Assembly (NCBI RefSeq): GCF_000007145.1
Contig: NC_003902.1
Span: 1,927,436 to 1,959,435, forward strand
Source of the DNA: Xanthomonas campestris pv. campestris str. ATCC 33913
Lineage (GTDB): Bacteria > Pseudomonadota > Gammaproteobacteria > Xanthomonadales > Xanthomonadaceae
DNA length: 32,000 nucleotides
Reading direction: 5' to 3'
Shown: piece by piece, positions 1-32,000 of the stretch
Position numbering within the stretch: the first letter of the stretch is position 1
Layout: each line of letters starts with the position of its first letter
Translations under genes and position numbers: made by a program
The notes under the pieces: model-generated
What the model was told of the DNA's origin: nothing
Seen by the model: the letters and a program-made list of their open reading frames with translations, nothing else
Database searches by the model: none

Positions 1-438
1 TTGCCCGCCGACCAGGCCGCCATCGACGCGCCCACGCTGCCAACGGCCGGCGACAGCAAGACCGTGTTGCTGGTGGAAGATGAAGCGCCGATCCGCATCC
101 TGATCTGCGAAGTGCTGATCGATGCCGGCTACCGGGTCATCGACGTCGCGGACGGCAGTACCGCGGTGGAGCGCCTGCAATCGGCGGAGGTGATCGACCT
201 GCTGGTGACCGACGTCGGCCTTACTGGCGCGCTCAATGGACGGCAGGTGGCCGATGCCGGCCGTCTGCAGCGGCCAGCGCTGCCGGTGTTGTTCGTGACC
301 GGCTACGCAGCGAGCGCGGCCGTGGGTGCCGGGCAACTGGAAACAGGCATGGAAGTGCTGACCAAGCCATTCCTGGCCGCCGACCTGGAGCGCAGGGTTG
401 GCCAACTGCTCGCAAGCTCTGGCGGCGGTGCTGCCTGA
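1..438 (+). CDS. 3' end of a gene truncated by the window edge: C-terminal CheY-like receiver domain, probably of a hybrid sensor kinase
   Basis: The ORF is open at position 1 and stops at TGA 436-438. 'LLVEDEAPIRILICEVL..DLLVTDVGL..LNGRQVAD..PVLFVTGYA..LTKPF' is a receiver signature. It is a close paralogue of the REC domain at about 4220-4583. Confidence 0.8.
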   Translation: MPADQAAIDAPTLPTAGDSKTVLLVEDEAPIRILICEVLIDAGYRVIDVADGSTAVERLQSAEVIDLLVTDVGLTGALNGRQVADAGRLQRPALPVLFVTGYAASAAVGAGQLETGMEVLTKPFLAADLERRVGQLLASSGGGAA

Positions 439-460
439 CTGCTGCTGCCAGCGCGGTGAG

Positions 461-835
461 TTACAGCGAGGTGCGAACGGTGTCCAGCAGATCGCGCAGC
501 GTGAACGGCTTGGTGAGCAGACGCATGCCGCTGGCCAGAAAGTCCTTGCGCGCCGATGCCGCACCTGCGAACCCGGTCATGAACACGATGGGCAAGCTCG
601 GGTACAACACACGTGCGTTATCGGCCAGGTCGCGCCCGTTCATGCCGGGCAGGCAGATATCGGACAACAGCAAATCAAAGACCGGCAGGTTCTGTAGCTG
701 CTGCAATGCAACTTCGGCATCCTCCGCGGCGACCACCGTGTAGCCTTCGTCACTCAGGATGTCGGTGGTCATCAGGCGGATAGCGTCGTTGTCTTCCACC
801 AGCAGGATGCGTGCGTGTGCAGTTGCGTGATTCAC
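461..835 (-). CDS. single-domain CheY-like response regulator
   Basis: 'ILLVEDNDAIR..DLLLSDICLPGMNGRDLA..PIVFMTGFA..LTKPF' with no output domain. I set the start at GTG 835 because GAGG lies 5 nt upstream on the minus strand. The track ORF begins at TTG 880. Confidence 0.85.
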   Translation of the reverse strand: MNHATAHARILLVEDNDAIRLMTTDILSDEGYTVVAAEDAEVALQQLQNLPVFDLLLSDICLPGMNGRDLADNARVLYPSLPIVFMTGFAGAASARKDFLASGMRLLTKPFTLRDLLDTVRTSL

Positions 836-1027
836 CAGAGCCTCAAAACAATCTGTCGCGGTGCAGCGATCTGCATGCAACGCTAGGGCAGTGGCCGTGA
901 GGGTTGCGTTGGGGCAGGTGTGACGGTGTCCAGCGGCAGGCCTGGCAGCAAGCTGAGCACTTCAGCCGGCTACGGTGAAGGAGTGAACGCGCGTGTTAAC
1001 CTGAATGGCCTAGGGACACTTCATCCA

Positions 1028-2524
1028 ATGACCTCAACGCGTATCGCCACGGGAACAAGCGGACTCGACACCATCCTGCGTGGTGGGTTGCCGTCCAACC
1101 GGCTGTACCTGCTCGAAGGCCAGCCAGGCTCGGGCAAGACCACGCTGGCGCTGCAGTTCCTGCTGGAAGGCGCGGCCAAAGGCGAGAGTTGCCTGTACAT
1201 CACCTTGTCCGAAACGCTGGATGAGCTGCAAGAGGTTGCGCAGTCGCACGGCTGGTCGCTGGATGCGCTGCATATCTTCGAGCTGGCATCGGCCGAAGCG
1301 TTTCTGGGCGACGGGCGGCAGCAATCCATCCTGCATCCGTGGGAACTGGAACTGGATGGCACCGTCAAGCTCATCCAGGCCGAGGTGGACCGGGTCAAGC
1401 CGCAGCGCGTGGTGTTCGACTCGTTGTCCGAGCTGCGCCTGCTGGCGCAGGACTCGCTGCGCTACCGCCGCCAGGTGCTGGCGCTCAAGCAGTTCTTTGC
1501 GCCGCGCAATATCACCGTGCTGCTGGTAGACGATCTGACCGGCACCAGCGAGGGACGCGATTCGCATCTGCATAGCCTGTGTCATGGCGTGGTGTCGCTG
1601 GAGCGGTTGACCCTGGATTTCGGCGCCGCACGTCGGCGCATGCAGGTGCAGAAACTGCGCGGCGTGGATTTCATTGCCGGCTATCACGATCTGTCGATCC
1701 TGCGTGGCGGCCTGCGGATCTATCCGCGCCTGATCGCCTCCGACCACCATGTCACCTTTATCGGCGATGCAGTCTCCAGCGGGGTGCAGGAAGTCGACGA
1801 TCTGCTGCACGGTGGGCCGTTGCGTGGCACCAGTACCTTGCTCACCGGCCCGGCCGGCAGTGGCAAGACCAACCTCGCCCTGCAATACGTCGCTGCGGCG
1901 TGTGCGCGTGGCGAGCACTGCTGCATCTTCGAATTCGACGAGCGTACCGGCACCTTGCTGGCCCGTGCCGAATCGCTGGGGCTGGATCTGCGCCGGCATC
2001 TGGAGTCCGGGTTGCTCGAGCTACGCCAGATGGATCCGGCCGAGCTGTCGCCGGGCGAGTTCGCCTGGCAGGTGCGCGCCAGCGTGGAGCAGCGCAACTG
2101 CCGCCTGCTGGTGATCGACAGCCTCAACGGCTATCTGTCGTCGATGCCGCAGGAAAAACAGCTGATGCTGCAGATGCACGAGCTGCTGTCGTATCTCAAC
2201 CAGAGCGGCGTGACCACGTTCCTGATCAATCCGCAGCATGGTCTGGTGGGCACGATGTCCACCGGCAACCTCAACATCTCCTACATGGCCGACACCGTCA
2301 TCCTGTTCCGCTTCTTCGAAGCACAGGGCCGCATCCGCAAGGCGCTGTCGGTGATCAAGAACCGCAGCGGTGCGCACGAAGATGCCATCCGCGAGCTGCG
2401 CATCGGCAATTCGGGCATTCGCCTGAGCGCGCCGCTCAACGACTTCCACGGCGTGCTGACCGGGACGCCGCATTTCATCGGTGACGAGGCGCCGCTGCTG
2501 GGCAACGATCTTGCGCGGCGTTGA
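1028..2524 (+). CDS. KaiC-like double RecA-fold ATPase
   Basis: Two tandem KaiC/RecA-type domains, each with a Walker A ('GQPGSGKTT', 'GPAGSGKTN'). They are preceded by 'TGTSGLDTILRGGLP' and 'GVQEVDDLLHGGPLRG'. The C-terminal 'VIKNRSGAHEDAIRELRI' resembles the KaiC 'KMRGSxHD' block. I chose ATG 1028 because codons 920-1027 of the track ORF have weak G/C third-position bias. Confidence 0.85.
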   Translation: MTSTRIATGTSGLDTILRGGLPSNRLYLLEGQPGSGKTTLALQFLLEGAAKGESCLYITLSETLDELQEVAQSHGWSLDALHIFELASAEAFLGDGRQQSILHPWELELDGTVKLIQAEVDRVKPQRVVFDSLSELRLLAQDSLRYRRQVLALKQFFAPRNITVLLVDDLTGTSEGRDSHLHSLCHGVVSLERLTLDFGAARRRMQVQKLRGVDFIAGYHDLSILRGGLRIYPRLIASDHHVTFIGDAVSSGVQEVDDLLHGGPLRGTSTLLTGPAGSGKTNLALQYVAAACARGEHCCIFEFDERTGTLLARAESLGLDLRRHLESGLLELRQMDPAELSPGEFAWQVRASVEQRNCRLLVIDSLNGYLSSMPQEKQLMLQMHELLSYLNQSGVTTFLINPQHGLVGTMSTGNLNISYMADTVILFRFFEAQGRIRKALSVIKNRSGAHEDAIRELRIGNSGIRLSAPLNDFHGVLTGTPHFIGDEAPLLGNDLARR

Positions 2525-4583
2525 GGCCCCCGGCTGCACGGTCCACATCGTGGCGCCGTTCGGCCGCGATGCTGAGAGCATTGCGGTCATCCTGGATCGT
2601 CAGGACCTGTCGGTGTGCATCCATGACTCGCTCGCGCAGATGGCGCGGCAGCTGGACGACTCCGCCGGCGTGGTGGTGCTGACCGAAGAAGCGGTGTCCG
2701 GTGATGTGGAGGCCTTGACCGCCGCGCTGCAGGCGCAGCCGCCATGGTCGGACATTCCGTTCGTGCTGCTGCGCTCCTCGCGCGGTGCCTATTACAACCG
2801 GCACACCACGCTGCCGGCGGCGGCGATCAATGTCATCGAGCTGGAACGCCCGTTGGGTGCGGTGTCGTTGCAGAGCGCCATTTCCACAGCGCTGCGCTCG
2901 CGTCAGAAGCAATTCGTCATTCGCGACCAGATGGCGCAGCTGGCCGAAAGCCAGGCGGCGCTGGCGCTGAGCGAAGCCGAGCTGCGCCGCGTCACCGATG
3001 CGTTGCCGGTGCTGATCGCCTTCATCGACAAACACCTGATCTACCGCTTCGCCAACCAGGCCTATGAAGTTTGGATCGGGCAGTCGCCCGCCGCTGTGGT
3101 GGGGCGGTCGCTGGACGAGGTGATGGGGCCGGCGCTGGTGCGCCAGCGGCGCGGCTGGATCGATGCCGCCCTTGCCGGGAAGGCGCTCACCGTGGAGGTG
3201 AGCTGGCCGCATGCAGACGGCCGCCGCCGCGATGCGGAGATCCGCTACCTGCCACGCTTCGATGCACATGGCGAGGTGGACGGCTTTCATGTGTTCGCCA
3301 CCGACGTGACCGCGCGCACCGTGGCGATGGAGTCGATCCAGCAGCAGGCCACGCTGCTCGAAGCCAAGGTGGCCGAACGCACCGCCGAGTTGGAGCAGCA
3401 GATGCAGGCGCGCGAAAGCAGCGAAGCGGCGCTGCGCCAGGCACAGAAGATGGAAGCGGTGGGCCAGCTCACCGGCGGTATCGCGCACGATTTCAACAAC
3501 ATGCTCACCGGCATTCTCTCGGCACTGGATCTGGCGCGGCTGCGCATCGACCAGGGCCGCAGCGAAGGGCTGGGCCGGTTCCTGGATGTGGCCTCGGCCT
3601 CGGCGCTGCGCGCGGCAGCGTTGACCCAGCGGCTGCTGGCGTTTTCGCGCCGGCAATCGCTGGAGGCCCGGCATCTGCACGTCAATGACCTGGTGGTGTC
3701 GCTGCAGGAATTGCTGGCGCGCACGCTGGGCGAATCGGTGCAGCTGGTGACCGACCTGCAGGCGGACATGCCGGCGGCGTACGTGGATGAAAACCAGCTG
3801 GAAAGCGCCTTGCTCAATCTGGCGATCAACGCGCGCGACGCCATGCCCGATGGCGGCCAGCTGCGCATCGCCACCCGGCATCTGACCGTCACCGACGCAC
3901 CATTGTTGCTCGGCCGCGGCATTACGCTGGCGGTCGGTGGTTATGCGGTGGTCTCGGTCACCGACAGCGGCACCGGCATGACCCCGGACGTGCTGGAGCG
4001 GGTGTTCGAACCGTTCTACACCACCAAGCCGATCGGCCAGGGCACCGGCCTGGGCATGTCGATGATCTACGGCTTCATGCAGCAGTCCAACGGCCAGGTG
4101 TGGGTGGAATCGGAACCGGGCGCGGGGACCACCGTCAGCCTGTATCTGCCCTCCGGCGTCAACGTGCACGATGCGCGCCCGGCCGTGCTGCCCAGCAGCG
4201 TGGTCGCCGGGCAAGGCCAGCAGGTGCTGGTGGTCGAAGACGATGCACAGGTGCGGCTGCTGGTCACCGAATTACTGCAGGAGCTCGGCTATCAGGCCGA
4301 AGTGGTGGCCGATGCCGATGCGGCATTGCCGATCCTGGCCTCGCCGCAGCGCATCGATCTGTTGGTCACCGATGTCGGCTTGCCTGGCCTCAACGGCCGC
4401 CAGCTGGCCGAGATCGCCCGCCAGTCGCGTCGCGATCTGCCGGTGATCTTCATGACCGGCTATGCGGAAACCGCGCGCGATCGCGGCGAATTCCTGGGCG
4501 AGGGCATGAGCATGATCGCCAAGCCATTTACGCTGGGCGAGTTCAGCGGCAAGTTGCACGAAGTGCTGGGGCCTTCTGCGTAA
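2481..4583 (+). CDS. soluble hybrid sensor histidine kinase (REC-like N-domain, coiled coil/PAS, HisKA, HATPase_c, REC)
   Basis: H-box 'GGIAHDFNNMLTGI'. N-box 'LLNLAINARDAM'. G-boxes 'DSGTGM' and 'GTGLGMSMIYG'. PAS-like 'LPVLIAFIDKHLIYRFANQAYEVWIG'. C-terminal REC 'VLVVEDDAQVR..DLLVTDVGLPGLNGRQ..PVIFMTGYA..AKPF'. No TM segment. The start is ambiguous (GTG 2481 or TTG 2511), and both overlap the upstream stop at 2522-2524. Confidence 0.85.
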   Translation: MTRRRCWATILRGVEAPGCTVHIVAPFGRDAESIAVILDRQDLSVCIHDSLAQMARQLDDSAGVVVLTEEAVSGDVEALTAALQAQPPWSDIPFVLLRSSRGAYYNRHTTLPAAAINVIELERPLGAVSLQSAISTALRSRQKQFVIRDQMAQLAESQAALALSEAELRRVTDALPVLIAFIDKHLIYRFANQAYEVWIGQSPAAVVGRSLDEVMGPALVRQRRGWIDAALAGKALTVEVSWPHADGRRRDAEIRYLPRFDAHGEVDGFHVFATDVTARTVAMESIQQQATLLEAKVAERTAELEQQMQARESSEAALRQAQKMEAVGQLTGGIAHDFNNMLTGILSALDLARLRIDQGRSEGLGRFLDVASASALRAAALTQRLLAFSRRQSLEARHLHVNDLVVSLQELLARTLGESVQLVTDLQADMPAAYVDENQLESALLNLAINARDAMPDGGQLRIATRHLTVTDAPLLLGRGITLAVGGYAVVSVTDSGTGMTPDVLERVFEPFYTTKPIGQGTGLGMSMIYGFMQQSNGQVWVESEPGAGTTVSLYLPSGVNVHDARPAVLPSSVVAGQGQQVLVVEDDAQVRLLVTELLQELGYQAEVVADADAALPILASPQRIDLLVTDVGLPGLNGRQLAEIARQSRRDLPVIFMTGYAETARDRGEFLGEGMSMIAKPFTLGEFSGKLHEVLGPSA

Positions 4584-4587
4584 CGCT

Positions 4588-4613
4588 GCGCGTGCGTCGC
4601 TGCCGCCACGCGC
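4588..4613. terminator. GC-rich hairpin between convergent genes
   Basis: GCGCGTG (4588-4594) pairs with CACGCGC (4607-4613): a 7-bp perfect stem with a 12-nt loop. It lies in the 37-bp gap between the kinase stop and the ccmI stop. There is no U-tract. Confidence 0.3.
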
Positions 4614-4620
4614 TGCAGGA

Positions 4621-5349
4621 TCAACGCGTGGCTGCCTTCGATTGCCGCGCGCTGGCCAACGATTGCGCCACCGCGATCTTGTCGGCAACGGCCTGCTGCA
4701 TCGGCGAGCCGGTGTCGAGCAATCCATGCAGATGCTGCCAGTGGTCGGTGGCCGCGGCGTAGTCGTGTTGCTGGAAATCGCTGATGCCCAGCAGCCACAG
4801 GCCGCGCTGGTTGTCCGGCTCGGCGGCAACCACCTGCTGCAAACGTGCCCGCGAGGACGCATCGATGGCGAAGTCTGCGCGCGTGGCCATGTCCGAGGCC
4901 ACCCAGCCCACGATGGCCGCGCTGTTGTCCGGTGCCAGCTGCAACGCCTGCGCATACGCATCGCGTGCCTCGGCAGGGCGGTTTTCCTGCTCATGCGCCT
5001 TGGCCTGCTGCATCCAGCTGGTGAGCGCCTGTAGCGCGGCGGCCTGTTGCGAGTCCGGTGCCGGCGTTTGCTCTACTGCAGCAGTCATGCCTGACGCAGA
5101 CGCTGCACTGCCGGGCTGCGCGAGGGCGCTTGCAGCCGCACGCTGTGGTTGCACGTTCGCCATTGCATCGGGCGTGCCGACCAGGCGATACAGCCCCGCC
5201 GTGCTCAGTGGCAGGCCCAGCATCAGCAGCAACGGCAGCGCATGCCGCGCGCTGCCGTTGCGCTGCGCATGCTGGCGCACCGGCACCACCAGCAGCGCCG
5301 TGGCGCCCACCACCATCGCGGCGCTTGCGACATAAAACCCGATCATCAC
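4621..5349 (-). CDS. ccmI: c-type cytochrome biogenesis protein CcmI/CycH (TM anchor plus TPR-like domain)
   Basis: Two N-terminal TM helices ('MMIGFYVASAAMVVGATALLVV', 'ALPLLLMLGLPLSTAGLY') are followed by TPR-like repeats ('AEARDAYAQALQLAPDNSAA', 'LWLLGISDFQQHDYAAATDHWQHL'). It is the last gene of the ccm operon, and its start overlaps the ccmH stop. Confidence 0.7.
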   Translation of the reverse strand: MMIGFYVASAAMVVGATALLVVPVRQHAQRNGSARHALPLLLMLGLPLSTAGLYRLVGTPDAMANVQPQRAAASALAQPGSAASASGMTAAVEQTPAPDSQQAAALQALTSWMQQAKAHEQENRPAEARDAYAQALQLAPDNSAAIVGWVASDMATRADFAIDASSRARLQQVVAAEPDNQRGLWLLGISDFQQHDYAAATDHWQHLHGLLDTGSPMQQAVADKIAVAQSLASARQSKAATR

Positions 5350-5798
5350 CAGTCTTCCTCGGTCTGTGGCGCCACCGGGGTGCCGGCACGCGCCCGTTTA
5401 CGCACGGTGTGCAGGACCACGGCCGCGCCTGCGCCCAACATCAGCAACGGCCCGAACCACAGCAGCCAGGTGCCGCGCTTGACCGGTGGGTCGTACAACA
5501 CGAAATCCGAATAGCGCTCCACCATGTACTGCTTGATCTGCGCATCGCTGCGGCCGGCCTGAAGTTGCGCGAACACCTGGTGGCGCAGGTCGCGGGCCAG
5601 GTCTGCATTGGAGTCGGCCAGGTTCTCGTTCTGGCAGACCAGGCAGCGCAGCTGCGCGGTCAATCGCTGGAAGCGTGTTTCTTCGTTGCGGTCCTTGAAC
5701 GGCAACGGGTCCACCGCCTGGGCGGCCAGCGGTGGGGCCAGCAGCATGCCCAGCAGCAGCGCCAGCAGCAGGCGCGCGGTGCGTTGCCGCAGGCTCAC
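5346..5798 (-). CDS. ccmH: cytochrome c-type biogenesis protein CcmH
   Basis: Signal peptide, 'LRCLVCQNENLADSNADLARDLR' (LRCxxCQ redox motif) and a C-terminal TM. It has 4-nt overlaps with both neighbours. Confidence 0.9.
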   Translation of the reverse strand: MSLRQRTARLLLALLLGMLLAPPLAAQAVDPLPFKDRNEETRFQRLTAQLRCLVCQNENLADSNADLARDLRHQVFAQLQAGRSDAQIKQYMVERYSDFVLYDPPVKRGTWLLWFGPLLMLGAGAAVVLHTVRKRARAGTPVAPQTEEDW

Positions 5799-6337
5799 GG
5801 CGCGCCTTGGGACAAGCCCGCAATCGCCGGCATCAATTCATTGCGGATGACCTCCGGCGTCAGCACGCCAATGTGCTTGTAGCGGATTATCCCGTGCGCA
5901 TCGATCAGGAAACTTTCCGGCGCGCCATACACGCCGAAATCGATCGCGGTCTGGCCGGGCTCATCGGCAATCACCATGCCATAGGGATTGCCGTGCTGCG
6001 CGAGCCAGGCGTTGGCATCGGCCGGCGCGTCCTTGTAGTTGTAGCCGATCAACGCCACGCCGAGCGTGCGGCCGTGCGCCATCAGCACCGGATGCTCCTG
6101 CGCGCAGGCGGCGCACCAGCTGCCGAAGACATTCAGCACGTAGGGCTTGCCCAGCAATTGATCGCGGGTGATTTGCTGCTGCGGTTGATCCAGCAGCGGC
6201 AGCGAGAACGCCGGCGCCGGCTTGCCGATCAGTGGCGAGGGCACATCGCGCGGGTTGTGCTGCATCGTCCAGTAGATGCCGAAGCCGAACAGCGCGGCCA
6301 GCGCCAGAAAGCCCAACAAGGGCAGGAGGCGGTTCAC
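5795..6337 (-). CDS. ccmG: thiol:disulfide interchange protein DsbE/CcmG
   Basis: N-terminal anchor, thioredoxin motif 'VLNVFGSWCAACAQEHP' (WCxxC) and 'FGVYGAPESFLID'. It has 4-nt overlaps with ccmF and ccmH. Confidence 0.9.
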   Translation of the reverse strand: MNRLLPLLGFLALAALFGFGIYWTMQHNPRDVPSPLIGKPAPAFSLPLLDQPQQQITRDQLLGKPYVLNVFGSWCAACAQEHPVLMAHGRTLGVALIGYNYKDAPADANAWLAQHGNPYGMVIADEPGQTAIDFGVYGAPESFLIDAHGIIRYKHIGVLTPEVIRNELMPAIAGLSQGAP

Positions 6338-8331
6338 AGGTGCAACTCTCCGGCAACGGCGAGGGGAGTGGGGGCGATGGGAGCAGGCGACGACACCGCG
6401 GCAACCGCAGGTACCGGTGCGCGGAAGCGCCGCGCGCAGGCGCTGACGAACCCGCCCAGCATCATCAACAGCCCGCCGGCCCAGATCCAGCGGATCAACG
6501 GTTTGTAGTACAGCCGCAGCGTCCAGTCGTTTTCGATGTGCTGGTCGTCCAGCGGCTCGCCCAGCGCCACGTAGAGGTCGCGGGTGGCGCCGGCGTCGAT
6601 CGCCGATTCGGTCTGGATGCGCTCACTGCTGTACAGGCGTTTTTGCGGATGCAAGGTAGCCACCGGCGCACCATCACGGCTGACCTGCACGCTGCCTTGT
6701 TCGGCTTTCCAGTTGGGCCCATCCACCAGCTGCACGCCATCGAAGCGGAAGCTGTAGCCGGCGATCTCCGCGCTCTGGCCGGGCGCCAGCCGCACGTCGC
6801 GTTCCACCGACAGGCTGTCCGACACCAGCACGCCGGCCACGAACACCGCCACACCGGCGTGCGCCAACAACATGCCGGCCATCTCGGCAGGAAAGCGCCG
6901 GCCGCGCGGCATCTCGCGCCAGCGCTTGTGCATGTACAACGCGGTGCCGGCAGCCACCCAGGCGGCCGCACCGATGCCGGCAATGGCCTTGGCCTGGCCC
7001 TCGGCAAACACGCTGGCGACCAGCGCGCAGGCGATGGCGGCAATGCCCGCACGCGCGCCCAGCGACAGCAGCGGTGCCATCTCGGCCTTGCCCCAGCGCA
7101 AGTACGGGCCGAATGGCATTAACAGCACCACCGGCGCCATCAGCAACGGAAACAGCAGGCCGAAGTAGGGCGGGCCCACAGACACCTTGCCCAGCCCGAA
7201 CGCATCGGCCACCAGCGGGAACAAGGTGCCCAGCAACACCATCGCCGCGGCCACGGTGAGCAGCAGGTTGCCGACCAGGATCGCGGTCTCGCGCGAGGCC
7301 GCTGCGAACGGTTTGCCGGTGGCGATCTTGGGCGCGCGCAGCGCATACAGCAGCAGCGAGCCGCCCACCACCGCCACCAGGAAAATCAGGATGTACAGGC
7401 CGCGCCGTGGGTCGGCGGCAAACGCATGCACCGAGGTGAGCACGCCCGAGCGCACCAGGAAGGTACCCAGCAACGACAACGAAAATGCCAGGATCGACAG
7501 CAGGATGGTCCAGGCACGCAGGCTGCCGCGTTTTTCGGTCACTGCCTGGGTATGAATCAGCGCGGTGCCCACCAGCCACGGCATGAAACTGGCGTTTTCC
7601 ACCGGGTCCCAGAACCACCAGCCGCCCCAGCCCAGTTCCGCATACGCCCACCAGCTGCCGGCCACGATGCCGGCGGTGAGGCAGGCCCAGGCGACGTTGG
7701 TCCATGGCCGCGCCCAGCGCACCCAGGCCTGTTCGAGTTCGCCGCCCAGCAGGGCGGCTACCGCGAACGCGAATGCCACCGAGAAGCCGACATAACCGGT
7801 GTAGAGCACCGGTGGGTGGAAGGTCATGCCCGGGTCCTGCAGCACCGGATTGAGTTCCCTGCCGTCGAGCGGAATCGGCGACAGCCGCCCAAACGGATTG
7901 GAGGTCAGCAGGATGAAGGCCAGAAAGCCCACCGATACCAGCCCCAGCACCGCCAGCACGCGTGCGGCGAAGTGCTGCGGCAAGTGCCGGCTGCAGGCGG
8001 CCAGCAGCACCGTCCAGGTGGACAGGATCGCGATCCACAGCAGCAGCGAACCTTCGTGCGCGCCCCACACCGCGGCGATGCGGTAATACCAGGGCAGGGC
8101 GATGTTGGCGTTGTCGGCGACATAGCGCACCGAAAAATCCAGCGACAGCAGCGACCAGGCCAACAGGCCGAAGGCCAGCCACACGAACACCGCCTGGCCG
8201 GCGGCGGCAGGCCGCGCAACCGCCATCAGCGCGGTGTTGCCGCGCCAGGCACCGATCAGCGGCAACACGCCCTGCGTCAGCGACAACAGCAACGCCAAAA
8301 TCAGCGCGATCTGGCCAAGTTCAGGCGTCAT
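6334..8331 (-). CDS. ccmF: heme lyase subunit CcmF
   Basis: A 665-aa polytopic protein with the WWD motif 'GWGGWWFWDPVENAS', at the expected position in the ccm operon. Confidence 0.95.
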   Translation of the reverse strand: MTPELGQIALILALLLSLTQGVLPLIGAWRGNTALMAVARPAAAGQAVFVWLAFGLLAWSLLSLDFSVRYVADNANIALPWYYRIAAVWGAHEGSLLLWIAILSTWTVLLAACSRHLPQHFAARVLAVLGLVSVGFLAFILLTSNPFGRLSPIPLDGRELNPVLQDPGMTFHPPVLYTGYVGFSVAFAFAVAALLGGELEQAWVRWARPWTNVAWACLTAGIVAGSWWAYAELGWGGWWFWDPVENASFMPWLVGTALIHTQAVTEKRGSLRAWTILLSILAFSLSLLGTFLVRSGVLTSVHAFAADPRRGLYILIFLVAVVGGSLLLYALRAPKIATGKPFAAASRETAILVGNLLLTVAAAMVLLGTLFPLVADAFGLGKVSVGPPYFGLLFPLLMAPVVLLMPFGPYLRWGKAEMAPLLSLGARAGIAAIACALVASVFAEGQAKAIAGIGAAAWVAAGTALYMHKRWREMPRGRRFPAEMAGMLLAHAGVAVFVAGVLVSDSLSVERDVRLAPGQSAEIAGYSFRFDGVQLVDGPNWKAEQGSVQVSRDGAPVATLHPQKRLYSSERIQTESAIDAGATRDLYVALGEPLDDQHIENDWTLRLYYKPLIRWIWAGGLLMMLGGFVSACARRFRAPVPAVAAVSSPAPIAPTPLAVAGELHL

Positions 8332-8397
8332 GGGCGTGGCGCTGCGGGCAACGGAAAAGAGTCATCTGGATCCGGAGTGATGGAGTGGTGGCGCGGG

Positions 8398-8868
8398 TCA
8401 GCGCACACCGCTCAACGGGGCCGCGGCCGCTGGGATCGGCTTGCCGACGTGGCCTTCGGCCATCGCGTCCTTGAGTTCCTTCGGCATGTAGGTTTCGTCG
8501 TGCTTGGCCAGCACTTCGTTGGCGACAAAGCGCCCCGCCTGCATGCGGCCGTTGGCGATCACCGACTGGTTGTCGCGGAACAGGTCCGGCAGGATGCCGG
8601 TGTATTCCACCTGCGTGGCGGCGTGCTTGTCGATCACTTTGAAGGTCACGGTGAGGCTGTCGGTGGCACGCTGGATCGAGCCGGCCTTGACCATGCCGCC
8701 AAGGCGGAACTGCTGGTAGCCGGCCGCCGCGCCCGCATCCACCTGGCTGGGCGTGAACAGGTAGCTCATGTTCCGCTGCAGGGCGAGCGCGATCAGTGTC
8801 ACCGCCAGCGCTGCAGCCGTCAGCACGCCGATCACCAGCCACAGGCGTTGTTTACGCGTAGCGTTCAT
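8398..8868 (-). CDS. ccmE: heme chaperone CcmE
   Basis: Anchor '[23 protein letters not shown]' and heme-binding '[10 protein letters not shown]' (HxxxY). The start is ATG 8868. The 209-aa track version extends through ccmD in another frame and is not supported. Confidence 0.95.
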
Positions 8869-9068
8869 GCGTCGCGCTCCAGCACCGGCACCGGCTGCTC
8901 GCGCGGCCGGCGCGGCGCCTGCCGCTGCAGCTGTCCGCGCAGTTGCGCGGGCAAGCGCCGCCGGCGCAGCCATGGGGCGATCAGGTCGGCCAGCAGCACC
9001 AGCACGAACAAGGCATACGCGGTCCACACGTAGGCGCCGTAGCCGCCCATGGCGAGAAAGGCGCTCAT
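8865..9068 (-). CDS. ccmD: heme exporter protein CcmD (67 aa)
   Basis: '[38 protein letters not shown]' is a single TM plus a basic tail. ATGA-type overlaps link it to the ccmC stop (9065) and the ccmE start (8868). In the track it is visible only as the C-terminal tail of the spurious 376-aa ORF 8865..9995. Confidence 0.75.
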
Positions 9069-9823
9069 GCGGTGCGCTCGGTCAAGACGATGCGGCGTGC
9101 CCAGTCCTTGCCGCTTTCCAGCGCAAGCAGGTCCACCCGCACGCGGCCGAACAGGCTGGCCACGTAATACAGCTTGGTCGCCACCAGCATCAGCAGCAGC
9201 GGCCACAGCATGTCCGCGCCCATCTTGGAGGGGCCGAGCAGGCGCACCGTGGAGCCCTGGTGCAGCGTGTTCCACCACACCACCGAGTAATGCACGATCG
9301 GCAGGTTCACCAGGCCGACCAGCGCCAACAGCCCGGCCGCACGCATCGCCTGGCGGCGGTCTTCCACCGCGTGGTACAGGCCCAGCACGCCCAGGTACAG
9401 AAACAGCAGCAACAGTTCGGAGGTGAGCCGGGCATCCCAGGTCCACCAGGTGCCCCACATCGGCTTGCCCCAAAGCGAGCCGGTGCACAGGGTGATCAAG
9501 GTGAAGGCGGCGCCGATCGGTGCCGAGGCCATGGTCACCACTTCGGCCAGCTTGATCCGCCAGATCAGCGCAATGAACGCCGACACGCCCATCGCCGCGT
9601 AGATGAAAAGGCTCATCCAGGCGCTGGGCACGTGGATGAAAATGATGCGGTAGGCGTCGTGCTGCTGGTAATCCGGCGGCGCCAGTACCAGCCCGCCGTA
9701 GGCGGCCACCGTAGCCAGCAGCAGTGCCAGGCCCAGCGCCCACGGGCGCACCACACCGGCGAACCGGTAGAAGGTGGGCGGCGAGCTGAGCTTGTGCAGC
9801 CACAGGGGAATCCACTTGGCCAT
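9065..9823 (-). CDS. ccmC: heme exporter protein CcmC
   Basis: '[19 protein letters not shown]' (WWD motif) in a polytopic protein of about 6 TM helices. Confidence 0.95.
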
Positions 9824-9831
9824 GCGCGTCG

Positions 9832-11148
9832 TCAGTTGGAGTGTTTGGAAAGCGCCAGCGCGTCGACCGCGGCGCCGGCGTTGACCTGCAACTGGCCATC
9901 GGAGACCTTGCTGGTGCGCTGCATGAGCGCACGCAAGGCGTTGGCGTCCATCGATGGCGACAGCGACAACAGCAATGCGGCCATGCCGCTGACATGCGCG
10001 GTGGCCATCGACGAGCCGGAGGTGAAGTCGTAACGGCCGTTCGGCTGCGTGGTCAGGATGTCCTTGCCCGGTGCGCTGAGCACGCCGGGCAGGGCGGCCG
10101 TGGCGCTGCTGCTGCGCACTACCAGCACGCCCGGTACATCGTTCGGAAAGCCATCCAGGCGCCCGTTCGGCGGCATGGCTGCGACCACGATGCGGCCATG
10201 GTCGACCAGGTGGGTGAGCATCTTGCGCAGCAGCGGGTCGGCGGGGCCGCCCAGGCTCAAATTGACCACGCGCGCGGAGCTGTTGTTGATCGCCGCCAGC
10301 GCCTTGGCCAGGGTGAACGAATTACAGCGGGCGGTGCTGCCGGTGCTGGGCGCATACCAGCAGGCCTTGTAGATGCTCAGCATGGCCCGCGGCGCCATGC
10401 CGACGATGCCCTGATGGTTGTTGCTGCCGGCGGCGATGATGCCGGCCACTTCGGTGCCGTGCGAATCGCTGCTGGTGGTGACCGGGGTGTCGTCCACCAG
10501 GTCGTGCACCTCGCGGATGCGTGACTTCAGATCCGGGTGGCTGGTGTCCACGCCGGTGTCGACCACGGCCACCGTCACGCCGCGGCCCTGGGTGACGGCC
10601 TGCGCACTTGCCGCATTGGTGGCGATGAAGCCGCGTTGCAGGTCCACGTACGGGTCGTTGTAGCCGGTCAGGGCGCCGGTCTTTTCCGAGGCATCGGTGG
10701 AAAACACCGAAAATTCCTGTACTGGTTGCACCAGCTCCACGCCGTCGTCGTCGGACAGCGCCTTGATCAATTCGTCGCGCGAGACACCGGCCGGCGGGTG
10801 CAGCACCGCGCAATACAGGCCCAGCGAGGTGATCGGCCAGGCCGAGACTTCGCGCAACTGGTAGCGCTGCTTCAGCGCTTCCATGCGGGCGGCCGCATGC
10901 TGGCCGGCGCCGTAGTAACTGGAGGCATACCCGATCAGGCTGGAGCCGGCGCGTGCCGGCGGCGCGGTGAGTGGGTTGGCCACCGCCAGCAGAATGTCGC
11001 GGCTGCTGTCGGGCACCTTTGCGTCGGCGTCCGCTTTCTCTGCCTCGGCAGCCGCGGCGATGGCCTGCGGATCGGCCGCCTGCGCGCACACGGGGGCGGT
11101 GAGGCTCAGCAGCGCCGCCAGCAGACCGATGGCCCAGGGCGTGGTCAT
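9832..11148 (-). CDS. secreted subtilisin-like (S8) serine protease with propeptide
   Basis: Signal peptide 'LLAALLSLTAPVCAQA'. Triad blocks 'VAVVDTGVDTSHPDL' (Asp), 'HGTEVAGIIAA' (His) and 'GSSMATAHVSGMAALLLS' (Ser). An ATGA overlap links it to the anti-sigma stop. Its stop is 8 nt from the ccmC start. Confidence 0.9.
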   Translation of the reverse strand: MTTPWAIGLLAALLSLTAPVCAQAADPQAIAAAAEAEKADADAKVPDSSRDILLAVANPLTAPPARAGSSLIGYASSYYGAGQHAAARMEALKQRYQLREVSAWPITSLGLYCAVLHPPAGVSRDELIKALSDDDGVELVQPVQEFSVFSTDASEKTGALTGYNDPYVDLQRGFIATNAASAQAVTQGRGVTVAVVDTGVDTSHPDLKSRIREVHDLVDDTPVTTSSDSHGTEVAGIIAAGSNNHQGIVGMAPRAMLSIYKACWYAPSTGSTARCNSFTLAKALAAINNSSARVVNLSLGGPADPLLRKMLTHLVDHGRIVVAAMPPNGRLDGFPNDVPGVLVVRSSSATAALPGVLSAPGKDILTTQPNGRYDFTSGSSMATAHVSGMAALLLSLSPSMDANALRALMQRTSKVSDGQLQVNAGAAVDALALSKHSN

Positions 11149-11798
11149 GGCGCGGACACGATCTCGGCCAGCCGGATGCCCGGGGTGGCGCGCAGCTGCT
11201 GCACGGTCTGTTGCGATGGCGCCGGCGGCTGTGCGGCCGGTACCACGGTGTAGGCGCCCATTTCGTTGGGGCCACCCACCACCTGCAACTGCTGTGCATG
11301 CAGCAGGCGATCCCAGTCGGCGACGGTCAGGCCGGCATCCGGTACCACCCGGATCGCGCCCTTCGGTACCGGCAATGCAGTGGCGCTGCTGAGCGTGCGG
11401 TAGTCGTGCACCGGCGCTGGCGCGGCCAGCTTGACGCCCATGACGCCCAGGCCGACTGCCTGCACCAGGGCGGCGGCGGCCAGCGCACGCACCGTCCAGC
11501 TACCTGAGCGGCGGGCGGGCGGTGCGCGTGCCGGGACCGGCACCTGTTCGGGCGCATCGATCTTGCCGAGCAGCCGCAGCAGGCCGGCATTGGCATCCAG
11601 CTTGACCGCGCAGGGCAGGGCCAGCGCCTGGCGCAGGCGGCTCTGCTGGGCGAACTCGGCGCTGCACGACGGGCACTTGGCCACGTGTGCGATCAGCCAG
11701 GTGTTCTCTTCTTCGCTGGCGCTGTCCAGCAGAACGGCGGGCATCAACTCCCAGGCGTGCGAGCATTCCTTGCCCGGCGCGATGAAGAACGTCTTCAT
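11145..11798 (-). CDS. membrane-bound zf-HC2 anti-sigma factor
   Basis: 'AHVAKCPSCSAEF' (HxxxCxxC), a single TM 'VRALAAAALVQAVGLGVMGV' and a periplasmic tail of about 85 aa. The start ATG 11798 overlaps the sigma factor stop. The upstream part of the track ORF (to 12107) is off-frame overlap. Confidence 0.8.
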   Translation of the reverse strand: MKTFFIAPGKECSHAWELMPAVLLDSASEEENTWLIAHVAKCPSCSAEFAQQSRLRQALALPCAVKLDANAGLLRLLGKIDAPEQVPVPARAPPARRSGSWTVRALAAAALVQAVGLGVMGVKLAAPAPVHDYRTLSSATALPVPKGAIRVVPDAGLTVADWDRLLHAQQLQVVGGPNEMGAYTVVPAAQPPAPSQQTVQQLRATPGIRLAEIVSAP

Positions 11799-12376
11799 TG
11801 CATGGTCTCCGTAGATGGCGCGCTGCCGGCCAGGCCGGGCAGCACATTGCGTAATTTGACCCGCGCATGGAACAGCCGGGCTTTGATCGTGCCCACCGGG
11901 CACTGCATGATTTCGGCGACTTCTTCCAGCTTGTGGCCGACGCCATAAACCAGTTCGATCACCAGCCGCTGGTCTGGCGACAACCGTTCCATGCCTTTGT
12001 CGAGCCAGTCGCGCAGTTCGCGGTCGTCGTTGTCGTCGGTACTGGGAGCGTGGTCTTCGACCGTGGCGGTGTCGTCGATGGCCTCGCCGTCGTGCTGGCG
12101 CAGGCACTTCAAGCCGCAGCGGTAGGCGATGCCCATGATCCAGGTCGACACCTGCGAATCGCCGCGGAAGTCGCCGGCTTTTTGCCAGGCGATCCAGAAG
12201 CAGTCGTTGATCGCTTCTTCGATGATGTCCGGGCGCCGGGTCAGGCGCGACAGGAAGCGACAGAGCCGCCCGTGATAGGCGGTGTACATGGTCGCCAGGG
12301 CGTCACGGTCGCCCGCAGCCATGCGGCGCAGCAGCATGCGGTCGGTCGCGTCACCCAGGGTATCGGTGTCAGTCAT
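11795..12376 (-). CDS. ECF (sigma-70 family group 4) RNA polymerase sigma factor
   Basis: Region 2 'IIEEAINDCFWIAWQKAGDFRGDSQVSTWIMGIAYR'. Region 4 HTH 'LSPDQRLVIELVYGVGHKLEEVAEIMQCPVGTIKARLFHARVKLR'. Confidence 0.9.
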   Translation of the reverse strand: MTDTDTLGDATDRMLLRRMAAGDRDALATMYTAYHGRLCRFLSRLTRRPDIIEEAINDCFWIAWQKAGDFRGDSQVSTWIMGIAYRCGLKCLRQHDGEAIDDTATVEDHAPSTDDNDDRELRDWLDKGMERLSPDQRLVIELVYGVGHKLEEVAEIMQCPVGTIKARLFHARVKLRNVLPGLAGSAPSTETMQ

Positions 12377-12438
12377 CGAAGAGGCGCTGCAAAGGTTATC
12401 GGTCAGTGCCCATCACCGGGCAAAAGGTTGCGTCTGGA

Positions 12439-13206
12439 TCAGAACGACTTGGAGACGCTGCTCAGCCAGGGGGTTTCGCCCGGTCCGCCCTGCATGCGCG
12501 GGGTGTTGTTGCTGGTGATCACGCGCTCCAGCTTCAACGCCCAGCCGGCACGGCTCCAGCACAGCCCCACCTGTCCGTATTGATAGCGGCCGGCTTCGCT
12601 GGCGCCGTAGGCCATTGCCGGAAATCGCGACGACCCCGCGCCCAGCACCAGGCTGACATCGTGACGCAGCGGCACATTGGCGGTGACGTCGACCGCCACA
12701 TTCCACGGTGACTGGTCGGCGCGCGGGAAGTTGAAGACCGAGACCGAAAAGGTGAGCACATCGCGGTAGGACCAGGCCAGGCTGCCTTCCTGACGGTCGA
12801 AGGTGCGCGTGGCCTGGTTGGTCGGGTAGCCGTAATACAGCGCGCTGGCCTGCATCTGCCAGCGATCGCCCAGCATCCAGGCACGCCCGATCTGGGCGGC
12901 GACCGCCACCGGGTCGCTCAATGACGGCGCCTGCAGCGCGCCGGACACCGAGACCGACCACCCGGGTGAGGGCAGCCAATAGCCGGCCATCTGCAGGGTG
13001 GCCTTGTCGGGCGCGATGGAGATGCCGCGGTCGATCAGGCTGGAGGAGAGCGAAACAGCGCCGCCGACGTTGTCAGCCAGTGCGTGGCTACACGGCCCCA
13101 GCGTGAGCGCCAGGGCGAGCCATAGGCCGTTGGCAGGCCCCGGGTGGCCTGCGTTTCGAAAGGAGGCCGAAGCGCCGCGGCGCAGGCGGGCAGGGGGGGT
13201 CAGCAT
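12439..13206 (-). CDS. small outer-membrane beta-barrel protein, Gcw_chp/TIGR02001-like
   Basis: Signal peptide '..LWLALALTLGPCSHALA/DN'. 'VSLSSSLIDRGISIAPDKATLQMAGYW' resembles the family's N-terminal block. The sequence alternates between hydrophobic and polar residues, and it ends in 'LSSVSKSF' (terminal Phe beta-signal). The family call is from memory. Confidence 0.6.
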   Translation of the reverse strand: MLTPPARLRRGASASFRNAGHPGPANGLWLALALTLGPCSHALADNVGGAVSLSSSLIDRGISIAPDKATLQMAGYWLPSPGWSVSVSGALQAPSLSDPVAVAAQIGRAWMLGDRWQMQASALYYGYPTNQATRTFDRQEGSLAWSYRDVLTFSVSVFNFPRADQSPWNVAVDVTANVPLRHDVSLVLGAGSSRFPAMAYGASEAGRYQYGQVGLCWSRAGWALKLERVITSNNTPRMQGGPGETPWLSSVSKSF

Positions 13207-13423
13207 GGCCCATAGCTGCCCGCTGCCATGCTCAAATGGGCATAGCAGGGCGGGCGATCGGCGCTGGCGATGAAGGCGTGCGGCAACGGTAGGTGTCTAC
13301 GGTGAACGGTGGGCGATACTGCCCGGTCGGGCCAGGTGCAGCCGCGTCGGCAACAGCGGTTCCGTTCGTATACGCGAACAAATCACCGCCGACAACGCGG
13401 CTGGCCCAGGGCAGTCAGGCGCC

Positions 13424-13449
13424 GTGCACCGCGCCTGACCGTACGCTGC
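13424..13449 (-). terminator. perfect 9-bp hairpin just downstream of the cytochrome c gene
   Basis: GTCAGGCGC (13424-13432) pairs with GCGCCTGAC (13441-13449) around an 8-nt loop. It starts 15 nt beyond the minus-strand stop at 13465. There is no U-tract. Confidence 0.4.
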
Positions 13450-13464
13450 CGGTCATGCCCAGCC

Positions 13465-13860
13465 TCATTTGAGGCTGTTGAGATAGACGATGAGTGCGTC
13501 CAACTCCTTGGGATCATCCAGGCCTTCGTACTTCATCTTGGTGCCGGGCAGCGCCTTGGACGAAGACTGCGACAGGTAGGTCTTCAGCTGTGCCGGCGTC
13601 CACTGCCACTTGCTGTTCTTGAGCGCGTCGGAGTAGTTGCTGTAGTCCGGCAGGCTGGCCGCCTGGCGGTTGCCAATGCCGAACATGGACGGGCCTTTCT
13701 TGTTCTTGCCTTGCGTTGCGCTGTGGCATTCGGCGCATTCGGCCATGAAGGTGTCCTTGCCCGCACCGTCGGCGGCACGCGCCGGCGGTGCCAGGGTGGC
13801 GCCGGCCAATAGCAGGCCGGCGAGCGGGGCGCACAACAGGGTCTTGTGGAATGGATGCAT
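13465..13860 (-). CDS. periplasmic class I (c2/mitochondrial-type) monoheme cytochrome c
   Basis: Signal peptide, 'FMAECAECHS' (CXXCH), 'KKGPSMFGIGNRQA', 'PGTKMKYEGL' (Met ligand region) and a C-terminal 'LIVYLNSLK'. Confidence 0.9.
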   Translation of the reverse strand: MHPFHKTLLCAPLAGLLLAGATLAPPARAADGAGKDTFMAECAECHSATQGKNKKGPSMFGIGNRQAASLPDYSNYSDALKNSKWQWTPAQLKTYLSQSSSKALPGTKMKYEGLDDPKELDALIVYLNSLK

Positions 13861-13893
13861 GGGGGTCCGTCGGAATACGTGCAGCGATGGGGA

Positions 13894-15240
13894 TCAGAAC
13901 GCCAGGTTCACCGACAGCGAGAAGCTGTCCAGATCGCGCGGGTTGGTGATCGGGGGGCCACGGAACACGTTGGAGGTGCTGCCGTTGAACTTGTCGAAGC
14001 GGAACCAGCCGGCCGATACGCGCAGGTTGGCGTTGGTGGTGTAAGTGCCTTCGCGGCCGAACGGGCTCCAATACACCAGGATCAGATTGCTGGTTGTGTC
14101 GGGAATGCCGACCGGCGAATAACGCGCCGCATCGAAGGAGCCGGTATTGATCATGTGCGCGGCCAGCACGCCGTAGGTCTGCTTGAACGCGTAGTTCATG
14201 CTGAGGGTCTGGTCACGCACGCTGCCGCGATCCAGCGGGCCCATGCTTGGGTCCGAGGACACCAGCGGGCTGCCGTACTTGCGGCGCTCGTAGATGTTGA
14301 CGTAGGCCAGCGACATGGTGTGTTCGCGGGTGCCGAGGAACTGATAGGTCAGGTCGTAACCCAGGTCGGTGAGGTCGTCGCTGGGCCCGTTGCGCGGCCG
14401 CTGGCGGCGCGTGTTCAACGCGGTCATGCCGATCGAGAAGAACTGCCGCTTCATGTCCTTCATGTAGGCCACGCGTGCGTAGCTGGTGTCGCTGAGCCTG
14501 CCGGGGTCGCCGTTGATCGGCCAGCCCAGGCGGTCCTGCGTGTCGGTGGAAAGCGCCTTGTAGGTGCCCACTTCGCCGTACCAGTTGCGGTCGTACAGCC
14601 CGTAAACGCTGGCGCCGATCACGCGGTTGGACAGCGCCGAGGAGCTGAGCATCGTGGAGGCGCCGCCATTGGAGGCCGGTGTCAGCGTCGAGGCATTCGG
14701 CAGCACGTGGATCGGGTCGGAAATGCCGGGGTTGTTATTGACGCTGACGCCGAGCATCGCGTCCTTGCCCGCCATCTGGAACGGCTTGCTGACAAAGCGC
14801 AGATCCACATCGTCCAGGCGCGTGTCGAAGGTGGCGTTGCCGCTGTTGTTGGAGCGGATCTTCGAATAACCGCCGATATTGTCGTTGACCCGGCCGGCCA
14901 GATACAGATCGGCCTGGGTGAGACGCGCGGTGCTGTCGCCGCGGCTGGGATTGGTGCGGGCCCAGGTGAGCTGGCCGGACGCCGGGATCTTGGTGCCGTT
15001 GCCGTCGGTGTCGGTGAAGCCGCCCAGCTTGAAGCGCATGCCGTAGGGCGTGAGCGAGGGACCGTAGGAGCCGATGTGGCAGTCTGCGCACGACGAACCG
15101 GTTTGCCGCGCGAACGAGGGAATGGCCTGGGCCTGGGTGCTGGCAAGCAGCAGCAACGGGCCGGACACGCACAACATGGAGGTCAGCGACGCCGTGCGTG
15201 CGGCATGGGTGCGGCGGGGAGCGGGCAGTGTGGAAGGCAT
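13894..15240 (-). CDS. outer-membrane protein with an N-terminal CXXCH heme motif fused to a beta-barrel (Cyc2-like fused cytochrome-porin architecture)
   Basis: Signal peptide 'SMLCVSGPLLLLASTQAQA/IP', then 'SFARQTGSSCADCHIGSYGPSLTPYGMRFKLGGF'. About 400 aa of alternating beta-strand-like sequence follow, ending in 'SFSLSVNLAF'. I set the start at ATG 15240 because AAGGA lies 7 nt upstream. The track start is 15300. Confidence 0.65.
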   Translation of the reverse strand: MPSTLPAPRRTHAARTASLTSMLCVSGPLLLLASTQAQAIPSFARQTGSSCADCHIGSYGPSLTPYGMRFKLGGFTDTDGNGTKIPASGQLTWARTNPSRGDSTARLTQADLYLAGRVNDNIGGYSKIRSNNSGNATFDTRLDDVDLRFVSKPFQMAGKDAMLGVSVNNNPGISDPIHVLPNASTLTPASNGGASTMLSSSALSNRVIGASVYGLYDRNWYGEVGTYKALSTDTQDRLGWPINGDPGRLSDTSYARVAYMKDMKRQFFSIGMTALNTRRQRPRNGPSDDLTDLGYDLTYQFLGTREHTMSLAYVNIYERRKYGSPLVSSDPSMGPLDRGSVRDQTLSMNYAFKQTYGVLAAHMINTGSFDAARYSPVGIPDTTSNLILVYWSPFGREGTYTTNANLRVSAGWFRFDKFNGSTSNVFRGPPITNPRDLDSFSLSVNLAF

Positions 15241-15296
15241 GGGAAGTCCTTGTTCGGCGGTGCGGGAGCGGGCGAGGGCGGGCAGCAGGAAGCGGG

Positions 15297-15917
15297 TCAT
15301 CGGTGATGTTTGCCGGGCAGCACGCGATGCAGCAGGCCATCGCGCAACACCAGGTGGTGCACGAGTGCGGCAACGATATGCACCGCGACTAATGCGAGCA
15401 GTGCCCAGGCCGCATTCAAGTGCCAGGTGCCGAGGGTGTCGGCCAGGTCCTCATCCGCAGCGACCAGGTTTGGCAGCGTTATCCCGAACAGATAGACCGT
15501 TTTGCCGTAAGCGTTGCTCAGCGACCAGCCGATCAGCGGCAGCGCAAGCATCAGCGCGTACATCGCCACATGCGTGCCACCGGCAGCCAGGCGCATGATC
15601 AGCGGCGAGGGCGGGCCGGGCGGCAAGGCGCGCAAGCGCAGACGCAGGCTGACGCGTAAGACGAAGAGCAGCAGCACCATCAGGCCGAAGTGGCGGTGGC
15701 CTTCCAGCAACCACTGCCGCAGGGCGCGGCCCTCCAGTTCGGCGCGCAGCAGGATCAGGCTGGCGGCCATCACCAGGCACAGCACCGTCAGCCAGTGCAG
15801 GACACGCATGGAGCGGGGCAGGGGAACCACGCCCGGCGCGGTGGTCGCCGACGGCGGCGGCAGTGCGTCGGCGCCGTTACTGGCGGACATGTCAGGGGCA
15901 TGCCGGGGGGCATTCAT
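15297..15917 (-). CDS. cytochrome b561 family inner-membrane protein
   Basis: 'VLHWLTVLCLVMAASL', 'GHRHFGLMVLLLFVLR', 'THVAMYALMLALPLIGW' and 'LGTWHLNAAWALLALVAVHIVAALVHH' form four TM helices with the conserved His ligands. ATG 15917 is preceded by AAGAGGA. ATG 15809 is an alternative start, and the track extension to 16088 is unsupported. Confidence 0.8.
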   Translation of the reverse strand: MNAPRHAPDMSASNGADALPPPSATTAPGVVPLPRSMRVLHWLTVLCLVMAASLILLRAELEGRALRQWLLEGHRHFGLMVLLLFVLRVSLRLRLRALPPGPPSPLIMRLAAGGTHVAMYALMLALPLIGWSLSNAYGKTVYLFGITLPNLVAADEDLADTLGTWHLNAAWALLALVAVHIVAALVHHLVLRDGLLHRVLPGKHHR

Positions 15918-16030
15918 CGGGTTGGGGTCCTCTTCGGAGGTGGTCGTTGGATCCGGTAATGCGATGCGTCGCCGGGCCTGCGCTCCCCACGCCGGCCATG
16001 ACAGCCAGGTGAACGTGCACGGATATGTGC

Positions 16031-16058
16031 GGCGATGCCGACGAAAGGTTGCATCGCC
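16031..16058. promoter_or_regulatory. 8-bp inverted repeat in the divergent b561/fdtA intergenic region
   Basis: GGCGATGC (16031-16038) pairs with GCATCGCC (16051-16058) around a 12-nt loop. One further C:G pair (16030/16059) extends the stem. Function unknown. Confidence 0.2.
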
Positions 16059-16088
16059 GTGAAATCGCACCGCCGGTGCGTCGTGCAT

Positions 16089-16141
16089 GGGCGTGTGCGC
16101 AATGAGATGGGCGTGCCTGTCTGGCGTGTGCGCATGGCGTG
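16089..16141. repeat. cluster of short direct repeats upstream of fdtA
   Basis: GGCGTGTGCGCA occurs at 16090-16101 and again at 16123-16134, 33 bp apart. Related (A)TGG(G)CGTG copies lie at about 16107-16115 and 16134-16141. The cluster ends about 80 bp upstream of ATG 16221. Confidence 0.25.
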
Positions 16142-16220
16142 ACGGGCCGCAACCTTTCGCACATCCGGACGCACTCAGGCATGTCGCACTACGTGCAGTC
16201 AGCGGTTACGCCCCCGGAAC

Positions 16221-16643
16221 ATGGCCATCGAACGCATCCAGTTGCATACGCACGGCGACGACCGCGGGCTGCTCATTTCATTGGAGCAGCAGCGCAACGT
16301 CCCGTTCGAGATCCGTCGCGTGTACTACATCTTCGGTACGCGCCAGGGCGTGCATCGCGGCCAGCATGCGCACCGCCAGCTCAACCAATTGGCAGTTGCC
16401 CTGCATGGGTCGGTGACGCTGCTGCTGGATGAAGGCCAGGGCCAGGGCCCGGAAGAAGTGGTGCTGGACGACCCGTCGCAGGGCGTACTGCTCGGGCGCA
16501 TGGTGTGGCGCGACCTGCACCAGTTCAGCGAGGACTGCGTGTTGATGGTGCTGGCCGACCAGTACTACGACCCGGGCGACTACATCCTGGACTACGACGA
16601 ATTCCTCACCGAAGCCCGCGGCGTCAGCCGGCTGGAGGCATGA
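16221..16643 (+). CDS. fdtA: dTDP-4-keto-6-deoxyhexose 3,4-ketoisomerase, FdtA/QdtA (WxcM C-terminal domain-like cupin)
   Basis: 'GDDRGLLISLEQQRNVPFEIRRVYYIFG..GVHRGQHAHRQL.Q..VALHGS..LLLDEG......VVLDDPSQGVLLGRMVWRDLHQFSEDCVLMVLADQYYDPGDYI.DYDEF' aligns closely with my recollection of FdtA. I cannot tell FdtA from QdtA stereochemistry by eye. Confidence 0.8.
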   Translation: MAIERIQLHTHGDDRGLLISLEQQRNVPFEIRRVYYIFGTRQGVHRGQHAHRQLNQLAVALHGSVTLLLDEGQGQGPEEVVLDDPSQGVLLGRMVWRDLHQFSEDCVLMVLADQYYDPGDYILDYDEFLTEARGVSRLEA

Positions 16644-16813
16644 GCATGCGCAAGCCGTTGGTCATCATCGGGGCGGGCGAGTTTGCGCAGATCGCTGGCC
16701 GCATTGGTCGTAGTCGCAGTGCACGTCGTTGCGAGCGCGTCATTGGGCCTGCGTTCGTGAATTTGAGTGCGTGCCTGTCTGAGCAGACATGCGTTGGAAC
16801 ATTCAGTCAATGA
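16640..16813 (+). pseudogene. 57-codon remnant of a NeuD/PglD-type sugar N-acetyltransferase gene
   Basis: 'MSMRKPLVIIGAGEFAQIA' matches the Rossmann-like N-terminus of NeuD-family acyltransferases, and then all resemblance ends. G/C at codon position 3 is 17/19 for codons 1-19 and 19/38 afterwards. ATGA overlaps occur at both ends (16640 with the fdtA stop, 16810 with the aminotransferase start). Confidence 0.45.
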
Positions 16814-17931
16814 CGCTCCCTGAAATTCCCTTTCTGGATTTGCGTGCCGTCAACGCGCGTTACGCGGATGCGCTCAAGGCCGCCGCTGCGCGGGTGATCG
16901 ATTCGGGCTGGTATGTGCTTGGCCAGGAGTTGGCGGCGTTCGAAGAGGAGTTCGCCAGCTACTGCGGCGTGCAGCAGGCGGTGGGGGTGGGGAACGGGCT
17001 GGACGCGTTGTCGCTGATCCTGCGCGCCTACCGCGAATTGGGCGTGTTGCGCGAGGGCGATGAGGTGATCGTGCCGGCCAATACGTTCATTGCGACGTTC
17101 CTGGCGATCAGCCACAACCATCTGGTGCTGGTGCCGGTGGAGCCGGATCCGCAGACCTTCAACGTGGACCCGTGCAGGGTGGAGCGCGCCATCGGGCCGC
17201 GCACACGCGCCATTCTGGCCGTGCATCTGTACGGACAGCTTGCCGACATGCCGGCACTGCAGACGTTGGCGCACCGCTATGGCTTGCTGCTCATCGAAGA
17301 CGCCGCGCAAGCGCATGGCGCAAGCCGCGACGGTGTGCGTGCGGGCGCGTTCGGCGATGCGGCGGCGTTCAGTTTTTTTCCCACCAAGAACCTTGGTGCG
17401 CTGGGCGACGGCGGTGCGGTAGTGACCTCCGACCCGCGCCTGGCCGAGCGCGTGCGCGCGCTGCGCAACTATGGCTCGGAGGTGAAATACCAGCATCTGT
17501 TCCAGGGGGTCAATTCGCGCCTGGATGAGCTGCAGGCGGCCTTCTTGCGGGTCAAGTTGGGCTATCTGGATGAGGAGGCTGCACAGCGCCGCGCAGTGGC
17601 CCAGCGTTACCTGCAAGAGATCGATCACCCCTGGATCACGTTGCCCCCGGTGGCGCATGCCGAGCAGCATGTCTGGCATCTGTTCGTGGTGCGTAGCCAG
17701 CGCCGCGATGCCTTGCAAAGCCATCTGCAGCACCTCGGTATCCAGACCCAGATCCATTACCCGGTGCCGCCGCATCTGCAGCCGGCCTATGCCATGCTGG
17801 GCGATACCTGCCTGCCGATCAGCGAGCAGCTGCATCGCGAAGTGCTGAGCCTGCCGATGAGCCCGGCGCTGGACGACGCGGCAGTCAGCCGCGTCATCAC
17901 CGCCTGCCAAGTGTTCGGTAGCGCACCGTGA
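16810..17931 (+). CDS. DegT/DnrJ/EryC1/StrS-family PLP-dependent sugar aminotransferase (FdtB/QdtB-like)
   Basis: '[13 protein letters not shown]', '[21 protein letters not shown]', '[12 protein letters not shown]', '[19 protein letters not shown]' (PLP Lys) and 'RNYGS'. Start ATG 16810. Confidence 0.9.
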
Positions 17932-19181
17932 ATCTGGTGCGCAGCAGCGCCTACACCGGCGTTGCGACGCTGGCCAAGCTGCTGGCGGCGCTGGTGGTGA
18001 TCAAGTTGGTGGCGGTGTTTGCCGGGCCGCAGGGAGTTGGCCGGCTGGGGCAGTTCCTGGCCCTGATGTCGGTGCTGGCGGTGCTGGCCGGTGGCGGCAT
18101 CAGTACCGGCATCGTCAAGTATGTGGCGCAGTACCGCAGCGATGCACTTGCACTGCAACGACTGTTGAGCGCAGCACTCGGCTACGCCTGTAGTGCGGCG
18201 TGCGTGATGGCAGTGCTGGCGCTGGTCTTCAGCGACGTGCTCGCCGAACGGTTGTTGGGCGATGCGCAGGCGCGTTGGCTGATCTGTGTGCTGGCGGTGG
18301 CGCAGATCGGCATCGCGCTGGTCAACTACATCCTGGCGATCATCAATGGCTTCATGGACGTACGCCGGCTCGCCATCGTGCAGGTGAGCGGGGCGGTGCT
18401 GAGTGTTGCCCTGGTCGCCTGGCTGGGCAGCGGGTGGCAGTTGCAAGGCGCCTTGCTGGCGTTGGTGCTGGGCCAGGTGCTGTGGTTGATCGCCGCCGTG
18501 CCGGCCTTGCTGCGCAGCCCGTATTTCCAGCGCGAGATGCTGCGCATGCGGCTGGATGCGCAGATGACCCGCCAGCTTGCGGCGTTTTCGGTGATGACCC
18601 TCACCGCCACGTTGGTGCCGCAGCTGGTGGGCATGCTGGTGCGCGATCATCTGGCGCTGCAGTTTGGCTGGCAGCAGGTTGGCTACTGGCAGGCGGTGAG
18701 CCGGGTCTCCGATGCCTACCTGTTGTTCTTTACCACCGCGATCAACGTCTATTACCTGCCCAAGCTGGCCTCGCTGCAGGACCGGCAGGCACTGCGCCGC
18801 GAGCTGCGGACCGCCTATCGTTACGTGATGCCCGCGGTGGTGGCGATGGCCGCGTGCGTCTACCTGTTGCGTGACTGGGTGACCTGGCTACTGTTCGATG
18901 CCCGCTTCGCCGCGGCCGCTCCGTTGTATGGCCCGCAGCTGCTCGGCGATGTGATCAAGATCGCCGCGTTCGTGCTGTCCTACGTGATGCTGGCCAAGGC
19001 GATGACGCGGCTGTTCGTGGTGTCCGAATGCGTGTTTGCCGCCAGCTATCTGGGGCTGGTGTACCTGTTCACTGCACAGTTCGGCCTGATCGGCGCCATG
19101 TATGCATTTGTCGTCAACTACGTGCTGTATCTGCTGTTCAACATCGTGGTGGTGCGCCGTTATCTGAGGACGACGGCATGA
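17928..19181 (+). CDS. wzx: Wzx-type flippase, WzxE (ECA lipid III flippase)-like
   Basis: A polytopic 417-aa protein. '[47 protein letters not shown]' and '[30 protein letters not shown]' parallel my recollection of E. coli WzxE. The GTG start overlaps the upstream stop. Confidence 0.8.
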
Positions 19182-20116
19182 GCCTGCTGGAACGCCCGAG
19201 CGGACGTGCGCGCTGGCCGCTGGTGTCGGTGCTGATTCCCGCGTTCAACCATGCGCGTTTTGTGCAGCGCTGTCTGGACAGCGTGCTGGAGGACCCGTAC
19301 CCGTCCAAGGAGATCGTCATCATCGATGATGGCTCCAGCGATGACACCGGCGAGCAGATCGCCGCATGGATCGCGCTGCACGGCCATCGCGTGCCGGTGC
19401 AGTTCGTCCAGCGCAGCAACCGCGGTGTGGCGGCCACGCTCAACGAGCTGGCATTGCGCGCGCGCGGGGAGTATCTGCGCATTTGTGCGAGTGACGACTA
19501 TCTTCTTCCTGGCGGACTGCACGTTCAGGTTGACTACCTGGTACGCCATAGGAATAAAGCGGCGGTCATCGGCGATGCGATCGTGATCGATGGTGATGGC
19601 GCGACCTTGCATGCAAGTGCGATGTCCGGACTCCATGGAGTGAGTCGCGGCCCTTACGCAAGCGATGACGGGATTCGCCGCGAGATCATTTGTAGGTGGG
19701 CCGTAAGCGGCGCCGTATTGCTGCTGCGCAGGAGTACGTTCGCGGCAGGTCTCCGGTGGAACGAAAGCCTTCGGATTGAGGATTGGGACTTTTATCTCAG
19801 GCTTGTATCGAAAGATCTGCTTGCGTTCATTGATGTTCCGGTGTGTGCGTATCGGCTCCATGGAGCGAATGCAAGCAAGACGCGTGATCCTGGAAAGAGG
19901 CTAAGCAACCTGACCGAATTCCTGGAGGTCGCTTCTGCGTCCCGTCATATTTTTGGTCGCAGGGACCAGCGATTCATACTCGCTCAATCCAGCTTGATCT
20001 CATCCAAAATACATTTCATCGAGAAGAGATACCTGCAGGCATCGGGATTTCTTGTGCTGTATCTGACGAGAAGTGTCTTGGCGAAAGCAGGGTGGGACAG
20101 GATGGTCAGCTCATAA
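19178..20116 (+). CDS. family 2 glycosyltransferase
   Basis: 'VSVLIPAFNHARFVQRCLDSVLEDPYPSKEIVIIDDGSSDDT' and 'LRICASDDYLLPG' (DxD-like). ATG 19178 overlaps the wzx stop. The 3' half is conspicuously lower in GC. Confidence 0.85.
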   Translation: MSLLERPSGRARWPLVSVLIPAFNHARFVQRCLDSVLEDPYPSKEIVIIDDGSSDDTGEQIAAWIALHGHRVPVQFVQRSNRGVAATLNELALRARGEYLRICASDDYLLPGGLHVQVDYLVRHRNKAAVIGDAIVIDGDGATLHASAMSGLHGVSRGPYASDDGIRREIICRWAVSGAVLLLRRSTFAAGLRWNESLRIEDWDFYLRLVSKDLLAFIDVPVCAYRLHGANASKTRDPGKRLSNLTEFLEVASASRHIFGRRDQRFILAQSSLISSKIHFIEKRYLQASGFLVLYLTRSVLAKAGWDRMVSS

Positions 20117-20117
20117 C

Positions 20118-21254
20118 ATGAAGGGCAATCTCATCAGATGGCCATCGATGTTTCTATGGCCGCCAATGCTGGCAAGTTGTGGCATCACCTATTGGATCTA
20201 CGAGCTGCCGTCCGGCTATCTCGCAGGATTGTGGATTCTGGGTTTTGCTGCCTCGTTGACTCTGTTGATGGACGCATTGCTCGGCACCCGCTTGCCAAGC
20301 GCGCAGCAGTTCCGCCTGCAGCGGTATGCCGGCACGCGCGAATCATTCCTGGTGATGGCGCTGGCCGCCGGGGTGGCGGTGTTCTGCCTGCTGGACGTGG
20401 CGTTGTTTCCGATTCCACTGTTCAGTGACCCGTCTTCGTATGCCACCTTGAGTCCGCTGCGGGCACATGTGCGGCACATCTCCAACATGTGCTGGATCCT
20501 GCCGCCGATTGCGCTGCTGTGCGTGCGCCACCGCGGGTTGCGCACCGCGATGGTACTGGTGGGGTTCGTATTTCCGATCGTGGTGATCGACCGCAATCGC
20601 ATCTTTGCCGGGCTGTTCTCGTTCGTGGTGGTGCTGTTGCTGCGCCGCGACCCGGCGCGGCAACTGCCCTGGAAGCGCATCGCCTTGCTGGTGATGGCGG
20701 GTGGCGCGGTGTTCTCGGTGCTCGGCGCGCTGCGTTCGGGTTCGCTGGCCACCGTGGCGCTGCCCTTCAGCGCGTTCTACCGCGCCATGCCGCAAGGCGT
20801 GCAATGGCTGCTGCTGTACATCAGCGCGGGCCCGTACAACTTCGGCGCGATCCTGGCCAAGGGCTACGTCAATGCCAGCTTTCTGATCAACCAGCTGATG
20901 CCGCTGGGCGGCTCCATCGCCACCGCCGACACCAGCATTCCGCTGGATGCGCCCAATATCAACGTGGGCACCGAGTTTTTCCCGTTCCTGATGGCCTGGG
21001 GCGCACCCGGCGCGGTGATCGCACTGCTGGCGCTGTATGCCGCCTTGCTGTGGAGCGTGCGCCGGCTCAATGCGTCGCTTTCGATCTTCCACGTGCTGAT
21101 CTTTTTGCGGATCGCCTACGCCTGCCTGATGTCGCCGTTCGCCCCGCAGGCATTCACCTGGACCAACTTCGCCTTCATCGGCCTGTGCCTGGGCTTGCAC
21201 GCCTGCACGCTGCTGTTGCCGAACCGTCGCGTCCTGCCGGTTGCCTCCGCGTAG
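20118..21254 (+). CDS. polytopic membrane protein, candidate Wzy-type repeat-unit polymerase
   Basis: 378 aa with about 10 hydrophobic helices and no catalytic motif I can name. The assignment rests on its position between GT2 and Wzz in a Wzx-containing locus. Confidence 0.45.
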   Translation: MKGNLIRWPSMFLWPPMLASCGITYWIYELPSGYLAGLWILGFAASLTLLMDALLGTRLPSAQQFRLQRYAGTRESFLVMALAAGVAVFCLLDVALFPIPLFSDPSSYATLSPLRAHVRHISNMCWILPPIALLCVRHRGLRTAMVLVGFVFPIVVIDRNRIFAGLFSFVVVLLLRRDPARQLPWKRIALLVMAGGAVFSVLGALRSGSLATVALPFSAFYRAMPQGVQWLLLYISAGPYNFGAILAKGYVNASFLINQLMPLGGSIATADTSIPLDAPNINVGTEFFPFLMAWGAPGAVIALLALYAALLWSVRRLNASLSIFHVLIFLRIAYACLMSPFAPQAFTWTNFAFIGLCLGLHACTLLLPNRRVLPVASA

Positions 21255-21291
21255 CCGCCCCCGTTTGTTTTCGATTGCCGAGCCAAGCCTG

Positions 21292-22146
21292 ATGAAAGAT
21301 GAAGACGAGATCTACCTGATCGACCTGTGGCGCATCCTGCTGCGCGAATGGCGCTGGGCGCTCGCCGCGATGCTGGTGGTGCTGGCAATCACATTCGCCT
21401 TTACCCGCGTGGCCAAGCCGCAGTGGGAGGCTACGGCCTGGATCCAGGTGGGCGAAATCGGGCCGACCCCGGCCGGCCGCGATCCCAAGGTGGAGCCGTT
21501 CCAGCGGGTGATCGACCGGATGAAGACGCGGCTGTTCCAAGACGCGGTGCTGACGCACGCTGGCGTGCCGCTGAAGAGCCGTGCCGCGCAGCTGTACCGC
21601 GGCAGTCTCAAGCCCGATCCGGACCCGTATGCCAACCTGATCGGCATCACCATCCGCGCCGAATCCGCAACACAGGCACGCACGCTCGCAATGGCCACCG
21701 TCGCGCAGTTGCAGGCATTGCATGGCCAGACCAACACCGCGGCGTTGGCGCTCGCGAAGACGCGCCTGCGCGGCCTGGACGAGGACCTGCGCGTGGCGAC
21801 GGCCAGCCGCGCGCAGCTGCAGCAGCAGTTGGGCAGCCCGCAAGCCAATGACCAGGCCACGCCTGCGCAGGTGCTGGCCGGCGTCCTGCTCACCGACAGC
21901 AACACCACCATCCGCGCCTTGAAGGCCGAGCGCGACGATCTGGTCGCACGGCTCACCGAGCGCTACACCTACCAGACCTCGCTGGCGTGGCCGTTGTATG
22001 TGCCGGACCACCAGGCGTTCCCGAACGCGATCATGGCCTGGGCCGCCGGCATTCTCGGTGGTGGTGCGCTTGGCGTACTGGCCGCGGTGTTGCGAAATGC
22101 CGTGCGCGGTCGCGGACGCGGGCAGGCACCGCACGCGACGGTGTGA
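21292..22146 (+). CDS. wzz: Wzz-type polysaccharide chain-length determinant (PCP-1 architecture)
   Basis: 'DEIYLIDLWRILLREWRWALAAMLVVLAITFAF' is the N-terminal Wzz motif plus TM1. A helical middle of about 200 aa follows ('LRGLDEDLRVATASRAQLQQQL'), then a C-terminal TM 'IMAWAAGILGGGALGVLAAVL'. Confidence 0.75.
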   Translation: MKDEDEIYLIDLWRILLREWRWALAAMLVVLAITFAFTRVAKPQWEATAWIQVGEIGPTPAGRDPKVEPFQRVIDRMKTRLFQDAVLTHAGVPLKSRAAQLYRGSLKPDPDPYANLIGITIRAESATQARTLAMATVAQLQALHGQTNTAALALAKTRLRGLDEDLRVATASRAQLQQQLGSPQANDQATPAQVLAGVLLTDSNTTIRALKAERDDLVARLTERYTYQTSLAWPLYVPDHQAFPNAIMAWAAGILGGGALGVLAAVLRNAVRGRGRGQAPHATV

Positions 22147-22307
22147 GTGCTGCGACGCGCATTCGTTCCACCCGGATTGGGCGCACGCAGTGCCGCAACC
22201 AAAGTGGCGGCAGCCGGCACTCACTGTTCAATCAAGCGATGCCGCGAGTGCGGCGCCGCGTCTGGAGAGTGTCGTGACAACAGCAGGACCGGTGGGAGAG
22301 CGCGCGC

Positions 22308-23153
22308 ATGTCGGCAACCAATGAGCCACTGGCGCGGCGTGGCCGCGGTGTGGATGCGTCGCAGTTGCTGGAAACCCAGCGTGCCTTCGACAGCGTGGCT
22401 GCCGACTACGATGGGCCGCGCGGCAACAACGCGCTGATCCAGCGCATGCGCACCACGCTATGGGACACCGTGGCCACCGAACTGCCGGTCGGTTCGCGGC
22501 TGGTGGACCTGGGCTGCGGCACCGGGCTGGATGCAGGCGAGTTCGCCAGCCGTGGTTACAGCGTGCTGGCCACCGACTGGTCGCCGGCCATGGTGGCGCG
22601 CACCCGTGAGCGTGCTGCCCGACAAGGCCTTGAGGAGCGCCTCACTGCCGCGCATGTCGGCATCCAGCAGCTGGAGCGGCTGGAAGGCGAGTTCGATGGC
22701 ATGTATTCCAACTTCGGCCCGCTCAACTGCGCGCCGGACCTGCCGGCCGTCGCTGCCGAGTGCGCACGCCTGCTGCGCCCGGATGGCTGCCTGGTGTTTT
22801 CGGTGATCGGGCGGATCTGCCCGTGGGAAGTCGGCCACTACGCAGTGCGCGGCCGCTTCAAGCGCGCGGCGGTGCGTGCGGCGCAGGGTGCGACCGCGGT
22901 GGGCATGAACGGCCACACCATCTGGACCTGGTATCACCTGCCGCGCGAGTTCTACCGGGCTTTCAGCCAGCACTTCGTGCTCGATCGCTACCAGGCGTTG
23001 AGTCTGTTCCTGCCGCCGCCGTATCTGGTGGACTTCTATGAGCGCCATCCGCGCCTGTCCGCGCGCCTGGGGCAGTTGGACGACCGCATGGGCGGCTGGC
23101 CGTTGCTGCGCGACATGGGCGATCACTTCCTGATCGTGATGCGCAAGCGCTGA
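22308..23153 (+). CDS. class I SAM-dependent methyltransferase
   Basis: Motif I 'RLVDLGCGTGLDAGEFASRGYSVLATDWSPAMV' and post-I/II 'FDGMYSNFGPLNC'. GGGAGAG lies 7 nt upstream of the ATG. Confidence 0.85.
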   Translation: MSATNEPLARRGRGVDASQLLETQRAFDSVAADYDGPRGNNALIQRMRTTLWDTVATELPVGSRLVDLGCGTGLDAGEFASRGYSVLATDWSPAMVARTRERAARQGLEERLTAAHVGIQQLERLEGEFDGMYSNFGPLNCAPDLPAVAAECARLLRPDGCLVFSVIGRICPWEVGHYAVRGRFKRAAVRAAQGATAVGMNGHTIWTWYHLPREFYRAFSQHFVLDRYQALSLFLPPPYLVDFYERHPRLSARLGQLDDRMGGWPLLRDMGDHFLIVMRKR

Positions 23154-23165
23154 GTGGAGACCGCG

Positions 23166-24380
23166 ATGGCCATGGCCGATGTGTGCCTGTACGGCGCGCG
23201 CGCGATCACCCTGGCCGGGCCATCGCGCGCGCCGGTGACGCTGCGTGCCGGCCACTTCGGTGGCACGCTGGGCACCGGCACGCTGCGGCTGGATCTGCAG
23301 GGGCATGTGCTGGCGCCGGGCCTGATCAACGCGCATGAGCATCTGCAGATCAATGCCGTGCCGCCGCTGCCGCAGAGCGCACCGTTCGCCAACAGCTATG
23401 CGTGGATCGATGCCTTTCAGGCGCATTTTCAGCGTCGCGAGGTGGCCGTTGCGCTGCAAGTGCCCAAGGACGTACGCCTGCGCCAGGGTGGTCTGAAGAA
23501 TCTGCTCGCGGGGGTTACCTGCGTGGCCCAGCACGATCCCTGGCACGCCGCACTGGATACGGCCGATTTCCCGGTGGCGGTCCTGCGTGCATTCGGCTGG
23601 AGCTATGCGTTGGGCGGGCCAGCTTATGGGCCGCCGGTGCAGGAGAGTTTCGCCGCGACCCCGTCCGGGCAGCCCTGGATGATCCATCTGGCCGAAGGCA
23701 CCGACGCGGTTGCACGCGCGGAGCTGGACGCCTTGGACCGTCTCGGTTGCCTGGCCGGCAACAGCGTGCTGATCCATGGTGTGGGGCTGGGCGAGCAGGA
23801 TATCGACCGCATCATCGCCTGCGGTGCGGCCGTGGTGTGGTGCCCGTCGAGCAATCTGGCGCTGCTCGGCCAGACGCTGGACCCCTGGCGTCTGTGCATG
23901 GCCGGGCGGCTGGCGCTGGGTAGCGATGCGCGCGTCAGCGGCGGGCGCGACCTGCTCGACGATCTGCGCCTGGCCACCGACAGCGGGTTGGCCCCGGACC
24001 TGCTGCTGGGCCTGGCCACGCATCAAGCGGCGCGCATCCTGCGCCTGCCCGCGCGCGGCAGCCTGGCACCGGGCGCGGTGGCCGACCTGGTGATCGTGCG
24101 CGACCGCGGCGGTGAGCCTGCGGCGAGTGTGGTGGGTTGCAGCCGCAGCCAATTGCGCGCGGTGATCCGCGATGGCAAACCGCGGATTGCCGACCCCGAT
24201 TTCGCCCACTGGTTCGACGCAGCCGGCATCGCAACCTTGCCGGTGTTGCTGGATGGCTGCCCCAAATTGCTGGACGCCGCGTTGGCCGATCCACAGGTGC
24301 TGGCACTTGAACCCGGCGTGCAGCTGCTGTCGCCGCACACGCATGCCGCAACGCGCGTGGCATTTGGAGCGGCGCAATGA
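23166..24380 (+). CDS. metal-dependent amidohydrolase-superfamily protein
   Basis: 'LAPGLINAHEHLQIN' (HxH), 'WMIHLAEG', 'VLIHGVGL', 'VVWCPSSN' and 'LALGSDARVSG'. ATG 23166 has GGAG upstream. The alternative start GTG 23154 directly abuts the upstream stop. Confidence 0.8.
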   Translation: MAMADVCLYGARAITLAGPSRAPVTLRAGHFGGTLGTGTLRLDLQGHVLAPGLINAHEHLQINAVPPLPQSAPFANSYAWIDAFQAHFQRREVAVALQVPKDVRLRQGGLKNLLAGVTCVAQHDPWHAALDTADFPVAVLRAFGWSYALGGPAYGPPVQESFAATPSGQPWMIHLAEGTDAVARAELDALDRLGCLAGNSVLIHGVGLGEQDIDRIIACGAAVVWCPSSNLALLGQTLDPWRLCMAGRLALGSDARVSGGRDLLDDLRLATDSGLAPDLLLGLATHQAARILRLPARGSLAPGAVADLVIVRDRGGEPAASVVGCSRSQLRAVIRDGKPRIADPDFAHWFDAAGIATLPVLLDGCPKLLDAALADPQVLALEPGVQLLSPHTHAATRVAFGAAQ

Positions 24381-25087
24381 ACAGTGCAATGAGCAGTGTG
24401 CCCACGCTGGAGCCGGCCGCAGCGTATGCGCTGTGGGCGCAGGCGTATCCGCCGCACGCGCACAACCCGGTGATGCTCGCCGAGCAGCGCGCCATGCTGG
24501 CGCTGTTGCCCACCGACCTGCGCAGCCAGCATGTGCTCGATGCCGGCTGTGGCAGCGGGCGCTACATGCTGCAGGCGCTGCAACGCGGCGCTGCGCAGGT
24601 CACTGGCGTAGACCTCTCGCCGGAAATGCTGCAACGCGCCGCGCACGAACTGGCGCAACGCTGGCCCGCCACGTGCTTCTCCCTGCAGCAGGGCAGCCTG
24701 GAACAGTTGCCGGTTGCCGATGCCATGGCCGACATCACCGTGTGCGGCCTGGTGGTCGGGCATCTGCCACGGCTGTGGACGGCGCTGGAGCAACTGCGGC
24801 GCGTCACCCGCATCGGCGGCAGCGTGCTGTGCAGCGACGTGCATCCGATCGGTCATGCGCTGGGCTGGCGACGCGACTTCAAGGCCGACGGCCAGCACTA
24901 CGCCATCCGCCATACCCAACATCTCTACAGCCATTGGCATTCGGCATGCGCGGCGCTGGATCTGGCGATCGAGGCGGTGGCCGAGCCGATGCTCGATCCT
25001 GCCGACATCCCGCCCGGCGCGCGCTTCGACACCGCCGCGCTGCAAGTGCCGGTGGCGCTGGTGCTACGCCTGCGACGGCTCGCGTGA
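24377..25087 (+). CDS. class I SAM-dependent methyltransferase
   Basis: 'HVLDAGCGSGRYMLQALQRGAAQVTGVDLSPEML' and 'DITVCGLVVGHL'. An ATGA overlap links it to the amidohydrolase stop. Confidence 0.85.
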   Translation: MNSAMSSVPTLEPAAAYALWAQAYPPHAHNPVMLAEQRAMLALLPTDLRSQHVLDAGCGSGRYMLQALQRGAAQVTGVDLSPEMLQRAAHELAQRWPATCFSLQQGSLEQLPVADAMADITVCGLVVGHLPRLWTALEQLRRVTRIGGSVLCSDVHPIGHALGWRRDFKADGQHYAIRHTQHLYSHWHSACAALDLAIEAVAEPMLDPADIPPGARFDTAALQVPVALVLRLRRLA

Positions 25088-25092
25088 GCGGC

Positions 25093-25209
25093 ATGGTGAG
25101 CGATGTGCAGGCGGCGGTTTGGCGCCACGCCGTGCAACGGATCGCGCAGAACGCGGGCAGTCGTGCCCACATCGCGCGCGCCGCACGTTCCCTGCGCTCC
25201 GGGGACTGA
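25093..25209 (+). CDS. unannotated 38-codon small ORF (41 codons if started at GTG 25084)
   Basis: 'MVSDVQAAVWRHAVQRIAQNAGSRAHIARAARSLRSGD'. It fills the otherwise empty 124-bp gap. GTG 25084 would overlap the upstream stop as GTGA, and the stop at 25207-25209 is 2 nt before the GT4 start. 31 of 38 codons end in G/C. It shows no homology I can recognise. Confidence 0.3.
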   Translation: MVSDVQAAVWRHAVQRIAQNAGSRAHIARAARSLRSGD

Positions 25210-25211
25210 CG

Positions 25212-26336
25212 GTGCACGTGGCCCATCTCAATCTGCTGCCCGCGCCAAGCGGCTGGGACGCCGTGCAGGTATTCGCGCAGTGGCCATCGCTGGCCGACAT
25301 TGCCGAAGCAGTCGCCAGCACCGGCACCCAGGTGACGGTACTGCAGGTGGCTGCGCACACCGAGCAGCTGACACGGCAGGGCGTGGCGTATCACTTTCTC
25401 GACCCTGGCAAACGCGGCAGCGCCGTACGTGCGCGGCGGCTGGCTGATCTGTTGCAACAGCTCGACGTTGCGGTGATCCATGTACATGGGCTGGAATTTG
25501 CCGGCGATGCACGGCGCCTCGCACGGTTGTTGCCGCAGGTGCCGATCGTGCTGCAGGACCATGCCAATCGGCCGCCGCGCTGGTGGCGCAGGCCGGTGTG
25601 GCGCGCGCGCTACGCGGCGGCGGCCGGCATCGCGTTCACCTCGCTGGCGCTGGCGCAGCCCTTCGTCCGTGCCAGGCTGTTTGGGCCGCGCACGCAGCTG
25701 TTTGCGATCCCCGAATCGAGCAGCCGCTTCACGCCGGGCGACCGCATCCAGGCGCGCGCGGTCACCGGCCTGGCCGGCGACCCATGCGTGCTGTGGGTTG
25801 GCCATTTGAGCGAGGGCAAGGACCCGCTGTGCGTGCTGGATGCCGTGGCCATGGCGGCAGCGCGCTTGCCTGGCCTGCGGCTGTGGTGCGCCTTCCATGA
25901 GGCGCCGCTGCTGGAGGCGGTGCGCCAGCGCATCCACGACGACCCACGGCTTGCATCACGCGTGCACTTGCTGGGCAAGGTCACGCATGCGCAGATTCAG
26001 CAGCTGCAGCGGGCGGCGGATGTGTTCGTCTCCGCAAGTCATGCGGAAAGTTGCGGCTATGCCGCGCTGGAAGCCTATGCCTGCGGAACGCTGCCGCTGC
26101 TGAGCGACATTCCCGCCTTCCGCGCGCTCAGCGACAACGCGTCCATGGGCGCGCTGTTTCCGGTGGGGGATGCCGCGCGCCTGTCCGATCTTCTGGTGGC
26201 GCACGCACGCCAGCGCCCCGGCCGGGCGCGGGTGCGTGCGTATTTTGATGCGCGGTTGTCGTTTGCCGCAGTGGGCCGGCAATGGCGCGACGCCTACACA
26301 CAGGTGCTGCGCACGGCAGCGGGGCAACGGCAATGA
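25212..26336 (+). CDS. GT4-family (GT-B fold) glycosyltransferase
   Basis: 'VHVAHLNLL' N-terminus and the C-terminal EX7E-type block 'ADVFVSASHAESCGYAALEAYACGTLPLLSDIPAF'. The start is GTG 25212, with GGGGA 6 nt upstream. The N-terminal 166 aa of the track ORF (from 24714) overlap the methyltransferase off-frame. Confidence 0.85.
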   Translation: MHVAHLNLLPAPSGWDAVQVFAQWPSLADIAEAVASTGTQVTVLQVAAHTEQLTRQGVAYHFLDPGKRGSAVRARRLADLLQQLDVAVIHVHGLEFAGDARRLARLLPQVPIVLQDHANRPPRWWRRPVWRARYAAAAGIAFTSLALAQPFVRARLFGPRTQLFAIPESSSRFTPGDRIQARAVTGLAGDPCVLWVGHLSEGKDPLCVLDAVAMAAARLPGLRLWCAFHEAPLLEAVRQRIHDDPRLASRVHLLGKVTHAQIQQLQRAADVFVSASHAESCGYAALEAYACGTLPLLSDIPAFRALSDNASMGALFPVGDAARLSDLLVAHARQRPGRARVRAYFDARLSFAAVGRQWRDAYTQVLRTAAGQRQ

Positions 26337-27445
26337 AACTGGCGGTAGTGGTGCCCGGTGGCGTGGATCGCAGCGGCGAAGTGCGCGTGATTCCGGTGTT
26401 TCTGACCTTGATCGACTGGTTGGCACGCAACCACGAGGTGCATGTGTTCGTGCTGCACCAGGAGCCGGAACCGGCGACCTGGATGCTGCGCGGCGCCACC
26501 GTGCACAACATCGGCCAACACCGCACCCGCCTGCGTGCCATCGCCGCGATCCGCGAGGAGCATCGGCGCGCGCCATTCGACGTGGTGCAGGCCCTGTTTT
26601 CAGGCTATTGCAGCTTGATCGCGGTGGTGGCGGCCAAGCTGCTGCGGCGGCCCAGCGTGGTGCATATCGCCGGCGGCGAGTTGGTGGCGCTGCACGGCAT
26701 CGGCTACGGCGGCCGCCGGCGTTGGCGCGGGCGCCTGCGCGAGGCGGTGATCCTGCGCCTGGCAGACCGTGTCACCGCGGCCAGCCTGCCCATCATTGCT
26801 TCGTTGCATGCGCTGGGCGTGACGGCGCAGCGTGTGCCGCTGGGCGTGGACCTGCGCGCGTGGCCACCGGCGCCGCCGCGGGCACGCAGCGGCGGTGTGG
26901 CGCGGCTGCTGCACGTGGCCAGCCTCAACCCGGTCAAGGATCAGACCACCTTGCTGCGCGCCCTGGCTGCCCTCAAGCGTGCCGGTGTGGCGTTCGTGGT
27001 GGACATCGTCGGTGTGGACACGCTCGACGGCAGGATCCACGCATTGGCCGAACAGCTGGATCTCGGCGCGCAGGTGCGCTTTGTGGGCTTCAAGACACAG
27101 CGCGAATTGCGCCCGATCATGCAGTCCGCCGATCTGCTGCTGATGTCCTCGCTGCACGAAGCCGGGCCGATGGTGTTACTGGAGGCCGCGCTGGTGGGCG
27201 TGCCCACGGTGGGTACGGCGGTGGGCCATCTGGCCGAGTGGGCGCCGAGCGCCGCACTGGCGGTACCACCGGGCGATTGGGCCGGCCTGGCCGAAGCGAT
27301 CCGCCAGGTGCTGGCCGACGACGAACTGCGCCTGCGGCTTGCCTGGGCCGCGCAATGCCGCGCCACCCGCGAAGATGCCGGGCTGACCACCCGGCTGTTC
27401 GAAACACTGTACCGCGAACTCTGCGCGGAGCGACCGTTGCGCTGA
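26333..27445 (+). CDS. GT4-family (GT-B fold) glycosyltransferase
   Basis: 'MKLAVVVPGG' and 'ADLLLMSSLHEAGPMVLLEAALVGVPTVGTAVGHL'. An ATGA overlap links it to the preceding GT4. Confidence 0.85.
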   Translation: MKLAVVVPGGVDRSGEVRVIPVFLTLIDWLARNHEVHVFVLHQEPEPATWMLRGATVHNIGQHRTRLRAIAAIREEHRRAPFDVVQALFSGYCSLIAVVAAKLLRRPSVVHIAGGELVALHGIGYGGRRRWRGRLREAVILRLADRVTAASLPIIASLHALGVTAQRVPLGVDLRAWPPAPPRARSGGVARLLHVASLNPVKDQTTLLRALAALKRAGVAFVVDIVGVDTLDGRIHALAEQLDLGAQVRFVGFKTQRELRPIMQSADLLLMSSLHEAGPMVLLEAALVGVPTVGTAVGHLAEWAPSAALAVPPGDWAGLAEAIRQVLADDELRLRLAWAAQCRATREDAGLTTRLFETLYRELCAERPLR

Positions 27446-27449
27446 TCAA

Positions 27450-27477
27450 CTGCAGGTTGGCCTCAGGCCGGCTGCAG
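27450..27477. terminator. imperfect hairpin at a convergent gene junction
   Basis: CTGCAG(GTT)GGCC-TCA-GGCC(GG)CTGCAG. The outer 6-bp and inner 4-bp stems are separated by a small internal loop. The 3-nt hairpin loop is the minus-strand stop codon (27463-27465). Confidence 0.3.
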
Positions 27478-28704
27478 ATACCCATCCAGCGCCGCGCGCA
27501 CCACGTATAGCATGTCGGTGCGTGGCACCGGCCGGGTGAGGCGCGTCATCAGTCGCCGCGTCTGTGACTGGCGCACCCATGGCTGGTCTTGCAGCCACAG
27601 CTGCGTGCGCAGCATGTCGGCGCGCTCCTTGCGGCTCTCTGCCGACGGCGCGATGCGCTGGCGCAGGTACTGGCGTGCCTCGCCCAGCGAACGTGACCAT
27701 TCGATGCCGGGCAACGCCGGCAGCCACAGGTTGGAGCAGGACGCGGTCGTCAAGGTCAGGCGCGCGGCGCGCATCCGCAACAGTGGCGCACACTGCGCAC
27801 GCAGGCGTGCGAGCACCGCGGCCGGCACCACATCGCCGTAGTAGCGCTGCAGCAACAGCAGCGGCGGCAACGCCCACCACGGCGGCGCAGCGCTGTCTTC
27901 CCACAGCACCTCCCAATCGCGCGGGCCCATGCGTGTGACCAGCAGTGCCAGGTCGTGCAGGTGCATCAGGCGGATGCTGCGGTGGCAGATACCGCCGGCG
28001 GCGTGCAGCAGCAAATGGCACATCAACGCGCCAATCGACGGATAGGCGTTCAGACCGGGCTGCGGACGCTCCGGCAGTACACGCGCGGTGATGTCCACAC
28101 ACGCCACCGGCAAGCGTTCCTGGATGCGCGTGTGCAGCTCGATGCTGATCGGTGCATCGCGGTGCTCGCCCAGCCCGGCCACGGCCTCGCCGTGCACCGG
28201 CTTGAACACCTGGTGCTTCCATTGGTCGAACGAGGCCACATAGCCCAGCGCACACAGCAGCTCGGCCGCACGCGGCGCGTCCTCAGCCTCTACCAATAGA
28301 TCGATGTCGGCCATGGGCCGGTCGCCGGGCAGATACACGCCCAGCCGATGCAGGGCAGTGCCCTTGAGTCCAGTCACTGCAATGCCGGCGCTTCTTGCGG
28401 CGGCATCGATCTGGGTCAACAGCAAGGCGATGCGGCGATGGCGATGCGCCACGTGCGCACGCTGCTCATCGAGGAAGCGTGTCCATTCGGCTGTCTGCCA
28501 CAGCGATTGGCGTTGCAGCAGCGGCGAAACGCCATGTGCGGCGGCGGCAGCGGCTGCCAGCTGCCATTGCAGGCGATCCCAGCGTGGCGGCGCGTCGCTG
28601 GGCTGCGCAAGCTCCCGGGCGAGCCGTTCGGTGGCCGTGCGCAGGCCGTGTTTGATCGTGCGAAGCGAAGGCTGCATCGAGGCAATCCGGAAAAGAGGTA
28701 ACAA
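27463..28704 (-). CDS. uncharacterised nucleotidyltransferase-family protein (PF14907 / NTP_transf_5-like)
   Basis: 'IAVTGLKGTALHRLGVYLPGDRPMADIDLLVEAEDAPRAAELLCALGY' and 'ISIELHTRI' match the pattern of this family. The track start is TTG 28704, with ATG 28677 as an alternative. Confidence 0.7.
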   Translation of the reverse strand: MLPLFRIASMQPSLRTIKHGLRTATERLARELAQPSDAPPRWDRLQWQLAAAAAAAHGVSPLLQRQSLWQTAEWTRFLDEQRAHVAHRHRRIALLLTQIDAAARSAGIAVTGLKGTALHRLGVYLPGDRPMADIDLLVEAEDAPRAAELLCALGYVASFDQWKHQVFKPVHGEAVAGLGEHRDAPISIELHTRIQERLPVACVDITARVLPERPQPGLNAYPSIGALMCHLLLHAAGGICHRSIRLMHLHDLALLVTRMGPRDWEVLWEDSAAPPWWALPPLLLLQRYYGDVVPAAVLARLRAQCAPLLRMRAARLTLTTASCSNLWLPALPGIEWSRSLGEARQYLRQRIAPSAESRKERADMLRTQLWLQDQPWVRQSQTRRLMTRLTRPVPRTDMLYVVRAALDGYLQPA

Positions 28705-28729
28705 CGGTGGTGCAGGGCCGTGGCGCGTT

Positions 28730-30217
28730 TCAGCCGACCAGCACGCTGGCCAGCTGGCGCACTGGTCGCGCCGCCGCCATCAACGGTTCGGTGCGATGTG
28801 CGTGCTCGGAGGCGATCAAGCTGTCCCAGCGCTGCTCCAGCGCTTGCCACGCCTGCGCATACGCCAGATCGCCCATCGTGGTGCGCGCCTGCTGCAGGTC
28901 CACTTCGGTGTGCAGCAGGTTGCGCACGCTGCGGTAGAACTCCGAGTCGTAGGCACCGCGGAACATCATTGCCAGGTCGTCGCTGTCCTGCCAATGCGTC
29001 TTGCCACCCAGCTGGTTTTTCACTTCCTCGTAGAACTTGGTGCCGGGCAGCGGATACGACACGCTGACACCGATGAGATCCGGTGCGGCCTCGCGCACCA
29101 AGGCGCGGGTGGCCAGGATGTCGACGAGTTCTTCGCCCAGATAGCCCAGCTGGATGAAGAAGCCCACGCGGATCCCGCGCGCACCCAGGCGGCGGCGTGC
29201 GGCGATGACATCGGCCACCTGCGTGCCCTTGGTCATCTTGTCTAGGATGCGCTGGCTCCCGCTTTCCGCGCCCAGCCACGCCTCGGCGCAACCGGCACGC
29301 GCCAGGGCGGTAGCCATGCGGTCGCTGGCAAGATCGGCGCGCGTCTGGATCATGAAGGGGATCGCACCATCGGCATCGCTGAGCTGCTCGGCGAAGGTTT
29401 CCACCCAGTCGATATGGAAGCCGAAGATGTCATCGGCCATCCAGATGTGATCGGGCCCAAATGTGCGCTTGAGGTGGATCATCTCTGCGGCCACGTCTTC
29501 TGCGCTGCGGCGCTTGTAGTGGTTGCCCCAGATCGGCTTGGCGCACCAGTTGCAGCGGAACGGGCAGCCGCGCGAGGCGGCCATGTTGAGGCTGAAATAG
29601 CCGTGGCGTTGTTGCCAGAAGGTGCGATAGCGCGGGATGTCCACCAGATCCCACGCGGGCAATCCGCCCAGCCGCGCATCCGGCGGCTGCGCGCCCACGT
29701 GTTCGCGAGCGGCGGCAGGATGCGCGGTGGCGATGCGTGCCACGCCGTCCAGCCAGGTGTCGGGTGCGCATTGCGGGTTCGCGTCCAACCGCGCCACCAG
29801 TTCCAGCAACGGCGCGATACCTTCGTCGATCAACACTGCATCGGCACCGGCGGCCAGAAACACATCCGGGTTGTCGGAGGCATCGGAGCCGGCCACCAGC
29901 ACGCGGCAGCCCTGCGCGCGCGCGGTGGCGATCATCGTGCAGGCCGCCTCGCGCATGCGGCTCAGGCACATCTTGGTGAGGAAGTTGAAGTTGTCTTCGT
30001 AGAACACCACCAGGTCCGGCTGCGCCGCCTGCAGCGCGCCGGGGTAGTCCTGCACGTCGTCGGCAAGCATGGCATCGAACAGGCTCAAACGATGGCCGTG
30101 TTCGCGCAGCAAGGCGGCCACCTGCAACGTGGCAAGCGGCGGATAGGGCTTGCCGCGTTCCCATTGTTTGGGGTCGTAACGCAGGAAGTACGAATGGCTG
30201 ACCTGGATCTTTAGCAT
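28730..30217 (-). CDS. B12-binding-domain radical SAM enzyme (class B)
   Basis: An N-terminal Rossmann-like B12-binding segment ('PPLATLQVAALLREHGHRLSLFD..PDLVVFYED..RVLVAGSDASDNP') is followed by 'ASRGCPFRCNWCAKP' (CX3CX2C) and 'AWLGAESGSQRILDKMTKG'. The start is ATG 30217 ('MLKIQVSH'). The remaining 300 aa of the 795-aa track ORF are not supported. Confidence 0.85.
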   Translation of the reverse strand: MLKIQVSHSYFLRYDPKQWERGKPYPPLATLQVAALLREHGHRLSLFDAMLADDVQDYPGALQAAQPDLVVFYEDNFNFLTKMCLSRMREAACTMIATARAQGCRVLVAGSDASDNPDVFLAAGADAVLIDEGIAPLLELVARLDANPQCAPDTWLDGVARIATAHPAAAREHVGAQPPDARLGGLPAWDLVDIPRYRTFWQQRHGYFSLNMAASRGCPFRCNWCAKPIWGNHYKRRSAEDVAAEMIHLKRTFGPDHIWMADDIFGFHIDWVETFAEQLSDADGAIPFMIQTRADLASDRMATALARAGCAEAWLGAESGSQRILDKMTKGTQVADVIAARRRLGARGIRVGFFIQLGYLGEELVDILATRALVREAAPDLIGVSVSYPLPGTKFYEEVKNQLGGKTHWQDSDDLAMMFRGAYDSEFYRSVRNLLHTEVDLQQARTTMGDLAYAQAWQALEQRWDSLIASEHAHRTEPLMAAARPVRQLASVLVG

Positions 30218-30436
30218 CTGCGCAAGGTTCTCGTTCTGTCGCCAGGTGGGCGCAGCAGCGGCGCGCGCAAGACACCGGCATTCGGCTCGGCAGTAGGTGC
30301 GCATGCAAGCCACTTTGGTTGTGCCGATGCACGAGCCGTGCGCTGCGCGCCGTTCATGCGCGCGGCGGGCAATGCACGCAACCTTTCGGCGGCCGAGCCG
30401 CACACACCGGCTGAACTTGTGCACGGATGAAACGGC

Positions 30437-31525
30437 ATGCCGCAATCGGCCGCAGTGGCGGAATTGGCGCCAATCAGCGCGTTGCGGGCGGAGCGCGCGC
30501 ACGCTGCAATGCCGGCCCCGCTGGATCCGTTTGACGAGCAAGGGCCACGCCGGCATGGCGTGCGCAAGCAGGTACTTGGCGCGTCGTTCCACTTCGAAAG
30601 CGACAGCCCGGCGCTGCTTTCGCTGGTTGAGGCCGCGTACGCCGGGCTGCCTGCGCATCGCTTCGATGGCGCCCCGCAGTTCCATATCACCCTGGATGTG
30701 GTGGCGCGTGCGCCGCGGCTGCCGGTGGCCGAGCCGCCGCCGGTTCGCACGCATGCCGCTGCCGGTCTGCTGTGCGGGGTGATGGACGAATGCAACTACC
30801 TGATGGTGTCGGTCGCCGAGCGGCGCGCCATGGTGGTGGTGTCGGACGACATGCTGATGCATGCCTATCACCTGCGCTACGAGTTGATCGAATTCGCGGT
30901 GTTCCTGTTGGCAGCGCGTGGCATGTCGCTGGTGCCGCTGCACGGCGCCTGCGTTGGCTGGCAGGGACATGGTGCGCTCTTGCTCGGGGCCAGTGGCGCC
31001 GGCAAGTCGACCCTGGCCTTGCACAGCCTGTTGCGTGGGCTGCAGTTCGTGGCAGAAGACGGTGTCTTTGTGGAGCCGCACAGCCTGGTCGCAACCGGTG
31101 TAGCCAATTTCCTGCACCTGCGGCCGGCATCACTGGGCCTGCTGGACGCACCCACCCGCGCCTGGATCAGTGCGGCCCCCACCATCCGGCGGCGCAGCGG
31201 GGTGGAAAAGTTCGAGGTCGATCTGCGCGATAGCCGCGCGGTGCTCGCGCCGGCCCCGCTGCCGTTGGCGGCGGTGGTGTTGCTGAGCGATGTGCCGGCC
31301 ACCGATCCGGCCCACCTGCTGACGCCAATGGCGCACGAGGAGATCGCTGCATGCCTGGCGGCGGATCAGCCATATGCAGCTGGCCAGCCCGGCTGGTCGC
31401 ATTTCATCGCGCAGGTGCAGCAGCGTGGCGTATACCGCATGCAACGCGGCGCGCATCCGGATGCCGCAGTGGATGCGCTGCTGCAGCTGCTGCACCGCGC
31501 CGCATCCTCACTGCCGGGCGCGTGA
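30437..31525 (+). CDS. HPr kinase/phosphorylase C-terminal-domain-like (HprK-related) putative serine kinase
   Basis: 'MSLVPLHGACVGWQGHGALLLGASGAGKSTLALHSLLRGLQFVAEDGVFV' has the P-loop and surrounding strands of the HprK C-domain. The N-terminal 150 aa or so have no motif I recognise. ATG 30509 is an alternative start. Confidence 0.7.
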   Translation: MPQSAAVAELAPISALRAERAHAAMPAPLDPFDEQGPRRHGVRKQVLGASFHFESDSPALLSLVEAAYAGLPAHRFDGAPQFHITLDVVARAPRLPVAEPPPVRTHAAAGLLCGVMDECNYLMVSVAERRAMVVVSDDMLMHAYHLRYELIEFAVFLLAARGMSLVPLHGACVGWQGHGALLLGASGAGKSTLALHSLLRGLQFVAEDGVFVEPHSLVATGVANFLHLRPASLGLLDAPTRAWISAAPTIRRRSGVEKFEVDLRDSRAVLAPAPLPLAAVVLLSDVPATDPAHLLTPMAHEEIAACLAADQPYAAGQPGWSHFIAQVQQRGVYRMQRGAHPDAAVDALLQLLHRAASSLPGA

Positions 31526-31549
31526 GCGCATGGCGCACGACGTGAACCC

Positions 31550-32000
31550 ATGACGAGCGCTGAAATGGACGCCGCCACATCGCGTGCATCGGTCCGCGTG
31601 GTGGTGCGCAACTTTGCCGCCACGCTGGTGCGTGCCGATCGCAGCCGCATTGCGCTCTACGTGCTGCTGTCGCTCGCCGCCGCTTTGGCGGGCAGCGCGG
31701 TGGCCGTGTGCCTGGTGCCGCTGGTGCAGCCCGGCCAGGGCCTGCGCGTGGCCGGGCAGGTACTGGTCCTGCCCGGCGGCCTGCCATTGCAGGCAAGCCT
31801 GTTCGTCCTGGTGAGCCTGCTGTTTGCCGTGTTGCGCTGGCAGAGCGCGCGGTTGGCGGCCCGCTTGACCAGCCGCTATGCCATTGGCCTGCGCCAGCGC
31901 GTGCATGCCTCCTTGCTCGAGGCGCCATTGCCGGCCTTGGCCGATGCCAGCTCGGCGGAAATCGCCAACGTGCTGACCTACAACATCGAGATCGCCACGC
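31550..32000 (+). CDS. 5' part of a fused ABC exporter: ABC_membrane transmembrane domain, truncated by the window edge
   Basis: I translated this by hand because it is absent from the track (there is no stop before the window end). 'MTSAEMDAATSRASVRVVVRNFAATLVRADRSRIALYVLLSLAAALAGSAVAVCLVPLVQ...LFVLVSLLFAVLRW...LRQRVHASLLEAPLPALADASSAEIANVLTYNIEIAT' shows the TM1/TM2 and 'xGEixxxLxxDxxxi'-type pattern of type I exporters. It starts 24 nt after the kinase stop. Confidence 0.65.
   Translation, partial: MTSAEMDAATSRASVRVVVRNFAATLVRADRSRIALYVLLSLAAALAGSAVAVCLVPLVQPGQGLRVAGQVLVLPGGLPLQASLFVLVSLLFAVLRWQSARLAARLTSRYAIGLRQRVHASLLEAPLPALADASSAEIANVLTYNIEIAT

Follow-up and report, generated by a model that had tools for sequence, protein, structure and literature searches.

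The window, meaning the whole 32,000-nucleotide stretch of Xanthomonas campestris pv. campestris DNA that was analysed, carries genes for a cytochrome b561, a fused cytochrome-porin and a small cytochrome c on its minus strand (Table 1). A sequence-only reading of this DNA had described the three as consecutive, and their open reading frames are confirmed at the coordinates of Table 1, separated by 56 nt and then 33 nt. The cluster exceeds this trio: a small barrel protein, an ECF sigma factor, a zinc-finger (ZAS) anti-sigma factor and an S8 peptidase are also encoded, all of which the earlier reader missed. The sigma factor gene XCC1665 / XC_2566 is named rpoE4 in PMC6085468; the locus tags XC_2562 (b561), XC_2563 (cyc2), XC_2564 (c2) and XC_2565 (small barrel) were inferred from consecutive numbering anchored on XC_2566.

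Table 1. Features of the cytochrome cluster and its surroundings, in coordinates of the window.
Feature	Position	Strand	Basis
System I cytochrome c maturation genes ccmC-E-F-G-H-I	4621..9823	-	Pfam; context only
Secreted S8 (subtilisin-family) peptidase	9832..11148	-	PF00082 2.5e-37
Membrane anti-sigma factor, zinc-finger (ZAS) motif HVAKCPSC, 217 aa	11145..11798	-	NCBIfam anti-sigma 1.5e-7
ECF sigma factor RpoE4 (XCC1665 / XC_2566)	11795..12376	-	Pfam Sigma70_r2, r4, ECF; exact match AAM40959
Predicted autoregulatory promoter of rpoE4	12406..12430	-	exact motif, 29 nt upstream of sigma ATG
Small outer-membrane beta-barrel, TorF-like, 255 aa, between c2 and rpoE4	12439..13206	-	weak TIGR02001 match
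Periplasmic class I c2/c550-type monoheme cytochrome c, 131 aa	13465..13860	-	PF00034, CAECH + PGTKM
Cyc2-family fused monoheme cytochrome-porin, 448 aa	13894..15240	-	motif, AF2, profile, BLASTP
Cytochrome b561 (inner-membrane, di-heme), first gene of operon	15297..15917	-	PF01292
Predicted RpoE4-type promoter of b561-cyc2-c2 operon	16027..16051	-	exact CAACCTT-N14-GCAC, 109 nt upstream of b561 ATG
Divergent predicted ECF-type promoter, FdtA-DegT-Wzx-GT2 operon	16150..16174	+	exact motif, 46 nt upstream of FdtA ATG
Divergent sugar/polysaccharide operon	16221..20116	+	Pfam; NCBIfam WzxE 288 bits
FdtA-like isomerase	16221-16643	+	Pfam
DegT aminotransferase	16789-17931	+	Pfam
WzxE-like flippase	17928-19181	+	NCBIfam WzxE 288 bits
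GT2 glycosyltransferase	19028-20116	+	Pfam
Fourth exact motif copy, upstream of ORF 30437-31525 (HprK-related)	30379..30403	+	motif match; Pfam, NCBIfam

The two partner cytochromes are what they had been taken for. The b561 (206 aa, four hydrophobic segments) matches PF01292 at 9.5e-22, with 78.1 bits against a gathering cut-off of 30.1, and aligns over its whole length with E. coli CybB (PDB 5OC0; E=3e-18, residues 39-204) with the heme-ligand histidines in register. These three lines of evidence agree with the proposed four-helix inner-membrane cytochrome, and the score of 84 bits with NCBIfam PRK11513 lies under the equivalog cut-off of 170. The 131-aa product, which bears the database name 'cytochrome C2', contains one CAECH (residue 42) and a PGTKM near its C-terminus. 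Both motifs and a PF00034 score above gathering (31.4 bits vs 21.3) uphold its description as a class I cytochrome c with a signal peptide, while the match to NCBIfam CycA c550 is weak (3.7e-20, below its cut-off).

The fusion protein is identical to UniProt Q8PA25_XANCP, annotated as 'cytochrome C'. Both strings previously quoted for it, IPSFARQTGSSCADCHIGSYGPSLTPYGMRFKLGGF and the C-terminal LSVNLAF, are present, and its one CXXCH is CADCH at residue 51. The longest form of the open reading frame begins at 15300, where start codon and b561 stop codon share an ATGA; homologues and their gene calls support 15240 as the probable start. With 429 homologues of the fusion protein in the database and 2206 clusters at 50% identity matched by its profile, the three are real genes and no chance open reading frames. 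By inspection, a Sec signal peptide is predicted: a basic n-region leads into the hydrophobic LCVSGPLLLLA, and AQA, just ahead of IPSF, serves as the cleavage site. According to Keffer et al. (2021; PMC8406198), the motif AXPXFAR[Q/K][T/Y] directly upstream of CXXCH is unique to Cyc2. Set against this consensus, the protein presents AIPSFARQTGSSCADCH...PSL: in the family-defining AxPxFARQT-x3-CxxCH it reads AIPSFARQT-GSS-CADCH, spaced as in ALPSFARQT-GWS-CAACH of Acidithiobacillus. The PXL element, located 4 residues past CXXCH by the same authors, appears as PSL starting 6 residues after the histidine (H-IGSYG-PSL vs H-TSY-PQL), and the form that is two residues longer, H-VGGFG-PQL, is common in family representatives. 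The length of 448 aa lies above the minimum of >= 365 aa given for Cyc2. Across diverse aligned sequences the heme motif is invariant (43/43), and exactly one CXXCH occurs in every full-length cluster representative.

An AF2 model of the fusion protein (34 sequences; pLDDT 70.5, pTM 0.71) predicts 16 strands over residues 87-447; it is unreliable over residues 1-66, heme motif included, and any placing of the heme relative to the pore is therefore conjectural. The best Foldseek matches of the predicted barrel in the PDB are 16-18-strand porins, namely Omp36, OmpC, OmpF and MOMP (E 4e-9 to 1e-7, TM 0.4-0.6); a test for a 16-stranded barrel had been proposed in the sequence-only reading. Additionally, the first genes of six rus operons reach 56-90 bits with profile A1, in a match that extends over heme region and barrel alike, and BLASTP aligns the protein with A. 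ferrivorans Cyc2 at 28% identity over 316 columns (E=3e-17). A Pfam check found the expected rus-operon genes at the Acidithiobacillus locus. Signature motif, predicted barrel and homology to rus-operon Cyc2 all speak for the Cyc2-like architecture suggested earlier, and by the sequence and fold criteria tested, the spacing of PXL aside, the 448-aa protein is a genuine member of the Cyc2 family.

The gene order of the trio is kept in relatives, distant ones included; a lack of such synteny had been listed beforehand as refuting the reading. Lysobacter, Rhodanobacter and locus L026 have the trio, as do 14 of 80 metagenome loci, with identities that fall as low as 33%, and in lineages that are 33-40% identical it recurs amid otherwise unrelated flanking genes. 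The b561-cyc2-c2 trio is the mark of one Cyc2 subclade. In four sister loci (L047, L054, L055, L058), a NapC/NirT quinol dehydrogenase (PF03264, 3.8e-68) occupies the position of b561, which fits the suggested wiring of outer membrane, periplasm and quinone pool as judged from gene content. The duplicate contigs L035/L036 retain cyc2 without b561 and without c2, which counts against a conduit. It has also been considered that the genes are neighbours by descent only, in which case the heme motif of the porin would be vestigial or have a structural role and the three products would exchange no electrons. Much of the synteny lies within one order, Xanthomonadales, and could be accounted for by vertical inheritance; the lack of both partner genes in L035/L036 points the same way. 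However, such a history accords poorly with the recurrence in divergent lineages, with the invariant heme motif and the single CXXCH per representative, with the exchange of b561 for a different quinone-linked cytochrome rather than its mere loss, and with a predicted promoter common to three genes that are co-induced. Very little probability is therefore left to it. The significance attached to the neighbouring ccm operon is not supported: four genes separate it from the trio, and among the loci compared the adjacency recurs beyond the window only in L027, while Lysobacter, Rhodanobacter and the remaining Xanthomonadales loci lack it. The adjacency is specific to the Xanthomonas lineage and no part of the conserved cluster.

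Downstream of the trio, the genes of the sigma factor, the anti-sigma factor and the peptidase are closely coupled. The anti-sigma factor, annotated at the source as 'zf-HC2 domain-containing protein', starts in an ATGA overlap with the sigma stop codon and has one transmembrane segment. The S8 peptidase gene overlaps the anti-sigma stop by 4 nt, is followed after 8 nt by ccmC and is kept in all Xanthomonadales loci. Having regions 2 and 4 only, an HxxxCxxC motif in the anti-sigma factor and a copy of its own motif, this is by sequence an ECF sigma / ZAS anti-sigma pair with predicted autoregulation. Homologues of RpoE4 are lacking in Pseudomonas, Ralstonia and Erwinia (PMC6085468). The small barrel protein, which has homologues throughout Xanthomonas, is modelled by AF2 at pLDDT 79 with approximately 12-14 strands and matches FapF, NanC, KdgM and OmpG in Foldseek. 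On the other side of the trio, the divergent sugar operon accompanies the cluster in Lysobacter and Rhodanobacter too, as well as in nine metagenome loci counted without redundancy (ten contigs, two of which, L035 and L036, are duplicates).

A promoter motif common to the cyc2 cluster and the divergent polysaccharide operon had likewise escaped the earlier reader. This predicted ECF-type motif, GCAACCTTT-N11-CGGCACTnA, searched for as CAACCTT-N14-GCAC, has four exact copies in the window against 0.61 expected, and none of 100 shuffles reached four. Its three positions at the cluster are occupied alike in 11 non-redundant Xanthomonadales loci: the operon site occurs in 10 other Xanthomonadales loci, the operon and FdtA sites are kept as a divergent pair in 11/11, and the site upstream of the sigma gene is present in 11/11 with at most one mismatch. 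The motif was not found in the 93 other loci searched. The b561-cyc2-c2 operon thus appears to be driven by the neighbouring RpoE4. No description of the predicted regulon, comprising the Cyc2 operon and the glycan operon, or of the coupled S8 peptidase was found in the literature.

Published RNA-seq of Xcc strain 8004 in cauliflower hydathodes shows the block up 11- to 170-fold. XC_2559-2566 are raised by log2 +3.5-7.4 at 72 h after inoculation in comparison to culture medium, and XC_2561, 2563, 2564 and 2566 are already raised at 4 h. The block induced in planta comprises about 28 genes (XC_2544-2571), and co-induction alone is therefore not specific to the promoter motif. Deletion of rpoE4, or of the full set of nine ECF sigma factors besides rpoE1, leaves leaf-clipping virulence unchanged, and assimilable iron was inferred not to be limiting in hydathodes by the authors of the transcriptome.

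Taken together, the region is read as an electron path across the cell envelope with a Cyc2-family core under the control of a dedicated ECF sigma factor, a reading for which the balance is about even. A signal encountered in the plant would free RpoE4 from the zinc-finger membrane anti-sigma factor, a release in which the co-encoded S8 peptidase may share, and free RpoE4 would then transcribe the genes for the surface glycan along with the b561-cyc2-c2 operon. Through the heme in the outer-membrane pore, electrons would be exchanged with a small, soluble redox species outside the cell; cytochrome c2 would carry them through the periplasm and b561 would connect them to the quinone pool. The likeliest substrate and direction, argued by analogy and held at slightly less than even weight, would be oxidation of dissolved Fe2+ with electrons moving inward. 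This is favoured because every characterised Cyc2 does so, 3/3 biochemically studied proteins of the family being Fe(II) oxidases. For this heterotroph, the benefit would lie in iron-redox management or protection and not in lithotrophic growth. Against the inward path, transfer from a c2-type cytochrome to ubiquinone is uphill at typical potentials, and a heterotroph has no obvious need for it.

The opposite direction is a serious rival, if a somewhat unlikely one: quinol oxidised by b561, or by NapC/NirT in the sister lineages, would pass electrons via c2 and the heme-porin to an extracellular acceptor, for which Fe(III)-citrate or another Fe(III) chelate (in ferrous iron uptake), Cu(II) and a plant-derived oxidant are candidates. 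Such an outward path requires its own quinol dehydrogenase, whereas inward iron oxidation could rely on resident oxidases. The replacement of b561 by NapC/NirT in four loci suits it, as characterised members of that family oxidise quinol, and so do the heterotrophic host, in which reductant is plentiful, and the induction of the operon in planta. With an acceptor above about +200 mV, moreover, electrons run downhill from quinol through c2. On the other hand, the three studied Cyc2-family proteins work as Fe(II) oxidases, CybB as the closest solved b561 is described as a donor of electrons to ubiquinone, and the inference that assimilable iron is not limiting in hydathodes counts against it as well.

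The b561 being a full-length homologue of CybB (PDB 5OC0), defence against extracellular oxidants was weighed as well. Superoxide or another radical of the plant oxidative burst would reduce c2 and the heme at the outer membrane, b561 as a relative of the CybB-type superoxide:quinone oxidoreductases would drain the electrons to the quinone pool, and the co-induced glycan operon would remodel the cell surface. Anti-sigma factors with the HxxxCxxC zinc motif, which is borne here, include redox-sensing examples; induction within 4 h of entry into plant tissue fits as well. Nevertheless, this defence is improbable, as no Cyc2-family protein is known to have a superoxide link, the step from c2 to quinone is still uphill, the NapC/NirT substitution misfits chemistry specific to CybB and the ECF mutants have no virulence phenotype. 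A broader proposal, regarded as unlikely, is that the RpoE4 regulon may be a plant-triggered envelope programme joining an electron-exchange conduit to glycan change, the latter through a 3-amino-3,6-dideoxyhexose pathway, a flippase and a glycosyltransferase. In such a programme, the conduit would be an outward quinol-driven reductase or a scavenger of Fe2+ or superoxide in the host oxidative burst. If this is true, the large heterotroph branch of Cyc2 would hold no lithotrophic iron oxidases at all.

The presence of such genes in a plant-associated heterotroph had been called unexpected, but homologues from Xanthomonas, Rhodanobacter, Ralstonia and Burkholderia have already appeared in surveys of Cyc2. 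Ralstonia solanacearum, Burkholderia, Rhodanobacter and Dyella are in the table of homologues by He et al. (2017), and redundant Xanthomonas, Burkholderia and Ralstonia sequences were thinned from the set of Keffer et al. (2021; PMC8406198). What goes beyond the earlier note is the subclade marked by the trio, the common ECF-type motif in 11 loci and the published induction in hydathodes. The cyc2 gene is the main marker for inferring microbial iron oxidation in genomes and metagenomes, the majority of the family resides in organisms for which iron oxidation has never been demonstrated, and genetic work on the model iron oxidisers is hard. X. campestris pv. campestris is a highly tractable plant pathogen with a native Cyc2-family operon, dedicated partner cytochromes, a predicted on-switch (loss of the anti-sigma factor or over-expression of rpoE4) and published expression in infection. 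The locus makes the role of non-lithotroph Cyc2 homologues and the direction of their electrons directly testable, and the answer bears on how far metagenome cyc2 counts mean iron oxidation.

[quoted passage not shown] Both proteins have a signal peptide, a single CXXCH, the string A-x-P-S-F-A-R-Q-T-G-x-S-C-x-x-C-H with equal spacing, PxL-T-P-x-G-x-x-F-K after the heme motif and a porin domain of about 400 aa with an aromatic last residue, and neither has a Pfam family. They differ in that identity is 28%, the window protein has two more residues between the heme histidine and PxL, and the two fall into separate halves of a neighbour-joining tree. Their partners are b561 and a monoheme c2 in the window but diheme Cyc1, Cup, aa3 oxidase and rusticyanin in Acidithiobacillus, and the hosts are a neutrophilic plant pathogen and an acidophilic lithotroph, respectively. 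For Cluster 1 Cyc2 of neutrophilic iron oxidisers (Cyc2PV-1, Mariprofundus ferrooxydans), the likeness is by Keffer's description: a fused cytochrome-porin with 16 predicted strands and the consensus motif, for which specificity for dissolved Fe2+ has been proposed (Keffer et al., 2021; PMC8406198). The four-helix di-heme fold is shared by E. coli CybB (PDB 5OC0) and the b561 of the window; CybB is encoded alone, whereas the b561 gene here comes first in an operon that also encodes two c-type cytochromes. With autoregulated ECF sigma/ZAS systems, the locus has in common ATGA-coupled sigma/anti-sigma genes, HxxxCxxC and a motif before the sigma gene. Finally, MtrCAB or MtoAB/PioAB with CymA show a similar layout of outer-membrane redox module, periplasmic carrier and inner-membrane quinone-linked cytochrome, and in the four sister loci the inner-membrane partner is itself of the NapC/NirT (CymA) family. 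Here, however, porin and cytochrome form one polypeptide with one heme, in contrast to the 26-strand porin sheathing a decaheme protein of the MtrCAB type, and the window protein is not a member of that porin-cytochrome family.

The three minus-strand open reading frames claimed in the sequence-only reading are present in the window (see table), and both peptide strings that it quoted occur in the 448-aa product of the middle gene, cyc2. The genes are separated by 56 and 33 nt. The longest open reading frame of cyc2 starts at 15300 and overlaps the b561 stop in an ATGA; a start at 15240 is favoured on the basis of homologues and their gene calls. The whole four-helix core of b561 aligns to E. 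coli CybB (PDB 5OC0, E=3e-18). An exact-sequence look-up returned UniProt Q8PA25 for the cyc2 product, annotated merely as 'cytochrome C', and the annotation 'cytochrome C2' for its neighbour.

Coordinates of the features discussed (window positions, except for locus L047)
Feature	Position	Strand	Remarks
Cytochrome b561	15297-15917	-	206 aa; PF01292, 9.5e-22
cyc2 fusion protein	13894-15240	-	448 aa; single CXXCH (CADCH) at residue 51
Class I cytochrome c (c2)	13465-13860	-	131 aa; CAECH and PGTKM; PF00034 above gathering score
Anti-sigma factor	11145-11798		zinc motif HVAKCPSC; a single membrane segment
ccm genes	4621-9823	-	ccmC starts 8 nt past the S8 peptidase stop (9823-9832)
Motif site	12406-12430		upstream of the ECF sigma gene
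Motif site	16027-16051		upstream of b561
Motif site	16150-16174		upstream of the divergent FdtA gene
Motif site, fourth exact copy	30379-30403	+	33 nt upstream of ORF 30437-31525 (+)
NapC/NirT tetraheme cytochrome	L047 2643-3281	-	divergent from cyc2-c2, at the b561 position of related loci

Cyc2 proteins are recognised by a signal peptide, a minimum length of 365 aa, a single CXXCH and a 16-strand porin, together with AXPXFAR[Q/K][T/Y] upstream of CXXCH, called unique to Cyc2, and PXL downstream (Keffer et al., 2021; PMC8406198). The cyc2 product, whose N-terminal sequence reads AQA/IPSFARQTGSSCADCHIGSYGPSL, agrees with all of these features but the position of PXL, which lies two residues farther from the histidine, a longer spacing common to many family members. 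Its AlphaFold2 model (34 homologues; pTM 0.71) bears out the proposed 16-stranded barrel, the 16 strands falling within residues 87-447, and its Foldseek matches are classical porins; residues 1-66 have pLDDT <50, and the heme segment is not placed relative to the pore. For comparison with genuine Cyc2, Acidithiobacillus rus operons were fetched using a rusticyanin sequence as query, which was matched at 100% identity; these operons consist of a first gene (Cyc2) followed by diheme Cyc1, CoxB, CoxA and rusticyanin. A profile generated from Xanthomonadales proteins scores 56-90 bits against this first gene, the only match inspected in full (locus L006) spanning heme region and barrel, and the cyc2 product aligns to the A. 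ferrivorans protein with 28% identity (BLASTP, E=3e-17). Neither Pfam nor NCBIfam contains a family for the cyc2 product, which is uninformative because genuine Acidithiobacillus Cyc2 has no model there either. Family match, motif and fold therefore make membership in the Cyc2 family well supported, and the Cyc2-like assignment made from the sequence alone holds. The Cyc2-family profile finds 2206 matching clusters (clustered at 50% identity), and in the best 150 of these every full-length representative presents one CXXCH after a close variant of A-x-P-x-[FY]-A-R-Q-T. A name look-up of 20 distant cluster representatives returned none named Cyc2, the labels being Thiotrichaceae, Sulfurospirillum and Burkholderiales only. 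In an alignment of 43 diverse family proteins, K71, Y221, Y227 and D296 (window numbering) are among the residues without variation; of all Met and His residues, only the histidine of CXXCH is invariant, which leaves no obvious sixth heme ligand.

The order b561, cyc2, c2, a protein of ~250 aa, ECF sigma factor, anti-sigma factor and S8 peptidase is shared with Lysobacter enzymogenes, Rhodanobacter glycinis and seven metagenome loci, in all of which an FdtA...DegT...flippase operon is divergent from the cluster. Between FdtA and DegT, Lysobacter and Rhodanobacter encode a hexapeptide acyltransferase, an unknown 317-aa protein and an Acetyltransf_6 protein, and the corresponding gap in the window is just 146 nt (16643-16789). 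Synteny of the three genes, on which the sequence-only reading had staked its proposal, is kept in relatives and also far outside Xanthomonadales, where L026 has b561-cyc2-c2 and a Thiotrichaceae metagenome-assembled genome has b561-cyc2. In the latter (L025, 1566-6359), two c-type cytochrome genes and a NiFe hydrogenase small-subunit-like gene (Oxidored_q6 and NiFe_hyd_SSU_C) precede b561-cyc2; a large-subunit gene was not seen in the fetched stretch. Among 80 metagenome loci, b561 lies immediately upstream of cyc2 in 14, all of them at least 33% identical to the query, and a c2-type gene lies immediately downstream in 23. Four loci with c2 and without b561 (L047, L054, L055 and L058) instead carry a divergent NapC/NirT tetraheme cytochrome gene just upstream (PF03264, 3.8e-68). 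Because b561 is swapped here for a quinone-linked inner-membrane cytochrome of a different family, the module would be linked to the quinone pool, and this replacement represents the best comparative evidence for such a connection. More distant family members have a diheme Cyc1-like gene downstream, as in Acidithiobacillus, or a cyc2 that stands alone, and a neighbour-joining tree separates the loci with b561, NapC or c2 context from the rus-operon Cyc2 proteins, each set keeping to its own half. In a Xanthomonadales variant with 54% identity (the duplicates L035/L036), cyc2 persists without b561 and c2, next to the small barrel, sigma, anti-sigma and S8 genes and the divergent FdtA operon, all with promoter motifs. 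That the trio consists of mere neighbours without shared function, for which this variant could be cited, is unlikely and the least probable reading considered.

The regulation of the cluster was addressed by aligning the upstream regions of ten Xanthomonadales loci, which yielded the motif GCAACCTTT-N11-CGGCACTnA. Its core, CAACCTT-N14-GCAC, has four exact copies in the 32-kb window (0.61 expected even at one mismatch; 0 of 100 shuffles reach four). The first three positions are filled in all 11 non-redundant Xanthomonadales loci, with the L035 site directly ahead of cyc2, and none of the 93 other loci compared has the motif. ECF sigma factors that autoregulate are usually recognised by such a motif ahead of their own gene. 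Since sites precede the sigma gene and both operons, the b561-cyc2-c2 operon and the divergent glycan operon are predicted to be direct targets of this sigma factor (XCC1665 / XC_2566), named rpoE4 by Yang et al. (2018; PMC6085468). The anti-sigma gene ATGA-overlaps both the sigma and the S8 peptidase gene. The ORF behind the fourth copy has a weak HprK-related kinase match (TIGR04355, 1.7e-10), and a B12-binding radical SAM gene (28730 to ~30220, minus strand) diverges from it. A weaker copy, GCAACCAAAGTGGCGGCAGCCGGCACT (22195-22221, plus strand; two mismatches, correct spacing), precedes a methyltransferase gene (22308-23153) by 87 nt; this gene could be a fifth RpoE4 target, at a stringency near chance (8 matches vs 3.65 expected). 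Between 9500 and 16800, a sigma-70 promoter scan found none and a terminator scan gave matches no more frequent than chance, while Rfam and tRNA scans of the whole window returned nothing; no relevant ECF group with this neighbourhood was found in the literature. Past the c2 stop, within the 258-nt gap to the small barrel gene, a 9-bp GC-rich hairpin (GTCAGGCGC...GCGCCTGAC; 13413-13439, minus strand) is present without a clear T-run, and an RNA-seq re-annotation skips the number a32131 at about this gap. The 255-aa product of the small barrel gene is predicted to form 12-14 strands (pLDDT 79) and resembles FapF, NanC, KdgM and OmpG.

Expression of the cluster in planta is documented by RNA-seq of strain Xcc 8004 within cauliflower hydathodes (Luneau et al., bioRxiv 10.1101/2021.01.19.427230). 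The authors place the ECF sigma factor XC_2566 in the HrpG regulon and note its induction at 4 h. Locus tags were mapped by consecutive numbering anchored on XC_2566 and accessions AAY49614 and AAY49615, from which we infer that XC_2561 is FdtA, XC_2562 b561, XC_2563 cyc2, XC_2564 c2, XC_2565 the small barrel and XC_2567 the anti-sigma factor. Relative to MOKA medium, log2 fold changes at 72 h were 3.5, 4.7, 7.4 and 4.4 for XC_2559 to XC_2562 and 5.7, 5.9, 3.7 and 4.9 for XC_2563 to XC_2566; at 4 h they were 4.1 (XC_2561), 2.3 (XC_2563), 2.7 (XC_2564) and 2.5 (XC_2566) (Luneau et al.). This co-induction is consistent with the promoter prediction and no proof of it, because the induced block is wide (XC_2544-2571). 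XC_2544-2550, roughly the region of the fourth motif copy, are also induced, and the re-annotation places a32081, an induced transcript that is otherwise unannotated, between XC_2560 and XC_2561. Leaf clipping bypasses hydathode entry. In leaf-clipping assays, deletion of rpoE4, or of all nine ECF sigma factors but rpoE1, left virulence unchanged (Yang et al., 2018). In culture, XC_2565 and XC_2566 were the only genes of the cluster induced in a HrpG* strain relative to wild type (Luneau et al.), which a candidate second, HrpG/HrpX-dependent promoter would explain; the small barrel gene is preceded by an imperfect PIP-box-like TTCAC-N15-TTGCC (13282-13306, minus strand). XC_2569-2571, probably ccmC, ccmD and ccmE, increase in step with the cluster from 4 to 72 h, which, together with the short distance from the S8 stop to ccmC, suggests read-through from the rpoE4 operon. 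The ccm operon, of which ccmA and ccmB are not found within the window, had been regarded as a significant neighbour; a functional neighbourhood is rejected, as the adjacency recurs among the other loci in L027 alone, and on comparative grounds it is a feature of the Xanthomonas lineage.

In the proposed mechanism, heme would be attached to the cytochromes of the trio at their assigned cellular locations and electrons would pass between the b561, Cyc2 and c2 products, with a substrate that is likewise putative. Because every characterised member of the Cyc2 family carries out Fe2+ oxidation (Keffer et al., 2021), inward Fe2+ oxidation is tentatively taken as the most likely activity. Next in probability, and possible, is the reverse, outward direction: a heterotroph has no evident need to drive electrons uphill from a c2-type cytochrome to quinone, and an outward path requires exactly a dedicated quinol dehydrogenase such as b561 or NapC. 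Scavenging of superoxide or another oxidant is a minor possibility. The locus is of moderate interest, mainly since the function of non-lithotroph Cyc2 proteins becomes testable in a tractable organism.

Its novelty lies in the partner genes and their regulation, and a literature search returned nothing relevant on a b561-Cyc2 link or on Cyc2 work in Xanthomonadales. The locus is a real Cyc2-family locus, and its presence in Xanthomonas, thought unexpected for a plant-associated heterotroph in the sequence-only reading, is already catalogued, as is that of homologues in other genera: redundant Burkholderia, Ralstonia and Xanthomonas sequences were dropped in building the Cyc2 tree (Keffer et al., 2021), the list of He et al. 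includes Ralstonia solanacearum, Burkholderia, Chromobacterium, Rhodanobacter and Dyella, and a sequence-similarity network study connects Acidithiobacillus Cyc2 with Rhodanobacteraceae.

Follow-up and report, generated by a model that had tools for sequence, protein, structure and literature searches.

In the 32,000-nt stretch of the Xanthomonas campestris pv. campestris (Xcc) ATCC 33913 genome that was analysed (the window), a locus of about 24 genes extends from 9.8 kb to about 33.3 kb (Table 1). It ends with a module of four genes forming two divergent operons, one for a radical SAM enzyme and an NTP_transf_5 protein and the other for an HprK-like kinase and an ABC exporter. Profile searches recovered the four genes at the positions and with the domain types proposed in the initial annotation, and the spacer from which the two pairs diverge (30218-30436) measures 219 bp, as described there. 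For the NTP_transf_5 gene, orthologue alignment makes the ATG at 28677 a likelier start than the TTG at 28704. The product annotated as an amidohydrolase in the facing operon is as similar to nucleobase or 5'-deoxyadenosine deaminases as to deacylases. Nor did the locus show an initiating phosphoglycosyl transferase; both points weigh against the reading preferred below.

Table 1. Features of the locus, in window coordinates.
Feature	Position	Strand	Remarks
ECF sigma operon with motif	9832-12431	-	
S8 peptidase, secreted	9832-11148	-	
zf-HC2 anti-sigma factor	11145-11798	-	
ECF sigma factor	11795-12376	-	rpoE4/XC_2566 by mapping
Motif copy	12402-12431	-	26 nt before ECF gene in Xcc
Cytochrome operon with weaker motif copy	12439-16052	-	
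Cytochrome c	13465-13860	-	then TorF-like putative porin, 255 aa
Cytochrome b561	15297-15890	-	then secreted protein, 448 aa
Weaker motif copy	16023-16052	-	before cytochrome operon
Wzx/Wzy/Wzz sugar operon with its motif	16149-22146	+	
Motif copy	16149-16178	+	before Wzx/Wzy/Wzz operon
FdtA	16221-16643	+	acetyltransferase remnant next
DegT aminotransferase	16789-17931	+	
Wzx	17928-19181	+	
GT2	19178-20116	+	
Wzy-like membrane protein	20118-21254	+	
Wzz	21292-22146	+	
Perfect motif copy	22195-22224	+	upstream of methyltransferase/GT4 operon
Methyltransferase/GT4 operon, co-conserved	22308-27445	+	from Pfam, NCBIfam, synteny
SAM methyltransferase (MT1)	22308-23153	+	
Amidohydrolase	23154-24380	+	
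SAM methyltransferase, second	24377-25087	+	
GT4, first	25212-26336	+	
GT4, second	26333-27445	+	
NTP_transf_5 (PF14907) protein	27463-28704	-	404 aa from likely start 28677; XC_2550 by gene order
Radical SAM enzyme, N-terminal B12-binding-like domain, class B architecture	28730-30217	-	XC_2549 by mapping
Motif copy ACAACC-N16-GCACCTAC	30293-30322	-	faces radical SAM/NTP_transf_5 operon
Motif copy GCAACC-N16-GCACACAC	30378-30407	+	faces kinase/ABC operon; ends 30 nt before ATG
HprK-like P-loop kinase, two domains, PF27840 'ScmC'-like family	30437-31525	+	XC_2548 by mapping
Fused ABC exporter, N-terminal membrane domain	31550-32000	+	start 31550 or 31565; continues past window; XC_2547

The assignment to PF14907 was clear (97.5 bits versus a gathering threshold of 31.2), and residues G106, D124, D126 and E180 are invariant among 18 orthologues, some as distant as 30-48% identity (alignment A5); no relative of this protein was found by a PDB search. 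The kinase scored 31.4 bits against Hpr_kinase_C (E 1.7e-7), slightly below the gathering threshold of 33.3. Its AlphaFold model (pLDDT 80), with matches to PEP carboxykinase (E 6e-9) and to the HprK/P catalytic domain (E 1e-5), predicts a PEPCK-like two-domain fold in which the HprK catalytic core residues are kept, and H169, G184-S-G-x-G-K-S-T192 and E207-D208 are all invariant (alignment A1). Fold and motifs thus uphold the HprK relationship that had been proposed. The suggested likeness to the HPr-rel-A neighbourhood (TIGR04352/TIGR04355 kinases with a TIGR04353 PqqD-family partner) did not survive: both have an HprK-related kinase beside a nucleotidyltransferase-family protein in Proteobacteria, but the module kinase reached 27.5 bits against TIGR04352 and 40.6 bits against TIGR04355, far under the cut-off of 200 for each, and the module has no PqqD-family gene. 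Hence, it is not an HPr-rel-A member.

The radical SAM enzyme matched Radical_SAM (51.7 bits, gathering threshold 29.5), with CPFRCNWC as its CX3CX2C motif, while its N-terminal B12-binding match (26.1 bits) fell under the gathering threshold of 32.1; precomputed B12-binding matches of its orthologues are unmarked. All its NCBIfam matches were far under cut-off, the best being rSAM_ladder_B12, HpnJ, PhpK and AprD4, and no characterised subfamily was matched, the top score of 89.8 bits comparing with a cut-off of 360. The closest PDB entry is AprD4 (6fd2, E 1e-15). The enzyme could be a methylase, an AprD4-like dehydratase or an HpnJ-like ring-rearranging enzyme. The B12-binding-like domain followed by the CX3CX2C core, and the location of the gene amid glycosyltransferases and SAM methyltransferases, recall the class B enzymes with sugar or lipid substrates (GenK/GenD1, Fom3, HpnJ/HpnR, AprD4), from which it differs in being below threshold for every curated subfamily. 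We know of no demonstrated case of a class B radical SAM enzyme acting on a cell-surface polysaccharide. The exporter is 566 aa long in the complete copy read in genomes encoding an identical kinase (ABC_tran, 66.7 bits; ABC_membrane, 27.3 bits), and over its full length it matched BmrA and MsbA best in the PDB. In being a half-transporter whose membrane and ATPase domains are fused, and in its place within a glycan locus, it resembles the glycan flippases and exporters PglK, Wzk, MsbA and NdvA, but it is not specifically similar to any one of them. That a Wzx flippase is encoded in the locus besides this exporter counts against the reading preferred below.

Synteny was surveyed in 80 genome loci (Xanthomonas, Pseudoxanthomonas, Luteibacter, Dyella, Rhodanobacter and Fulvimonas) with the window proteins as tblastn queries. 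In related loci with sufficient sequence, the kinase gene was accompanied by the radical SAM gene in 78 of 78, by NTP_transf_5 in 75 of 76 and by the ABC gene in 71 of 73. The four genes thus occur together in about 80 Xanthomonadales genomes, a neighbourhood far beyond chance that bears out the conservation expected initially. The facing operon, with its two methyltransferases, amidohydrolase and two GT4 genes, is co-conserved with the module (GT4b in 65 and GT4a in 64 of 68 loci). The module is therefore neither autonomous nor a stand-alone system awaiting a peptide, a point that the initial annotation had missed. More distant relatives of the kinase, at 33-45% identity, likewise have glycan-type surroundings: they are accompanied by NTP_transf_5, by one to four B12-radical SAM genes, by SAM methyltransferases and by GT4, GT2 or GT87 enzymes, and further neighbours include a fused ABC exporter, Acyl_transf_3(-SGNH), PIG-L or Polysacc_deac_1, and a sulfotransferase. 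In Rhodanobacter, the FdtA-to-Wzz gene set adjoins the ECF genes, the sigma/anti-sigma/S8 arrangement is likewise found, and one genome (L36) has the supercluster in the same order. Besides, S8 orthologues share contigs with the kinase in many genomes.

The operons of the locus are also linked by a promoter-like motif, GCAACC-N16-GCACyyAC, of which two back-to-back copies lie within the 219-bp spacer, where they are kept in an 11-genome alignment (A2) and recovered by motif scans. The module thus has its motif in common with the ECF sigma gene 18 kb away, which had gone unnoticed. With at most one mismatch, four copies were observed in the window for 0.05 expected, and 1.55 Mb of related loci contained 201 strict matches where shuffled sequence gave 0-4, nearly all of the 201 being upstream of radical SAM, kinase, MT1 or ABC genes. 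The copy upstream of MT1 is also kept in Luteibacter, Dyella and MAG loci; in Rhodanobacter, the motif precedes the ECF gene and the cytochrome operon, both the latter and the motif being present in L099. Its position and autoregulatory placement make the motif a putative ECF promoter. As in known ECF sigma/anti-sigma envelope regulons, the sigma gene lies behind its own target-like motif, is co-transcribed with a zf-HC2 anti-sigma gene, and the regulon concerns envelope functions. What sets this one apart is that no description of the consensus or of the regulon content (cytochromes b561/c, a Wzx/Wzy glycan, kinase/NTP_transf_5/radical SAM/ABC) turned up in the literature searched. The sigma gene, rpoE4/XC_2566, was previously named and deleted, with no function assigned (PMC6085468). 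On a mapping of XC_ locus tags that used gene order, approximate coordinates and three annotations rather than sequence, the module genes are XC_2547-2550 and the sigma gene is XC_2566. Published RNA-seq found the block XC_2546-2566 up 7- to 170-fold in cauliflower hydathodes at 72 hpi versus culture (Luneau et al., bioRxiv 10.1101/2021.01.19.427230, Tables S4 and S5). This is illustrated by log2 fold changes of 5.35, 6.02, 5.55 and 4.65 for the module genes XC_2547, XC_2548, XC_2549 and XC_2550, and of 5.14, 7.41 and 4.91 for XC_2555, XC_2561 and XC_2566 (same source).

The absence of a lasso cyclase, peptidase, PqqD protein or precursor from the window was confirmed and extends downstream among the called genes. 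Indeed, Asn-synthase-like, transglutaminase-like and PqqD families were absent from six X. campestris genomes between Wzz and 10 kb beyond the ABC gene, and from all other gene-listed related loci, and neither PqqD, Asn_synthase nor a lasso peptidase lay beside any of the distant kinase relatives examined. From 22.1 kb to the end of the ABC gene, the largest intergenic gap is about 220 bp, and clustering of small spacer ORFs over some 80 loci yielded just out-of-frame shadows of flanking genes and the conserved DNA motif. A 57-aa ORF (16640-16813) is an acetyltransferase remnant. A peptide encoded beyond the window, the first substrate considered initially, was not encountered: the genes past the exporter encode an MFS transporter, a luciferase-like oxidoreductase, ExoD and phosphate transport functions. 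With the kinase HprK-related, its partner in PF14907, the four genes conserved as neighbours and no canonical lasso B/C/precursor set on the extended contig, the description as a non-lasso modification-and-export system stands on all four counts.

Lasso tailoring (paeninodin; pseudomycoidin PsmK/PsmN) nonetheless offers the closest comparison for the chemistry, with an HprK-like P-loop kinase, a nucleotidyltransferase-fold gene and a fused ABC exporter, and with sulfotransferase genes accompanying both kinds of cluster. The initial annotation places the nucleotidyltransferase of such clusters in PF14907, a family that the review consulted leaves unnamed. The pseudomycoidin type is the sole biochemical precedent for phosphorylation of a hydroxyl followed by glycosyl addition to the phosphate, and the kinase-then-nucleotidyltransferase order is thus known from lasso peptides (PMC8498205). 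Instead, the module lacks the precursor, PqqD/B1, B2 peptidase and Asn-synthetase-like cyclase, its kinase resembles known families around the P-loop only, and what accompanies it throughout is a set of glycosyltransferases, methyltransferases and radical SAM enzymes of the B12 type. Its substrate is probably not a peptide.

We therefore favour, with a probability of roughly 0.6, the view that the module serves for tailoring and export within an envelope-glycoconjugate locus that is under ECF control and induced in the plant. This agrees with the second substrate considered initially, a phospho-linked glycan or lipid substituent, towards which the evidence leans. The ECF sigma factor would switch the locus on when Xanthomonas enters the plant. 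GT4 and GT2 enzymes would assemble a glycan or glycolipid at the cytoplasmic membrane face, including a 3-amino-3,6-dideoxyhexose that FdtA and the DegT aminotransferase would supply. The chemistry of the module would comprise phosphorylation, phosphate capping and radical methylation: the SAM methyltransferases and the B12-type radical SAM enzyme may methylate the glycan, the latter on an unactivated carbon, the kinase may phosphorylate a hydroxyl group with ATP, and the NTP_transf_5 protein may cap the phosphate with a glycosyl or nucleotidyl group, by analogy with its relative on pseudomycoidin phospho-serine. By analogy with PglK, Wzk and MsbA, the exporter would carry the product or a lipid-linked donor over the inner membrane.

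An unlikely alternative is that the genes make a natural product secreted in soluble form. The GT4 enzymes would build a glycoside or pseudo-oligosaccharide and the SAM and B12-radical SAM methyltransferases would methylate it; phosphorylation or nucleotidylation would give a pro-form or protect the producer, and the ABC exporter would release the product independently of Wzx/Wzy. The GT4 proteins partially match MshA-/BshA-type enzymes glycosylating small acceptors, the nearest solved relative of the radical SAM enzyme acts in apramycin biosynthesis, and fused ABCB-type exporters are typical for metabolite export. The kinase and NTP_transf_5 genes of L091, the locus furthest removed, flank a sugar-type ABC importer with two GT4 genes and a methyltransferase, and Wzx/Wzy/Wzz genes are absent. 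However, the module is chromosomal and syntenic, with 55-85% identity across a whole bacterial order, which is more typical of an envelope function than of specialised metabolism. It is also contiguous with the Wzz, Wzx and Wzy-like genes and their motif in Xanthomonas, Luteibacter and Rhodanobacter, and its distant relatives bring Acyl_transf_3-SGNH and GT87, enzymes acting on extracytoplasmic glycans.

We give little credence to a RiPP-like modification (phosphorylated or glycosylated lasso, SynChlorMet cassette) whose precursor would either lie elsewhere in the genome or be too small or too divergent to be recognised. HprK-like kinases and PF14907 enzymes have so far been characterised on peptides only (PMC8498205), the kinase weakly matches ScmC (PF27840; TIGR04249, 15 bits), and B12-radical SAM C-methyltransferases are known in RiPP pathways, with weak matches of the present enzyme to rSAM_ocin_1 and ApyD. 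Against this, PqqD/RRE, cyclase and RiPP-type leader peptidase are missing from every gene-listed locus, there is neither a conserved small ORF nor intergenic room for one, and the ever-present partners are glycosyltransferases and methyltransferases. In its model, the N-terminal domain of the kinase (beta-beta-alpha-beta-beta-beta-beta-alpha) seems unlike the three-strand, three-helix RRE fold. The S8 peptidase of the locus, directly beside the radical SAM gene in one MAG, could serve such a pathway, but its co-transcription with the sigma/anti-sigma pair suggests a signalling role.

Equally improbable is that the kinase and nucleotidyltransferase are regulators that phosphorylate and nucleotidylate a pathway protein (for example the Wzz co-polymerase, a glycosyltransferase or the anti-sigma factor) and so control output, as HprK/P modifies HPr or tyrosine kinases modify polysaccharide co-polymerases: the one close fold relative with defined biochemistry, HprK/P, phosphorylates serine in a protein, polysaccharide loci often have regulatory kinases and Pol-beta-type nucleotidyltransferases include protein adenylyl- and uridylyl-transferases, but no HPr-like gene lies nearby, the translational linkage of kinase to exporter and of NTP_transf_5 to radical SAM gene is typical for pathway enzymes, the pair is kept in distant loci without Wzz and the ECF system, and over both domains the modelled structure matches PEP carboxykinase, a small-molecule kinase, best.

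If the envelope-glycoconjugate reading holds, gene types otherwise known from lasso-peptide decoration would be a fixed part of a cell-surface sugar locus of the Xanthomonas group.

The HprK-like kinase, NTP_transf_5, B12-type radical SAM and ABC exporter genes at the end of the window form two operons of a conserved, co-regulated and plant-induced envelope locus. All four were recovered as the initial annotation had described them, through Pfam, NCBIfam and structure comparison. The product of 27463-28704(-), which probably begins at the ATG at 28677, matched PF14907 (NTP_transf_5) with 97.5 bits against a gathering threshold of 31.2, confirming its assignment to this family, and its LKG-x-AL and RPMADIDLLV signatures, which cover the G[ST]...DxD nucleotidyltransferase motif, were invariant across 18 orthologues. 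No relative was retrieved from the PDB by sequence or profile search, and a single-sequence structure model reached a pLDDT of 41, too low for use. The adjacent gene, 28730-30217(-), scored 51.7 bits against 29.5 for Radical_SAM, with the core CPFRCNWC (CX3CX2C). The N-terminal B12-binding-like domain (PF02310) gave 26.1 bits against 32.1 in X. campestris pv. campestris, and the Rhodanobacter and Luteibacter orthologues carry unmarked precomputed PF02310 matches, the whole pointing to a putative class B (cobalamin-type) architecture.

The product of the kinase gene (30437-31525, +), encoded identically in many X. campestris genomes, narrowly missed Pfam PF07475 Hpr_kinase_C (31.4 bits, gathering 33.3, E 1.7e-7), with a match confined to the surroundings of the P-loop. 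It reached 27.5 and 40.6 bits with TIGR04352 and TIGR04355, where the cut-off is 200 in each case and the alignment covers the P-loop region only. H169, the Walker A motif G-x-S-G-x-G-K-S-T (G184-T192) and the acidic pair E207-D208 were kept in 18/18 sequences. An AlphaFold model built on 18 homologues (pLDDT 80) was aligned by Foldseek to PEP carboxykinase across both domains (E 6e-9) and to HprK/P across the catalytic domain (E 1e-5). The claimed relation to HprK was thus upheld by motif and by fold and fell short at the Pfam and NCBIfam thresholds; the protein combines HprK-type motifs with a modelled PEPCK/HprK fold. The gene starting at 31550(+), read at full length in genomes with an identical kinase, encodes a 566-aa fused exporter (ABC_membrane, 27.3 bits, gathering 28; ABC_tran, 66.7 bits) aligning over its full length to BmrA and MsbA. 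It is a predicted type IV (ABCB-like) exporter, with a six-helix membrane domain fused to the ABC ATPase, and its PDB matches were generic (ABCB1, BmrA, MsbA), without separating peptide from lipid or glycan exporters.

Conservation was scanned with one genome per species, yielding 80 loci that all belong to Xanthomonadales (Xanthomonas, Pseudoxanthomonas, Luteibacter, Dyella, Rhodanobacter, Fulvimonas and MAGs), with kinase identities of 55-71%. Among the loci with enough sequence, the kinase was accompanied by the radical SAM gene in 78/78, by NTP_transf_5 in 75/76 and by the ABC exporter in 71/73, always in the same orientation, so that the expectation of four conserved neighbours was borne out. 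The operon facing them (methyltransferase, amidohydrolase, methyltransferase, GT4, GT4; 22308-27445, +) is co-conserved, its GT4b gene being present in 65/68 loci; the "amidohydrolase" looks deaminase-like as much as deacylase-like. In other genera, 36 loci have a second B12-radical SAM gene, placed after the second methyltransferase and before the first GT4, and 23 loci have a flavin-reductase-like gene accompanied by more methyltransferases; an acyltransferase_3 and, in 20 loci, an AhpC/TSA-type redoxin are further additions. Rhodanobacter, Dyella and Luteibacter keep the first four of these additions, which are missing from the window. The main Xanthomonas clade has lost the added genes, its locus being a reduced version. 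A plasmid search gave no match to the module, which is therefore considered chromosomal, and a metagenome scan with the kinase alignment (A4) returned at least one usable locus.

The genes surrounding the module are those of glycan synthesis. The locus encodes 3-amino-3,6-dideoxyhexose synthesis (FdtA, DegT), Wzx (41.7 bits) and Wzz (38.3 bits), both above gathering, a Wzy-like protein, a GT2, two GT4s and two SAM methyltransferases. An exhaustive search for full-length kinase relatives (E < 1e-30) gave about 131 clusters at 50% identity, and gene contexts were read in five loci of relatives with 33-45% identity. NTP_transf_5 was present in 4/5 of these loci; the contexts further comprise one to four B12-radical SAM genes, SAM methyltransferases in two to four copies, GT4, GT2 or GT87 glycosyltransferases, a fused ABC exporter, Acyl_transf_3 (with or without an SGNH domain), PIG-L or Polysacc_deac_1, and sulfotransferase. 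These gene sets look like glycan building and decoration, and RiPP machinery was found in 0/5 loci. It is mainly because the distant loci hold glycan genes and no RiPP machinery that a carbohydrate or glycolipid substrate is preferred here. Besides, the kinase/PF14907 pair also recurs in unrelated Proteobacteria.

The closest functional likeness to the module is the kinase/nucleotidyltransferase pair that tailors lasso peptides in Firmicute clusters. Gene calls in the window, in the 10 kb downstream and in the other loci with genes listed contained no Asn_synthase-family macrolactam cyclase, and neither a PqqD-like RRE (B1) nor a transglutaminase-like leader peptidase (B2) occurred in any locus with genes listed. 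Genes are tightly spaced between 22.1 kb and the 3' end of the ABC gene, where no gap exceeds about 220 bp, the largest being ~160, 125 and 219 bp. Spacer ORFs of at least 12 aa, clustered over ~80 loci, gave no convincing precursor family and were rejected, being out-of-frame shadows of the radical SAM and kinase N-termini plus the translated motif described below. A 57-aa ORF between FdtA and DegT-side genes of the locus probably corresponds to an unannotated plant-induced CDS between XC_2560 and XC_2561 of published RNA-seq tables; it was likewise rejected as a precursor, being what is left of a hexapeptide-repeat acetyltransferase that is intact in a Rhodanobacter locus (L099 3936-4601, between FdtA and DegT). 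The ABC gene is followed by a convergent MFS transporter, a luciferase-like oxidoreductase, a PNPOx-like protein, ExoD, a CNNM protein and phosphate transport genes. The initial annotation had noted the lack of cyclase, peptidase, PqqD and precursor, and this lack now extends 10 kb past the ABC gene. Since none of the four defining features looked for was found, the module is not a member of the lasso tailoring system. It also differs from HPr-rel-A, to judge from a kinase under the TIGR04352/TIGR04355 cut-offs and from the PqqD-family partner (TIGR04353), absent from all loci examined, and falls outside that system.

The 219-bp spacer (30218-30436) between the two divergent operons was aligned over 11 genomes, revealing four invariant blocks that make up two divergent copies of GCAACC-N16-GCACyyAC. 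The inverted pairs GTGAGTGC/GCACTCAC and GGTTGC/GCAACC (two helices) had first suggested a structured RNA or riboswitch, which was ruled out: because Rfam returned nothing for the spacer at E <= 1, the intervening segments lacked covariation, the half-to-half distance ranged from ~10 to ~100 nt and the same half-site also stands singly before other operons, the pairs were read as divergent promoter-like copies. When up to one mismatch is allowed, the window holds four copies of the motif where 0.05 would be expected, and 201 strict copies were counted in the 1.55 Mb of the 80 related loci against 0-4 in shuffles, nearly all upstream of the radical SAM, kinase, first methyltransferase (MT1) or ABC genes. 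In loci with an insertion between the kinase and ABC genes, the latter gene also has a copy in front of it. Conserved in Xanthomonadales, the motif heads six operons in total, including that of the ECF sigma gene (11795-12376, -), downstream of which a zf-HC2 anti-sigma factor is encoded. A motif before the sigma gene itself is the usual mark of an autoregulated ECF promoter. GCAACC-N16-GCACyyAC may be read as such a promoter, and it probably defines the regulon of this sigma factor, rpoE4. Sigma-70 and terminator scans of 27-32 kb were uninformative, with one promoter-like site (intragenic) and no terminator.

Motif copies and other features of the window
Feature	Position	Strand	Remarks
57-aa ORF	16640-16813	+	MSMRKPLVIIGAGEFAQIA...; N-terminal remnant of hexapeptide-repeat acetyltransferase
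Motif	30378-30407	+	Before kinase; at most one mismatch
Motif	22195-22224	+	Before first methyltransferase; at most one mismatch
Motif	16149-16178	+	Before FdtA; at most one mismatch
Motif	12402-12431	-	26 nt before ECF sigma gene; at most one mismatch
Motif	30293-30322	-	Faces radical SAM gene; weaker copy
Motif	16023-16052	-	Faces cytochrome b561 operon; weaker copy
Wzy candidate	20118-21254		Membrane protein, no family match
Site of reduction	25088-25211		Compare related loci L088 3261-4802 and L087 3379-7043

The same supercluster was found in Rhodanobacter sp. L36, where one arm holds the S8 peptidase, anti-sigma, ECF, putative porin, cytochrome c, a 458-aa protein and cytochrome b561, and the divergent second arm runs from FdtA ... 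DegT through Wzx ... GT4, GT4 to ... NTP_transf_5 and radical SAM, followed by the divergent kinase ... ABC genes. In Rhodanobacter too, copies of the motif stand ahead of the ECF gene and of the cytochrome operon. S8 peptidase orthologues share contigs with the kinase in many genomes, and in a gammaproteobacterial MAG (L084 6704-8008, -) an S8 peptidase 60% identical to that of the ECF operon adjoins the radical SAM gene, in the position usually occupied by NTP_transf_5. The regulon part at 12439-15890(-) of the window encodes two cytochromes (b561 and a c-type one), a secreted protein of 448 aa that matches no family, and a putative porin with weak likeness to TorF. The redoxin of the 20 Rhodanobacteraceae loci sits between the kinase and ABC genes or immediately after them (for instance L087 11330-11941 and L089 13164-13778), and the ABC gene of redoxin-bearing loci has its own motif copy; together with the cytochrome b561 and c genes, the redoxin hints at a redox connection. 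Elsewhere in the window, a KaiC-like double ATPase gene (920-2524, +) shares its end with the beginning of a gene for a PAS hybrid histidine kinase that has a receiver domain (2481-4583, +), and downstream of both are the ccmCDEFGHI cytochrome c maturation genes (4621-9823).

These genes were then related to published in planta data. Strain 8004 has ten ECF sigma factors, among which XC_2566 (rpoE4) is restricted to Xanthomonas, and the tables of the same study list XC_2547 as "ABC transporter ATP-binding protein" and XC_2546 as "MFS transporter" (Yang et al., 2018; PMC6085468). The gene count from the ECF gene to the ABC gene of the window fits the XC_ numbering exactly, making the kinase XC_2548, the radical SAM enzyme XC_2549 and NTP_transf_5 XC_2550; this mapping is based on gene order, annotations and approximate coordinates, not on sequence. 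According to Tables S4 and S5 of Luneau et al. (bioRxiv 10.1101/2021.01.19.427230), all genes listed from XC_2546 to XC_2566 show higher expression in hydathodes of cauliflower at 72 hpi than in culture (log2FC 2.8-7.4), with 5.35 for XC_2547, 6.02 for XC_2548, 5.55 for XC_2549, 4.65 for XC_2550 and 7.41 for XC_2561. In the same work the in planta co-induction spans XC_2546-2569, which lends indirect support to sigma-dependent transcription from the motif, several locus genes are up by 4 hpi, XC_2566 is also raised in a constitutive hrpG mutant, and the authors remark on the sigma factor alone (bioRxiv 10.1101/2021.01.19.427230). XC_2562-2565, by tag mapping the cytochrome b561, cytochrome c, secreted protein and porin genes, are all induced in planta. 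The convergent MFS sugar transporter gene (L004 12909-14315, -; XC_2546 by mapping) is co-induced in hydathodes and, unlike the module, also belongs to the constitutive-HrpG regulon (log2FC 3.4). A literature search by locus tag found no functional study of XC_2547-2561 or XCC1681-1683.

The module is best classed as an unusual set of genes for tailoring and export within an ECF-controlled glycan locus. As to its working, the kinase would phosphorylate a hydroxyl of a nascent glycoconjugate and the PF14907 enzyme would place a glycosyl or nucleotidyl group on that phosphate by analogy with pseudomycoidin, the in vivo study of which is the only source for such a transfer by this family (PMC8498205). 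The radical SAM enzyme may carry out a radical methylation or rearrangement, and the ABC protein would carry the product, or a lipid-linked donor, over the inner membrane. Several points weaken this scheme: a Wzx flippase is already there, the window between 9.8 and 32 kb lacks a gene for an initiating phosphoglycosyl transferase (WbaP- or WecA-type) despite Wzx, the Wzy-like protein and Wzz, the radical SAM enzyme fits no defined subtype, and the "amidohydrolase" has its deaminase-like side. A fuller version, in which a surface-glycan or glycolipid sugar, and not a peptide, receives a phosphodiester-linked cap from the kinase and the PF14907 enzyme, the radical SAM enzyme C-methylates the same glycan and the ECF factor switches the set on at plant entry, is a tentative reading, with roughly one chance in four. 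A decoration switched in this way could, for example, alter recognition or confer resistance to host oxidants.

To our knowledge, what is understood of PF14907 enzymes, and of HprK-like kinases with roles other than HPr regulation, comes only from a handful of lasso peptides. If true, the fuller reading would provide the first non-peptide substrate for the kinase/PF14907 pair, and also the first case of a class B radical SAM enzyme modifying an envelope polysaccharide. The locus overturns no principle; it is conserved and infection-induced, its enzyme combination is biochemically unprecedented, and it is directly testable. Handles are offered by rpoE4, by the anti-sigma factor, the loss of which should activate the locus in culture, by the promoter motif, and by the four module genes, whose deletion should strip specific decorations. 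Throughout the order, the kinase/PF14907 pair is a fixed part of a glycan context, in major plant pathogens (Xanthomonas) as in common soil genera (Rhodanobacter, Dyella, Luteibacter), and the X. campestris locus is one of the blocks that respond with strong induction within hydathodes. Should the proposed chemistry hold, both enzyme families would extend to carbohydrates, and X. campestris would undergo a plant-induced surface change relevant to immune recognition.
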